Shown here: positions 1-64,000 of the stretch, piece after piece
Position numbering within the stretch: position 1 is the stretch's first letter
Layout of the letters: each line of letters begins with the position of its first letter
Source of the DNA: Macrostomum lignano
Taxonomy: Eukaryota
DNA length: 64,000 nt
Direction of reading: 5' to 3'
NCBI GenBank assembly: GCA_002269645.1
Contig: NIVC01001049.1
Span: 62,001 to 126,000 of the forward strand
The notes under the pieces: model-generated
What the model was told of the DNA's origin: nothing
The model's input: the letters and a program-made list of their open reading frames with translations, nothing else
Database searches by the model: none
Made by a program: the position numbers and the translations under genes

Positions 1-1
1 G

Positions 2-1018
2 TTAAGTCGGTAAGAGAGCGCGATCCAGGCTGATCTGGTCCCGTCGGAATGCCAGGTCCTTGGTGTCCAGCGAGATCAGGCTGACGGACCGGTAGCTGCT
101 CTGGAACTGGTTCGCCTTGCGGCAGTTATTCTTCTGGAGCGCCTGCGCATCGGGTGGGCACACGGTCTGCACCACCCAGATTGACGCACAGGGGAAAGCC
201 TTCCTGATGTTGGTCAGGCTCATCTTCCAAAGCTTGGCGATGGAGAAGTCAAAGCTCTCACGGTGGAGGTCGTTGTTGCCGGCCCAGACGATGACGTGGC
301 CTGTGGCGGGACTCGCATTCTCCACCTTGCTGATGTTCTTCAGGTAGTCCAGCGTGAGGCCTGGAAAGCAGTGCACCTCCAGGTCTGGCGAGGCCAGCTT
401 CACGAATTCCATGTTCTGGTCAGCGATCACCAAGGTGGGCTTCTGCTTTGAACTCAGCTTCCAGTGCTTCTTGGCTCCGTGGTGGAAGACGACTTTGTTC
501 TCCCGTAAGCTTCTGGCAGTCTTCGACGGCTGCATGAGGCTCCCGGAATCAGGAGAACCAGATGGAGGTCTCTACCTGGTGGCCGCCGGGGTTCCAGAGT
601 CTGCGGCATCTTCACTTGTCCGTGCGGTGACAGTTTCTGGGACACCAGTAGACGTAGTCATGGGTAGGGACACCCCCCTGTTCGTCGGAGACTCAATTGA
701 GGCACAGTCCCGTGCGGATGGCGCCGTAGAGTTCTCTTCTCGAGCCGTCGAAGCTGACGAATCCGCCGGCGCGGTCGCCGACAAAGCCGCCGGCGCAGTC
801 GCCGACGAGGCCGCCGGCGCGGTCACCGACGAAGCTGACGAGGCCGCCGGCGCGGTCGCCGACGAAGCTGACGAGGCCGCCGGCGCGGTCGCCGACGAAG
901 CTGACGAGGCCGTCGGCGCGGTCGCCGACGAAGCCGCCGAGGAAGCCGCCGGCGCGTTAGCTCCAGTCTCGAAAATGGACATGTGCTCCTCCGACGCCTC
1001 CTTGATGATGGAAGCCAA
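2..1018 (-). pseudogene. Decayed SGNH/GDSL-esterase-like ORF (LINE ORF1p esterase type), running off the window edge
   Basis: ORFs 572-1018 (Ala/Ser/Thr-rich linker) and 2-535 are in the same frame, separated only by TAG at 572-574. Motifs LVIADQ, VHCFPG and VIVWAGNNDL match SGNH blocks (GDS / RCFPG / VGTND) seen in L2/CR1/RTE-X ORF1. Upstream fragments 1100-1315 and 823-1170 look like frameshifted continuations. Confidence 0.6.
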
Positions 1019-1467
1019 CGAACCGGACGTAGGTGGGCAGCGGTCGACGCTTGGAAATGCGGCGTGGCTTCGAGCTGCGTAGCCGGTTCACTCAGACAGT
1101 CAGCCAGTGCCTTGAACCCATGGGTGTGCAGTCGCTCCATCAAGGATGCGGGGACTCCAGGCTCTGCCAATCTTGTTAGCGGCCCACCGGATGCCTATGA
1201 GCCAGCCGGTCTTGAATTCCTCCACCGGGCCGGATAGTCGAAGCTGCTCCAACTTCTCGGCCACCGCTGCGAACTGCGTGCCATAATGCGTCCTCATGTC
1301 CGCTGTTGTGTGCACCAGCCACTGAAGGGCATTGGATTCAAAGCGCTAGTGAGTCTCCTTGCCCTGGAACGCTGGACAGAGGAATAAGGTCAGACTATCT
1401 GCCTTCCTTCGGACTGTCACTGGAGCTGCCGGGCGAGACCAGTTCTGCAGATGGTGGTGGATCCTGC

Positions 1468-1645
1468 AGGAGAGAGGGGAGAGGGAGAGGAGGAGAGGGG
1501 GAGAGAGAGAGGAGGAGAGAGGGGAGAGGGAGAGGAGGAGAGAGAGAAGCAGAGGGGAGAGGAGGAGAGAGGGGAGAGGAGGAGAGAGGGGAGAGGGAGA
1601 GGACGATTGAGAGAAGCAGAGGGGAGAGGGAGAGGAGGAGGAGGC
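1468..1645. repeat. GA-rich purine tract; polypyrimidine on minus strand inside an intron-like interval 1464-1656
   Basis: (GGAGA/GAGAG)n seen directly. The minus strand has AAG|GTAATT at 1656 and CTCCTGCAG| at 1464. Confidence 0.8.
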
Positions 1646-1919
1646 TCTATAATTACCTTCTGTTATCAGTGTGAGAGCCAAATAACGAAGGCCGGTGGAT
1701 TCGAATAACTTTTCCTGGTGACGCAATCACGAGATGTTTGCTTTCAATCCGTTGTATTTGGTGTGTGCGATCTCAGAGATGCTCACTGCCAGAGAAAATA
1801 CAGGGGGTGTTCCAGGTAAGAGCTTGATTAATTATAGCTCTGTTCAGGGTTCAAATGTCTGGGCGAACTGATAGCTCGATCTGATATGTGGAGGGGATCG
1901 GATATCCTTTGTTAGGGTT

Positions 1920-2190
1920 CGATGGGATATTGAATAACATATGGGATTTGTTATATCCAAATGGTTGGCTACTTTCTCATCATGGGACAATAAATAGAAC
2001 AATGGGATCAACATCATGGGATATTGAATAGCAAAATGGGATATTGAATGACACAATGGGATATTTAATAACACAATGGGATATTGAATAACACAATGGG
2101 ATCAGCATCATGGGATATTGAATAACACAATGGGATCAGCATATTGGGATATTGAATAGCACAATGGGGTCAGCATCAGGGATACTGAAT
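1920..2190. repeat. Degenerate ATGGGATATTGAAT repeats
   Basis: Repeated ACAATGGGATATTGAAT-like units. Confidence 0.75.
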
Positions 2191-2503
2191 TATACCACTG
2201 TGTCAGCATCAGTATTGTATACAAGATCAAGAACTGTACCTCATGAACACTAATTTTGTTGCCATCGATAGAAATTTGGCTGAAAAAGCCCGCCATCTTC
2301 CTTCAGCTTATTTCTAAAATTCCTTTTTTTTCCGGGACGAAGGTTCAGCCTTACCCAGCCGCAAAACCTGTAAAATACTCGCAGCTTTCGGGCTGATCAA
2401 ATCAGATTTTGTCTGTCCATCTTTACTCCTGCATTCCCTGATTTAAGTTGAGTCTCGCTGCTAGTAAATATTCTAAATTATGTAGCTATTGTAAATGTTT
2501 AAA

Positions 2504-2912
2504 CAAAACAGTGGCGCTGATGGGATAACAGAAGCAATAAACAGTGGCGCTGATGGGATAACAGAAGCAATAAACAGTGGCGCTGATGGGATAACAGAAG
2601 CAATAAACAGTGGCACTGATGGGATAACAGAAGCAATAAACAGTGGCACTGATGGGATAACAGAAGCAATAAACAGTGGCAATGAGGGGATAACAGAAGC
2701 AATAAACAGTGGCGCTGATGTGATAACAGAAGCAATAAACAGTGGCGCTGATGTGATAACAGAAGCAATAAACAGTGGCACTGATGGGATAACAGAAGCA
2801 ATAAACAGTGGCACTGATGGGATAACAGAAGCAATAAACAGTGGCACTGATGGGATAACAGCAACAATAAACAGTGGCACTGATGGGATAACAGCAACAA
2901 TAAACAGTGGTG
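2504..2912. repeat. 33-bp minisatellite, about 12 copies
   Basis: Unit AAACAGTGGCACTGATGGGATAACAGAAGCAAT; explains ORFs 2473-2919, 2495-2986 and 2499-2900. Confidence 0.95.
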
Positions 2913-2970
2913 CTGTCAAGTATCTCTTGCTAAAGAGTGGCTTTTGTTCTGTTATAATCCGAGACTGTTC

Positions 2971-5667
2971 TCAATTCCATCGGTAAAAACTTGGTACGAC
3001 TGCGCCACCAGGTTCCCTCAGCGATTCTTTGAAGTTTTCGTTGTTTTGTCCAGGCTCCAGGTCGAGCCGCCGCCAGGCAGCCATCATGACGACGAACCAG
3101 CAGGCGGCCACCTCCATGTGGCTCTTCCAGCACCAGTACCAGTCTTTGTGCATCACGTCACACTCCTTGCTGACCAGCGAGGCCTCCATGCGGCCGCGGA
3201 CGATGGCGGCGGACTGGCGGAAAAGGCAGTGGAACCAGTCACGGTTATCCATAGCCGTGTCTTTGACCCAGTGCGCCAGCTCAATGAGTGCATTCTTGTA
3301 CTCTGGATCTGAGGAATTCTCAATGAGGAATTTGGACCAATTATTTTCTTTGGCAAACCTGAAGAGCTCGTACACGCTGCAGTGCTCAAGCACTGGAATG
3401 TTTCTTTGAATTACCGGTACTTGTCTCGCGTGATACTTTCGGTTGAGACGCTGGCACACCGCCTCTCTATTGTTCCGGAGACCTTCGCTTTTTCGCAGTT
3501 CGCAGTATTCAATGGCGCTTCGTATTGCTGGGACGTTCTGATTCTGCGGATTCGCTTCCTCATCTGCGAGAGCGTCTCCCCAGATATCGTGATATTTATT
3601 AGTTCCGCTGGTCTCTCTTCTTGTTTTCTTGTTGTAAGACCCGTCTAAATTTATAACGGGCACCAGACACTGAGCGTATGTATCCTTCACTTTATCAAAG
3701 GTAGCCTCTAGCTGAGGCAAATGCACTCTCAGCGTGCGGTGCATCAGCGTGAGTATGTTGTCTCGCAGGATCCGGCAAGTATCTGTCACAGGCAGTGAAA
3801 TGCACACCCAGCATACTCCATCAAATGTGCACTGGAGGTCAAAATCGTCTAGGTCTTCTCGATCTACACTTTTGCTCCGGAGTGTTGGCTTGAAAGTATT
3901 CGTCCCATATTTAATCAGTCGGTTCTCGAACAGCGCGAGTCTAAGGGTCAGAGCCTCATTTCCGTCTCCCGCACCTATCTGTGGCGGAAGCTTCCAAGTA
4001 TTGTCGCAGCACTCCACCATCTTAAGAGTGACTGTCCTCGCCCACGTGGAAAAGCTCTCACCACTCATAATGCAATCCATTTCGTTGTCGGCCAGTTTTT
4101 TTAGGTTACCCAGCGTAACGCAGTTGCCCAGGATGACAAGTTTCTCACTCGGCTGGGTCTTGTACTCCACTCGAATTCGAATTTTCACAGTCTTTTGCTT
4201 ATCTGCAGAAAACATGCGAACTTTGCTGTCACCCCAGTTGGTTTCCAGAGTGAACCGAGGCCTTCCGCCGTTTGTGTTGAGTGGCACACTTCTAAGGACA
4301 TCGTAGCTTCGAGTAGCTGGTCTTGAGCGGGCAAGGTTTCCGCGTTCGTCGAGACCAAACACAGCGAGACCAAATGACAGATCACAACCATTCGGAAGAG
4401 TTAGACTGCCATCATCACTTTTACACATTTTGATATTAAGTTGTTGCTTCTCACGAATGCTGTTGTGTTTGTACGTCATCATGTTTTTTCTGTCCGCTCG
4501 AACGTTTTCGTTGCCAAGCTCATCGCAGCTCCCGACAACAGCAACCATCTCACCAAAACTTGTGCTATAGTGAGTTCTTACAGTGATCTCGGCGAGTACA
4601 AATAGTTTTATATTCCGGTCATTGAAAGCGGATTCTATAGTAACACGATTCCCATCGTCCACGGTGAGCTGCACAGAACGTTGAGGAACATTTTCTGGTT
4701 GCCACTGATCCCCGACATACTGGTAGAATCTGAATGCAAGATCAACTACATTCTTGGCTTGATCCAGAACAGACACTTGGTTGTTAGTGGAGTGAATTAA
4801 CATAGTTATTTTTACATATTTCTGTCCAATACGCGTATTTCTATTAACTGTCAATTCCTGTTCCGTAACAATCTCACGGCAGTTTCCCTTCACAGCGATT
4901 CGTCCAACATCTTGAGGAATGGAGTTCGTTTGAAAAGTGACGTCACGTGTTGTGAACAAGTACAGAACATAGTTGTTAGGATTGACATCCAGGAGATAGG
5001 ATTTTATACCCTTCCAAGTGAGAGTGACAGGTTGCCGGAAATCCTCAAAATTCCACTCTTCATTGTCATAATTGCGAGAACCAATGCTGAATTTAAGATT
5101 GGTTTCTTCAACAGCAGAAGGCACCGAACTATAAAGGGGTACTTTCCAATCCCCAGCTCTATTTTGAAACATTTCAATGTCAACTTTTGCAGTCTGATGC
5201 TGGTCAAATGTCTTTTCGTGGAGAAGCTCAGCGCAGTTTCCCTGGACAGCAATCTGCTGATTATGACCATTCCCGAGAGCATGATTTAGGAAGGTGATTT
5301 TCACTGTCTCTGTTGGGAATACGCGATAGCCTGAGCCATCTGGGCTGAACCAAATCAGAAACCTGTTCTGTCTTGTCGCTTTTAAAACCACGCTGAGTGG
5401 CTGATCATGCTGCAGGTTCCAATCATCATTAGGTCCAGCGCGAACAAATATTCTCACTGACAGATCTTGACCGGAAACTTTGAGGCTTCCAGCATCATCT
5501 CTCACCATTTTGATCTTGAGTTCTGTCTGCCGGACATTGTTTCCCAAGTCAGTAGCCAGTCGCTGGACATTCTGAAGCTCATTACAGTTTCCTTGAACTC
5601 CAATTTGCGTTTCATCTGCTGCATTGAATTCAGTCCGGAAGACAACAGTAACATTAACATTTGTCAT
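2971..5667 (-). CDS. Intronless 898-aa protein with five tandem degenerate CBM20 (starch-binding)-like modules and an unassigned C-terminal region
   Basis: Long non-repetitive ORF; first true ATG at 5667 (MTNVNV). Five module starts: QIGVQGNCNELQN, QIAVQGNCAELLHE, RIAVKGNCREIVTE, STSFGEMVAVVGSCDELGN, KTQPSEKLVILGNCVTLGN. These resemble the CBM20 T..Ge.v.vvG...LG.W signature. Confidence 0.75.
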   Translation of the reverse strand: MTNVNVTVVFRTEFNAADETQIGVQGNCNELQNVQRLATDLGNNVRQTELKIKMVRDDAGSLKVSGQDLSVRIFVRAGPNDDWNLQHDQPLSVVLKATRQNRFLIWFSPDGSGYRVFPTETVKITFLNHALGNGHNQQIAVQGNCAELLHEKTFDQHQTAKVDIEMFQNRAGDWKVPLYSSVPSAVEETNLKFSIGSRNYDNEEWNFEDFRQPVTLTWKGIKSYLLDVNPNNYVLYLFTTRDVTFQTNSIPQDVGRIAVKGNCREIVTEQELTVNRNTRIGQKYVKITMLIHSTNNQVSVLDQAKNVVDLAFRFYQYVGDQWQPENVPQRSVQLTVDDGNRVTIESAFNDRNIKLFVLAEITVRTHYSTSFGEMVAVVGSCDELGNENVRADRKNMMTYKHNSIREKQQLNIKMCKSDDGSLTLPNGCDLSFGLAVFGLDERGNLARSRPATRSYDVLRSVPLNTNGGRPRFTLETNWGDSKVRMFSADKQKTVKIRIRVEYKTQPSEKLVILGNCVTLGNLKKLADNEMDCIMSGESFSTWARTVTLKMVECCDNTWKLPPQIGAGDGNEALTLRLALFENRLIKYGTNTFKPTLRSKSVDREDLDDFDLQCTFDGVCWVCISLPVTDTCRILRDNILTLMHRTLRVHLPQLEATFDKVKDTYAQCLVPVINLDGSYNKKTRRETSGTNKYHDIWGDALADEEANPQNQNVPAIRSAIEYCELRKSEGLRNNREAVCQRLNRKYHARQVPVIQRNIPVLEHCSVYELFRFAKENNWSKFLIENSSDPEYKNALIELAHWVKDTAMDNRDWFHCLFRQSAAIVRGRMEASLVSKECDVMHKDWYWCWKSHMEVAACWFVVMMAAWRRLDLEPGQNNENFKESLREPGGAVVPSFYRWN

Positions 5668-8034
5668 GGTGCTGGTAGCCTCAGACGGCAGAATTCGAGG
5701 TCTCGAGACGACTTCAGGACAGCGAAGATCCTGTCCTGTTTGAGAGGCTCCGCTCTTCTTCAAAATCGGCTGGAGTGAGCAGCAGCCAAGCAGAATGGCC
5801 AAGTCAGCTCTGCTGTGAGAGCAGTGCGGGAAAGGCGGGCTTAGTCAGGGTTGGAGCAGAAAGAGTTGCAGCGAATTCAATTCGGAGTGCCAGACAGAAG
5901 ACTAAACAAATACATGCAGTCTGGATTGGTCTAGGTATTCGGACCCAGAGGGGAGACCCGCTCGCAGAATTACGCACTCGTATCATTCGATGTGAGCATT
6001 TTGAAGGGTTGCGTGGGGGGAAATTATTATAAATAATGCGACAGTTGCACACCTATTCCTTCTTGCTGTTATATTAATTTTTTACTAACCTACATGTGCT
6101 TATCGATTCTGCTGACCCCTGAGGATCAAGGATAAGACTGAGCTCTACAATGACTTATTGCTATTTTTAATGTTTAAGGGTCTTTGACCTACTAAAGGAT
6201 AACCATCTACAAGCCAGAATACTTACAGCATATCAGTAGTAGAATTAATTTAGCATTAGTTTTGAGTTAGCCATACGGTAGTGCCTCAGGCTTATCCTAT
6301 ACGCTTACTGCTTGCTATCTGCATTGTCCGCAAAAAATAGAAAATTTTCAAGTCATTATTATCTCTAAAGCTTCTCAACATACTACTTTTACTTGCTACT
6401 TGCTCAATCCTCCCATAATCCATTTTCAACCCGCTTTCTTCAAGCCTCATTCAATTCGCTCCCCAAAAGCAGATCGCAACAACTTTCAACCATCAGCGCA
6501 GGGTCCTCACCCTCTTAAAAATTTGCGATAAAAATGTTCCCAGTTGTCTCCCCAGGTTTTTACTATAAACAGCACGAGCCGAATTACAAATCCAAGTCCG
6601 TCTTTGTTACACATTTTGAGTCTTGTATCGGTGCGCTCAACTCTGCACATATCGGCTGTGTAGGCAACATCAATTTCCTTCTCAATGACCTTCAAGTATT
6701 CTGCTACAGCTCCACACAAGGTACTTTAGCCTCCATATTTTTATGGTCAGCTCCTTCAAAGTTGCTCTATTTCGCTCATCTCCAGCCAGCCTAAACGTGC
6801 AGCAAAGTGGCTAGTCAATCGATTGACGCCAATAATTGGAGAGAATATCTACAAAAATATCTACAGACCAATACAGTGGATTCTTAGCAGCATGGGTTGC
6901 AGCCGCAAGACCATAGTTGCATCTCTACTAACTCTCTTCATATAACCGGGGTCATTCTCATCCCCTTTCTTTTCATTGGGGATGAAGCCAGCTAAATCCC
7001 TAGATGAAACCTGGGTTCTCAACCAAACAATACCAAAACTGGCAATCCTCTCCAGCACACAAATTCACTTACGCAGAAAATTTACTCTTGCAGAAGAGAA
7101 AGATTCTTCAAATTAAAACGCAGTTGCCTGAGTCGGCCGCTAGCAAGCAGTGGTCTGGCTCTGTTTAATCCTAGCTGATAAACAGAGAGTTGAGCGAGTG
7201 AAAAAGCTGACTAATTAAGTTTCGCTGGCAAAGCAAATCTTCTCTTGCGCGCCAGAGATTCGGAGTTCCGGACTCTCTATGTATATTGGACGCAAGAAGA
7301 AGCCATTATAGCGCTTCTGTTTTGCGGATTGAATGTCTGTTTTCTGCAGCTCCAGCTCTTTTGTATATGCTGAAAGTCGATGTGTCAAACTGCATGCGCC
7401 AACCAATGGGGTTGTCTTACTTCTTGGACTGTGGCCTGGCCGCGGCGCAATCGCTCGAGTCTTTTGTGTCTTCAATGCTTTGATTATTATCTTCAACAAA
7501 GAGTAATGAAGTGGCGCACATCACTAAGCTATATGAAGATGCACAAGAGGGTAGCTGCTTGCGAGTTCATTTTCTGCCCCAGCATCATAAAAAAGAGCAG
7601 AAGAAACCCACAAGAACCCCCCCCCCCCACTTGTTTCTTTCTATCTCTATCGGCAGTGAGTAATACACTAACCCCATCTTTCTGGTGTGAGCATGCCCAC
7701 ACTATTAGCATGATTTGCTCCTTTGAAACCCTGAGCATCTTTTTCTTTTCTACCCTGCTTGCTGCTCGTGTTTGCAGTTTTCATTCAGCTATCTATTCAT
7801 TTTTAACACAAGACAAAGTAGATGAGTAATGAGTAACCTTAGACACTAAATTGAAAATGAACCTGCCGTATAAATAACTGTTGTCACGCTTATCTAGTTT
7901 TACATACTTTTCTGAATCTCTCAATTATTACAATTATTTTATCATGAATGACGTAGAAGCGACTGTACCGTAGACAGGAAACTGCCCAGTAAAATGCTAT
8001 GAGGATGTAAGAATAGGCACTGTAGACACTGCAC

Positions 8035-8040
8035 TATAAA
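8035..8040 (+). promoter_or_regulatory. TATA box upstream of the PLA2 ORF
   Basis: TATAAA about 150 bp upstream of ATG 8187. Confidence 0.35.
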
Positions 8041-8186
8041 TGGGGCCTGAGACTTGACCCGTCATTCCTGCCTCTTATCGATCCGTATGGTTTAAAAACC
8101 CCGGCGGTGAAAGCGGGTCAGCTCGTACTGGACTGCGTGCGTGGTCTGCTAGAAAAGGCTTTCTGAAACTGGCAGCTTTGATTTAC

Positions 8187-8648
8187 ATGTACAATCCACA
8201 CTTACAAATACTTCACAAAAAACTTTCTTTCACACCCGGTAGGTATAGGGGAGCACTGCACCTCCCCGGTTATTCTTTTACGGGCCCCGGCACAAATTTA
8301 ACATTAAGATTAAACCATATAACGGATCAACCGCAACCCGATAGCCTTCCTATAAACCCTATAGACTGGGCGGGATATCGACACGATAAACGTTATAGAG
8401 AAGCAGGAAATTCAGAAGACCCCCCCCCTGCTCAAAAACATACAACTGACGAGCAAACGTTACAAGAGCTTGACGCAATTCCAACAGAAGACTTGGCCAT
8501 AAAAGAGCGACTAACGCGACGTATGGTCAAGAGAATTATTCAAGCAAAGGTAAGATTTGCTTCGAATCAAAATATAGAAGCAAAGTATGCTTCAAATGAG
8601 CAGCTCGAAACGAAATGGAAGGTAAAGCCGTGGGAAAGAAAACAATAA
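8187..8648 (+). CDS. Parvovirus VP1u / Polinton-adintovirus type phospholipase A2 domain protein (153 aa)
   Basis: LHLPGYSFTGPGTNL (Ca-binding loop), PINPIDWAGYRHDKRY (HDxxY catalytic motif), C-terminal RIIQAKVRF. The stop TAA overlaps AATAAA at 8644-8649. Confidence 0.85.
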   Translation: MYNPHLQILHKKLSFTPGRYRGALHLPGYSFTGPGTNLTLRLNHITDQPQPDSLPINPIDWAGYRHDKRYREAGNSEDPPPAQKHTTDEQTLQELDAIPTEDLAIKERLTRRMVKRIIQAKVRFASNQNIEAKYASNEQLETKWKVKPWERKQ

Positions 8649-8964
8649 AAAATCAGAGTAATTGCACACAGGCAAGGCCAAGCCTGCAACATACGGGGTT
8701 TAACCCCCCCCCCCGCATGAGACGTAGGGGGCGGTACAGAGGAGGGCACAAGGGAGGTGATGGGGCAACTCACTTTACACGGAGGCCAGCGGAGCAGGCC
8801 TGGTGTAAGGTAGGCATTGCAAAGGAAACTGCAATTATCAAGGATAAATAATGTTATTAAAAAATTCAATGCCTATAATAACTTGTTTATAGACATTGCT
8901 AATAGACGCAGCTCATTCACTTATCATATCCTCATCAGCGTTGGCACTCGCTTCAGTAGTAACA

Positions 8965-10490
8965 TCTGCGGTGGTGACAGCAGCACCTGTAGCATCTGCG
9001 GTGGTGACAGCAGCACCTGTAGCATCTGCGGTGGTGACAGCAGCACCTGTAGCATCTGCGGTGGTGACAGCAACACCTGTAGCATCTGCGGTGGTGACAG
9101 CAGCACCTGTAGCATCTGCGGTGGTGACAGCAGCACCTGTAGCATCTGCGGTGGTGACAGCAACACCTGTAGCATCTGCGGTGGTGACAGCAGCACCTGT
9201 AGCAACTGCGGTAGTGACAGCAGCACCTGTAGCATCTGCGGTAGTGACAGCAGCACCTGTAGCATCTGCGGTAGTGACAGCAGCACCTGTAGCATCTGCG
9301 GTAGTGACAGCAGCACCTGTAGCATCTGCGGTAGTGACAGCAGCACCTGTAGCATCTGCGGTGGTGACAGCAGCACCTGTAGCAACTGCGGTAGTGACAG
9401 CAGCACCTGTAGCATCTGCGGTGGTGACAGCAGCACCTGTAGCATCTGCGGTGGTTACAGCAGCACCTGTAGCATCTGCGGTGGTGACAGCAGCACCTGT
9501 AGCATCTGCGGTGGTTACAGCAGCACCTGTAGCAACTGCGGTAGTGACAGCAGCACCTGTAGCATCTGCGGTGGAGACAGCAGCACCTGTAGCAACTGCG
9601 GTGGTGACAGCAGCACCTGTAGCAACTGCGGTAGTGACAGCAGCACCTGTAGCATCTGCGGTAGTGACAGCAGCACCTGTAGCATCTGCGGTGGTGACAG
9701 CAGCACCTGTAGCAACTGCGGTAGTGACAGCAGCACCTGTAGCATCTGCGGTAGTGACAGCAGCACCTGTAGCATCTGCGGTAGTGACAGCAACACCTGT
9801 AGCATCTGCGGTGGTGACAGCAGCACCTGTAGCATCTGCGGTGGTGACAGCAGCACCTGTAGCATCTGCGGTAGTAACAGCAGCACCTGTAGCAACTGCG
9901 GTAGTGACAGCAGCACCTGTAGCATCTGCGGTAGTAACAGCAGCACCTGTAGCATCTGCGGTGGTGACAGCAACACCTGTAGCAACTGCGGTGGTGACAG
10001 CAGCACCTGTAGCAACTGCGGTAGTGACAGCAGCACCTGTAGCATCTGCGGTGGTGACAGCAACACCTGTAGCAACTGCTGTGGTGACAGCAGCACCTGT
10101 AGCATCTGCGGTGGTGACAGCAGCACCTGTAGCATCTGCGGTGGTGACAGCAGCACCTGTAGCAACTGCGGTGGTGACAGCAGCACCTGTAGCAACTGCG
10201 GTGGTGACAGCAGCACCTGAGGCAACTGCGGTGGTGACAGCAACACCTGTAGCATCTGCGGTGGTGACAGCAACACCTGAGGCAACTGCGGTGGTGACAG
10301 CAGCACCTGTAGCAACTGCAGTGGTGACAGCAGCACCTGAGGCAACTGCGGTGGTGACAGCAGCACCTGTAGCAACTGCGGTGGTGACAGCAGCACCTGT
10401 AGCAACTGCGGTGGTGACAGCAACACCTGTAGCAACTGCGGTGGTGACAGCAGCACCTGAGGCAACTGCGGTGGTGACAGAAGCGACACC
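8965..10490. repeat. 30-bp minisatellite, about 50 copies, possibly coding (mucin-like)
   Basis: Unit GTAGCATCTGCGGTGGTGACAGCAGCACCT; reads VASAVVTAAP on plus and TGAAVTTADA on minus. Confidence 0.95.
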
Positions 10491-10654
10491 AGCAGCCGCA
10501 TCCCATTCTCTTGGAGTTCACCGTCTCGAGAAATGGATGCTGCATAGAAGCGTCAAGCTTGGTGCAAATTTCCTGCGCAGTCTCTTTGCTCTTCGACCTG
10601 CAAATTCCTCGATTCGACATCAACCAGAGCCGCTTTCACAACGCCTCATTACGT

Positions 10655-11150
10655 CTGTCCCTCTCTCCCTACACTCCCTCTCTCCCTACACTCCCTCTCT
10701 CCCTACATTTCCTCTCTCCCTACTCTCCCTCTTTCCCTACACTCCCTCTCTCCCTACTCTCCCTCTTTCCCTACACTCCCTCTCTCCCTACACACTCTCT
10801 CTCTCTCCCTACACTCCCTCTCTCCCTATACTCCCTCTCTCCCTACACTCCCTCTCTCCCTACACTCTCTCTCTCCCTACACTCCCTCTCTCCCTACATT
10901 CTCTCTCCCTACATTCTCTCTCCCTACACTCCCTCTCTCCCTACACTCCCTCTCTCCCTACATTCTCTCTCCCTACACTCCCTCTCTCCCTACACTCCCT
11001 CTCTCCCTACACTCCCTCTCTCCCTACACTCCCTCTCTCCCTACACTCCCTCTCTCCCTACACTCCCTCTCTCCCTACACTCCCTCTCTCCCTACACTCC
11101 CTCTCTCCTTTTCACTCCCTTCCCTACACTCCGTCTCCCTATATTCCCCC
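10655..11150. repeat. 17-bp CT-rich minisatellite
   Basis: Unit CTCTCTCCCTACACTCC. Confidence 0.95.
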
Positions 11151-12833
11151 TACACTACCTCTCTACCTACATGCATACAATTGATCGGCAGGTTCATTGG
11201 TTTCTTTCAGTCGAATTTCCTGGAATTGAGACCGACTGCACATCATGTTTTCTCAGCCAACTTTGCACTGTTTTTTGCTAAATATTACTAGCAGTAGTAT
11301 AATGGCAAGCATGGTTTCAGTGCATTTTGAACTGCATGTTTCTTTTGTATCAGAAATCTCTCGCAATGTCCATAATCACAGAAGAAATGAAGTAAAGGCA
11401 GACACCTGCACTACACTGTCTACCTCTCCCCGCCTACTCTCTCTGTCTACATCACATTACATTCTGTTACAACGCACACGGGTACAGCTCAGACAAACAA
11501 TAACGCAGGAAAAAAGTCTATTTGATATTTCACATCGTTTATGGCGCATTAGTGTCTACCTATCAATTAATCAGGTTATTTGTGATATTAATGCGTTTTT
11601 ATTGTGTATATTCTAAACATTTTCAGTTTCTTTCTAACAGTAAATATTTGAATACCGGAAGCAGTGACTAAACTTCCACCTAAAATAGAATCAACGAATT
11701 AAAGAAGAACCTGACAACGCCGCCCTTGATTCAGTGGGCTTGAGAACAGATAGTGCGATCAAAGAAGCTTTCCACGAAGACACCATCCTCCATCAGCTCG
11801 TCCACGAGGTTGGAGACAGCAGTACCTGTATGGCTTGCTAGATTTAACACAATTTAAGCCAGCTTGGACAACCCGTCGTGATTGATCTCATCGATACAAT
11901 TGGAGGCAGCGGACTGGACCGTGGCATCTGCTTCAAGAGATATCGATAGAGACTTTACGATTGGAGTCGATTCAGATGGAATAGGCGATCCGGCAGACTG
12001 GCTCCACATCCAGCATGTATCAGTAAATACACGACTAGCCGTCGCATATGCTGAAGTGGGAAATCCAGCAGTTCGGCTCTGCGATCGAGAATTGAGTCTT
12101 TAAAAAGAATCGTCCATCTCACTCCGAAGACGCGTGTTGTCTACGTCGAGTCGAGCAGAGGATGTCGCTGAACACGTTCTTCGCGCTGGTTGTCGAGGCG
12201 TTGACAGGTACTTAGGTGCATTATGGAACATTTTAGGCACATAAATATAAGCTTGCTGAGATGAAACATCTGCTTGAACTTGTCAGGCAAACAAAAGGTG
12301 AAATTTGTTAAATGTCATCTCAAAATGTCATTGAAAACACGAATGAATTCGTATGAATTTGTAGAAAATGCATGAGGAGAAAATGTCCAAATTAGCGCAG
12401 TACACCCTGCTGCAAAGGATACCGAATACTGTAGGAATCTCTCCCGACATGGCCGGAGAACAAGAATTCCGACAGCAATATTAACTGATTTCTTCAAGAA
12501 TCACAATGAAACATCTAAAAGTCGCCATCACAGAAGACTTGAGTTGAGCAATGAAGTGGGGGGGGAGCGTTGTGCGAGGGTTGGACGGATTAAAGCTGCC
12601 CCGATCAGTTTTCTCGTATCTTTTATTTCAGAACAGTCCAACAGAAATTGCTCACTGGCGCATAGAGTGGCGACTTTTCAACGTTGCTGAGTATCGATAT
12701 AGGCCGTAATAGGCGCAGGATAAAGAGTAAGCAGTTTGAAACTATAAATGTTCTGTTTTGTTGTTAAGAGCACGGATCAGCACTGGCCAAGTGGGCTCTG
12801 CTGCTGGGTTGGTGGGTCTCCAGGAGTATAGAC

Positions 12834-13380
12834 TCAGGCCACCTGAACCTTGGCTCCCATTTTCGTAGCACAGAGCTTGGGCTGCATCACAAAGATAGCA
12901 GTAATTTTGGAGTGGCCTGGGTGAGCGCCTTCGTGGGCGAGAATTTCGGCTGGTCCTAACTGCGAAGCTCTCACTTTTGTATGGTCTGGCACCGCCACCA
13001 CGCTTAGCAGACCAGGTCCGGCCTCCTCAGAGACCATCATCCGCCGGCGTAAACTACCCATCAGGCAGAGTCGACCAGTTGGGCTGGCTGGGAGATCAAT
13101 GGCGTCACGCGCAAGCGACATCTCCAAAGCCTAGGATACCCGAATTCCCGATGGGTCTCACTGTAGCAGGGCAATACCACTTCTGGGGCTCAAGCTGCCG
13201 CCTGAGCTCAGCAAGAGGCCTGACCAGGTGGTCCGCTTGCCAGTTGCCTGCAGCACAAAGCGCGGTCATCTTCCTGATCATCGGCCCAGCAAACCCAGGC
13301 CGCACCGCAACCCTCCGGGCTGAGTGCGCCATTGGTGACAATCTCATCTGCAGAGACCGTCTGCTGTTCTGTTTTACTGC
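12834..13380 (-). mobile_element. Degraded Gypsy-like pol remnant (RNase H end and integrase zinc-finger region)
   Basis: GNWQADHLVRP resembles N..AD.LSR at the RNase H end. ILAHEGAHPGHSK resembles the integrase H2C2 start, and YCYLCDAAQ follows in another frame. Several frameshifts. Confidence 0.4.
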
Positions 13381-14547
13381 ATGATAAAAATTAACGAAGA
13401 CTTTATCAATGGGATTGGATTGGTTGATAAGGAAGAGACCCTGTAGGATCCAAATAATATCGCGAATATCTATACTATTTTCGTCGGATGCAATCATACT
13501 TACATTGCTTCTTTTAATCGCTTTGAAATCCATACGTACGTTTCAAAATATATAATAGTACTGCTTTATCAACCCCCTTGATCTCAACACACTCTCTCAA
13601 ATGCATACTGCTTTGAGCGCAGGAATACAGCTCTGAAAACTACTGAAATATTCATTTAATCTTTCAACTTTCTAATGACTTTTTTATTCTCCTCGGAGTA
13701 TAGCGGATGATTGGTTGGATAATCTGATGTGTCTAAGTGCTCTTTTTTTCCAGATCCTCATAAACATCCTGAGTAATCACAGAAAACAGCATGCGGTGAG
13801 TCACTTGCAATTGACAACTGTTCCAATTCTTTGCAATAACTTTGCAATAGCAATCGTAGATTAATATTGGTTGCATAAAACGTGTATCATATTTCTGGGA
13901 AATACTGCCTCCCTCTCTCGGACGCCGGACGGCAGCTCTGACTGGTTGACCTGGGGGGTCGCAGCGTCCCAACAGGTTGGCTGTAGGCGGGCGCTCCCGA
14001 TGAAGGGGCGCAGAACAACTGCATTTCTCACCAGAAGCCAAATTCAACAAATTCCAGTTCCATGTTTTCGTTTCAAGTCAGTTATGCTGTCAGATAATTT
14101 CAGCAATGTTCTATCGGTAGATGTAGATAGCCGTCATAATCGTGAGTTATTACTTTATGCTGTTGAAACCAGCTGTGAGCCTTAAGTGCTAATTTAATAT
14201 TTGATACGTTCTAGAGGCTTGGCAAGGCTGCCCAGCGCTTATGGGAAAAATCCGACCTTCTGGCAGAATTATGGAAAATTTTGACGACGTCCGGAGGGCT
14301 TGCGACTTGGTTCTTGTTTGAGCAGGAGCGCGACAAAAAGTGAGCCCGGGCTCTTGGCTTTCATGTGCCTGCGTTCTGGCGCGAATATCGGGGGGGGGGG
14401 GTTCTCCGCGCGAAAAATGGCAATTGGTATTCCTACTGTTAGTAGTAAGATGCCTGGACAAGATTTTTCATACGACACACGGCCAAGGAAAGGCAGAGGT
14501 CCGGAGCCAGGGTCACTGTAAGAGGCTTCCATATAGTGCTCGTGTAT

Positions 14548-14612
14548 TGAGGCCAAGCGCAGATTCGAACCCGGGACCCATCTGGGGCTTCGCTAACCAC
14601 TTTCACAAAGCA
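14548..14612 (-). mobile_element. tRNA-derived SINE head or tRNA pseudogene fragment
   Basis: Minus strand AAGTGGTTAGCG ... CCCGGGTTCGAATCTG gives A-box-like and B-box motifs. No complete cloverleaf. Confidence 0.4.
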
Positions 14613-14784
14613 AATAATTCCAAGGCACATCGTAACGGTGGAAGGAGTCACGGCCTAGCGTTTCTCTGTGAACTGTTTATTTGAAAAAAAACTTGTGGTA
14701 GTACTCAAATTATCAGAATGAGAACTCAGAAATGATAAAGCGAAGCCGGGTCACCTGTCCATTGCCAGGTAGTAGCCAGCCGGG

Positions 14785-16311
14785 TCACCTGTCCATTGCC
14801 AGGCTGTAGCCAGCCATCTCAGCAGCCGTTCGGCCATTTGAGTCGGGCAGGACCAGACACTGCGGCCCGACCTCGCTGAGGAGCCAGTCCATCAGCTGCT
14901 GCTTCTTGCTGTTCGCAGCGGCATAGTGAGCCACCGTCTGACCGCTACGATTCGTCAGACCGAAGGCGGCGATGCCCATCGTCTCCTTGATGAGCCTCAG
15001 CGAGTCCACGTCCTGATGCCGAGCTGCCAGGTGCAGCGCCAGGCTGCCGTCGGTGTCCCTCAGCTGCAGGCAGTCGGGTCCCAGCTGGCCGACAATCCAC
15101 CGCAGTGCGGAGCTGCTTCTGCAGTTGATGGCTGCGAAATGGGCCGCAGTTCTCTGCTTGTCAGATGCCACCGTGAGGCATTTCGGTCCGAGCGAGCTCA
15201 CCGCCAGCTGCATCGACTTCTCGTCCTGATGCTGAGCTGCCTGGTGAACCGGCGTTTCGCCAAACGCATTCTTGGCCAGCAGACACTCCGCTCCCAGCTC
15301 CTTGACGCACCAGTCAAAGGCGGAGTCGCTGATGACGTTTCTCGCTGCGCAGTGCACCGAAGTATCTTCGCTGAGGCCTTTCAGCATGAAGACGTCAGGA
15401 CCGAGCTGCTCCTTGATGAACTGCATCGAGTCGGAGCCCTGTCTGAATGCGGCCAGGTGAACGGGAGTGCAGCCCTGCTTATCCGTCTCCATCAGAGAGT
15501 CTGAGCCGCACTCGCTGACCAGCCACTTAAAGGCTGAGTTGCTGCTCAAATTCATGGCTGCCTCGTGAACGACTGTGCGGCCAAACTCGCACCGCTGCTT
15601 GAAGCAGCCGGGCCCGAGCTGCTCCTTGATGAACTGCATCGAGTCGGAGCCCTGAATCATGGCTGACAGGTGAGCAGGCGTGCTGCCACCAGAAGCTTCC
15701 ACCCTGAGACAGGCTGGTCCAGCCTTCTGAACCAGCCACTTCAGAGCCGAGTTGCTGTGCGGGTTCAGCGCCGCCATGTGCACCATGGTTCTGCCGCCGT
15801 ATCCCCTCAGCTTGAGGCACGCAGGTCCCAAGCAGCTGTAGATGAACTCCATGGAAGCCGCACTCTGGTACTGAGCTGCCAGGTGCACAGCTAGAAATCC
15901 ATGTTCATCCCTTGTTTTTGACAGGTAGGCAGTTCCGAACTTCCTAACCAGCAGCTTGAGACAGTCGAGTCCGTACGGCTTTCTAGCGACTTGGTGAACC
16001 ACCGGGCCTTCGTAACTGGCTGTCCTCACCGTCAGGTTGGTGTCCAGCTGCCCGCACAGCTGCAGCAGCCGGTCGCAGTCGTCAGCGTCCAGGGCAGCTC
16101 GCAGCTGGTCAGCAGTGGTCATTGCTTGGGTCAGGTGTGAGAGGGCCTTTGCTGCTGAGCCAGACAAAGTCACCAATATGGCAGCAGAGTGCCGCAGAAC
16201 CAATCGGGTTGGCCCATAGACACCAAGGAAGTGCGCGACCGTGAGATGCGCGCTCTTTGTTGGCGAGCAAGTCTGCAGAATATCTGCTAGAGTCTGGAGC
16301 AGATTCACTCT
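14785..16311 (-). CDS. Intronless ankyrin-repeat protein (ten alternating 35/36-aa repeats plus capping repeats)
   Basis: Repeated T..H.AA motifs. First ATG at 16122 gives 445 aa; the frame stays open up to a splice-acceptor-like CAG at 16312-16314. Confidence 0.9.
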   Translation of the reverse strand, partial: RVNLLQTLADILQTCSPTKSAHLTVAHFLGVYGPTRLVLRHSAAILVTLSGSAAKALSHLTQAMTTADQLRAALDADDCDRLLQLCGQLDTNLTVRTASYEGPVVHQVARKPYGLDCLKLLVRKFGTAYLSKTRDEHGFLAVHLAAQYQSAASMEFIYSCLGPACLKLRGYGGRTMVHMAALNPHSNSALKWLVQKAGPACLRVEASGGSTPAHLSAMIQGSDSMQFIKEQLGPGCFKQRCEFGRTVVHEAAMNLSSNSAFKWLVSECGSDSLMETDKQGCTPVHLAAFRQGSDSMQFIKEQLGPDVFMLKGLSEDTSVHCAARNVISDSAFDWCVKELGAECLLAKNAFGETPVHQAAQHQDEKSMQLAVSSLGPKCLTVASDKQRTAAHFAAINCRSSSALRWIVGQLGPDCLQLRDTDGSLALHLAARHQDVDSLRLIKETMGIAAFGLTNRSGQTVAHYAAANSKKQQLMDWLLSEVGPQCLVLPDSNGRTAAEMAGYSLAMDR

Positions 16312-16480
16312 CTGATGAAGCGGAGAGGCTGATTCACTCTCTGATGGAGCGGAGAGGCTGATTCACTCTCTGATGGAGCGGAGAGGCAGGTTCACTCTCT
16401 GATGGAGCGGAGAGGCAGGTTCACTCTCTGATGGAGCAGAGAGGCTGATTCACTCTCTGATGGAGCAGAGAGGCTGATTC
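16302..16480. repeat. 29-bp tandem repeat, 6 copies, abutting the ankyrin ORF 5' end
   Basis: Unit TTCACTCTCTGATGGAGCGGAGAGGCTGA. Confidence 0.9.
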
Positions 16481-16569
16481 AAGCAGCATTCAGCAAGATT
16501 CAATCAGTGTGCAATCTAATAATTCATGTGTCAATCCACAGTGTATTCTGTGGTACAATCTGAACACCG

Positions 16570-16757
16570 ATTCACTCAGTGAGCAATCTGATCACAAATT
16601 CACCCAGTGAGCAATCTGATCACGATTCACTCAGTGAGCAATCTGATCACAAATTCACCCAGTGAGCAATCTGATCACGATTCACTCAGTGAGCAATCTG
16701 ATCACAGATCTTCACTCAGTGAGCAATCTGAGCACAAATCTTCACTCAGTGAGCAAT
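16570..16757. repeat. Tandem repeat with CAGTGAGCAATCTGATCAC core
   Basis: About 6-7 near-identical units. Confidence 0.85.
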
Positions 16758-16998
16758 CCCTGATAAAGTCGAATTTATGCATTTTGCATGCTGCATGCAA
16801 ATTTCGTTATGAAAGAGTTTCTCACGAAGATTTTTCTCTCGAAAATATTTCGAAATTGTCACTGTGTTGAGCAGACTGAAATTATTGATTCGGTACATGC
16901 CTGCACATTCGGTACGATGCGGATCCCCCCGAATCGATCGAGCTTCAACTTCGACTCGACACCGTTTTGCATCTCCCAAGCCGCTCACCCAGCCAGCA

Positions 16999-17517
16999 AT
17001 GTCACTCTCCCATCTCACAGCCGCCGCCGCCCTGCTGCTCCTCTCCACTGCAGGCACCGGCTTCGCCTACAGGGAGTCCATGAAAGTGAACGGCCTGCCG
17101 GGGGATGTGATTTACACCTTCACCACAGTCCTGCGGCGCATGAGATTCACCTGTGGCGACACGCTGGCCGAAAGACTGTTCGATGCGGCATTCATCCGGT
17201 TCCCCCACAACTCCGTGACGGTGGTGGTCTTCGACACGATCTGGGGCCCCGACGGCAGCCACTTCTCACCTTGCCGCAGCTTCCAGTTCCAGTTCCAGAA
17301 CGGGGGCAAAAAATGCAGCTTCATCGTCTCTATTGGCCTTGAAAGATGGAAGTCGGGCGGCCGGAACAATCGGGATCTGCACACCCAGCTGGAGCGCGCC
17401 AGGGACACCTTCGCTGCCAGTGGAAGGCCGCTGACAGCAGCCAAGCAGGTTCTCGATAGCATGGACCTGCAGGCTGACTGCAGCAGCATCAGCATGCTCG
17501 GGGAAGTCAAAGAGTAA
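16999..17517 (+). CDS. Intronless secreted protein of unknown family (172 aa; frame continues past the stop to 17649)
   Basis: ATG 16999, signal peptide MSLSHLTAAAALLLLSTAGTGFA, Cys-containing mature part, GC-rich codon usage, AATAAA at 17734. Confidence 0.7.
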   Translation: MSLSHLTAAAALLLLSTAGTGFAYRESMKVNGLPGDVIYTFTTVLRRMRFTCGDTLAERLFDAAFIRFPHNSVTVVVFDTIWGPDGSHFSPCRSFQFQFQNGGKKCSFIVSIGLERWKSGGRNNRDLHTQLERARDTFAASGRPLTAAKQVLDSMDLQADCSSISMLGEVKE

Positions 17518-17814
17518 ACGCGCCGAAGGAACGGCGGACTTCGACGGGTGAACATTTTCTTCCGAGCGACGCCGTACACCATCGGGACGGCTGAGTATCG
17601 CGGGTCAGGCGGAGGGGCCACCTGGGTGAAGCTGTTCGCTGCCACCTGAGCTGCCTCTGCGACTCGCGCTATTCGAGGTCAATCTAGCCAAACTGCTGAA
17701 CCGGAAATTCTGTTTTAGTTTTGAGAGCGGAGAAATAAACGCCAAATATTAATCACTCGAATGTTTAATCCGCTGATTGGCTCTTTTTCTAGCTTTTGGG
17801 AAACTAGCCACCAG

Positions 17815-19275
17815 TGACCAGTGACCACTGCTGCTTATTCAGTGACCACTGCTGCCCATTCAGTGACCACTGCTGCTCATTCAGTGACCACTGCTGCCCC
17901 ATTCAGTGACCACTGCTGCTCATTCAGTGACCCACAGCTGCCCCATTCAGTGACCCACAGCTGCCCCATTCAGTGACCCACTGCTGCTCATTCAGTGACC
18001 ACTGCTGCTTATTCAGTGACCACTGCTGCCCATTCAGTGACCACTGCTGCTCATTCAGTGACCACTGCTGCCCCATTCAGTGACCACTGCTGCTCATTCA
18101 GTGACCCACAGCTGCCCCATTCAGTGACCCACTGCTGCTCATTCAGTGACCACTGCTGCTCATTCAGTGACCACTGCTGCTCATTCAGTGACCCACAGCT
18201 GCCCCATTCAGTGACCCACTGCTGCTCATTCAGTGACCACTGCTGCTCATTCAGTGACCACTGCTGCTCATTCAGTGACCCACAGCTGCCCCATTCAGTG
18301 ACCACTGCTGCTCATTCAGTGACTCACTCCTGCTCATTCAGTGACCACTGCTGCTCATTCAGTGACTCACTGCTTCTCATTCAGTGACCACTGCTGCTCA
18401 TTCAGTGACCACTGCTGCTCATTCAGTGACCCACAGCTGCCCCATTCAGTGACCCACTGCTGCTCATTCAGTGACTCACTGCTGCTCATTCAGTGACCAC
18501 TGCTGCCCATTCAGTGACCACTGCTGCTCATTCAGTGACCACTGCTGCTCATTCAGTGACCACTGCTGCTCATTCAGTGACCCACAGCTGCCCCATTCAG
18601 TGACCCACTGCTGCTCATTCAGTGACCCACAGCTGCCCCATTCAGTGACCCACTGCTGCTCATTCAGTGACTCACTGCTGCTCATTCAGTGACCACTGCT
18701 GCCCATTCAGTGACCACTGCTGCTCATTCAGTGACCACTGCTGCTCATTCAGTGACCACTGCTGCCCATTCAGTGACTCACTGCTGCTCATTCAGTGACC
18801 ACTGCTGCTCATTCAGTGACTCACTGCTGCTCATTCAGTGACCACTGCTGCTCATTCAGTGACTCACTGCTGCTCATTCAGTGACCACTGCTGCTCATTC
18901 AGTGACCATTGCTGCTCATTCAGTGACCACTGCTGCTCATTCAGTGACTACTGCTGCTCATTCAGTGACCCACAGCTGCCCCATTCAGTGACCCACTGCT
19001 GCTCATTCAGTGACTCACTGCTGCTCATTCAGTGACCACTGCTGCTCATTCAGTGACCACTGCTGCTCATTCAGTGACCCACAGCTGCCCCATTCAGTGA
19101 CCCACTGCTGCTCATTCAGTGACTCACTGCTGCTCATTCAGTGACCACTGCTGCCCATTCAGTGACCACTGCTGCTCATTCAGTGACCACTGCTGCCCAT
19201 TCAGACTCACTGCTGCTCATTCAGTGACCACTGCTGCTCATTCAGTGACCACTGCTGCTCATTCAGTGACCCACT
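17815..19275. repeat. 21-23-bp minisatellite
   Basis: Unit CAGTGACCACTGCTGCTCATT, with the variant CAGTGACCCACAGCTGCCCCATT. Confidence 0.95.
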
Positions 19276-19454
19276 GCAGCACCGTGTGTTGAAAAGTGGT
19301 TGTCAGCTGCAGTCCCCCATGGAGCGATGCTAATTAACAAAACTTAAATTACGGACCACCTGAACAGTCTAATTAGTATCTGTGCCATGCACAGTCAGTT
19401 TATCAGTGTCCTGTAGCTACTAGTATGTGCATGCACTCAGTTGAGTATTGATTC

Positions 19455-20555
19455 TGTGTCTCTGCGTCCTTGGTGTCTGTGTGTCCTTGGTGCCTGTGTG
19501 TCCTTGGTGCCTGTGTGTCCTTGGTGTCTGTGTGTCCTTGGTGTCTGTGTGTCCTTGGTGTCTGTGTGTCCTTGGTGTCTGTGTGTCCTTGGTGTCTGTG
19601 TGTCCTTGGTGTCTGTGTGTCCTTGGTGTCTGTGTGTCCTTGGTGCCTGTGTGTCCTTGGTGTCTGTGTGTCCTTGGTGTCTGTGTGTCCTTGGTGCCTG
19701 TGTGTCCTTGGTGTCTGTGTGTCCTTGGTGCCTGTGTGTCCTTGGTGCCTGTGTGTCCTTGGTGTCTGTGTGTCCTTGGTGTCTGTGTGTCCTTGGTGTC
19801 TGTGTGTCCTTGGTGTCTGTGTGTCCTTGGTGCCTGTGTGTCCTTGGTGTCTGTGTGTCCTTGGTGTCTGTGTGTCCTTGGTGTCTGTGTGTCCTTGGTG
19901 TCTGTGTGTCCTTGGTGCCTGTGTGTCCTTGGTGTCTGTGTGTCCTTGGTGTCTGTGTGTCCTTGGTGCCTGTGTGTCCTTGGTGTCTGTGTGTCCTTGG
20001 TGCCTGTGTGTCCTTGGTGCCTGTGTGTCCTTGGTGTCTGTGTGTCCTTGGTGTCTGTGTGTCCTTGGTGTCTGTGTGTCCTTGGTGTCTGTGTGTCCTT
20101 GGTGTCTGTGTGTCCTTGGTGCCTGTGTGTCCTTGGTGTCTGTGTGTCCTTGGTGTCTGTGTGTCCTTGGTGTCTGTGTGTCCTTGGTGCCTGTGTGTCC
20201 TTGGTGTCTGTGTGTCCTTGGTGTCTGTGTGTCCTTGGTGTCTGTGTGTCCTTGGTGTCTGTGTGTCCTTGGTGTCTGTGTGTCCTTGGTGTCTGTGTGT
20301 CCTTGGTGCCTGTGTGTCCTTGGTGCCTGTGTGTCCTTGGTGTCTGTGTGTCCTTGGTGTCTGTGTGTCCTTGGTGCCTGTGTGTCCTTGGTGCCTGTGT
20401 GTCCTTGGTGTCTGTGTGTCCTTGGTGTCTGTGTGTCCTTGGTGTCTGTGTGTCCTTGGTGTCTGTGTGTCCTTGGTGTCTGTGTGTCCTTGGTGCCTGT
20501 GTGTCCTTGGTGTCTGTGTGTCCTTGGTGTCTGTGTGTCCTTGGTGTCTGTGTGT
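19455..20555. repeat. 17-bp minisatellite
   Basis: Unit CCTTGGTGTCTGTGTGT; explains the five ORFs between 19403 and 20724. Confidence 0.95.
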
Positions 20556-21139
20556 GTGTCTGGTATCTGGTAGATTGCAGTGCAGCGAGACAAATCTAGT
20601 CAGTCTAGACAAATTGACAAGTCAAGTCATAATTACAAGCAAAGAGGCAAGGAAACGATGGCTCATAGGCAAACTTTTTATTGATAATTCGCGTATGGCA
20701 GGGCAGGTGCAAAGTAAATATTGAATCAATAATATTTGGGGTCAAAAGCATGCACAAATGGTGCAAACATGAGTATGAAAAAGCATAGAAGATGCGCAAG
20801 AAGTAAAAGAGAGAGAGAGACAAGTGCAGCATGCACTCGCTGAGCATAAACCACAAACACAAGCCCAACATTAGTCTGTCTGTTAGGCTGGTGTCTCTAT
20901 ATAATATATTGATAAATATCCGGACAGAATTCTAAGGGATAAAAGTGGCATCATAAAGGATCAAAGCGTCTGTCTTGTTGCCAAACAGAATTCAGCATCT
21001 ATCCTCCATCATGAGGAATATGAAGAATCCATTGGCTGAAACAGACAAGGAAAAGCATAGACAAGTGGCAGTTTCTTGATTTCTTGAGTCTGTCAACATC
21101 TCCCTGCACTGCATCAGGGATGTGGCACTCGCAGGCCAA

Positions 21140-24100
21140 TCACCCTCTGCCGCTCATGCGGAACTGCACAGCCAGGACTTTTGCATCGGGGCTGCCGGCC
21201 AGGGCGGAGGATTCGGCCGGAACGGCGGTGGAGTTGAAGAGGCGGCACTCGACCTTCGATCTTGTCCGCTGCTCCACGGACAGCAGGCTGGCTGATGTGG
21301 CCGAGAAGGCTGGCTTCACGTCCTGAGCGCTGAGCTCGTTGCACCCTGCAACTGAAATTTGCAGCGGGGAGAGGCCTGTATTGATGCCACCAGAGGCGCC
21401 AGCACCAGAGGCGCCAGCACCAGAGGCGCCAGCACCAGAGGCGCCAGCACCAGAGGCGCCAGCACCAGAGGCGCCAGCACCAGAGGCGCCAGCACCAGAG
21501 GCGCCAGCACCAGAGGCGCCAGCACCAGAGGCGCCAGCACCAGAGCACCCACTACTCACCAGCGTAGACGTCAACCTCGCAGAAGTTGAAGTAGTTCTGA
21601 GTGCTGGCGGTGAGGCCTGTGCGGTTCTTGTACAGGGCCAGGTAGCGGCCGGACACCGGCTGGGAGCAGGTGAGAGGGATCGGGTTGGTGGCGTCGGTCG
21701 GCACCCCGGTCCAGTAGGAGCAGCGGATGAACAAGCTTTGGTCGAAGCTGGACCACACCGCCTGGTTGGATGATATGCCTGAGAATATCATGGGGAATTT
21801 CATCTGGTGAATTGCATTCTGGGGAATTTTATCTGGAGAATTGTGTACTCTGTGGGTCGCGCAGATTCTAAGGAATTGCATTTGTAGGAATTTTCATCTG
21901 GAATTGTATCCGGGGAAGTGCATCTGGGGGAATTGCAACTGGGGAATCGCATCTAAGGGAATTTTATCCGGGGAATTGCATCTGGGGAATCGCATCTAAG
22001 GGAATTTAATCCGCGGAATTGCATATGGGGGAATTGTATCTGGGAATTGCATCTGGGGGAATTGTGTCTGGGGAATTGTATATGGGGGAATTGTATCTGG
22101 GAATTGCATATGGGGGGAATTGTATCCGGGGAATTGCATATGGGGGAATTGTGTCTGGGGAATTGTATCCGGGGAATTGCATCTGGGGGAATTGTATCTG
22201 GGAATTGCATATGGGGGGAATTGTATCCGGGGAATTGCATATGGGGGAATTGTATCTGGGAATTGCATATGGGGGGAATTGTATCCGGGGAATTGCATAT
22301 GGGGGAATTGTGTCTGGGGAATTGTATCCGGGGAATTGCATCTGGGGGAATTGTATCTGGGTGAATCACATCCGGGTAATCGCTGACTCACCGAGGCTAA
22401 CCTGGGTGAAGCGGATCTCATCAGAGGCATCTAGACGGTTCCACACCTGGACACTAGCGATGCGGTATTCCTGTTGCAGGTCCAGCATCCACCAGGGCAC
22501 GGCGTCAGCACCAGACATTGATTGTGTCTCAATTGTCAGGTGATTGTGTCTCAGTTGTCAGGTGATTGTATCTCAGTTGTCAGGTGATTGTGTCTCAGTT
22601 GTCAGGTGATTGTGTCTCAGTTGTCAGGTGATTGTGTCTCAGTTGTCAGGTGATTGCGTCTCAGTTGTCAGGTGATTGTGTCTCAGTTGTCAGGTGATTG
22701 TATCTCAGTTGTCAGGTGATTGTGTCTCAGTTGTCAGGTGATTGTGTCTCAATTGTCAGGTGATTGCGTCTCAGTTGTCAGGTGATTGTGTCTCAGTTGT
22801 CAGGTGATTGTGTCTCAATTGTCAGGTGATTGCGTCTCAGTTGTCAGGTGATTGTGTCTCAGTTGTCAGGTGATTGTGTCTCAATTGTCAGGTGATTGCG
22901 TCTCAGTTGTCAGGTGATTGTGTCTCAATTGTCAGGTGATTGTATCTCAGTTGTCAGGTGATTGCGTCTCAGTTGTCAGGTGATTGTGTCTCAGTTGTCA
23001 GGTGATTGTATCTCAGTTGTCAGGTGATTGTGTCTCAGTTGTCAGGTGATTGTGTCTCAATTGTCAGGTGATTGCGTCTCAGTTGTCAGGTGATTGTGTC
23101 TCAGTTGTCAGGTGATTGTGTCTCAATTGTCAGGTGATTGCGTCTCAGTTGTCAGGTGATTGTGTCTCAGTTGTCAGGTGATTGTGTCTCAATTGTCAGG
23201 TGATTGCGTCTCAGTTGTCAGGTGATTGTGTCTCAGTTGTCAGGTGATTGTGTCTCAGTTGTCAGGTGATTGTGTCTCAGTTGTCAGGCGATTGTGTCTC
23301 AGTTGTCAGGTGATTGTGTCTCAGTTGTCAGGAAGTGTGTCTCAGTTGTCAGGTGATTGTGTCTCAGTTGTCAGGTGATTGTGTCTCAATTGTCAGGTGA
23401 TTGTGTCTCCAGTTGTCGGGTGATTGTGTCTCAATTGTCAGGTGATTGTGTCTCAGTTGTCAGGTGATTGTGTCTCAGTTGTCAGGTGATTGTGTCTCAG
23501 TTGTCGGGTGATTGTGTCTCAATTGTCAGGTGATTGTGTCTCAGTTGTCAGGTGATTGTGTCTCAGTTGTCAGGTGATTGTGTCTCAGTTGTCAGGTGAT
23601 TGTGTCTCAGTTGTCAGGTGATTGTCTCAGTTGTCAGGTGATTGTGTCTCAATTGTCAGGCGATTGTATCTCAGTTGTCAGGTGATTGTGTCTCAATTGT
23701 CAGGTGATTGCGTCTCAGTTGTCAGGTGATTGTGTCTCAGTTGTCAGGTGATTGTGTCTCAGTTGTCAGGTGATTGCGTCTCAGTTGTCAGGTGATTGTG
23801 TCTCAGTTGTCAGGTGATTGTGTCTCAATTGTCAGGTGATTGCGTCTCAGTTGTCAGGTGATTGTGTCTCAGTTGTCAGGTGATTGTGTCTCAGTTGTCA
23901 GGTGATTGTGTCTCAGTTGTCAGGCGATTGTGTCTCAGTTGTCAGGTGATTGTGTCTCAGTTGTCAGGAAGTGTGTCTCAGTTGTCAGGTGATTGTGTCT
24001 CAGTTGTCAGGTGATTGTGTCTCAATTGTCAGGTGATTGTGTCTCCAGTTGTCGGGTGATTGTGTCTCAATTGTCAGGTGATTGTGTCTCAGTTGTCAGG

Positions 24101-24797
24101 TGATTGTGTCTCAGTTGTCAGGTGATTGTGTCTCAGTTGTCGGGTGATTGTGTCTCAATTGTCAGGTGATTGTGTCTCAGTTGTCAGGTGATTGTGTCTC
24201 AGTTGTCAGGTGATTGTGTCTCAGTTGTCAGGTGATTGTGTCTCAGTTGTCAGGTGATTGTCTCAGTTGTCAGGTGATTGTGTCTCAATTGTCAGGCGAT
24301 TGTATCTCAGTTGTCAGGTGATTGTGTCTCAGTTGTCAGGTGATTGTGTCTCAGTTGTCAGGTGATTGTGTCTCAGTTGTCAGGTGATTGTCTCAGTTGT
24401 CAGGTGATTGTGTCTCAATTGTCAGGCGATTGTATCTCAGTTGTCAGGTGATTGTGTCTCAGTTGTCAGGTGATTGTGTCTCAGTTGTCAGGTGATTGTG
24501 TCTCAGTTGTCAGGTGATTGTGTCTCAGTTGTCAGGTGATTGTCTCAGTTGTCAGGTGATTGTGTCTCAATTGTCAGGCGATTGTATCTCAGTTGTCAGG
24601 TGATTGTGTCTCAGTTGTCAGGTGATTGTGTCTCAATTGTCAGGTGATTGTGTCTCAGTTGTTAGGTGATTGTGTCTCAATTGTCAGGCGATTGTGTCTC
24701 AGTTGTGAGGTGATTTCTGAAAGTGATGAAGTTCAATCTCACCTCCCAAGCAGCCACAGGAGCTCAGAATGACTAGAAGCGCCGCTTGTTTTTCCAT
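21140..24797 (-). CDS. Secreted F-type lectin (fucolectin / F5-8 type C) gene, apparently interrupted
   Basis: Exon 24743-24797 is a signal peptide (MEKQAALLVILSSCGCLG|GTGAGA). Exon about 22392-22525 reads PWWMLDLQQEYRIASVQVWNRLD|GTGAGT. Exon 21560-21778 reads RCSYW..TC.QPVSGRYL..NFCEVDVY|GTGAGT. Last exon is 21140-21375. Splice phases of the last three exons agree. Confidence 0.8.
21388..21545. repeat. 15-bp intronic repeat
   Basis: Unit CCAGAGGCGCCAGCA, 10-11 copies. Confidence 0.95.
21880..22362. repeat. GGGGAATTG(C/T)AT composite intronic repeat
   Basis: Seen directly in the lectin intron. Confidence 0.9.
22520..24712. repeat. 22-bp satellite, about 100 copies
   Basis: Unit ATTGTGTCTCAGTTGTCAGGTG. 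Confidence 0.95.
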
Positions 24798-25167
24798 TTC
24801 CAGTCAGAACCTCGTTGCGCGTGGTTGGCAGTGGGCTTCAGAATCCGGGAGGGCAGGCCGATGAGGCAAGGAGGGCGGCAGTCTGTTTAAGTCCACACCG
24901 GCCATAGCAACAGCAACCGATGGAGAGCTGGCCAATAGCAGGAGAGCGGAGTGGAAACAGCAGGGATGCCTACAACTGAATCCCTAACTAGACAGTTGAA
25001 TACGTGGCCATCAGAGAATACCCCCGGCTATGAGAATACTCCTACCAGTTGATAAAAATGACTCAACTACCCAATAAACCCAATTACTGCCCGTTCCGCC
25101 GACTCCCCTGAGCAGGCACAAAAGCGCGGGGATGCGCTGGCCCTCAATGGCGTTAATTGCATTAGCA

Positions 25168-27110
25168 AAGCCAATTGAGAATCAATACCCCTGCCAATTG
25201 AGAATAAATACCCCTGCCAATTGAGAATCAATACCCCTGCCAATTGAGAATCAATACCCCTGCCAATTGAGAATCAATACCCCTGCCAATTGAGAATAAA
25301 TACCCCTGCCAATTGAGAATCAATACCCCTGCCAATTGAGAATCAATACCCCTGCCAATTGAGAATCAATACCCCTGCCAATTGAGAATAAATACCCCTG
25401 CCAATTCAGAATAAATACCCCTGCCAATTGAGAATCAATACCCCTGCCAATTGAGAATCAATACCCCTGCCAATTGAGAATAAATACCCCTGCCAATTGA
25501 GAATAAATACCCCTGCCAATTGAGAATAAATACCCCTGCCAATTGAGAATAAGTACCCCTGCCAATTGAGAATCAATACCCCTGCCAATTGAGAATCAAT
25601 ACCCCTGCCAATTGAGAATAAATACCCCTGCCAATTGAGAATCAATACCCCTGCCAATTGAGAATAAATACCCCTGCCAATTCAGAATAAATACCCCTGC
25701 CAATTGAGAATCAATACCCCTGCCAATTGAGAATCAATACCCCTGCCAATTGAGAATAAATACCCCTGCCAATTGAGAATAAATACCCCTGCCAATTGAG
25801 AATAAATACCCCTGCCAATTGAGAATAAGTACCCCTGCCAATTGAGAATCAATACCCCTGCCAATTGAGAATCAATACCCCTGCCAATTGAGAATAAATA
25901 CCCCTGCCAATTGAGAATAAATACCCCTGCCAATTGAGAATAAGTACCCCTGCCAATTGAGAATCAATACCCCTGCCAATTGAGAATCAATACCCCTGCC
26001 AATTGAGAATAAATACCCCTGCCAATTGAGAATAAATACCCCTGCCAATTGAGAATAAATACCCCTGCCAATTGAGAATAAGTACCCCTGCCAATTGAGA
26101 ATCAATACCCCTGCCAATTGAGAATCAATACCCCTGCCAATTGAGAATAAATACCCCTGCCAATTGAGAATAAATACCCCTGCCAATTGAGAATAAGTAC
26201 CCCTGCCAATTGAGAATCAATACCCCTGCCAATTGAGAATCAATACCCCTGCCAATTGAGAATAAATACCCCTGCCAATTGAGAATAAATACCCCTGCCA
26301 ATTGAGAATAAATACCCCTGCCAATTGAGAATAAGTACCCCTGCCAATTGAGAATCAATACCCCTGCCAATTGAGAATCAATACCCCTGCCAATTGAGAA
26401 TCAATACCCCTGCCAATTGAGAATAAATACCCCTGCCAATTGAGAATAAGTACCCCTGCCAATTGAGAATCAATACCCCTGCCAATTGAGAATCAATACC
26501 CCTGCCAATTGAGAATAAATACCCCTGCCAATTGAGAATAAATACCCCTGCCAATTGAGAATCAATACCCCTGCCAATTGAGAATCAATACCCCTGCCAA
26601 TTGAGAATAAGTACCCCTGCCAATTGAGAATAAATACCCCTGCCAATTGAGAATCAATACCCCTGCCAATTGACAATCAATACCCCTGCCAATTGAGAAT
26701 CAATACCCCTGCCAATTGAGAATCAATACCCCTGCCAATTGAGAATAAATACCCCTGCCAATTGAGAATAAATACCCCTGCCAATTGAGAATCAATACCC
26801 CTGCCAATTGACAATCAATACCCCTGCCAATTGAGAATCAATACCCCTGCCAATTGAGAATCAATACCCCTGCCAATTGAGAATCAATACCCCTGCCAAT
26901 TGACAATCAATACCCCTGCCAATTGAGAATCAATACCCCTGCCAATTGAGAATCAATACCCCTGCCAATTGACAATCAATACCCCTGCCAATTGAGAATC
27001 AATACCCCTGCCAATCGACAATCAATACCCCTGCCAATTTAGAATAAATACCCTTGCCAATTGAGAATAAATACCCCCTGTCAATCGAGAATAAATACCC
27101 CTGCCAATCG
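25168..27110. repeat. 23-bp satellite, about 84 copies
   Basis: Unit CCAATTGAGAAT(C/A)AATACCCCTG. Confidence 0.95.
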
Positions 27111-27353
27111 AGAATCCCCCACAGCATGAGGGGTCGCAAAAAAGAACCAAACAAAAAGCGAGACACAAAAATGCCGATTTCGCAGCCTGTGCTCAGCACA
27201 CAGGCGGTTCAAGCGAGTTCGAACTTAAGCAACTCAAGCAATTAATTATGATCAATAACTATATTGACACTGGGCGGCACGGCCACCCAGCTCTGAATAG
27301 AATAGGCAAAAACAGAAAAGCAAAATTTAAACAAATTCAAGCAGATGCGGGCC

Positions 27354-30159
27354 TCAGTCTAACAGATCCCCAGCCTCATCTCCAGACTCCTCAGCATCAT
27401 CGTCATCATCCTCATCCTCCTCGCCGCTCTCTTCATCCGCAGCTGCAGCCTCCGCCGTCGCCGCCGCCGCGTCGCCCGCCGCCTCGCCGGCGCCCAGCAG
27501 CTCCGCCAGGTCGGCCGCCTCCAGCAAGCCGGGCAGGCCGGGCCGCGCCCGCTCGAAGAAGCCGCAGACGGCGCGGCAGTCGCGCAGAAGGAGCTCGCCG
27601 GCGCGGGGATGGCCGCGGTCCGTCCAGCGGGACAGGCCGGTCAGCCACACGGAGCCGCGCCACCACAGCAGGTGGCGGCCGTCCAGGTTGCCGTGCACCA
27701 GCCTGGGATGCGGTGGGGGAATTTTGGGAATTTCTCATGCCTGGGGAATTCGGGGATTCTCATGCTTGGGAATTCGGGGATTTCTCATGCTTAGGAATTC
27801 GGGGATTTCTCATGCTTGGGAATTCGGGGATTTCTCATGCTTGGGAATTCGGGGATTTCTCATGCTTGGAGTATAATGGCAGTATTCAGCAGGCAGCCTG
27901 GGCTCGGTGAATGAGAGATCACTCCCCACCCACCTGGCCTGTCGCAGCGTGCTCCGCAGGGCAGTCACGGTCAGCTCCCAGGCCTTCATCCAGTCTGCCT
28001 CGCTCAGCAGGCCGCCTTCCAGGCAGTCGGCCAGGGAGGGCGCCGCGACGCCGTCGGCCCCGACGAGCTCCGTCAGCAGGAGGTGGCGCCGCAGCATCAG
28101 TGGGGCCGGCGAGGCGACACCCGCCCGGCGAAGTCGGCGAAGGCCGCGCAGCTCGCGCAGGCAGCGGGCGCGTGGGGAGCCGCGCGGGCTGCACGGCGCC
28201 TCCAGCTGAGACTCCGCGGACGTCGCTGCTGCCGCTGCCGCGGAGGAGAGCCGCGACCTGGAGAGCCGCCGGAAGACCTTGACGACCACATCGGGGGGCA
28301 TCGGACGGCCGCCCTTGCAGCGGGAGTTCGAGTCGCAGCGGGCGTGGATCAGCTGGAAATTGGGGCGGTTGCAGTGAGATTTGGCTATTGGGATTTGGCT
28401 ATTTGGATTTTGCTATTGGGATTTTGCTATTGAGATTTTGCTATTGAGATTTTGCTATTGAGATTTTGCTATTGGGATTTTTCTATTTGGATTTTGCTAT
28501 TGGGATCTTGCTACTGCGATCTTGCTATTGGGATTTCGCTATTGGGATGCACCAGTGGGGATGTCAGGCGGACATGAAGGCTCCCACCGCTCACCAGGCT
28601 CTGGTCGCCCACTTTCAGCACCTCGCCGACCTCCGCCAGCCGCCGGATTGTCACAAGGCGCTGCAGCAGCCGGCGGGTCCGCTCGTCCAGCTGCTGCCGC
28701 CTCTGCTGCTCCAGCTGCTCCTGCTGGCTCAGCTGCTGCTGGCTGTCCCGCTGCCTCCTGGCCGCCGACCGCCGCTCCTCCTGTGCCGCGTGCACCTTCA
28801 GGCTGTTGTAGACGCGGTTGTCCAGCTGCAGGCCGTCGGTGTCGCCGGTGCGGAAGCCGGCGTGCCCGAAGCCCGCCATTCGCTCCGCGTTGCGCCGGCC
28901 GCAGATCTCGGCGTCGTGCTTCGTCAGCAGGTCGGCGCCGCGGCCGGAGACGCCGCGCGAGTTGAAGCTGCGCGCTGGCCCGGGCGGCAGCAGCGGCGGC
29001 TCCACGGTGGTGGCCGCCGGGTCCTCCTCGGAGTCCGAGGCCGGGGCGCCCGTCGTGTCCCGGCGCAGGTGGTTGGACAGCGTCACCCGCACCTGCGGCG
29101 GGGAGAGGGGGTCTGGGGTCACCTGGGGTCATCAATGATTAGCTGGGCTGAGATAAGGTTATTACTGATTTTTTAGGTCAACTGAGGTCACTAGAGATTG
29201 TCTGGGGTCAACTGAGCTCACTAGAGATTGTCTGGAGTCAACTGAGGTCACTAGAGATTGTCTGGGATCAACTGAGGTCACTAAAGATTGTCTGGGGTCA
29301 ACTGAGCTCACTAGAGATTGTCTGGGGTCAACTGAGGTCACTAGAGATTGTCTGGGATCAACTGAGGTCACTAGAGATTGTCTGGGATCAACTGAGGTCA
29401 CTAGAGATTGTCTGGGATCAACTGAGGTCACTAGAGATTGTCTGGGGTCAACTGAGGTCACTAGAGATTGTCTGGGATCAACTGAGGTCACTAGAGATTG
29501 TCTGGGGTCAACTGAGGTCACTAGAGATTGTCTGGGGTCAACTGAGGTCACTAGAGATTGTCTGGGATCAACTGAGGTCACTAGAGATTGTCTGGGGTCA
29601 ACTGAGGTCACTAGAGATTGTCTGGTAACAACTGAGGTCACTAGAGATTGTCTGGGGTCAACTGAGGTCACTAGATGTAAGAGAATCTAAGAGAATGCCT
29701 GCGTCAGCCCTTAAACCATGCCAATATTCCCAAGCAGCCCATCCAGTCAGCCAGCAATTTGACTCTCACCTTCTGGTTGCCGTTCAGCTTGGCCTCGCTG
29801 AGTCGCACCTGTCTGTCAAACTCCCTGTCAAATTCCTGCTGCAGCATCAGCGCCAGCACAAAGTCACTGTCAGACTCGCCGCCCTGACCAGCCGGACTCG
29901 AACTCGCGACCTCGTGCTCGTCTTTTGCCAGCCGACTTTCTTCACCATTGCCGCTTTGAACCTCGACTGGTGCCAGAGCCTGCAGCTTGGCGGCCAGCCG
30001 GAGGTCCTGGCGGAGCTGCTGCTCGCGCTCGTGGTCGGCCAGCTGCTCGGACATCACCGAAGCCAGCCCGGACGTCGGCGGCCGCGCCACCGCTGCCCAA
30101 CTAGCGACCGGAGGCGGCGGCGACTTGCCGCTGGACTCGGGGGTCGCCTGGCTTGAATT
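27354..30159 (-). CDS. RIOK3: RIO kinase 3-like protein, 4 exons, predicted pseudokinase
   Basis: Exons about 29770-30159, 28595-29092, 27934-28352 and 27354-27702, with GT/AG sites and matching phases. RIOK3-specific motifs: LASVMSEQLA, SDFVLALMLQQEFDREFD, TKHDAEICGRRNAERM, NRVYNSLKVHAAQEERRS, HPRAGELLLRDCRAVCGFF. Confidence 0.9.
27715..27870. repeat. 25-bp intronic repeat
   Basis: Unit GGGGATTTCTCATGCTTGGGAATTC. Confidence 0.9.
28375..28550. repeat. 14-bp intronic repeat
   Basis: Unit CTATTG(A/G)GATTTTG. Confidence 0.9.
29165..29675. repeat. 30-bp intronic repeat
   Basis: Unit GGTCAACTGAGGTCACTAGAGATTGTCTGG. Confidence 0.95.
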
Positions 30160-30929
30160 CTGCAGAAATGTGGCCGGCCCCGCAGCTGGTGACACTTGCC
30201 GATATGTATCGAAAATAACTTTGCTGATTAAAAATTCCTAAACTACTGAAATCGGACTAACATGAGTAGTATACAAAATAAAAGAAGGCGGCGAATGAAG
30301 CAATTATTTAGCGAATAATAGGATTTATTGTCCGGACAATTTCAAGCAAAACAACGGAAAGAAAATCGCGTGGGAACGCGGATAAGTTAATAAAATAAAA
30401 TCGGATTTCGATTGCACTTAGTTTTGCTTTACTGTCAGTAGGCGAAGCGAATATTGCAGACAAAATGTGTTTGACTAAAATAAAAATGACGCAATAGGCG
30501 CGCTAAGCAATATTAATTAGTAACAATGGTAAAAATAAATTAAATAGATGGCATTCAATGCTGCATTACCGGTAATTTGGTAAATTTACACGATTCAGAA
30601 GATGGAGAGTTTCAGACTCACAGGTAAAAGCACTGAGACAACACCGACAGCATGCAGAGAGATTCATCCGCAGAGTGAAACAGGACTAGTGGAAAAGATT
30701 TGCGGCTAGAAGTGCAAGGTAAATAATTACATAGTAACATAGGTAATAAATATTGAACTAATGAGCCACAACAGAAATAATAGTATGATTATACATCGAA
30801 ATCATTTTAACATGCAGCATAATGCAGGCGTAGAAAATCTGACAGTGTGGCCAGGAAAATTCATAAGGAATTTACAAAGCGATGAAAAACATCGATTAAC
30901 AGGTAAAATAGGTCAGCATGCTAATAGGC

Positions 30930-31575
30930 TAATTCAGTATCTAATTGACAGTCTAATAGGCTAATTCATTATCTAATTGTCAAGCTAATAGGCTAATTCA
31001 GTATCTAATTGACAGTCTAATAGGCTAATTCAGTATCAAATTGACAGGCTAATAGGCTAATTCATTCTCTAATCGATGACATGCTAATAGGCTAATTCAT
31101 TATCTAATTGACAGTCTAATAGGCTAATTCAGTATCAAATTGACAGGCTAATAGGCTAATTCATTATCTAATTGACAGGCTAATAGGCAAATTCAGTTTC
31201 TAATTGACAGGCTAATAGGCTAATTCATTATCTAATTGACAGGCTACTAGGCTATTTCATTATCTAATTGACAGGCTAATAGGCTAATTCATTATCTAAT
31301 TGACAGTCTAATAGGCTAATTCAGTATCAAATTGACAGGTTAATAGGCTAATTCATTATCTAATTGACAGGCTAATAGGCTAATTCAGTTTCTAATTGAC
31401 AGGCTAATAGGCTAATTCAGTATCAAATTGACAGGCTAATAGGCTAATTCATTATCTAATTGACAGGCTAATAGGCTAATTCATTATCTAATTGACAGGC
31501 TAATTTAGTATCTAATTGACATGCTAATAGACTAATTCATTATTTAATTGACATGCTAATAGGCTAATTCATACT
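30930..31575. repeat. About 32-bp intergenic repeat
   Basis: Unit AATAGGCTAATTCATTATCTAATTGACAGGCT. Confidence 0.9.
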
Positions 31576-31780
31576 GTAATTGACAGTCGAATAAAATAGT
31601 TCATTACTTCATTTTTAGGCCAATGAAAAGCAAAGCTCGAGTGAAACCTGAAAGACAGCGGCGTGCATGCAAATAAAACACAAAAAGCCAAAAAAATCAG
31701 GAAAATTTGGATTAAAAACAGCTGAGTCTGAATCAACTTGGCAGGCAATTCTGCAGCCAAAGAGCCAGTCAAAATGAGGG

Positions 31781-34758
31781 TCACTCGTGCTTGAAGTGCT
31801 TGCTGGCCGAGTCCGACGGCTTCCTGCAGTGGCCGCCACCACCTCCGCCGACGCCGCCCGCCTCCTCGGCAGCCGCGGCGGCCGGCAGGTTGGCCAGCGG
31901 GTCGGCGGGCTGCAGCGGCGCGGGCTCGTGGTAGAACTTGCTCAGGATGGACTCTGGAGTCTGCGTGTACTTGATCAGCATTGATGGGGAGCGAAACAGG
32001 TACAGCAGCTTGGCGAACAGCTCCTCCTCCAGTTCGAGCTCCTGGGACTCGCGGACCAAGTAGATGTCGTGCAGCAGAGCCAGGAGCCGATCCACGTGCG
32101 GCATGTCCACGTACATGACCAGGTAGTGGCGGGGGATGATGCCCGCCCGCAGCACCCGCGCGATGGAGATCACGAACACGGACAGGATGCCGTACATGCC
32201 CACCTTCTGGATGGCCTGTGGGACAGGGGGTGGGGGCGGTTTGGCGTTGGAGTGGCGTTGTCATAGCAACAGCACAAGTGACATCATAGCAGTTGAATAC
32301 GAAACAGTATTCTACACTGCATAGCGACCACAATGGAAACCACTGCATAGTAACCAGAATAGCAGCCACTGCATAGCAACCAACATAGAAGCTACTGCAT
32401 AGCAACCAGCATAGAAACCACTGCATAGCAACCAGCCTAAAAACCACTCCATGGCAACCAGCATGGAAACCACTGCATAGCAACCAGCATGGAAACCACT
32501 GCATAGCAACCAGCCTAGAAGCCATAGCAACCAGCATAACAACCGCTGCATAGCAACCACTGGATAGCAACAGCATAGCAACTATAATAGCACTCCTCTA
32601 ACCTGAATAAGCCGGTTCTCAGACTTGGACCGCTCCGAGAAGAACACCAGCCGCAGAATGTTGTGCATGTCGGCCTGGCCCACCTGCCTGCCCGTGCGGT
32701 TCATCGGGCACAGAAAGTTGCCGCTGTAGATGTCCTGCAGCTCCCACCAGGACACGCTGTTCTCGTCAGATCGTAGGTCAGCCTGAAGAGCACCAATTCA
32801 GAGTTGCTTTATTGACTCAGGGGATTAGTGAATGCTTTTCAATGTAGATGTGAGCAGCAGTGATCACAGGTGAGACCCAATGACACCGGTGAATGGTGCC
32901 GAGATCACAGGTGAGACCCAATGACACCGGTGAATGGAATGGAGATAACAGGTGAGACCCAATGACACTAGTGAATGGAATGGAGATCACAGGTGAGACC
33001 CAATGACACCGGTGAATGGAATGGAGATCACAGGTGAGATCCAATGACACCGGTGAATGGTGCCAAGATCACAGATGACTCGAGATGAGACCCAATGACA
33101 ACGGTGAATGGAATGGAGATCACAGATGACTCGAGATGAGACCCAATGACAACGGTGAATGGAATGGAGATCACAGGTGAGACCCAATGACAACGGTGAA
33201 TGGAATGGAGATCACAGGTGAGACCTAATGACAACGGTGAATGGAATGGAGATCACAGGTGAGACCCAATGACACCGGTGAATGGAATGGAGATCACAGG
33301 TGAGACCTAATGACAACGGTGAATGGAATGGAGATCACAGGTGAGACCCAATGACAACGGTGAATGGAATGGAGATCACAGGTGAGACCCAATGACACCG
33401 GTGAATGGCACCGAGATCAACAGGTGAGACCTAATGACAACGGTGAATGGAATGGAGATCACAGGTGAGACCCAATGACACCGGTGAATGGCACCGAGAT
33501 CAACAGGTGAGACCCAATGACACCGGTGAATGGCGAGAGCACAGGTGAGCAACCGGTGTCACCTGAATGTCAATCCTGCTGGTGTTGAGCTTCTTAGCGG
33601 GCAGGCTGTTGCTCAGCGGCTCCATGCCACCAGAGGGGTCGCTGCTGAGCAGGAGGAAGCGGTCGCCAATCTGGTGGAAGGTGACGGAGGCGTTGGCGGC
33701 CGAGCTGTTGAGCACCCGGATGAGGCTCTCCCGCACAGGGGTGCCGAACCCAAGCTCCCGTTCGAACACTTTCTTCCGCGAGACGCCGCCGTCCTTGGAG
33801 CGGAGGCACTCGAGCTTGAAGAAGAGCCGCACAGTGCTGCGGTTGTTGCCGAGCTCCTTGCTGAGGGCGCGGCGCGACGGCGGCGTGATGGTCCACAGCA
33901 CGCTGGACATGCCGTCGAATTCCACAATGTAGGCGGTGGTGGACTGCAGCAGGTGGCCCATGCGCTTGTCCGCCTCCTGGGGAGCGGGTAGGGGAGTTGA
34001 AGGAGCCGGCTAAGGCCTAAGGATAAAATTCTCCCCAGCATTAGATCTAGAGATATAATAAAATCAGTTTTAGCATGTTGTTGCAGAGTTAAATAGGAGC
34101 GATGCTCAAACTGCTCTACTATAAGTAGGTCTGTAATGCGTTTTATCAGTCTCAGTTTTAAATAGCAGTAAACAGTTGACGAGAAATAAAGCATTTTATG
34201 AGAATTATAAGCGCACGCACTCTGTCAAATGAGGCTCCATCTCAGATATAAATTGTTGCTATGCTCAGCCTGAATATAAGCTATAGGCGCAGTTATAACA
34301 CAATGCCATTGTTACCTGGTGGTAGGCGGGCCTGCCTAGGCGAAAGGGGTCTGACTGCTACGGGATGGAGGGGGTGGGGGAAGCTGCGGAGCTGCATCGG
34401 TACTGTTTTTCATTATTCAGCACAAGGCGGATGCGACATGCAGATGGCAGATTGGCTCAACTGGGTTTGTGAAAATTAAGCAGCAGAAATAAAAATTCAA
34501 GGCGGCTCAATCTGTGCGCTCACGAGCGGCCTGCGGATCTTATGACAGCTCATCTCAGCGTGAAACGACCCGGATCTCAATATGTAAAACATGTTAATGC
34601 GGCCTGCTTTTTCCAGAAAAGCTACCAATTATCAAATTCTAGGAAATTAAAAATTAAGCCTGTTAGTGTGCTTGTCTGTCTGTCTGTCTTAGTGTCTGTC
34701 TCTGTCTGTGTCTGTCTTAGTGTCTGTCTCTGTCTTAGTGTCTGTCTGTCTGTCTTAC

Positions 34759-34791
<33 letters not shown>

Positions 34792-34794
34792 TAC

Positions 34795-34887
<93 letters not shown>

Positions 34888-34926
34888 TACTGTCTGTCTG
34901 TCTGTCTGTCTTACTGTCTGTCTTAC

Positions 34927-34987
<61 letters not shown>

Positions 34988-35026
34988 TACTGTCTGTCTT
35001 ACTGTCTGTCTGTCTGTCTGTCTTAC

Positions 35027-35071
<45 letters not shown>

Positions 35072-35074
35072 TAC

Positions 35075-35139
<65 letters not shown>

Positions 35140-35142
35140 TAC

Positions 35143-35179
<37 letters not shown>

Positions 35180-35182
35180 TAC

Positions 35183-35227
<45 letters not shown>

Positions 35228-38200
35228 TACTGTCTGTCTGTCTGTCTGTCTGTATGTCTGCCCACCCGCAGGCACGCACCTCGCCCTTCTTAGCGAAGCA
35301 GTCGTGCACGAAGGTCCGGTTCTCCTGCGTGAAGCCCTTCACGCTGGTTGTCCGCAGGGTGTACAGCGGTGTAAAGGAGCCGATGGACAGCTCAGAGGTG
35401 CACGAGGTCACGTGATTGATCTCCAAGAAGACGTTGCTCATCACGGAGAACCAGAGCACGGGCGCCCAGATGCAGGCCACGATGAGGGCAATGAGCCAGA
35501 ATCCCGGACAGTACTTGTAGCAAGGTGTCCGGTTCTTGGCCCGCTCCGTGGGGTAGTCGATCTCGGCCCGGCGCCAGCACTTCGACACGAAGATGACGCT
35601 GTAGATGTCCTCAACCAGCAGCCAGTGGGAGATGCTGAGCGCAGTGTTGGTGAGCATCCAGTCCATGACAGACCGCAGCTCGAACAGGAACGGAATGATG
35701 AGGTAGATCTTGAATGAGAACAGGTTCAGGTAGTTCTGCCGCTTGCAGATGAAGTTGCCAAGGACGCGCGACGGGTAGCCCGAGAGGATCTGATAGGCTG
35801 ACAGGGCGAAGTACACGCACTTGGAGGCGTAGAACATCTTGATCACCCAGCTGCGGGACACGTAATCGGCTCTGCGGGGGCGGCGGGACGGTTAAAAGTA
35901 CATTTCAGACAGGATATTTAAATATCCACTTCATTTCATAGTTTTACCACCGCTACTGAGCTGTGATCAGTAATGGAATTTTGAACCAGTGTTGGGATTA
36001 TTGGGATCAGAGATGGGATTTTGGGATCAGTGATGGGATTATTGGGATCAGTGTTGGGATTGTTGGGATCAGTGATGGGATTATTGGGATCAGTGTTGGG
36101 ATTATTGGGATCAGTGTTGGGATTATTGGGATCAGTGTTGGGATTATTGGGATCAGTGTTGGGATTATTGGGATCAGAGTTGGGATTATTGGGATCAGAG
36201 TTGGGATTACTGGGATCAGTGATGGGATTATTGGGATCAGTGATGGGATTATTGGGATCAGTGTTGGGATTATTGGGATCAGTGTTGGGATTATTGGGAT
36301 CAGTGTTGGGATTATTGGGATCAGTGTTGGGATTATTGGGATCAGAGTTGGGATTATTGGGATCAGAGTTGGGATTACTGGGATCAGTGTTGGGATTACT
36401 GGGATCAGAGTTGGGATTATTGGGATCAGTGTTGGGATTATTGGGATCAGTGATGGGATTATTGGGATCAGAGTTGGGATTATTGGGATCAGTTTTGGGA
36501 TTACTGGGATCAGTGATGGGATTATTGGGATCAGTGTTGGGATTATTGGGATCAGTGTTGGGATTATTGGGATCAGTGATGGGATTATTGGGATCAGTGA
36601 TGGGATTATTGGGATCAGTGATGGGATTATTGGGATCAGTGTTGGGATTATTGGTATCAGTGTTGGGATTATTGGGATCTATCTTGGCATTTTAAGATCA
36701 GAGTTAGGATTGCGGAATCAGAAATAAAGCTCCAACGCTCACGAGGTCATGTAGGGCAGGATGAACTTCAGGTAGACGTGCAGCAAAGTCACATGCAGCA
36801 GGTGAAAGAAGAATTTGCCCCGCCTGGAGCGGGTGAGGAAGAGGCCGCGGTCCACCAGCAGCATGGTGAACTGCACGAACATGGTCAGCGTGAGAGTCAG
36901 CGGGATCTGCGCGAATTGAAGGATTTATTTAGTTATTAAAATGCTTGCATTACTACTTAGCGAGTAGAGCAGCGAGAGCCTCACCTCCTCCTTGGAGATG
37001 TAGGTGATGATGTTCTCGTCCTCGACTCGGCCGGGGCCAGCGAAGCCGGCCGTGTAGCCGAAGAAGATGATGAGCAACGACACGAACTCGCTGATGAACA
37101 TCCAGGAGTACAGGTCCACCCGCACCGAGATGTTCGGGTCCGCGATCTTCTTGAAGAACTCGCGAAACGGATGGCAGGTCAGGCAGCTCAGCAGGCAGGA
37201 GGTCGGGTAGGAGGACTTGGACCGGCGCCCGCTCCGATGCTGGGGGGGGGGAGCGGGAGCTGCTGCTGCCTGTTGCACAATTATCCAACCTCCTACAGCC
37301 ATTCCGCCCTCTCCTACAGCCATTCCGCCCTCTCTCACAACCATTCCGCACATTCTACAGCCATTCCGCCCTCTCCTACAGCCATTCCGCACATTCTACA
37401 GCCATTCCGCCCTCTCCTACAGCCATTCCGCACATTCTACAGCCATTCCGCCCTCTCCTACAGCCATTCCGCACATTCTACAGCCATTCCGCCCTCTCCT
37501 ACTGCCATTCCGCACATTCTACAGCCATTCCGCCCTCTCCTACAGCCATTCCGCACATTCTACAGCCATTCCGCCCTCTCCTACAGCCATTCCGCACATT
37601 CTACGGCCATTCCGCCCTCTCCTACGGCCATTCCGCACATTCTACAGCCATTCCGCCCTCTCCTACAGCCATTCCGCACATTCTACAGCCATTCCGCCCT
37701 CTCCTACAGCCATTCCGCACATTCTACAGCCATTCCGCCCTCTCCTACAGCCATTCCGCCCTCCTCCGAGCGTACAGCCATTTCGCCCACCCTCCTACAA
37801 CCATTCCGCCCTCTCCTACAGCACTCTTCCTACAGCCATTCCGCTCTCTCACTAGAGTCACCCCGCCCTCTGCTACAGCCATTCCGCTCTCTCACTAGAG
37901 TCACCCCGCCCTCTGCTACAGCCATTCCGCTCTCTCACTAGAGTCACCCCAACAGTCACTCCGCCCAAAAACAGTAAATCGCTCTTACCTACAGAAACAG
38001 AAGCCCCCACCCTAACCTACAGACCATCCTCTCCAACACAGCCCTTCAGAATCCAGTACGCCCTGTCAACTCACCCCATCTGCAGCTTCATCAAAGAACT
38101 GCCTGGACCTGTCCAGCCCGTCCTCAGACTCCAGCCCGTCGGTGCTGCCCACTACCGCCTCAGGCGTCAGCGGCGAAGGCGTCGGCGAAGGCGGCACCTG

Positions 38201-41200
38201 CGGCCGGAATCGCCGGTAGCGAATGCCGCCGTCGGCAACGTCAGCCGCTGAACTGTCGCCGCCCAGCGCCTCCTTGGCGATCGTCGAAGGCTCCGCGGTG
38301 CCAACACTGCCGCGGGTTGCTTGCGCTGCGGGCCGGGAGGAAAAATAATAATGCGGAATCAGGTTTGAAGTTGCGCAACATATTGATAGCATTAGGAAAA
38401 TCGCTTAAATATAGTTATTTACGCAACATATCGGTAGCTGGATACAGCTTCGGAAAATAGTCTAAATATAATCATTTACGCAACATATCGGTAGCTTAAT
38501 CGGAGATTTGGAGAAAGCCTAAATATAGATTTCTACGCAACATATGGGTAGCTTAATAAAGATTCAGAAAATCGTCTAAATAAAGTTATTTACGCAACAT
38601 ATCGGTAGCTTTGTCAGCCTAATTAAAAAACCCTACAGCCACAAACTCAACAGGCAAACTGCTCACAGGGTCTGTGTCGCCCAGTCCCAGAGTAGAACAT
38701 GGAGGTGGTGTGCTGCCTGGAGATGTCCCACAGTCCGTAGCGCTTCAGGCTGCTCCGCTGCAGGAACAGCAGGCCCAGGATGATGATCTCGGCAACCGGG
38801 GTCGAGTAGTCGCTGGTAGCGCCGATCTCGTTGGCGAACCAGGCAGCCAGGAGGCCGCTGTCCTCCCTGATCAGCTCCTTCTTGATCACGGTGAACTGCA
38901 GCGCGTACTTCACTACTATGAGTAGCATTGTGTAGGCGATGGCGGACAGCCAGAAGCGCTTGGTGGGGAAGGGCACGGACAGCATGCCCCACATGAACAC
39001 CACCAGCGGGTACGACAGCGAGAACACCGTGCAGTTCAACAGGTGATAGGTTACCATGGCAACGTAGCACAGCGGTGTCAGGCGGGAGAACAGCAGGTAC
39101 TGCAGCAGCAGCAGCAGCTGGCCGGCTGCCTGCCCGAGGGTCTGCGGCTCCGGCAGCGGCTCCAGCGGCACGTCGCTTGAGTCCTCGTCCTCCTGGATGC
39201 ACTCCTCCGGGTAGGGCCGGATGCTCAGCTCCACGCCGCCCTGCGCGTCCACCGCCGACTCGCCCAGGCGCTCGTCCTTGGCCTCCAGCTTGCTCTGCAT
39301 CATCTGGTCCTTGATCTTGCGGTAGTCCTCGGTGGCGCGGTCCAGCAGGCTGCACAGCACCCGCAGCAGAGCCAGCAGGTTGCGGCCCAGCGCCGACACC
39401 ACCCACCACACCAGGCTCCAGGCCCGCGAATTGCCGCCCTCCGCGCCTGCGTCCTCCTCCTCCTCGTCGTCGAAGTCCTCGTGGTCGCCTTCATAGCTGC
39501 TGGCCGACACCCCGGCAGCGGCCACGGCTGCGGCCAGGCCATCTCCGGCCAGCAGCGTGCCGGCAGCCTCCGAAGCGAGGGTTGGGTAGCCCGCCGCCAC
39601 GTGGCCTCTGCCGATGCTGCCGTCGCCGACATCGCCGAGACCGCGGACTGGCGGCGGGGGCGGGCGCTGATGGACGAAGGACAACTGCAGCCGCTGCTGG
39701 TCGGAGAGCGCCGGCGACTGAAGGGATTGGAATGTTAGGAATGGGTTGCTAGTCTGACCTATACGGATTGCTAGCCTGACCAATATGGATTGCTAGTCTG
39801 ACCAATATGGATTGCTAGTCTAGCCAATATGGATTGCTAGCCTGGCCACCCCGAACTGCCGGCCCACCTGCTGCCGGAAGTCGCTGCCGATGCTCCGCAT
39901 TAGCATGGCCTCGTTGAGGTCAACCAGCGTGTTGCTGGCACTCAGCACGGGGGTGGTGGGCGGCGGCGGCACCTCCATGAGGCTGTGCTGCAGCTGCAGC
40001 GGCTGTTCAGTCGAGGCCGACATCGCCGCGTCGTTGTCGGCACCAGCCGCTCCGTCGGTGTCCTCGCGGAAGCGGCAGCAGCAGCGGCCGCCGCGGCTGC
40101 CAGTTCGAGCTCCTCGGGAATCGGCGGACCGGCCAGCAGCAGCGAGTGCCGTTCCTCGCCCGACAGCGCCGAGGCAGTGGCGGCAGTGGCAGCGGCGGTG
40201 GGCGTGGCGCCGGCCACCAGGCGCTTGAGCTCGTCCTCGTTGATGGAGACGGAGCGGGAGTAGCGCCGCTGGCCGAGCGTGTTGATGGTCTTGCGGATCA
40301 TCTCGCCCGGCTTCTGGGCGAACTCGGTGGCCTTCAGCAGGCCCTGCTCGATGAGGTTCTCGGCGGCGGTCGGCTGCCAGTGCGGGTCGGGCTCGTCCTC
40401 GGCGGACTCGTCAATGGTGAGCACCTTGTTGCCGTCCGCGTCCACGGCGTAGAACAGGTCGCGGGTACCGGACCGGACGGCCTGGTGGGGTTGGCATGGC
40501 GGGCGGCTTCATTACTATTGGAATTGCAAGCCTGCCAATCATTATCATAGCTTAATGATGGGGCGGAGCAGCTGGCTATGGCGCCAAAACACGCGCGGGT
40601 TCGATTCCGTGCGCAAAAGATGGGGCGGAGCAGCTGGCTATGGCGCCAAAACACGCGCGGGTTCGATTCCGTGCGCAAAAAGATGGGGCGGAGCAGCTGG
40701 CTATGGCGCCAAAACACGCGCGGGTTCGATTCCGTGCGCAAAAGATGGGGCGGAGCAGCTGGCTATGGCGCCAAAACACGCGCGGGTTCGATTCCGTGCG
40801 CAAAAGATGGGGCGGAGCAGCTGGCTATGGCGCCAAAACACGCGCGGGTTCGATTCCGTGCGCAAAAGATGGGGCGGAGCAGCTGGCTATGGCGCCAAAA
40901 CACGCGCGGGTTCGATTCCGTGCGCAAACAAAGTTGGCCAATTTCCAGAGGGCACAGAGAGTGTTCATGCCTGGGAAACTACGTAAATTGTTATATTGCT
41001 TTTGATAGGAGGCGGACCCAATGTTCATATTTTGATATGCTGTGCCTTTCTTATGGCTCCATTGATATTCATAGAGCTTTTTGTGCAAAAATTAGGATTC
41101 TATTTTATCATGTGTTGCTAAGAATGATAAAGTAGATTCATAAAACCAATGAGCCGAGCCGTGCCATCTTTTTGGGTTTTAGGCATTTTCTAAGAAACGT

Positions 41201-44200
41201 AGAGACTTTCCCGTCTCTTCTACTTCAGTAGTCCTTGGTATTTAGTAGTCTGTATGTATAAGAGACGGCATAGCACTGAGGGGGGGGGGTGGCAGGCCCA
41301 AATAAAACTCTGCTCACCTGAAAGTGCTCAGTGATTTCGCGTTTCTGCCGTTTGCGCGACTTCAGATGCTCAACCTTGCGCCGGATGTACTCAACTTCGT
41401 TGAGCTCCTCGGCCTGGTTCTGCTCCTTCTGGCGCCTCATCGAGGCCGTGATTATTCGCGCGCCCTTGGAGGTGAAGGAGTTCTGGATCTCCGTGTCCAG
41501 CCGCACCTCGGTGAAGTAGGTGGTGAGGAACACCCGCTTCTGTACGATCATAAAGATGAAGCAGACCATGTCCATCACGATGCCTGCCGGGTTCAGGACG
41601 GGATTGCGGCTGTTGTGAGCGCTTGTACTTTTATTGAAAATGCAGAAATTCTATGCGAAGATATTCCAATCCTAAGGGAACCAATAACGCTCTAGAAATA
41701 CCGTATAAAATCTATGGAAATCCCTGAAAATCCTCAAAACCCTTAGGAATCCCTCAAAACCCACTGAAATCCTCCAAAACCCACTGAAATCCTCCAAAAC
41801 CCACTAAAAGCATCCAAAACCCACTGAAATCATCCAAAACCCACTGAAATACTCCAAAACCCACTGAAGTCCTCCAAAACCCACTGAAATCCTCCAAAAC
41901 CCACTGAAATTTCCACTGAACCCATTAAAACCCACGAAACTCCAAACCTATGAAAATACTCAAAAAATCATGAAAATTGCTAAACCCCGAAAATCGTAAA
42001 TAAAGAAATCTCACAGAATCACACGGAATAACCGCGGATTTTCCAAGAGCCAACTTTGGGTTTTCAAACCGTCAAAGGCAGAAACTAAAACCTCCTGCAA
42101 CCCAAATGAACTACCCAACTTCTTTTAAAATCCGCAAGCGGAACTCACCCGGATTGTTGATGGAGCTGTCCCAGGAGTTGTCGATGGCGTACTCAGTGAA
42201 GGCCTTCATATTAAGGCACTGAATGCCGAACACCTGGTGCTTCCAGTCGACGCTGTGCTGCGGAAACGAGCAGCCGATGATCTGCAGCAGGCACTTGCAC
42301 AGCACCACGAATACGTTGAGGCCCAGGGCGGCGTTCCACAGCTTAATGAGCTTCTTGCGCTGCTGCAGCAGGAAGCGGTGGCCCTTGCCGATGAAGTAGA
42401 AGGCGGTCAGGATGTACAGGAAGGAGAACATGTTGAATGACAGAAAGCCCAGGATCAGCAGCAGAAACGGGCAGGCCCAGAATATCCAGGAGAAGATCAG
42501 CCTGAGCAGCAGGATGAGCAGGTCTGCGGATCTGCAAATGGTTTGCATTGTTTGGACTTGTTGTTGGTGTATAGCCTGACGGGCATGGGTGGGTCAAGTA
42601 TATAGACAGGGTCATAGATGGGTCAACTATATAGACAGGGTCATAGATGGGTCAAGTATATAGACAGGGTCATAGATAGGTCAAGTATATAGACAGGGTC
42701 ATAGATGGGTCAACTATGAGGACAAGGTCATAGATGGGTCAACTAAGTAGACAGGGTCATAGATGGGTCAACTAAGTAGACAGGGTCATAGATGGGTCAA
42801 CTAAATAGACAGGGTCATAGATGGGTCAAATAAGTAGACAGGGTCATAGATGGGTCAACTAAATAGACAAGTGTCATAGATGAGTCAAATAAGTAGACAT
42901 GGTCATAGATGGGTCAACTAAGTAGAAAGGGTCATAGATGGGTTAGAAATGTGTTGAACATGTAGATGAAATCATATATTAGGTGATAAATCTAGATGGG
43001 ATAATTAATACTGAGGTCAGTGATGGTGTTATACATGGGATCACAGACATGGGATACATGTACATGCAGTTGGGTCAGAGACGGGGTTTTGAATAGGTCC
43101 ATAGATTGGGTCTTATATTAGTTCATAAGGGCTCATAGCTCAAAAATAGGCATTCTTTAAAGTAGTTCCAGCCTCACTTCGAGTTCATGAAGGAGTTCCG
43201 CAGGCGCAGCATTGGCGCCACGTCGCGCCAGACGGGGTCGTTGGAGCTGTCGTAGCCGGCGCCGCCGTTGTAGACTTCGGCTTTGAACACCCGGTGCTGG
43301 CAGCTCACCAGCACTAGCAGGAAGTAGTCGGCTGTGGGGGGGAGTTGAAAGAGAGGTCTGTTAGGGCGAGGTCAGAATTCCAGGCCAAATGTGGCAATGC
43401 TAAATGATAAGGACTACTAAAATGGTGTCCATGGCGGCTCATGAAAATGCCAAGGACTACTAAAATGGTGTCCATGGCGGCTCATCAAATACCAAGGTCT
43501 ACTAAAATGGTGTCCATGGCGGCTCATCAAATACCAAGGACTACTAAAATGGTGTCCATGGTGGCTCATGAAAATGCCAAGGACTGCTACCATGGTGTCC
43601 ATGGTGGCTCATGAAAATGCCAAGGACTGCTAAAATGGTGTCCATGGCGGCTCATCAACTGCCAAAGACTACTAAAATGCCCCAACACCCGGCCACTCAC
43701 CGATGAGTTTCTGCGCCAGCGGGGGCGCATTGTAGGCCGGCAGGAACATCCAGTGCCGGAAGTTGTCGGTGAGCACGTAGCGGATGCTGGCCTGAGCGCG
43801 GATATCGCTGCGGAACCAGGGATACTCCAGGCAGAGCATGGGCGGGTAGCCGCAGGCCAGGAGGAACTGGGCCAGGAAGGTGAAGCACAGCAGCAGGCGG
43901 AAAACAATCCACAGGCGGCGCACCAGCCTCCGCTGCATGAAGGTGAAGATGAGCAGGAACAGCATGTACAGGCAGCTGAGCAGGTCCAGGCGGAGGCAGG
44001 ACACAACCACTGTGGCCGTGTACGCCAGCTCCAGGCCGAACTTGTAGCAGCCGAAGTTGGCCAGCAGCTTCACCAGGGTGCCGACCAGGCCGGTGGAAGA
44101 CTCGGCTGGCGCGGCGGCTCCCGCGGTCGGCGGCGGAGCGGCGGGCTGACCGATGACGCGGGCCCGGTAGAATTTCTCAAAGTCGGCGAAGGCGAAGTTG

Positions 44201-47200
44201 GGAAAGACGATGCCGGGCACCGGGCGCGGGTTGTTCAGGTAGAATTTGCGCTGGTGCAGCGAGATGATGTGCTGGAAGGCCAGGCACACCACGATGGCCA
44301 TGTACTGGATGATGTACGAGAAGAACTCGCCGTCAGCGGCCACGAAGAAGCCGAAGTACTTGGCGTTGTTCACCATTCGCGTGGGCAGATAGGTGGCGTT
44401 CGAGCCCTTCTCCGGCGGGGTCAGGTCCGACTGCGGGCGGCGGTGTCAGGATCCGCAAAGTGTCAGATGTCAGTGGTGTCATGGGCAGGGGTGTCAGAGA
44501 GGTCAGTGGTGCCAGTGGTGTCATGGGCAGGAGTGTCAGATGTCAGAGGTGTCAGAGGTCAGTGGTGTCAGAGGTCAGTGGTGTCAGATGTCAGTGGTGT
44601 CATGGGGCAGTGGTGTCAGAGGTCAGTGCTGTCACAGAGGTCAGTGGTGTCAGAGGTCAGTGGTGTCCCAGGTCAGTGGTGTCACAGAGGTCAGTGGTGT
44701 CAGAGGTCAGTGGTGTCCCAGGTCAGTGGTGTCACAGAGGTCAGTGGTGTCAGAGGTCAGTGGTGTCACAGAGGTTAGTGATGTCACAGAGGTCAGTGGT
44801 GTCAGAGGTCAGCGGTGTCACAGAGGTCAGTGATGTCACAGAGGTCAGCGGTGTCACAGAGGTCAGTGGTGTCACAGAGGTCAGTGGTGTCACAGAGGTC
44901 AGTGGTGTCACAGAGGTCAGTGATGTCACAGAGGTCAGTGATGTCACAGAGGTCAGTGGTGTCAGAGAGGTTAGCGGTGTCACTCACGGTGCAGTTGGTG
45001 ACGACCTGCCTATCAATGGCGGTGTGCACGAGCCCCAGCTGGTAGATCATTTTGCCTAGGATGAGGAAGGCGCTCCAGAACAGGTAGAGGACGGACACGA
45101 TGTCCGGCGCGACCAGGTAAAGCGGCAGCAAGACGATGTAGAAGAAGTTGGCGGCCTCGTACTGCAGGGAGAAAAATGCCGAGTTGAAAATGCAAAAAAA
45201 CTATAAACTGGAGGGGCGGTGTCAGATGTCAGGAAGGGCGGTGTCAGATGTCAGGAAGGGCGGTGTCAGATGTCAGGAAGGGCGGTGTCAGATGTCAGGA
45301 AGGGCGGTGTCAGATGTGGGGAGGGGCAGTGTCAGATGCTAGGGAAAGGCGGTGTCAGATGTCAGGAAGGGCGGTGTCAGATGCTAGGGAGGGGCGGTGT
45401 CAGATGTAGGGAGGGGCGGTGTCAGATGCTAGAGAGGGGCGGTGTCAGATGTCAGGAGGGGCGATGTCAAATATCAGGAGTAGCGGTGTCAAACGTCAGG
45501 AAGGGCGGTGTCAGATGCTAGGGAAGGGCGGTGTCAGATGCTAGGGAAAGGCGGTGTCAGATGCTAGGGAAAGGCTGTGTCAGATGTCAGGAGGGGCGAT
45601 GTCAAATATCAGGAGTAGCGGTGTCAAATATCAGGAAGGGCGGTGTCAGATGCTAGGGAAAGGCGGTGTCAGATGCTAGGGAAGGGCGGTGTCAGATGCT
45701 AGGGAAGGGCGGTGTCAGATGTGGGGAGGGGCGGTGTCAGATGCTAGGGAGGGGCGGTGTCAGATGTGAGGAGGGGGCGGTGTCAGCGGCGGGGGAGGGG
45801 CGGTGTCAGATGCTAGGGAGGGGCGGTGTCAGATGCTAGGGAGGGGCGGTGTCAGATGCTAGGGAGGGGCGGTGTCAGATGTGGGGAGGGGCGGTGTCAG
45901 ATGTTAGGGAGGGGCGGTGTCAGATGCTAGGGAAGGGCGGTGTCAGATGCTAGGGAAAGGCGGTGTCAGATGCTAGGGAGTGGCGGTGTCAGATGCTAGG
46001 GAGGGGCGGTGTCAGATGCTAGGGAGGGGCGGTGTCAGATGCTAGGGAGGGGCGGTGTCAGATGCTAGGGAGTGGCGGTGTCAGATGCTAGGGAGTGGCG
46101 GTGTCAGATGTGGGGAGGGGCGGTGTCAGATGTGGGGAAGGGCGGTGTCAAATGTCAGGAAGGGCGGTGTCAGATGCTAGGGAAGGGCGGTGTCAGATGC
46201 TAGGGAAAGGCGGTGTCAGATGCTAGGGAAAGGCTGTGTCAGATGTCAGGAGGGGCGATGTCAAATATCAGGAGTAGCGGTGTCAAATATCAGGAAGGGC
46301 GGTGTCAGATGCTAGGGAAGGGCGGTGTCAGATGCTAGGGAAGGGCGGTGTCAGATGTGGGGAGGGGCGGTGTCAGATGCTAGGGAGAGGCGGTGTCAGA
46401 TGTGAGGAGGGGGCGGTGTCAGCGGCGGGGGAGGGGCGGTGTCAGATGCTAGGGAGTGGCGGTGTCAGATGCTAGGGAGGGCGGTGTCAGATGCTAGGGA
46501 GGGGCGGTGTCAGATGCTAGGGAGGGGCGGTGTCAGATGCTAGGGAGTGGCGGTGTCAGATGCTAGGGAGGGGCGGTGTCAGATGCTAGGGAGGGGCGGT
46601 GTCAGATGCTAGGGAGGGGCGGTGTCAGATGCTAGGGAGGGGCGGTGTCAGATGCTAGGGAGGGGCGGTGTCAGATGCTAGGGAGGGGCGGTGTCAGATG
46701 CTAGGGAGGGGCGGTGTCAGATGCTAGGGAGGGGCGGTGTCAGATGCTAGGGAGGGGCGGTGTCAGATGCTAGGGAGTGGCGGTGTCAGATGCTAGGGAG
46801 GGGCGGTGTCAGATGTTAGGGAGGGGCGGTGTCAGATGCTAGGGAGGGGCGGTGTCAGATGCTAGGGAGGGGCGGTGTCAGCAGCAGGTCAGAGGCTCAC
46901 ATTTCCGGCATCGGTGGGGCGGGTTGCGGTGCAGACAATGACCAGGCCGGCCGCCTTATACCAGTGCACCTCCAGAAAGCGCCACAGCGTAGGCGAGAAT
47001 TTCTTCGAATAGAGCGAGTAGAAGGCGTTGGCCTTCACAATCAGGGCGTTGAGGTCCTTGCGGATCACTGCGGGTAGAGTGGAAGGTCGGGGGTTCGAGT
47101 ATTGTTTCTTCTATAGCATGCGGTATTCATATAAGTAGTATGTGTACCAAGATTCTGGATCAGTTAATAATAATACAGTATAATATCCATAAATTTACGT

Positions 47201-50200
47201 TTTGTCTGTCTCAGCACGGCATTCTCGTACAATTGAGTCTTGAGCAGCGCTGCAATGTGTACAGGGTGGGAGGGTGAGTGCAATTAGTGACAAACAATAA
47301 AATAGTTATTGCAACACGCAATGCGGAATGGGGTTCCCCAGAATGCGCTGATCTTAAGAACCAGGTTACCACAATCTACAGTCACACAGAATTAGGTGCC
47401 CGCCAGACTCCCCAGACTCCCCAGACTCCGCAGGTCCCCAGACTCGCCCAGACTCCACAGGTCCCCAGACTCCCGCAGACTCCACAGGTCCCCAGACTCC
47501 CCAGACTCCACAGGTCCCCAGACTCCCCCAGACTCCACAGGTCCCAGACTCCACAGGTCCCCAGACTCCCCCAGATTCCACAGGTCCCCAGACTCGCCCA
47601 GACTCCACAGGTCCCCAGACTCCCCCAGATTCCACAGGTCCCCAGACTCGCCCAGACTCCACAGGTCCCCAGACTCCCCCAGACTCCACAGGTCCCCAGA
47701 CTCCACAGGTCCCCAGACTCCACAGGTCCCCAGACTCCCCCAGATTCCACAGGTCCCCAGACTCGCCCAGACTCTACAGGTCCCCAGACTCGCCCAGACT
47801 CCACAGGTCCCCAGACTCCACAGGTGCCCAGACTCCACAGGTCCCCAGACTCCCCAGATTCCACAGGTCCCAGACTCCCCCAGATTCCAAAGGTCCCCAG
47901 ACTCGCCCAGACTCCACAGGTCCCCAGACTCGCCCAGACTCCACAGGTCCCCAGACTCCACAGGTCCCCAGACTCCCCAGATTCCACAGGTCCCCAGACT
48001 CCACAGGTGCCCAGACTCCACAGGTGCCTAGACTCCACAGGTGCCCAGACTCCCCACACTCCGCAGGTGCCCAGACTCTCCGCAGCCACTCACTCCGCCG
48101 CAGCGCAGCAGTCTTGGAGTTGAAGGCTCCGCCTGCCCGCTTGCCAGCTGCGCCGCCGCCGGAGGCCGCGGTCGCGGGGTCCTCAAAATCGTCCTCGATC
48201 TCGGATTCGCGGCCGGCCGCCGCCGTCATCTCGACGTCAACTTCGATGGGCCGCTCGATGGAGCTGGGCGGGGCCGGCTGCAGCTGCTGGATGGGCTGCT
48301 CGGTGGCCGAGGGGTCCAGGTCCGGCTGCATGTTGGACAGCTGCAGGAAAGTCTTGTGGAAGTTCTTCACGTGGATCATGATCACGATGATGAAGGAGGT
48401 GGGAACAGCAGGTTGAGGAAGAGCTGCGGAGTCTCGTACTTCTCGATGCCGATCTCCTTCAGGCTGCAATGGATCGGGGGCAAATCTGCCGCTAGCTGAC
48501 ATTGTAAATCTGCCGCTAACTACAGATGCAGATTTCAAATCTGCCGCTAACTACAGATGCAGAGATGCCAAAACTGCCGCTAACTACAGATGCAGAGATG
48601 CCAAATCTGCCGCTAACTACAGATGCAGAGATGCCAAAACTGCCGCTAACTACAGATGCAGAAATGCCGAAACTGCCGCTAACTACAGATGCAGAGATGC
48701 CAAATCTGCCGCTAACTACAGATGCAGAGATGCCAAAACTGCCGCTAACTACAGATGCAGAGATGCCAAAACTGCCGCTAACTCCAAATGCAGAGATGCC
48801 AAAACTGCCGCTAACTACAGCTGCAGAGATGCCAAAAATGCCGCTAACTACAGATGCAGAGATGCCAAAAATGCCGCTAACTACAGATGCAGAGATGCCA
48901 AAAATGCCGCTAACTACAGATGCAGAGATGCCAAAAATGCCGCTAACTACAGATGCAGAGATGCCAAAAATGCCGCTAACTACAGATGCAGAGATGCCAA
49001 AAATGCCGCTAACTACAGCTGCAGAGATGCCAAAAATGCCGCTAACTACAGATGCAGAGATGCCAAAAATGCCGCTAACTACAGATGCAGAGATGCCAAA
49101 AATGCCGCTAACTACAGCTGCAGAGATGCCAAAAATGCCGCTAACTACAGATGCAGAGATGCCAAAACTGCCGCTAACTACAGATGCAGAGATGCCAAAA
49201 ATGCCGCTAACTCCAGATGCAGAGATGTCAAAACTGCCGCTAACTACAGATGCAGAGATGTCAAATCTGCCGCTAACTACAGATGCAGAGATGCCAAAAC
49301 TGCCGCTAACTACAGATGCAGATATTTCAACAAACTGGCAAACAGCTAAGTATAAATAAAACCAGGATTTCCAGCCGCAGCAAGCAACTCACGTGGCTGG
49401 CTGAATGCCTGTCAGCCTGGTAATGAACTCGGGCACGCTCTGGAACTGGTAGGCGTAGATGAGCAGCAGGGTGAGCATGGAGTAGAGCATGATGCCCCAG
49501 AAGCAGACAATCAGCTGCCGGCGCCAGAACCCGTAGAACAGCTGCGAGGCGCGAAAAGAATGGGCGATGACCGTTGGATTAACTTCCTGTGTACTCAAGC
49601 TGCACTAGGCTACACAGTTTGTTCTTAATGTTAGCCTGTCACTCTTTAGAATAGCCTGTCACTCTTTAGAATAGCCTGTCACTCTTTAGAATAGCCTGTC
49701 ACTCTTTAGAATAGCCTGTCACTCTTTAGAATAGCCTGTCACTCTTTAGAATAGCCTGTCACTCTTTAGAATAGCCTGTCACTCCTCAGGATAGTCTGTC
49801 ACTTTTTAAGACAGCCTGTTACTGATTTGTAATAAGGATAGCCTGTCACTGCTTTGTATTCAGGATGCGCATTGCCAGCATTCACAAGCCTCATCACAAT
49901 CAAAATGAGCTCACCCTGAACGTGATGATGAAGTACAGGAAGATGGCCATCACAATGATATGGGAGATGTTGACAACCGAGCGTGAGCACATGAGCACCC
50001 AGAAGGTGCAGCAGATGATCAATGAGTACTTGGACATGACCTCGATGATCAGAGTCTCCATGGTCTTGCGGCGCCGCCGGTGCAAGGAATGGCCGCGAAG
50101 GTGGTACAGTTCGAGCGCGGCCCGGGTGTCGTGGCTGACGCCCTGCCGCCTCTCGGACAGGAAAGTCCACAGCGTGAAGTAGAACACGCAGCAGAAGGTC

Positions 50201-52076
50201 AGCTGAGCGGCGAATGTCAGCATGGGCGCCTCGTACACCTGAGCGGGATTGGGTGTCGGGTAGACTGTGAAAGACAGTAGGGTAGTGCAAGAGACTAAGT
50301 AGAGTGTGAGGGAGATTGGGGAGTAGAGTGTGAAGGAGAGTTGGGAGTAGAGTGTGAGGGAGAGTGGGGAGTAGAGTGTGAAGGAGAGTGGGGAGTAGAG
50401 TGTGAGGGAGAGTGGGTAGTAGAGTGTGAGGGAGAGTGGGGAGTAGAGTGTGAAGGAGAGTGGGTAGTAGAGTGTGAGGGAGAGTGGGTAGTAGAGTGTG
50501 AGGGAGAGTGGGGAGTAGAGTGTGAAGGAGAGTGGGTAGTAGAGTGTGAGGGAGAGTGGGGAGTAGAGTGTGAGGGAGAGTGGGGAGTAGAGTGTGAAGG
50601 AGAGTGGGGAGTAGAGTGTGAGGGAGAGTGGGTAGTAGAGTGTGAGGGAGAGTGGGTAGTAGAGTGTGAGGGAGAGTGGGGAGTAGAGTGTGAGGGAGAG
50701 TGGGGAGTAGAGTGTGAAGGAGAGTGGGGAGTAGAGTGTGAGGGAGAGTGGGTAGTAGAGTGTGAGGGAGAGTGGGTAGTAGAGTGTGAGGTAGAGTGGG
50801 TAGTATAGTGTGAGGGAGAGTGTGAGGGAGAGTGGCGAGTAGAGTGAGGGAGAGTGTGAGGGAGAGTGGGAGTAGTGTGAGGGAGAGTGGGGAGTAGAGT
50901 GTGAGGGAGAGTGGGTAGTAGAGTGTGAGCGAGAGTGTGAGCGAGAGTGGCGAGTAGAGTGAGGGAGAGTGTGAGGGAGAGTGGGCAGGCTAAGGTCGCA
51001 CCTGCAGTCCGATCTGAGCAAAGGAGGACTGATTCCGCCTGGCCAGGTAGATCTCGGGCAGGTTGAAGTTGAAGGCATAGTTGGCCAGCAGCAGGCCGGT
51101 GGAGTACACCACCAGCAGCGGCGACAGGCCCAGCGTGAACCTCCGGGTGCCGGGCGACAGCCAGAGCAGGCAGGAGAGCAGCAGGAACGGCAGGGTGCAA
51201 AACGACACGTAGGTGACGCTCCAGGCCATCATGCTGACCAGGGTGAGGATGTAGCTGGCGCCCATGAGGAACTGGCGCAGTCTGAGGAACATCTTCACCA
51301 GCGGGTCGCTCAGGGTGTACAGCAGCCAGGTCAGCTTGGCCTCGTGCTGCACTGTCGAGCTCTCCAGCGACGGAGCTCGGGCGGGTGGCGGCGGCGGCGG
51401 AGGCGGTAAGTGGGGAAGAGCGGCGGAGGTCGCAGCGCCGACGGCGGGTTCGTCCTGAGTCGACGCGGCCGCAGAGAAGCCGGCGTCGGAGGCGGCGTCG
51501 CAGACGCTGTTTGCAGCGGCGGCGGCGGCAGCAGCTGCGGCGGCCCCCCGGGGCGGCATGGAGAGCAGCGCCAGCGGTTCCGAGGTGGTGCGGCGCGGGC
51601 CCTGGTGCTGCAGCGGGATCGACTCGGTAGGAAAGGGAGCGTCGATCAGGCACTGCTCAGGATAATAGGAGAAAGAGATGGGATCTGACTGAGATGGGGA
51701 GATCTCGGAGCAGGCGGGTCGGGTTGAAAACTATTAACAATAGATAAGCCAAACACCGATAAACACTGGACAGCATCCGGAGCTCCACCTGCTGGAGTTC
51801 AGCCCAATCTGCTGAGTTCAATGCCCAGAGCAATAAATATGCGAGTTTCTATAAAGCTTAAATAAAAACTTGGAGACCATTTTCTTAACCATGAAAATGC
51901 TGCATCGAGATATGAAAATATAGCATTATGGTTTGGTACAGCTGAGCACCTGTGAGGAAGAGCAGCGGCCAAATTAAAAATGCTCAATAAATATGCTTAT
52001 CGACAGACAGACAAACACTAAGACAGGCAGACAGACAGACAGACAGACAAACACACACTAAGACAGACAGACAGAC

Positions 52077-52137
<61 letters not shown>

Positions 52138-52300
52138 GACAGACAGACAGACAGGCAGACAGACAGACAGACAGACAGACAGGCAGACAGACAAACGCAC
52201 ACTAAGACAGACAGACAGACAGACAGACACACACTAAGACAGACAGCCAGAAAGACAGGCAGACAGCCAGACAGACAGGCAGACAGACAAACACACACTA

Positions 52301-52349
<49 letters not shown>

Positions 52350-55300
52350 CACACTAAGACAGACAGCCAGAAAGACAGACAGACAGCCAGACAGACAGAC
52401 AGACAGACAGACAGCAAGGCAGACAGCCAGACAGGCAGGCAGACAGCCAGACAGACAGGCAGACAGGCAGACAGACAGGCAGACAGACAGACAGACAGGC
52501 AGACAGGCAGACAGACAGGCAGACAGACAGACAGGCATGCAAGTATAGCAATATGGCAATCACAAACGAGCCATAGAGAAGTCTGCATCCAGTATAAGCT
52601 ACAATGAAATGAGCAACCTTAAGTAATAAACCATAAACTGAAGTCGCATTCCAAGAAAACTTGTACATATTGAGATATGCAAAAATTGATAATCCTATAT
52701 ACTAAAAATCTATCTAGTATAAACTAAACGTAAAATTGAAATAATAAATGGCATAAAAAGATTTTATAAATGAAAGCGCGCGGCGCAGAGTTTGGCACCG
52801 GGCAATGGCGCCGCAGGGAGATGCTACTCACGGAGTATTTGCGCTCGAGAGCGCGAGCTTTCCTACTGAGCTGCAATCGGGACGGGCGGGGAAACGAATT
52901 CAGCCTGCGGCGGTTCTCAACTGAGCGCATCACAACACAGCAGCTGGGCTTTGGGTTAAACAGACAGGGGTTAGCGGTGACAACGGCTTCTAGCATGAAA
53001 TGCAGTGATTGGCGGCTGCTTCACACTGAAACCCGTATGCCCAGCAACTGGAGATCTGGGAGGCTGGCCCAGCAACTGGGCATCTAGGAAGCTGGCCCAC
53101 CAACTGGAGAACTGGGAGGCTGGCCCAGCAACTGGGCATCTGGGAAGCTGGCCCACAAACTGGAAATCTGGGAGGCTGGCCCAGCAACTAGGGATCTAGG
53201 ACTAGAGGTTGGCCCAGCAACTTGGGATCTGAGAGGCTGGCCCAGCAACTGGGGATCTGGGACTGGGAGGCTGGCCCAGCAACTGGGGATCTGGGACTGA
53301 GAGGCTGGCCCAGCAACTGGGGATCTGGGACTGGGAGGCTGGCCCAGCAACTGGGGATCTGGGACTGGGAGGCTAGCCCAGCAACTGGGCATCTGGGAGG
53401 CTGGTCCAGCAACTGGAGATCTGGGAGGCTGGCCCAGCAACTGAAGATCTGGGACTGAGAGGCTGGCCCAGCAACTGGGGATCTGGGACTGGGAGGCTGG
53501 CCCAGCAACTAGGGATCTGGGACTGGAGGTTGGCCCAGTAACTTGGGATCTGAGAGGCTGGCCCAGCAACTGGGGATCTGGGACTGGGAGGCTGGCCCAG
53601 CAACTAGGGATCTGGGAGGCTGGCTCAGCAACTGGGGATCTGGGACTGGGAGGCTGGCTCAGCAACTAGGGATCTGGGACTGGAGGTTGGCCCAGCAACT
53701 TGGGATCTGAGAGGCTGGCCCAGCAACTGGGGATCCGGGACTGGGAGGCTGGCCCAGCAACTAGGGATCTAGGACTGGAGGTTGGTCCAGCAATTTGGGA
53801 TCTGAGAGGCTGGCCCAGCAACTGGGGATCTGGGACTGAGAGGCTGGCCCAGCAACTGGAGATCTGGGAGGCTGGCCCAGCAACTGGAGATCTGGGAGGC
53901 TGGCCCAGCAACTTGGGATCTGAGAGGCTGGCCCAGCAACTGGGGATCTGGGACTGAGAGGCTGGCCCAGCAACTGGAGATCTGGGAGGCTGGCCCAGCA
54001 ACTGGAGATCTGGGAGGCTGGCCCAGCAACTTGGGATCTGAGAGGCTGGCCCAGCAACTGGGGATCTGGGACTGGGAGGCTGGCCCAGCAACTGGGGATC
54101 TGGGACTGGGAGGCTGGCCCAGCAACTGGGGATCTAGGAGGTTGGCCCAGCAACTGGGGATCTAGGAGGTTGGCTCAGCAACTGGGGATCAGGTGTAATA
54201 ATGGACAAACCAGAAAACTAAGTATGTATAAGGTGATGTTAAAACACCATGATATAAGCTCTAGTCATTATCAAATTAAACATCAAGTGCTGCCCAGTTT
54301 CAATAAACAGAAGCGGTTAGAAGCCACTACTGAACTGACTGCGCTAGCGCACAGAGACCAGTAGACAACACTGATGAGCTGAAGTACGCAGCAATTAGCA
54401 CAGCAAATTTATGAATTCTGAATTAGGACACAGCTGGGTCGCTGACTAAAGCAGTGCTCAGACACTGAAACAAATGTGCAACGGAGAGGCGGCAGCGAAG
54501 CAGGAGATTAGCAACACGATTTGTTTACCTTGGTTACAGAAATCAAAGTTGGAAACAAAACAGCTATTAGTCATTCTCGTTAAAAGGGGGGGCTTGGTTG
54601 GTTTCTTCAGTAACCATGGCAACGCAACAAACCTCTGTCGGAGGCTGGGCGGGGGCCGGCAGCAGCGGGTGGGCGGCGGCCGCCGACTTGCCGACCGACC
54701 CGTGGCAGTGGGCGGCGGGGCTCTGGAAGGCCGGGGGCGGGCGCTTTCTGCTTGCTTCTAGGAGACAGGCAATACCAACGGCGCGGCATTAATTAACAAA
54801 TATAATGAGCATAGCAACCAGTAACCGGGGCGATAAAAGACTCAATAAAGATAAAATCAATATATTAGAGCATCTCAATGCCAGACCACACCGACCTTTG
54901 TTGCGCCACCTGAGGAATTGCAGTTATGAAGGAGCAGCTGGTTAATAAAGTCGCAAAGCAGCTCAGGCCAGGAAACTCCGACAGTCTCAGGCAAACCAAT
55001 CGAAGGTTAACATTTTAGTTTAAAAAAGAAGATTAGCAAACAAACTGACAGGCGCTAAATGATAAAAGTGCAAACAGAACTGTGCAGTTATTGATTGATT
55101 TATTGGCATTGGCATTGGCCCGGTGCCAGCGCGCGCGAGCGGCCTCACCATTGGTTCGCTGCTGAAGTCGCCAGCCTGATGCATGTCCACAGTCAGGATG
55201 CTTTTGTACTGCGTTGGATTGGTTGGGAAAGCGGCGAGTGAGAGGCGGGCGCGATGGGTGCGAGTTCGCAAGCGGTGCGTCAACAGCGTATTGCGGTGGT

Positions 55301-55912
55301 GAAGCGCTTTAAAGCTTGCGGAACTGGGGGACTAGCGCCACTGTGACAGGGATGGCGCCACTGTGACAGGGATGGCACCACTGTAACAGGCATGGCGCCA
55401 CTGTAACAAGAATGGCGCCACTGTGACAGGGATGGCGCCACTGTAACAGGGATGGTGCCACTGTAACAGGGATGGCGCCACTGTAACAGGGATGGCGCCA
55501 CTGTAACAGGGACGGCGCCACTGTAACAGGGGCTTCGGTTCTACCAAACAGTGGAATGGAGGCTCACTAACAGACTCGCACATGCGATGTGCCTTCAAAA
55601 CACAAAAGCAAGCGCTGGCAGAAGCCCTAAGCTAACACTGACAATTATCATGAACTCAATGCGCTGAGACAGAGTGTGGCTCATGTTTAGTAATACATAT
55701 AACATATTATAATACGAGTAATAGCCATAACAGTTTGCTATTTGCGCGTTCGGTAGGAATATCATACATGCATGCGGACAGGGCTGGCAGACAGACAGAC
55801 AGACAGGCAGACACTAAGACAGACACTAAGACAGACAGACAGACAGACACTAAGACAAACAGACAGACAGACAGACAGACATACAGACAGACAGACAGAC
55901 ACTAAGACAGAT

Positions 55913-55979
<67 letters not shown>

Positions 55980-56052
55980 CAGACAGACAGACAGACAGAC
56001 ACAGACAGACAGACAGACAGGCACAGACAGACAGACAGACACTAAGACAGAC

Positions 56053-56119
<67 letters not shown>

Positions 56120-56130
56120 CTAAGACAGAC

Positions 56131-56173
<43 letters not shown>

Positions 56174-56184
56174 CTAAGACAGAC

Positions 56185-56227
<43 letters not shown>

Positions 56228-56238
56228 CTAAGACAGAC

Positions 56239-56301
<63 letters not shown>

Positions 56302-56316
56302 GGCAGACAGACAGAC

Positions 56317-56407
<91 letters not shown>

Positions 56408-56418
56408 CTAAGACAGAC

Positions 56419-56469
<51 letters not shown>

Positions 56470-56480
56470 GGCAGACAGAC

Positions 56481-56565
<85 letters not shown>

Positions 56566-59500
56566 GGCAAACGTAATAAACCCAATCAGGCAATCAGTAC
56601 AACTGCAATACAAAGCATGGCCTGCGCCCCACCCAACAGACACACAGTGGGATCGCACAGACAGCCAGGGACAGAAACCGTGAGCATCGGGCAGCGGGCA
56701 CTCACATCTGCTCTGTAGGGTCCCCGATCGTGCAAGTAGATCTGCAGCGCCAGATAAAAATAGAATACTAGGATGAGCAGCGGAGAGGCGAACTCAGACG
56801 TGCTAATAGTGTTGGCGAAGTGCACCTGGGCAGACGAGCAGTTGGACTGGATCAGGTAGTGCAGGCCTAGCAGCCTGGGTGAATTGACCATAATGGGATG
56901 CGGCAATGGCATTATTAATTGGCTTCGTTTATGCGAGTAAACACCTGCTTTTGAACTCAGCGACTCTCGTGCTAGTTTTGGGACAGACAGACATCTGTCT
57001 ATTAGGGATGTTTAGGGGCGATTCTCATGCCTGTTTAGGGGCGATTCTCATGCCTGTTTAGGGGCGATTCTCATGGCTGTTTAGGGGCGATTCTCATGCC
57101 TGTTTAGGGGCGATTCTCATGCCTGTTTAGGGGCGATTCTCATGCCTGTTTAGGGGCGATTCTCATGCCTGTTTAGGGGCGATTCTCATGCCTGTTTAGG
57201 GGCGATTCTCATGGCTGTTTAGGGGCGATTCTCATGCCTGTTTAGGGGCGATTCTCATGCCTGTTTAGGGGCGATTCTCATGCCTGTTTAGGGGCGATTC
57301 TCATGCCTGTTTAGGGGCGATTCTCATGCCTGTTTAGGGGCGATTCTCATGGCTGTTTAGGGGCGATTCTCATGCCTGTTTAGGGGCGATTCTCATGGCT
57401 GTTTAGGGGCGATTCTCATGCCTGTTTAGGGGCGATTCTCATGCCTGTTTAGGGGCGATTCTCATGCCTGTTTAGGGGCGATTCTCATGGCTGTTTAGGG
57501 GCGATTCTCATGGCTGTTTAGGGGCGATTCTCATGCCTGTTTAGGGGCGATTCTCATGCCTGTTTAGGGGCGATTCTCATGCCTGTTTAGGGGCGATTCT
57601 CATGCCTGTTTAGGGGCGATTCTCATGCCTGTTTAGGGGCGATTCTCATGCCTGTTTAGGGGCGATTCTCATGCCTGTTTAGGGGCGATTCTCATGCCTG
57701 TTTAGGGGCGATTCTCATGCCTGTTTAGGGGCGATTCTCATGGCTGTTTAGGGGCGATTCTCATGGCCTGTTTAGGGGCGATTCTCATGCCTGTTTAGGG
57801 GCGATTCTCATGCCTGTTTACAGAGTATTCTCATATCTTTAAGGGGGCCAGCTCCCAGCTCAGAAGGCGCTGGCGCACCTGGCAGTCGTGGAATTGGCCC
57901 GCAGCCCTCGAATTTCTGTGACGCCGGGAACTGGTACAGGAAGATGCTGGCCAGGTGGCAAGCCGTGTACAGCGCCAGCCAGCGACGCTGCCAGCGGAGG
58001 CCGCGCCGGCGAAAGTGCAGCCGGCCGGCAGTCCAGAGCAGCGCCGCCAGCAGGAAGGACAGCAGGTAGACGCTGGACAAGAGGCAGGGCAGGCAGATCG
58101 CGGCTGTGCACATGAGCGCCAGGAACAGCACGAACATCAGCCAGTCGCCCATTCGCCGCAGGTTCCGCCTGTAGCCGTCCAGGACGCCGCAGTCCGGGCA
58201 GGCGTCGCCAACGGCGGCCGGGAAGAACTCGGCCCGGTGACGCCAGATGGCGCCGAACATGCCGGCCGACAGCAGCAGGGTGAGCGGCTCCGGGCACAGC
58301 AGCCTGGCGATGTGGTAGAACTCCGTCCGGTGCAGAGGCTGCAGCCCCACCTGCCGCCACAGCAGGTCCGCCTCGCCTGCGGTGGGGGGGAGAGTGACCG
58401 CTGGCCTGAGTCTGGCACGCCCGCCTGCGCGCTTCCAACTTAAATCTGGCCCGGACTCATCTATGCATCCCAAACCCACATCTATCCATTCCAAACCCGC
58501 ATCTATCCATCCCAAACCCACATCTATACATCCCAGACCCATATCTATCCATCTCAGAATTAAATCGATCCATATCATACCACATCTATCCATCTCAGAC
58601 CCTCATATTTAGATCATCTCAGATCTACATCTATCCATCCCAAACCCACATCTATCCATCCCAGACCCACATCATCCATCCCAGACCCACATCTATCCAT
58701 CCCAGACCCACATCTATTCATTCCAAACCCACATCTATCCATCCCAGACCCACATCTATCAATCTCAAACCCACATCTATCCATCCCAAACCCACATCTA
58801 TCCATCCCAGACCCACATCTATTCATTCCAAACCCACATCTATCCATCCCAGACCTACATCCATCAATCTCAAACCCACATCTACCCAACAACCCAGTGC
58901 CGGGTCTCACAGTCAGCAAGGATGCTGCCATACGGCGGGTGTGCGCCCAGCACAATCTGGAAAGCGACGTGGCAGAGGCTGAAGGAGGCGCTGCACACGA
59001 TGAGAGCCAGGTTGTAGGCCAGGAAGCAGCCTGGAAGTTCAGACACGGGGCGTAGCGCGGGGATCATTTGAGGTCTCAATGCTGGGATTTCAAGGCAGTC
59101 AAGTCAGTTAAGCAAGCCAGCAGTCATGCCGATTCAACTGGCACCCGAACACGCAAACTGATGCATGCGCAGACACGAGCTCACACAGGGTGTACTTTTG
59201 GAAATTGCCCTTCGTTTCTGCTGGTGGTCACGTGACAACTGGCTGGCTTCGGCCGATAGTGACTCGCCTGCAGGCTGTGGGGCCTCAACTGAGGCACCCC
59301 AACCCCAGTCACAAGCTGAACTCAACTGAGGCACCCCAACCCCAGTCACAAGTTGGACTCAACTGGGGCACCCCACCCTAGTCACAAGCTGAACTCAACT
59401 GAGGCACCCCAACCCCAGTCACAAGCTGAACTCAACTGGGGCACCCCGACCCCAGTCACAAGTTGGACTCAACTGGGGCACCCCAACCCCAGTCAAGAGT

Positions 59501-60373
59501 TGGAATCAACCGAGGCACCGCCCAGTTACCCCGACACCAGTCACAAGCTGGACTAGCTCCGCTCACAGACTGGACTCACCTGAGCACCGCCCAGTTACCC
59601 CAGCTCCGGTCACAGACTGGACTCACCTGAGCACCGCCCAGTTACCCCAGCTCCGGTCACAGACTGGACTCACCTGAGCACCGCCCAGTTACCCCAGCTC
59701 CGGTCACAGACTGGACTCACCTGAGCACCGCCCAGTTACCCCAGCTCCGGTCACAGACTGGACTCACCTGAGCACCGCCCAGTTACCCCAGCTCCGGTCA
59801 CAGACTGGACTCAACTGAAGCACCGCCCAGTTACCCCAGCTCCGGTCACAGACTGGACTCACCTGAGCACCGCCCAGTTACCCCAGCTCCGGTCACAGAC
59901 TGGACTCAACTGAAGCACCGCCCAGTTACCCCAGCTCCGGTCACAGACTGGACTCACCTGAGCACCGCCCAGTTACCCCAGCTCCGGTCACAGACTGGAC
60001 TCAACTGAGGCCCCGCCCAGTTACCCCAGCTCCGGTCACAGACTGGACTCAACTGAGGCCCCGCCCAGTTACCCCAGCTCCGGTCACAGACTGGACTCAC
60101 CTGAGGCACCACCCAGTTACCCCAGCTAGTCACAGACTGGACTCAACTGAAGCACCGCCCAGTTACCCCAGCTCCGGTCACAGACTGGACTCACCTGAGC
60201 ACCGCCCAGTTATCCCAGCTCCGGTCACAGACTGGACTCAACTGAGGCACCGCCCAGTTACCCCAGCTCCGGTCACAGACTGAACTCACCTCGATTATCA
60301 AACGAAGCGAAGGGGCTGATCAGCAGGAACAGCAGGTAGACAAAGGAGAACACATTGTATCGAATTAGGCTGC
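31781..60373 (-). CDS. Piezo: Piezo-type mechanosensitive ion channel (about 26 exons; first exon not located)
   Basis: Exons: 60290-60373, 58911-59030, 57879-58376, 56706-56874, three micro-exon candidates, about 51002-51655, 49915-50238, 49393-49541, 48094-48463, 46901-47067, 44988-45161, 43701-44430, 43178-43331, 42149-42531, 41318-41583, 39868-40481, 38667-39717, 38075-38325, about 36985-37215, 36743-36906, 35280-35871, 33563-33976, 32603-32782, 31781-32215. Hallmarks: [79 protein letters not shown]. Confidence 0.95.
32862..33535. repeat. About 41-bp intronic repeat
   Basis: Unit GATCACAGGTGAGACCCAATGACACCGGTGAATGGAATGGA. Confidence 0.9.
34665..35255. repeat. (TGTC)n microsatellite
   Basis: Same family, in opposite orientation, at 52000-52535 and 55785-56565. 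Confidence 0.95.
35990..36680. repeat. 21-bp intronic repeat
   Basis: Unit GGGATTATTGGGATCAGTGTT. Confidence 0.95.
37290..37940. repeat. Intronic CAGCCATTCCGC-core repeat
   Basis: Alternating CCTCTCCTA / ACATTCTA variants. Confidence 0.9.
40558..40928 (+). repeat. Six 62-bp tRNA-like tandem units
   Basis: Units start at 40558, 40620, 40683, 40745, 40807 and 40869; each contains GGTTCGATTCC. Confidence 0.9.
42575..42935. repeat. About 30-bp intronic repeat
   Basis: AGACAGGGTCATAGATGGGTCAA core. Confidence 0.9.
43410..43680. repeat. About 49-bp intronic repeat
   Basis: AAGGACTACTAAAATGGTGTCCATGGCGGCTCAT core. Confidence 0.9.
44455..44980. repeat. GTCAGTGGTGTCACAGAG intronic repeat
   Basis: Fills nearly the whole intron. 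Confidence 0.9.
45215..46880. repeat. 23-bp intronic repeat
   Basis: Unit GCTAGGGAGGGGCGGTGTCAGAT. Confidence 0.95.
47400..48075. repeat. CAGACTCCACAGGTCCC intronic repeat
   Basis: Seen directly. Confidence 0.9.
48490..49350. repeat. 33-bp intronic repeat
   Basis: Unit CTGCCGCTAACTACAGATGCAGAGATGCCAAAA; explains ORF 48526-49359. Confidence 0.95.
49630..49800. repeat. 20-bp intronic repeat
   Basis: Unit AATAGCCTGTCACTCTTTAG. Confidence 0.9.
50300..50985. repeat. GAGAGTGGGGAGTAGAGTGTGAGG intronic repeat
   Basis: About 24-bp unit. Confidence 0.9.
52000..52535. repeat. (GACA)n microsatellite
   Basis: Seen directly. Confidence 0.95.
53040..54190. repeat. GGCTGGCCCAGCAACTGGGGATCTGGGA intronic repeat
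   Basis: Variable 28-35-bp units. Confidence 0.9.
55335..55530. repeat. 20-bp intronic repeat
   Basis: Unit GATGGCGCCACTGTAACAGG. Confidence 0.9.
55785..56565. repeat. (GACA)n microsatellite
   Basis: Seen directly. Confidence 0.95.
57005..57820. repeat. 23-bp intronic repeat
   Basis: Unit CTGTTTAGGGGCGATTCTCATGC. Confidence 0.95.
58460..58885. repeat. CCCACATCTATCCATCCCA intronic repeat
   Basis: Seen directly. Confidence 0.9.
59555..60285. repeat. 47-bp repeat of the first 47 nt of a Piezo intron
   Basis: Unit ACTCACCTGAGCACCGCCCAGTTACCCCAGCTCCGGTCACAGACTGG; a related array lies at 59280-59520. Confidence 0.95.
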
Positions 60374-62390
60374 CTGAAATGTAAACAATCAAATTGCCAC
60401 ACAATGTGTTTCAGAATCTGAATATGCCAAAAATGAAGTACAAACTACATACCAAAAAACAGCGATACTTGAATCAGGCCCTTGCATAGCAGCAGAATTG
60501 TATGAGTTTCTGCCATTCTGTTGACAAATTCTGTTTAATAACTCAATCCATTTCTACCTGACAATTGGCCATAAATTGGAGCAATTAAATTATGGAATTG
60601 AAGTAATGAAATAGAATCATTGTTTTAGAATCTTCTAGCAGTTAAAAAATGATTTTTAATAATTAAAACAAAAATACAAACTTTTTGTCAGGATTAGCTT
60701 GGTTGATTAAAGCAAACTGGTTTATGTGGAAAAATATTCACTTTAGAAAGTCTAGATTAGTAAATTTATATTTCTAGACATTTCTACAATCTTCTGTCTT
60801 AAATAATTTCCTAATAAGAAATCTTAATTTACTTGTATTAATAAAATTTTACCAATAAAATATCTAACTAGTCGATTTCATGATAAATAACAATATAAAT
60901 TAATAATACTATGATAGACCTACAAACAAAATTAGTAGATAATAATGTTTGCTAACATTGGTGGCAATATAGACTAAAGGTACTAGGATCTACTTTCACC
61001 TTTATTTACTATAAGCTAGGACATTTTGATTGATAGCTTAATATTAAAAGTTAATATTTGACATGTAAACTGACTGATTACACAAGTGGAACTAAAGCTT
61101 AGTGATCTAGCATAGCACTCTTATGTGCTATTAGCTTAGGCTGGATTCTAAATATAGTCTCATTAATTTAGAGCTGAATTTGAATCTTGGCTTTGATCTA
61201 CTTATGCAAATTAATGCTGCTCATTTTGCAGACAGGTAATAAACCCCCTAATGCATAGTGAAAATCCCTACTATTAAAAGACTAATAAAAATGAAAAAAA
61301 CATTATTTGAACATAAAAGATGAATTGAAAAATTACTAAGATGTCAAGTCTTCTAGGGGGGGGGGATTACTAAAAATATATCTAAAAAATATAACTAAAA
61401 ATAGTGTTGGATACCAGTCTGTTAATAAGCATTAATCCATTAATAAGTGTTGATAAAAGTTAAGAATTTTTGTTAATGCTAACAGACTGCCCTTAAGATT
61501 TTTTGCACTAATGGATTAACAAATTTGCATCAATAATTTTGTGAGCTAATAACAAATTCATCTATTATTGTTAATGTCAATGGCAATGTCAATGACCAAA
61601 GACACAAAGAAAGAACAAAAATATAAGTCTAACAAGAAGTTGCAACATTACAAATGTATTCAAAATTATCTAAGTGCCTAATAATTCTCTTAGCTTATGA
61701 TGATGGTCACGCAAATGTAACAACTTCTTGTACATAAAAATTAATTGCTTTGATTCACTTCTTTCCCAATCTTTTGTAACTTTCTGCACCTGCACTTGCA
61801 ATGCTACTGAAATACTGATTTGTATTTTATTAATAAATAATTAGCTTTCAAGTTAATTAGTGTCAAAATAAATTTTACTTCTTTTACAATATGGCATATA
61901 CTTCTTTTAGTAGTAGGCCCTATTATTCTTACATTTTTTTACAATTATTATGTATTACTTTTTTAGCTTGTAAATTGCTTAGATGACCCCTGTGTTTTGC
62001 TAAAAAGATGGAAAAGCAAAAACAGTACATTATGATATCTGTTTTGGAAAAATTGCAAGATTTTTATATTTTCTATGCTAACTTTAATGGATTAAAACCA
62101 CAGATACTAAAATAACTAGATAGGCCACTAAGGCATATATATTAAGTAAAACAGCTTTCTACTTTTAGTTCAATAGCAATAGCAAAGAAAGCATATATAA
62201 GCTTATTGTATAAAAAAGGTGGCTGAAATGGCTTTGATAAGTTTAGAAGTCCAAGCTTGCAAGTATCAGCAACTTGCTAATTGGTTCAGCAATAATGTAT
62301 ATTAGCCAGTCCACTAAAAATATATTTTTAGCAGCTTTATGTTAGAAGTCTAAAAAAGGCAATAATTGAATAAAAATTGAGGTAGGCAAG

Positions 62391-62686
62391 CATACATGCG
62401 CAACCTCCAAAATTCGGTCGGCCGTGCGACTTAGTTTTAACAAAAATGCGACGTAGTTTTTGGCCAAAAATGCGACTTGCATGTAAAAAAACCGTAAAGC
62501 AAAATCAACGCAACTTTGGGTAAACGGCAGGAGTAACTATAACTTTCTTATTAAGCCAAAATGCCTCGTCAGCTATTTAGTACTACTACTTAGGTGTTTT
62601 TGGGTGGGCATTTTTGCGACTTCCTTGGTTGGTCGCCAAATCGGTCGGCCGGATCGGCCGACTCGGCCGACTGTTGCGCATGAATG
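62391..62686. mobile_element. Non-autonomous hAT-type transposon (MITE), 296 bp
   Basis: TIRs CATACATGCGCAAC (62391-62404) and GTTGCGCATGAATG (62673-62686) match at 13 of 14 positions. Perfect 8-bp TSD TAGGCAAG at 62383-62390 and 62687-62694. Subterminal TGCGAC and TCGGTCGGCC repeats. Confidence 0.9.
62518..62581 (+). pseudogene. 28S rRNA gene fragment (R2 / I-PpoI target region) inside the MITE
   Basis: GGGTAAACGGCAGGAGTAACTATAACTTTCTTATTAAGCCAAAATGCCTCGTCAGCTATTTAGT versus conserved 28S GGGTAAACGGCGGGAGTAACTATGACTCTCTTAAGGTAGCCAAATGCCTCGTCATCTAATTAGT. Confidence 0.9.
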
Positions 62687-62923
62687 TAGGCAAGTGGGGG
62701 AGATTGAACATACTATTGAACTGAAAATAGCTTATACCCAAATGCTTAGGCCCTATCATATAAAGTATAAAAAGCATCATGTCAAAAAAGAAGTATCATG
62801 TTTTAGTTATGTCAGTGTCATAACATAGTCATAGTCATGTCAAGTTTTAATAGTTTGAAAGGCAACATATATGCTAGGATTTCCTAGTATACAACAAGGG
62901 TCTTACCATTTTTCAGCATATAT

Positions 62924-63242
62924 CAGGATATATCTAGGCATTCCAATCCTAGGATCCCGGGATTTAGCCTCAAAACATGGGATTTCAATCTTGGGATTTT
63001 TTGGGACTTGAAATTTTAGGATTTATGATCCTTGGGATTACAACAGTGTGGGATTGCGATCCCGGGATTGTAAGGCTTAAATTCCAGGATTGTTTTGGGA
63101 TTCAAAGCGGGATCCCGGGATTACTCTCAGTTAGGATTTTCCGGGATTAGTGATCCCAGGATTTTAAACCATTGGGATTTTAGGATTTTTTAATCCCAGG
63201 ATTATAAATTGTCAGGATTTTGGAATCCCTAGATATATCCTG
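62924..63242. mobile_element. Foldback / MITE-like element with internal GGGATT repeats
   Basis: 23-bp inverted repeat CAGGATATATCTAGGCATTCCAA (62924-62946) / TTGGAATCCCTAGATATATCCTG (63220-63242), one mismatch. No clear TSD. Confidence 0.5.
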
Positions 63243-64000
63243 GCGTATATCCCTAGATACATTGTGTGTGTCAAATGCCATTTTTTGTATTGGCATATAA
63301 ACCTGGCATAAAAACAAGGTCTTATCATTTTTTCCAGCATTAAACCTGGCATATACTAATACACAATCCAAACTGTGGCCCAATTGTACTGAGTGGCCTA
63401 TCTAATTATTCTAGTATCTACACATGATTAACACTCATTAACAGGGCCCAACACTGAAGATATCAAAGCTTATAAAAAGGAATTATTACAATAGGATTTC
63501 TTTGGCTTTGATTTATGATCCTTTTTTCACCCACATTTTGGTGAAAAATTGATGATAATCCCTAAGTAATTTGCTACTTTAATGATCATGGCTTGCTCCA
63601 AATAAGCAAAAGTTAATAAACTAGGCCTAAGCTTATATGTTTCACTAGAAAAATTGAACAGAATAGTACCACTAAGCTAACCTAGTTTTTCCTCTGGCAT
63701 AGCAATGCATTGACTATCAAAAAATCCTAGCATACAAATGACCTTCTTCAAAGTTGGCATACATATTTCAGCATACAAATTATGCCAATTTTTAATGTAC
63801 GAATTTTGGCACACAAAAATACACAAATTTTGGAGAGCAGTACATTTTAACATAAATATTAACATATTTTCATAAAATTAAGAAAAAACTTAAAAGGCTA
63901 AAATATTCCTTATTATAGATAGCTTTACTTGAAATACTAAATTAAATAAAAACAAATCAAATTCAGGATAAATGGAACTGCTTCCAAAAAGTATGTATTA

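What the first reader, a model, noticed from the sequence alone, without database searches (positions are those of the whole stretch)
27354..28352. RIOK3-like gene is an intact pseudokinase
Seen: intact splice sites and frame with a conserved RIOK3 N-terminal region, but the catalytic loop HADLSEYN reads HGNLDGRH (catalytic Asp to Asn, Asn to His) and the metal-binding WLIDVSQ reads WLTGLSR (Asp to Gly). The P-loop reads KVGDQSLL, while the beta-3 Lys (VVVKVF) is kept. An acidic tail is added. Known: both Asp residues are essential for RIO ATPase/kinase activity in pre-40S maturation and stress or immune signalling. Inference: a catalytically dead, scaffold-type RIO3. I know of no described example, and several in-frame substitutions are unlikely to be sequencing errors.
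Basis: partly seen in the sequence, partly recalled or inferred. Interest (0 to 1): 0.75.

Follow-up and report, generated by a model that had tools for sequence, protein, structure and literature searches.

The report
Catalytically dead RIOK3 duplicate in flatworm
The flatworm Macrostomum lignano has a normal RIOK3 gene and also this extra, fast-evolving copy, which has lost every residue needed to use ATP but is still kept intact by selection, so it most likely works as a non-enzymatic binding protein.

Summary
A four-exon gene on the minus strand (27354-30054, all introns GT-AG) encodes a 516-aa protein. Its best solved relative is human RIOK3 (E 2e-57). The P-loop reads KVGDQS, the catalytic loop HGNLDGRH and the metal loop LTGLSR; the beta-3 Lys and alpha-C Glu are kept.

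The window is Macrostomum lignano, and the product is identical to PAA72970.1. Two further syntenic copies (Piezo - this gene - ankyrin) carry the same dead motifs, so these are not sequencing errors.

It is not the animal's only RIOK3. A fully canonical RIOK3 (PAA93645.1 / PAA67553.1) lies elsewhere and is the nearest relative (about 40% identity, NJ bootstrap 200/200, two shared intron positions). The dead copy is therefore a lineage-specific duplicate. It has evolved 2-3 times faster and shifted towards GC-rich codons.

Selection still acts on it. Between copies there are 12 synonymous and 4 non-synonymous differences (omega about 0.15, p <= 0.002), with no exon indels although intron lengths vary widely. 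The N-terminal ubiquitin-binding and linker modules are far better conserved than the RIO domain.

The best reading is a non-enzymatic RIOK3 paralogue, possibly a competitor for ubiquitylated 40S subunits. It is present in databases but undescribed. The acidic tail is ancestral, not added. Interest is moderate.

The parts
27354..30054 (-). Whole coding region of the RIOK3-like pseudokinase gene, from Met-1 to the TGA stop. Four exons, 516 aa.
   Evidence: Gene model. The product is identical to PAA72970.1.
30055..30138 (-). Upstream in-frame codons (ESSGKSPPPPVASWAAVARPPTSGLASV) with no ATG. Probably a coding N-terminal extension that would be supplied with a start codon by the ATG-ending spliced leader.
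   Evidence: The ORF stays open up to 30237. NCBI CDSs are 5'-partial and start here. The stretch resembles the canonical N-terminus (...W..V.P...SL..VMSEQL). The SL ends in ...GCATG. Use of the SL start codon is inferred.
29770..30054 (-). Exon 1: the RIOK3-specific N-terminal region with MIU-type ubiquitin-binding helices. These are MSEQLA...DLRLAAKLQAL at 29974-30054 and DFVLALMLQQEFDRE at 29821-29865.
   Evidence: 13 of 14 positions conserved in at least 8 of 9 canonical RIOK3s are kept. AF2 predicts helices 3-26 and 63-91. The MIU function in human RIOK3 comes from PMC12008924.
29093..29769 (-). Intron 1 (677 nt, GT-AG), mostly a 30-nt minisatellite at 29176-29675.
   Evidence: Its length is 370, 580 and 677 nt in the three loci. 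The position and phase are shared with the canonical paralogue.
28595..29092 (-). Exon 2: linker with the conserved TKHDAEICGRRNAERM (28877-28924) and NRVYNSLKVH helix, the start of the RIO N-lobe, and the degenerate P-loop KVGDQS (28598-28615).
   Evidence: 22 of 28 conserved linker positions are kept.
28353..28594 (-). Intron 2 (242 nt, GT-AG), with a 14-nt minisatellite at 28378-28548.
   Evidence: The position and phase are shared with the canonical paralogue.
27934..28352 (-). Exon 3: RIO N-lobe and hinge. The beta-3 Lys is kept (VVVKVF, 28272-28289). The flexible loop is replaced by a Ser/Ala-rich stretch (28182-28268). The alpha-C Glu is kept (CLRELRGL).
   Evidence: The loop 292-318 has pLDDT below 50.
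27703..27933 (-). Intron 3 (231 nt, GT-AG, phase 2), with a 25-nt minisatellite at 27717-27869.
   Evidence: This intron position is not present in the canonical paralogue.
27354..27702 (-). Exon 4: RIO C-lobe with the dead catalytic loop HGNLDGRH (27672-27695) and dead metal loop WLTGLSR (27627-27647), then an Ala-rich stretch, the acidic tail (27357-27440) and the TGA stop.

Best explanation
This is a Macrostomum-lineage duplicate of RIOK3 that has become a pseudokinase/pseudo-ATPase.

Shown here:
- It arose by DNA-level duplication of the animal's canonical RIOK3, because two intron positions are shared.
- It then evolved 2-3 times faster and moved to GC-rich codon and amino-acid usage.
- It lost the P-loop Lys, the catalytic Asp and Asn, the metal-binding Asp and the RIO flexible loop.
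- It kept an intact frame, its splice sites, a confidently predicted RIO fold, the beta-3 Lys and alpha-C Glu, and especially the RIOK3-specific N-terminal ubiquitin-binding (MIU) helices and linker.
- All three genomic copies remain under purifying selection.

Inferred:
- It can no longer hydrolyse ATP, and probably cannot bind Mg-ATP.
- It acts through binding alone. Its MIU and linker modules would recognise ubiquitin or ubiquitylated 40S subunits as RIOK3 does, but without the ATP-dependent step that commits the subunit to decay.
- It would thus behave like a natural version of the human K290A/D406A mutant, which still binds ubiquitin and associates with 18S rRNA/40S but blocks degradation. 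That makes it a competitor or holder that tunes RIOK3-driven ribosome turnover.
For: Identity and dead motifs.

Same motifs in three loci and in older entries.

Canonical paralogue in the same genome and sister relationship:
- phmmer gives 293 bits to it against at most 183 bits to any other RIOK3.
- Identity is 40% against at most 33% on ungapped columns.
- A 4-residue insertion after the P-loop strand is shared only by the two M. lignano proteins.
- NJ bootstrap support is 200/200.
- Introns 1 and 2 are at identical positions and phase.

Acceleration and composition:
- 76-97 unique changes against 29-37 for the canonical copy, chi2 16-37.
- GC3 0.87 against 0.61, and GARP residues 37% against 26.5%.

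Selection:
- 12 synonymous against 4-5 non-synonymous differences between copy types, omega 0.13-0.19, p <= 0.002 even with CpG-weighted mutation models.
- 3 of 13 differences are non-synonymous within the RIO-domain exons, p 0.002.
- There are zero exon indels, while intron lengths differ by up to about 2.8-fold.

Modular conservation: 35 of 42 conserved positions are kept in the N-terminus plus linker, against 37 of 78 in the RIO domain (Fisher p 1.7e-4).

Fold: the AF2 RIO domain has pLDDT 80-95. Foldseek top hits are RIOK3 8zdc/8zdb, and RIOK1 4otp superposes at rmsd 2.1 A.

Expression (indirect): the NCBI models derive from a genome-guided RNA-seq transcriptome.

Human precedent: K290A/D406A RIOK3 still binds ubiquitin and co-precipitates 18S rRNA/40S. 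It fails to recruit TUT7/DIS3L2 or support 40S decay, and it raises uS3/uS5 ubiquitylation.
Against: - No activity, nucleotide-binding, ubiquitin-binding or ribosome-binding data exist for this protein. The mechanism is extrapolated from human RIOK3.
- The first MIU has lost its second hydrophobic position (LAxxL -> LADHE), so ubiquitin binding may be altered.
- The selection test rests on only 16-19 substitutions between very similar copies (dS 0.027).
- No orthologue was found in any other species, so long-term retention is not demonstrated.
- Some of the divergence could be non-adaptive GC-driven drift.
- The AF2 model used an alignment dominated by canonical RIOK3s, so it is biased towards the RIO fold.
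- Expression level and tissue are unknown.
Confidence: 0.6

Rival explanations
1. It is a transcribed duplicate on its way to becoming a pseudogene. After duplication the copy became redundant, lost its active site and is drifting, pushed by GC-biased substitution, with no function of its own.
For: - It evolves 2-3 times faster than its paralogue.
- Every catalytic element is lost.
- The flexible loop and the C-terminal extension are replaced by low-complexity Ala/Ser/Arg sequence.
- Composition is strongly skewed to GC-rich codons.
- It was seen only in M. lignano.
Against: - Omega is about 0.15 with p <= 0.002 under several mutation models, including within the RIO-domain exons.
- There is no stop or indel in 1.6 kb in any of three copies, despite about 60% amino-acid divergence from the parent and hypervariable introns.
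- A random 72%-GC sequence would stay open over 516 codons with probability of about 1e-4 (own estimate from base composition).
- The N-terminal and linker modules are selectively conserved.
Confidence: 0.12
2. It is a non-enzymatic adaptor with a new job unrelated to ribosomes, for example signalling or ubiquitin-chain reading. Vertebrate RIOK3 is reported to have comparable ATPase-independent adaptor roles.
For: - The ubiquitin-binding MIU2 and the linker are conserved.
- Kinase-independent roles of vertebrate RIOK3, such as competition for caspase-10 DEDs independent of ATPase activity, are cited in PMC4894443.
- The RIO domain surface is heavily remodelled.
Against: - Nothing in the sequence points to a new partner.
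- The linker that is conserved across RIOK3s is retained, and the RIO-domain exons are still constrained. Both fit the ancestral binding target.
- Flatworms are reported to lack caspase-10 and the TNF-R1 death-domain pathway.
Confidence: 0.18
3. It is still an active ATPase or kinase that uses a non-canonical active site, as some proteins first labelled pseudokinases turned out to be.
For: - The beta-3 Lys (K286), the alpha-C Glu (E328) and the catalytic-loop His (H404) are kept.
- Asn replaces the catalytic Asp and His replaces the Asn, so polar groups remain in the pocket.
Against: Four independent elements are lost together: P-loop Lys->Asp and Glu->Gln, catalytic Asp->Asn, Asn->His, and metal-binding Asp->Gly, plus the flexible loop. 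In about 150 RIO representatives these positions are D/N/D in 153 of roughly 160 aligned sequences. The human double mutant K290A/D406A is already inactive.
Confidence: 0.05
4. It is an assembly or annotation artefact: a mis-assembled or error-ridden copy of the canonical RIOK3.
For: Older UniProt entries from the ML2 assembly (P0002-P0004, P0013) are visibly frameshifted versions of this gene.
Against: - Three separate contigs of the improved assembly give the same uninterrupted CDS with the same dead motifs, and differ mostly at synonymous sites.
- The gene is only about 40% identical to the canonical copy.
- It sits in a different, conserved neighbourhood (Piezo/ankyrin against kinesin/adenylate kinase).
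Confidence: 0.01

Closest known systems
Canonical RIOK3 of Macrostomum lignano (PAA93645.1 / PAA67553.1, UniProt A0A267F1C6)
   Same: - It is the sister gene (NJ 200/200).
- It has the same domain order: MIU helices, linker, RIO domain, acidic tail.
- Introns 1 and 2 are at identical positions.
- Both share lineage-specific features: a 4-residue insertion after the P-loop strand, LLWWR and QKVRVTL.
   Different: - The canonical copy keeps ATGKES, AIKVFKTT, HADYSEYN and IIDVSQ, the flexible loop and the C-terminal FDxFF segment. The window gene has lost all of these.
- GC3 is 0.61 against 0.87.
- The canonical gene has 5 exons (third and fourth introns at other positions), the window gene has 4.
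- The genomic neighbourhoods differ.
Human RIOK3 (PDB 8zdb/8zdc, bound to ubiquitylated 40S) and its engineered K290A/D406A mutant
   Same: - It is the best solved relative by sequence (E 1.9e-57) and by predicted fold.
- The N-terminal MIU region and linker are conserved.
- Loss of the catalytic Asp mirrors the engineered degradation-defective mutant, which still binds ubiquitin and co-precipitates 18S rRNA/40S.
   Different: - Identity is about 30%.
- The natural protein keeps the beta-3 Lys but additionally loses the P-loop Lys, the Asn, the metal Asp and the flexible loop.
- No binding or functional data exist for it.
Pseudokinases in general (kinase-fold proteins lacking catalytic residues that act as scaffolds, competitors or allosteric regulators)
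   Same: It is a paralogue of an active enzyme. The fold is retained, the catalytic motifs are degraded, purifying selection is maintained, and there is a plausible competitor role towards the active paralogue.
   Different: It belongs to the atypical RIO family, whose members act mainly as ATPases on ribosomal particles. No RIO3 pseudokinase is described in the searchable literature.
Other RIO-family proteins with altered catalytic residues: Papaver somniferum RIO1-like XP_026430189.1, Rhamnusium bicolor KAJ8965125.1, and the unnamed Logan protein P0157
   Same: They are RIO-domain proteins deviating at the catalytic Asp/Asn or the metal Asp in the alignment.
   Different: - Each deviates at fewer positions.
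- They are from unrelated lineages and were not examined further.
- The two named ones are not annotated as RIOK3: one is RIO1-like, the other a generic Ser/Thr kinase entry.

Membership tests
RIO kinase superfamily (Pfam PF01163) | RIO domain detectable by profile, with a RIO-type fold | tested here: met
   Pfam RIO1 scores 79 bits against a cut-off of 22. The AF2 RIO domain has pLDDT 80-95, and Foldseek gives RIOK3 and RIOK1 as top hits.
RIO kinase superfamily (Pfam PF01163) | ATP-binding P-loop STGKE(S/A) | tested here: not met
   It reads KVGDQS, with Lys->Asp and Glu->Gln.
RIO kinase superfamily (Pfam PF01163) | Beta-3 Lys and alpha-C Glu | tested here: met
   K286 in VVVKVF and E328 in LRELRGL are kept.
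RIO kinase superfamily (Pfam PF01163) | Catalytic loop HxDLSExN (catalytic Asp and Asn) | tested here: not met
   It reads HGNLDGRH, with Asp->Asn and Asn->His.
RIO kinase superfamily (Pfam PF01163) | Metal-binding loop (I/L)D(V/F)(S/A)Q | tested here: not met
   It reads LTGLSR, with Asp->Gly.
RIO kinase superfamily (Pfam PF01163) | ATPase or autophosphorylation activity | not testable with these tools
   This needs recombinant protein.
RIOK3 subfamily | RIOK3-specific N-terminus (MSEQLA..., DxxLAxxLQxEFDxE MIU helices) and linker (TKHD..GRRNA..NxVYNxLK) | tested here: met
   35 of 42 positions conserved in at least 8 of 9 canonical RIOK3s are kept. MIU1 is partly altered.
RIOK3 subfamily | Closer to RIOK3 than to RIOK1 or RIOK2, and nested within RIOK3 in a tree | tested here: met
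   PDB hits: RIOK3 at E 2e-57 against RIOK1 at 4e-18. In the NJ tree it is sister to M. lignano RIOK3 inside the RIOK3 clade, 200/200.
RIOK3 subfamily | Conserved C-terminal extension after the RIO domain (LFxxxTGL...FDxFF) | tested here: not met
   It is replaced by an Ala-rich stretch before the acidic tail.
Pseudokinase / pseudoenzyme | Homologous to an active enzyme family but lacking residues essential for catalysis | tested here: met
Pseudokinase / pseudoenzyme | Maintained by selection, i.e. not a pseudogene | tested here: met
   Omega is 0.13-0.19 with p <= 0.002. The ORF is intact and has no indels in three loci. Power is limited because only 16-19 substitutions are available.
Pseudokinase / pseudoenzyme | Expressed as protein | tested here: inconclusive
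   The annotated models come from an RNA-seq-guided transcriptome. No read counts or proteomics were available.

The most novel reading that the evidence does not exclude
A naturally ATPase-dead RIOK3 paralogue serves as an endogenous antagonist or 'holder' of ubiquitylated 40S subunits. By competing with the active RIOK3 it would set how many ribosomes are destroyed during starvation, degrowth or regeneration in a flatworm. This would be a genetically encoded brake on the RNF10-RIOK3 ribosome-decay pathway.
Probability: 0.2. Interest if true: 0.7.

Novelty: new variant of a known kind. Interest (0 to 1): 0.45.

Why it matters
RIO proteins are ancient and near-universally conserved ATPases. 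In about 150 representatives the catalytic Asp/Asn/Asp triad is almost invariant. A selected, catalytically dead RIOK3 beside an active one would therefore be an unusual natural experiment.

Recent human work shows that RIOK3 reads ubiquitin marks on 40S subunits and needs its ATP site to commit them to decay. The ATP-site mutant still binds ubiquitin and co-precipitates 18S rRNA/40S but blocks the pathway. The flatworm paralogue is a ready-made natural analogue of that mutant, in an animal where RNAi and transgenesis work and where growth, degrowth and regeneration depend on ribosome supply.

The locus also corrects the literature. A 2015 survey concluded that all flatworms, M. lignano included, had lost riok-3. 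In fact this basal flatworm has both a canonical RIOK3 and a dead duplicate, each in three copies in the assembly.

Tried and rejected
- **Orthologues in other species.** Three word-index searches found only M. lignano sequences above the level of ordinary RIOK3s: the full protein, a profile of both paralogues, and a version trimmed of low-complexity sequence. The exhaustive representative search gave the same result. The word-index searches were clearly swamped by low-complexity candidates, with only 7-8 hits each. A search for 'RIO kinase' with 'pseudokinase' found no paper whose title or abstract concerns a RIO pseudokinase; the hits were not read in full.\n- **Regional GC isochore as the cause of the divergence.** This is only partly supported. 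The neighbouring Piezo exons also have GC3 of 0.83-0.90, but introns and flanks are 35-51% GC. The GC enrichment is therefore exon-specific and remains unexplained.\n- **dS inflated by CpG hypermutability, creating a false low omega.** 11 of 17 exon differences are at CpG sites, and unique non-coding sequence shows no differences. CpG-weighted neutral expectations still reject neutrality.\n- **Retrocopy origin.** Rejected, because two introns are shared with the parent gene.
Full report
**What is there**

The region holds a four-exon gene on the minus strand. Exons are 30054-29770, 29092-28595, 28352-27934 and 27702-27354. All three introns are GT..AG, and the frame is continuous for 516 codons plus TGA. 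The finding's coordinates cover only exons 3 and 4.

Each intron consists largely of a minisatellite, with units of 30, 14 and 25 nt. The exons are 72% GC with GC3 of 0.87. The introns and flanks are 35-51% GC.

**Checking the observation**

Pfam finds a RIO domain (E 3.9e-22). The best solved relative is human RIOK3 in its 40S complexes (8zdb chain p, E 1.9e-57), far ahead of RIOK1 (4e-18).

| Element | Canonical | Window gene |
|---|---|---|
| P-loop | STGKES | KVGDQS |
| Beta-3 strand | AIKVF | VVKVF (Lys kept) |
| Alpha-C Glu | present | kept |
| Catalytic loop | HADLSEYN | HGNLDGRH |
| Metal loop | LIDVSQ | LTGLSR |

In addition, the RIO flexible loop is replaced by a Ser/Ala-rich stretch. 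The conserved C-terminal extension is replaced by an Ala-rich stretch. The acidic tail is not an addition, because the canonical M. lignano paralogue and other invertebrate RIOK3s have one too.

**Source and copies**

The window is Macrostomum lignano. The product is identical to PAA72970.1. Two 99%-identical proteins (PAA78666.1, PAA69189.1) and UniProt A0A1I8ISG3 belong to the same cluster. The three NCBI loci are syntenic, in the order Piezo, this gene, ankyrin-repeat gene.

All copies carry the same dead motifs, which excludes sequencing error. Older UniProt entries (P0002-P0004, P0013) are frameshifted renderings of the same gene from an earlier assembly.

**A canonical RIOK3 exists in the same genome**

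The exhaustive representative search puts one protein far above all other RIOK3s: P0012, at 293 bits and about 40% identity, against at most 183 bits and about 31% for the rest. P0012 is PAA93645.1 of M. lignano. It clusters with PAA67553.1, which UniProt names Ser/Thr kinase RIO3. It has every canonical motif: ATGKES, AIKVFKTT, HADYSEYN and IIDVSQ.

Its gene (locus L004) has five exons and GC3 of 0.61, and lies between kinesin and adenylate-kinase genes. Introns 1 and 2 sit at exactly the same positions and phase as in the window gene, so the duplication was DNA-based and not a retrocopy.

The two M. lignano proteins share a 4-residue insertion that other RIOK3s lack. They are sisters in 200 of 200 NJ bootstraps.

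It also contradicts Breugelmans et al. 2015. That paper reported no riok-3 in any flatworm, and named M. lignano explicitly.

**How the duplicate evolved**

Relative to eight outgroup RIOK3s, the dead copy has 76-97 unique changes against 29-37 in the canonical copy (Tajima chi2 16-37). GC rose at all three codon positions (0.77/0.51/0.87 against 0.65/0.41/0.61). Gly+Ala+Arg+Pro rose to 37% from 26.5%, and Phe/Tyr/Met/Ile/Asn/Lys fell to 7.6% from 19%. Several active-site replacements are A/T-to-G/C codon changes: Asp->Gly, Glu->Gly, Tyr->Arg, Ile->Thr and Gln->Arg. Relaxed constraint combined with GC pressure probably shaped the loss.

Conservation is modular. Positions conserved in at least 8 of 9 canonical RIOK3s are retained as follows (Fisher p 1.7e-4 for N-terminus plus linker against RIO domain):

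| Region | Positions kept |
|---|---|
| N-terminal MIU region | 13 of 14 |
| Linker | 22 of 28 |
| RIO domain | 37 of 78 |

**Is it still under selection?**

The window/L003 copy type differs from the L001/L002 type at 17-19 exon positions. Within the annotated CDS, 12 differences are synonymous and 4-5 are non-synonymous. Omega is 0.15-0.21 by Nei-Gojobori.

Unexpectedly, 511 nt of unique non-coding sequence show no substitution. Eleven of the 17 exon differences lie in CpG dinucleotides, and the exons are CpG-rich (o/e 0.99 against 0.24 in introns). I therefore recomputed the neutral expectation with transition and CpG weights up to 100-fold. The expected non-synonymous fraction stays at 0.64-0.70 against 0.25 observed, giving p <= 0.002 and omega of 0.13-0.19. 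Within the RIO-domain exons alone, 3 of 13 differences are non-synonymous (p 0.002).

Exons have no indels in any copy. The minisatellite introns differ greatly in length (370/580/677, 383/354/242 and 647/613/231 nt), and all splice sites are kept. The data set is small but consistently indicates purifying selection, including on the dead domain.

**Fold and expression**

AlphaFold2 with a 10-sequence alignment gives a confident RIO domain (pLDDT 80-95 for residues about 230-470, excluding the loop 292-318). It also predicts N-terminal helices at 3-26 and 63-91. Foldseek returns the RIOK3-40S structures first, and RIOK1 4otp superposes at 2.1 A over 240 columns. This model is biased by the canonical homologues in its alignment.

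The NCBI gene models come from a genome-guided RNA-seq transcriptome that cuts transcriptional units at spliced-leader sites. The 'g2' tags and the same-strand Piezo gene upstream suggest that the gene is the second cistron of a trans-spliced unit. This is indirect evidence of expression.

The ORF stays open for 61 codons upstream of Met-1 without an ATG. The nearest 28 of those codons resemble the canonical N-terminus. The M. lignano spliced leader ends in ATG and would be in frame with an acceptor at about 30135. This is an inference.

**Mechanism**

In human cells RIOK3 binds 40S subunits ubiquitylated on uS3/uS5 through its N-terminal MIU motifs. It needs its ATP site to recruit TUT7 and DIS3L2 and trigger 18S decay. 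The K290A/D406A mutant still binds ubiquitin and co-precipitates 18S rRNA. It causes no decay and raises uS3/uS5 ubiquitylation (PMC12008924; bioRxiv 2026.04.26.720784).

The flatworm paralogue keeps MIU2, an MIU-like DLRLAAKLQ helix, and the linker. It lacks the catalytic machinery. The most economical reading is a binding-only RIOK3 that competes with, or holds substrates away from, the active paralogue. The loss of catalytic residues, the paralogy, the selection and the modular conservation are shown here. Loss of ATP binding or hydrolysis, ubiquitin or 40S binding, and the antagonist role are inferred.

The rivals are listed with their evidence in the rival explanations: a drifting duplicate, a new non-ribosomal adaptor role, residual non-canonical activity, and an assembly artefact.

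**Novelty and rarity**

The protein is deposited but unnamed. I found no paper on it or on any RIO3 pseudokinase. Among about 150 RIO representatives, only three non-M. lignano proteins deviate at the catalytic Asp/Asn or the metal Asp: a poppy RIO1-like protein, a beetle protein, and one unnamed Logan protein. No orthologue of the dead copy was found outside M. lignano.

**Verdict**

This is a real, intact, selected and catalytically degenerate RIOK3 paralogue, which makes it a new variant of a known kind. Interest is moderate. It would rise if binding to ubiquitylated 40S and antagonism of ribosome decay were shown.

Noticed in passing
window 27703-27933, 28353-28594, 29093-29769 (also L001-L003): All three introns are built mainly of minisatellites (25-, 14- and 30-nt units). 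Array length differs strongly among the three genomic copies (for example 231, 613 and 647 nt), while the exons have no indels.
   Followed up: partly
window 22519-24715 and 25170-27116: Two very large, very regular tandem arrays lie just downstream of the gene: a 22-nt unit with about 100 copies and a 23-nt unit with about 85 copies. More arrays lie elsewhere, for example a 17-nt unit at 20000-20555 and a TGTC array at 34673-35260.
   Followed up: no
window ~31780-58600, minus strand: A large Piezo-type mechanosensitive channel gene (Pfam THU_Piezo1, Piezo_TM1-24) lies directly upstream on the same strand. The 'g2' locus tags suggest that Piezo and the RIO3-like gene share one transcriptional unit resolved by SL trans-splicing.
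   Followed up: partly
window 30055-30237, minus strand: The ORF is open upstream of Met-1 with no ATG, and the deposited CDSs are 5'-partial. The upstream 28 codons look like the RIOK3 N-terminus. The M. lignano spliced leader ends in ATG and could supply the start codon if the acceptor is at about 30135.
   Followed up: partly
window exons against introns of the gene; L001/L002: Exons differ between copies more than unique non-coding sequence does (17 of 1692 nt against 0 of 511 nt). 11 of the 17 exon differences are at CpG sites, and CpG o/e is 0.99 in exons against 0.24 in introns. This hints at CpG hypermutability or gene-body methylation and remains unexplained.
   Followed up: partly
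L004 (NIVC01000023.1:529768-555004), gene at 8001-17237: A canonical RIOK3 gene exists in M. lignano, in three annotated copies. This contradicts the published statement that flatworms, including this species, lost riok-3 (PMC4894443).
   Followed up: yes
window 2974-5844, minus strand: A 957-aa uninterrupted ORF (GC3 0.50, unlike its GC3-rich neighbours) appears to contain internally repeated segments and has a weak Pfam CBM_20 (starch-binding) hit. Its nature is unknown.
   Followed up: no
window 14788-16362, minus strand: A 525-aa ORF made of ankyrin repeats corresponds to the downstream neighbour seen at the syntenic loci L001 and L002.
   Followed up: partly
proteins P0102 (Papaver somniferum RIO1-like), P0142 (Rhamnusium bicolor), P0157 (Logan, unnamed): These are other RIO-family proteins whose aligned catalytic Asp/Asn or metal-binding Asp is replaced. 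They are possible further natural RIO pseudoenzymes.
   Followed up: partly

What the first reader, a model, noticed from the sequence alone, without database searches (positions are those of the whole stretch)
62383..62694. hAT-type MITE carrying the 28S rDNA hotspot targeted by R2, I-PpoI and Pokey, altered exactly at the cut site
Seen: a complete 296-bp element (14-bp TIRs, perfect 8-bp TSD, subterminal repeats) whose centre is a roughly 64-bp 28S match, weakly extending upstream to about 62496. Flanking mismatches are scattered single substitutions, but CTTAAGGTAGCC is changed to CTTATTAAGCC. Known: this 28S segment holds the R2 insertion site (TTAA/GGTAGC), the I-PpoI site and a TTAA used by Pokey piggyBac elements; 8-bp TSDs typify hAT. 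Inference: a DNA transposon captured the rDNA target site and can disperse it. It may act as a mobile landing pad or decoy for rDNA-specific elements, a cut-and-repaired scar, or a source of 28S-homologous small RNA. I know of no described hAT MITE with this cargo.
Basis: partly seen in the sequence, partly recalled or inferred. Interest (0 to 1): 0.85.

Follow-up and report, generated by a model that had tools for sequence, protein, structure and literature searches.

The report
Flatworm mini-transposon carrying a 28S fragment
A 296-bp non-autonomous cut-and-paste transposon of the flatworm Macrostomum lignano carries about 90 bp copied long ago from the 28S ribosomal RNA gene, and a second copy elsewhere in the genome has the same cargo; it is a real but modest curiosity and the cargo is most likely a passenger.

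Summary
Window 62391-62686 is a complete 296-bp MITE with 14-bp terminal inverted repeats (13/14), a perfect 8-bp target-site duplication (TAGGCAAG) and subterminal repeats.

Its centre (62494-62581) matches the universally conserved 28S segment around the R2/I-PpoI/Pokey site at 71/89 identity, E=1e-13.

The window is Macrostomum lignano, assembly Mlig_3_7, contig NIVC01001049.1. In about 225 kb of other M. lignano contigs I found one more copy. It has its own 8-bp duplication (TTTTATAT) and the same 28S core. A paralogous locus shows the empty site. So this is a mobile family that captured the fragment once, not a one-off. A rough estimate is 3,400 copies (95% CI 86-19,000).

In both copies the changes from 28S pile up in the octamer AGGTAGCC that holds the R2 nick. 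Most of this lesion is shared, so it was probably already in their common ancestor. Neither copy has a usable R2, I-PpoI or Pokey-type 28S site.

Assignment to hAT is unproven: the inverted repeats start CATAC, not YARNG, and P and Merlin elements also make 8-bp duplications.

Best reading: captured filler DNA carried as a passenger. Landing-pad, decoy and small-RNA roles have no support.

The parts
62383..62390 (.). 5' target-site duplication TAGGCAAG
   Evidence: Identical 8-mer at 62687-62694. The base before it (G, 62382) equals the element's last base, so a 9-bp reading is also possible.
62391..62404 (+). 5' terminal inverted repeat CATACATGCGCAAC
   Evidence: 13/14 complementary to 62673-62686. 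Identical to the reverse complement of the 3' TIR of the second copy in L124, so this is the family consensus TIR.
62405..62493 (+). 5' subterminal arm with a TCGGTCGGCCG motif and three direct (A)AAAATGCGAC-type repeats (62425-62491)
   Evidence: the repeat finder families D1-D3. 88% identical to the L124 copy. No significant 28S similarity.
62494..62581 (+). 28S rDNA-derived core, sense orientation, corresponding to 28S GTGAAGAAATTC...CTAATTAGT
   Evidence: blastn against the consensus of 75 real 28S loci: 71/89, E=1e-13. Rfam LSU_rRNA_eukarya positions 2255-2310. Same core with the same borders in the L124 copy, 86% identical.
62547..62557 (+). Scrambled R2 / I-PpoI / Pokey target (CTTATTAAGCC in place of CTTAAGGTAGCC)
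   Evidence: 7 of the window copy's 12 differences from 28S fall in AGGTAGCC. The L124 copy reads CTTATAAGGGCT at the same place. R2 nick position from PMC13000458.
62582..62672 (+). 3' subterminal arm: inverted copy of the ATGCGAC motif (GGCATTTTTGCGAC, 62607-62620) and GGCCGAC-type repeats (62638-62671)
   Evidence: the repeat finder I2, I3, I5, I6, D3, D4. CpG-rich; only 62% identical to the L124 copy, mostly through CpG loss in L124.
62673..62686 (-). 3' terminal inverted repeat (reverse complement CATTCATGCGCAAC)
   Evidence: One private T-to-A change relative to the family consensus seen in three other ends.
62687..62694 (.). 3' target-site duplication TAGGCAAG

Best explanation
This is one copy of a multi-copy family of miniature non-autonomous cut-and-paste DNA transposons (MITEs) of Macrostomum lignano. 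The family makes 8-bp target-site duplications; the superfamily is probably hAT but is not proven.

Once in its history, the family's progenitor acquired about 90 bp of 28S rDNA as internal filler between two arms of about 100 bp. Those arms hold the terminal inverted repeats and the subterminal repeats (putative transposase-binding motifs). The most likely route is the usual one for internally deleted elements: interrupted gap repair after excision, with a template switch to an abundant ectopic template, here the rDNA (inferred).

The chimera then amplified using a transposase supplied in trans. The 28S piece is a passenger. It is as decayed as the 5' arm, and the R2/I-PpoI/Pokey site inside it was probably already scrambled in the common ancestor of the two copies read. 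It therefore offers no usable target.

Shown: the element anatomy, the 28S homology, a second copy with the same cargo, and an empty paralogous site. Inferred: the capture mechanism, mobilisation in trans, and absence of function.
For: Anatomy: TIRs, 8-bp TSD and subterminal repeats; the element folds as a hairpin, z = -4.7.

28S homology: E=1e-13 against a consensus of real 28S loci.

Host: M. lignano Mlig_3_7.

Second copy: L124:17173-17469 on contig NIVC01000598.1, with its own TSD TTTTATAT, the same TIR and the same 28S borders.

Empty site: the paralogous locus L130 has one TTTTATAT at 16835-16842 and no element.

Abundance: one extra copy in 224,554 bp sampled, about 3,400 copies per 764 Mb (95% CI 86-19,000).

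No special constraint on the core: it is 86% identical between copies, against 88% for the 5' arm.

The lesion is shared: both copies differ from 28S at positions 12, 28, 34-38 and 41 of the 64-nt core, and six of these eight lie in AGGTAGCC. My hand count on alignment A3 gives about 4 events in 19 nt between the two copies at that site. That is about the average rate between copies, so the site does not look like a continuing hotspot.

Timing: perfect TSDs around a core that is 20% diverged from 28S imply that the insertions post-date the capture.
Against: Only two copies could be read, so the ancestral state of the scrambled site and the copy number are poorly constrained.

No autonomous partner was found, so the transposase and the superfamily are unknown.

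M. lignano's own 28S could not be read here. Some shared differences, especially in the 5' 22 nt of the core, might be host-specific 28S states or come from a diverged rDNA pseudogene.

The strong concentration of ancestral change at the R2 nick site (P about 1e-5 if positions are treated as independent) is not predicted by neutral capture. It is less striking if it reflects two compensating indels.
Confidence: 0.75

Rival explanations
1. The scrambling of the nick site is not neutral. Either only a cut-site-dead version of the cargo could spread, because many dispersed intact R2 or homing-endonuclease targets would be nicked or invaded and so selected against. Or the captured template was an rDNA unit, or the founder element itself, already cut at the R2 site and repaired imprecisely. 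This refines the best explanation rather than replacing it.
For: Six of the eight positions where both copies differ from 28S lie in the 8-nt AGGTAGCC spanning the R2Bm nick (nick position from PMC13000458). The 23 nt downstream of it were intact in the inferred ancestor, since each position is retained in at least one copy. R2 occurs in Platyhelminthes.
Against: The lesion can be written as two small compensating indels plus a substitution. Counted as events, the significance drops to roughly 0.02-0.08 by my own binomial estimate. R2 has not been shown in Macrostomum in the papers read, and the planarian R2 relative is not 28S-specific. Two copies are too few to infer selection. The 5' 22 nt of the core were also heavily changed in the ancestor, so clustered change is not unique to the nick site.
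Confidence: 0.15
2. One reading: the dispersed 28S core serves as a landing pad or protein-binding decoy for rDNA-specific elements, or as a source of 28S-homologous small RNAs.
For: The core covers the whole 60-bp substrate used for R2Bm in vitro (CAAGCGCGGG...CCTCGTC). Parts of the upstream and downstream stretches are well preserved. M. lignano has an active piRNA pathway that silences transposons (abstract of PMC4604429, listed).
Against: The nick site is destroyed in both copies, and there is no insertion in either. The core is no better conserved than the 5' arm. The L124 copy has lost most CpGs and 4 of 14 bases of its 5' TIR, as expected for neutral decay. No expression or small-RNA data were examined.
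Confidence: 0.05
3. The 28S resemblance is chance, helped by the element's own AAAATGC-type repeats. Or the feature is a stray rDNA pseudogene fragment with fortuitous flanking repeats rather than a transposon.
For: Rfam scores the match at only 10.5 bits, E=4.8. GCCAAAATGCCTCGT resembles the subterminal repeat at 74% (family D2).
Against: blastn E=1e-13 with a single hit in 64 kb. The alignment score is 24 standard deviations above shuffles. There is a second copy with independent TSDs and an empty paralogous site.
Confidence: 0.01

Closest known systems
Pack-TYPE / transduplicating non-autonomous TIR transposons (Pack-MULE, Pack-CACTA; internally deleted Ac/Ds- or P-type elements with filler DNA)
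   Same: Short terminal arms sufficient for mobilisation in trans, a piece of host DNA captured between them, and amplification of the chimera. This comparison rests on my own knowledge of these families; the review PMC10946416 describes such modular reshuffling in general terms.
   Different: The cargo is a fragment of a multicopy rRNA gene rather than of a protein-coding gene. The element is MITE-sized (296 bp). The host is a flatworm. The capture mechanism was not observed.
Pokey / mPok (piggyBac) of Daphnia
   Same: A DNA transposon family with MITE derivatives that carries rDNA-derived sequence internally and is tied to the same 28S hotspot.
   Different: Pokey inserts into the 28S TTAA and carries IGS- and ITS2-derived repeats. 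The Macrostomum element carries the 28S target region itself in scrambled form, makes 8-bp rather than TTAA duplications, and both copies seen lie outside rDNA.
SINE28 (mammals) and 5S-derived SINEs / Cassandra TRIMs
   Same: Mobile elements that incorporate rRNA-gene sequence.
   Different: Those are retrotransposons. The 5S module supplies a Pol III promoter, which is a function. SINE28 is listed as a SINE containing 28S rDNA fragments. Here a cut-and-paste element carries an internal 28S piece with no evident role.
Actinopterygian R2 lineage with a 28S-derived sequence in its 3' UTR (Kojima et al. 2016, PMC5035012)
   Same: A mobile element that has internalised 28S sequence from the neighbourhood of its own target.
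   Different: That element is R2 itself, and the acquisition coincides with a shift of its insertion site. Here the carrier is an unrelated DNA transposon.

Membership tests
MITE (non-autonomous TIR DNA transposon) | Terminal inverted repeats flanked by a target-site duplication of fixed length | tested here: met
   14-bp TIRs. 8-bp TSDs at two independent insertions (TAGGCAAG, TTTTATAT).
MITE (non-autonomous TIR DNA transposon) | Small size and no coding capacity | tested here: met
   296-297 bp. Stops in all six frames except one 68-codon stretch. That stretch finds only spurious repeat proteins among 1.84 billion representatives.
MITE (non-autonomous TIR DNA transposon) | Multiple dispersed copies; insertion polymorphism or an empty site | tested here: met
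   Second copy on another contig. Empty paralogous site in L130 with a single TTTTATAT. Copy number only roughly bounded at 86-19,000.
hAT superfamily | 8-bp target-site duplication | tested here: met
   Two of two insertions. In both, the base before the 5' TSD is G, equal to the element's last base, so a 9-bp reading cannot be excluded.
hAT superfamily | Terminal motif 5'-YARNG in the TIR (from my knowledge of Ac, hobo, Tam3, Hermes and Tol2) | tested here: not met
   The consensus TIR starts CATAC. Position 3 is T, not a purine. Position 5 is C, not G.
hAT superfamily | Target consensus nTnnnnAn | tested here: inconclusive
   TTTTATAT fits at both positions. TAGGCAAG fits only at position 7. 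Only two sites.
hAT superfamily | Autonomous partner with matching TIRs encoding a hAT transposase (DDE/RNase H fold plus hAT C-terminal dimerisation domain) | not tested
   No partner in about 289 kb of M. lignano DNA read. A whole-genome DNA search is not possible with these tools.
P or Merlin superfamilies (alternatives with 8-bp TSDs) | 7-8 bp (P) or 8-9 bp (Merlin) TSD with short TIRs and a matching transposase | tested here: inconclusive
   The TSD length fits both. The TIR start CAT... recalls the P-element CATGATG only loosely (from memory). No transposase was found.
Functional R2 / I-PpoI / Pokey 28S target site | Intact CTCTCTTAAGGTAGCC with the nick position AAGG|TAGCC | tested here: not met
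   The window copy reads CTTTCTTATTAAGCC and the L124 copy CTGTCTTATAAGGGCT. Site definition and, for I-PpoI, from my own knowledge.
TE with captured rDNA module (as tabulated in PMC10946416) | Significant homology of an internal TE segment to an rRNA gene or spacer, present family-wide | tested here: met
   E=1e-13 to 28S. Present in both copies with identical borders. 'Family-wide' rests on two copies only.

The most novel reading that the evidence does not exclude
The family spreads many look-alikes of the R2/I-PpoI/Pokey target through the genome. It could do so only because the nick site was destroyed, by endonuclease cutting and misrepair or by selection against cleavable copies. The scrambled octamer would then be a fossil of conflict between a DNA transposon and an rDNA-specific endonuclease. 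The still-recognisable flanks might titrate R2 protein as a decoy.
Probability: 0.1. Interest if true: 0.7.

Novelty: new member of a known kind. Interest (0 to 1): 0.4.

Why it matters
It adds a DNA-transposon example, in a flatworm, to the short list of mobile elements that carry rRNA-gene sequence. A 2024 review lists only Pokey/mPok (IGS), SINE28 and 5S-derived elements.

It has a practical side. Dispersed 28S-like fragments can produce false rDNA signals in read mapping, FISH probes or R2-site surveys in Macrostomum.

If the family-level lesion at the R2 nick site proves non-neutral, the family would be a natural test of what happens when a site-specific endonuclease's target is scattered across a genome. 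That bears on the use of R2 for safe-harbour gene insertion. On present evidence it is a passenger fragment of modest interest.

Tried and rejected
1. Rfam at gathering thresholds finds nothing in the window. The permissive scan gives only a 10.5-bit LSU hit. The homology had to be shown with a consensus of real 28S loci.

2. A scan of viral contigs for real 28S was empty.

3. Two protein searches with Piezo-exon ORFs to identify the host found nothing. The host came instead from an exact look-up of the 898-aa ORF and from NCBI names of ankyrin paralogues.

4. I used the element's longest stop-free frame as a protein proxy for a DNA search. It returned only repeat-rich bacterial proteins and no element-derived ORFs.

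5. A look-up of the exon ORF nearest the element (57808-58593) is not on record. The paralogous sites of the window copy could therefore not be reached, and no empty site is shown for this copy itself.

6. A look-up of a 36-aa member of the same protein cluster returned bacterial gut-metagenome contigs. That look-up was wasted.

7. I noticed that the window copy's 3' TIR contains GCGCATGAATG, exactly the 11 nt that follow ...TAATTAGTGAC in 28S, and colinear with the core (p about 0.005). I considered that the TIR itself was 28S-derived or that microhomology drove the capture. I rejected this as probably chance. The other three ends read GCGCATGTATG or a decayed form of it, so the eleventh match is a private T-to-A change.

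8. A lenient alignment extended the 28S similarity through the whole 5' arm. The extension adds only about 3.5 score units and is not significant against shuffles. Rejected.

9. The element-specific pattern AACTTTGGGTAAACRGCAGGAGTAACTAT is absent from the prokaryotic genome and viral collections.

10. Sampling nine more M. lignano loci beyond L124 gave no third copy, by blastn or by an nhmmer profile.
Full report
**What is at the coordinates.** The sequence at 62383-62694 is as described.

- The 5' end is CATACATGCGCAAC (62391-62404). The 3' end is GTTGCGCATGAATG (62673-62686). They are 13/14 complementary.
- The 8-mer TAGGCAAG flanks the element on both sides (62383-62390 and 62687-62694). 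The TIR pattern occurs nowhere else in the window.
- Inside the ends are subterminal repeats: TCGGTCGGCCG / GGCCGAC-type motifs, and three direct plus one inverted copy of (A)AAAATGCGAC.
- As a single strand the 296-bp element folds into a long hairpin, z = -4.7 against shuffles. This is usual for MITEs.

**Is the 28S match real?** Rfam finds nothing at gathering thresholds. With permissive settings it gives only a 10.5-bit local hit to LSU_rRNA_eukarya positions 2255-2310 (E=4.8). I therefore built a reference from real data.

I made a consensus from 75 of them with 200-nt flanks.
- blastn of that consensus against the whole window gives a single significant hit: 62494-62581, 71/89 identities, 4 gaps, E=1e-13.
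- A Smith-Waterman score of 50.5 compares with 10.7 +/- 1.7 for 2000 shuffles of the element.
- A lenient alignment runs on through the 5' arm, but that extension is not significant (p about 0.17-0.2).

So about 88 bp of the element are derived from 28S, in sense orientation. They run from GTGAAGAAATTC to CTAATTAGT. This span includes the whole 60-bp substrate used for R2Bm in vitro.

**The cut site.**
- In R2Bm assays the bottom strand is nicked between AAGG and TAGCC (sequences of the cleaved oligonucleotides in PMC13000458).
- Pokey's preferred flanking bases place its TTAA at CTCTTAAGG (PMC3849761).
- I-PpoI cuts CTCTCTTAA/GGTAGC (my own knowledge).
- The window copy reads CTTTCTTATTAAGCCAAAATGCC where 28S reads CTCTCTTAAGGTAGCCAAATGCC.
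- In a 64-nt ungapped comparison, 7 of its 12 differences fall in AGGTAGCC.

**Host.**
- The 898-aa ORF at 2971-5667 (minus strand) is on record on exactly one contig: NIVC01001049.1 (373,835 bp) of GCA_002269645.1. Window coordinate plus 62,000 gives the record coordinate.
- NIVC00000000 is the Mlig_3_7 assembly of the flatworm Macrostomum lignano (PMC5730564).
- Ankyrin paralogues of a window gene are named 'Macrostomum lignano' by NCBI.
- The window otherwise holds Piezo exons, ankyrin genes and a very large number of intronic minisatellites.
- The element lies in an AT-rich stretch (34% GC), nested in a larger inverted-repeat element.

**Is it a family, and is the cargo family-wide?** No tool here searches a eukaryotic genome by DNA. 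I therefore sampled M. lignano contigs through exact look-ups of ankyrin paralogues. This gave 224,554 bp beyond the window.

blastn and an nhmmer profile found one further copy, L124:17173-17469 on contig NIVC01000598.1.
- It is 297 bp long.
- It is flanked by its own perfect 8-bp duplication, TTTTATAT (17165-17172 and 17470-17477).
- Its 3' end reverse-complements to CATACATGCGCAAC, identical to the window copy's 5' TIR.
- It carries the same 28S core with the same borders.

The paralogous locus L130 (contig NIVC01000704.1; gene pair BOX15_Mlig005929g1/g2) aligns on both sides of the insertion. It has a single TTTTATAT at 16835-16842 and no element. That is a textbook filled-site / empty-site pair.

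So the element transposes with 8-bp duplications, and the 28S cargo predates the split of the two copies.

One copy in 224.5 kb of unbiased sample extrapolates to about 3,400 copies in the 764-Mb assembly (95% CI 86-19,000). There is also an independent argument that the cargo is old relative to the insertions. The core is 20% diverged from a source that cannot itself change, yet the duplications are perfect.

**How the copies differ.**
- Overall there are 61 mismatches and 3 gap columns in 298 columns.
- Identity is 88% in the 5' arm, 86% in the core and 62% in the 3' arm.
- Eighteen differences are CpG in the window copy against TpG or CpA in L124, and none run the other way. CpG counts are 22 and 5.
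- The L124 copy has also lost 4 of 14 bases of its 5' TIR.

The core therefore decays like the rest of the element. I see no sign of constraint on it.

**The lesion at the nick site is largely inherited.**
- In the 64-nt core both copies differ from 28S at positions 12, 28, 34-38 and 41. Six of these eight are in AGGTAGCC (P about 1e-5 for that site, 4e-4 for any 8-nt window, treating positions as independent).
- The three sequences are 28S CTTAAGGTAGCCAAATGCC, window CTTATTAAGCCAAAATGCC and L124 CTTATAAGGGCTAAATGCC.
- Both copies have extra T-rich bases right after CTTA, and both have lost the TA of GGTAGCC.
- My hand count on alignment A3 gives about 4 events in 19 nt between the two copies at this site. 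That is about the average rate between copies, so the site does not look like a continuing hotspot.
- The downstream 23 nt (AAATGCC...TTAGT) were intact in the inferred ancestor. The upstream 22 nt were already heavily altered.
- Counted as events (two compensating indels plus substitutions), the clustering is only suggestive: roughly 0.02-0.08 by my own binomial estimate.

With two copies I cannot tell apart three possibilities: an accidental complex indel, a template-switch junction or endonuclease scar in the source, or selection against cleavable copies. Either way, neither copy offers an intact R2, I-PpoI or Pokey-type 28S site, and neither holds such an insertion.

**A lead that dissolved.** The window copy's 3' TIR contains GCGCATGAATG, the 11 nt that directly follow the captured segment in 28S (p about 0.005 for any 11-mer within 110 nt). 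The family consensus is GCGCATGTATG. The eleventh match is a private T-to-A change of this copy. I treat it as coincidence.

**Superfamily.** The 8-bp duplication fits hAT. But the TIR starts CATAC rather than YARNG, only one of the two targets fits nTnnnnAn, and no autonomous element was found. P and Merlin elements also make 8-bp duplications. In both insertions the base before the 5' duplication is G, equal to the element's last base, so a 9-bp reading is possible. 'hAT-type' is a reasonable guess, not a result.

**Mechanism I commit to.**
1. An autonomous element, or an earlier deletion derivative, lost its interior during gap repair after excision.
2. It gained about 90 bp copied from the abundant rDNA by template switching (inferred).
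3. The two arms of about 100 bp kept the TIRs and the subterminal repeats, which are putative transposase-binding motifs (inferred from their arrangement).
4. The chimera was mobilised in trans and amplified. Mobility and multiplicity are shown.
5. The 28S piece rides along. Absence of function is inferred from equal decay and a dead target site.

My confidence is about 0.75. The refinement that the dead site reflects endonuclease action or selection gets about 0.15. A landing-pad, decoy or small-RNA function gets about 0.05. Chance or pseudogene gets about 0.01.

**Comparison with what is known.** The 2024 review of rDNA-TE interplay tabulates rDNA-derived TE sequences: Pokey/mPok (IGS), 5S-derived SINEs, Cassandra/Ajax TRIMs and SINE28. 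It lists no DNA transposon with a 28S gene fragment (PMC10946416). A fish R2 lineage carries 28S-like sequence in its 3' UTR (PMC5035012). R2 is known in Platyhelminthes: trematodes have it, and a non-specific relative occurs in Schmidtea. It was not mentioned for Macrostomum in the papers I read.

The element works like Pack-TYPE or filler-carrying non-autonomous TIR elements. It is a new member of that kind with unusual cargo.

**Limits.**
- Only two copies were read.
- The host's own 28S was not examined.
- There is no autonomous partner.
- There are no expression or small-RNA data.
- There is no empty site for the window copy itself.

Noticed in passing
window 62102-63419: The MITE is nested in a larger element of about 1.3 kb bounded by 31-nt imperfect inverted repeats (AGATACTAAAATAACTAGATAGGCCACTAAG / reverse complement, 90%), flanked by AC on both sides. 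Inside it, 62924-62946 and 63220-63242 form another 23-nt inverted-repeat pair (96%) around GGGATT-rich repeats. This looks like a small nest of DNA transposons in an AT-rich (34% GC) block.
   Followed up: partly
window 62391-62686 vs L124:17173-17469: Strongly one-sided CpG decay between the two copies: 22 CpG against 5. Eighteen differences are CpG to TpG/CpA in L124 and none the other way. This suggests cytosine-methylation-type decay of some TE copies in M. lignano, or a large age difference.
   Followed up: partly
window 62382 and L124:17164: In both insertions the base before the 5' TSD is G, the same as the last base of the element. The direct repeat can therefore be read as 9 bp (GTAGGCAAG, GTTTTATAT). 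Either this is chance (about 1 in 16 or less), or there is a target preference, or the TSD is 9 bp with ends offset by one base.
   Followed up: partly
window 62676-62686: The 3' TIR holds GCGCATGAATG, the exact 11 nt that follow the captured segment in 28S (p about 0.005). The family consensus differs by one base, so this is probably coincidence.
   Followed up: yes
window 1-60300 (whole window): Extraordinary density of minisatellites: 73 TRF rows, with arrays up to 2.2 kb, for example 22519-24715 (22-bp unit x100) and 25170-27116 (23-bp x85). Most lie between exons of a Piezo-like gene on the minus strand; exon ORFs at 38647-39783, 49900-51078 and probably 57808-58593.
   Followed up: no
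window 40557-40928: Six near-perfect (99%) tandem copies of a 62-bp unit containing GGTTCGATTCC, a tRNA T-arm-like box. ARAGORN calls no tRNA in the window. Possibly a tRNA-derived SINE or satellite.
   Followed up: partly
window 2971-5667 (minus strand): Single-exon 898-aa protein made of about five repeated modules of roughly 100 aa, with a weak CBM_20 (starch-binding) match, plus a distinct C-terminal domain. Function unknown.
   Followed up: no
L124 vs L130 flanks: The paralogous loci differ by 5.6-9.8% substitutions in the 0.5-1 kb next to the insertion. This is well above the roughly 2% genome-wide paralogue SNP rate reported for M. lignano (PMC10733133). They also differ by small indels such as an AAATGT duplication next to the TSD.
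   Followed up: no
protein cluster of P0013: The 90%-identity cluster of an M. lignano ankyrin protein also contains 36-aa proteins that lie in bacterial gut-metagenome contigs next to DUF3791/DUF3990 genes. This is a clustering artefact worth knowing about when using cluster members for look-ups.
   Followed up: yes
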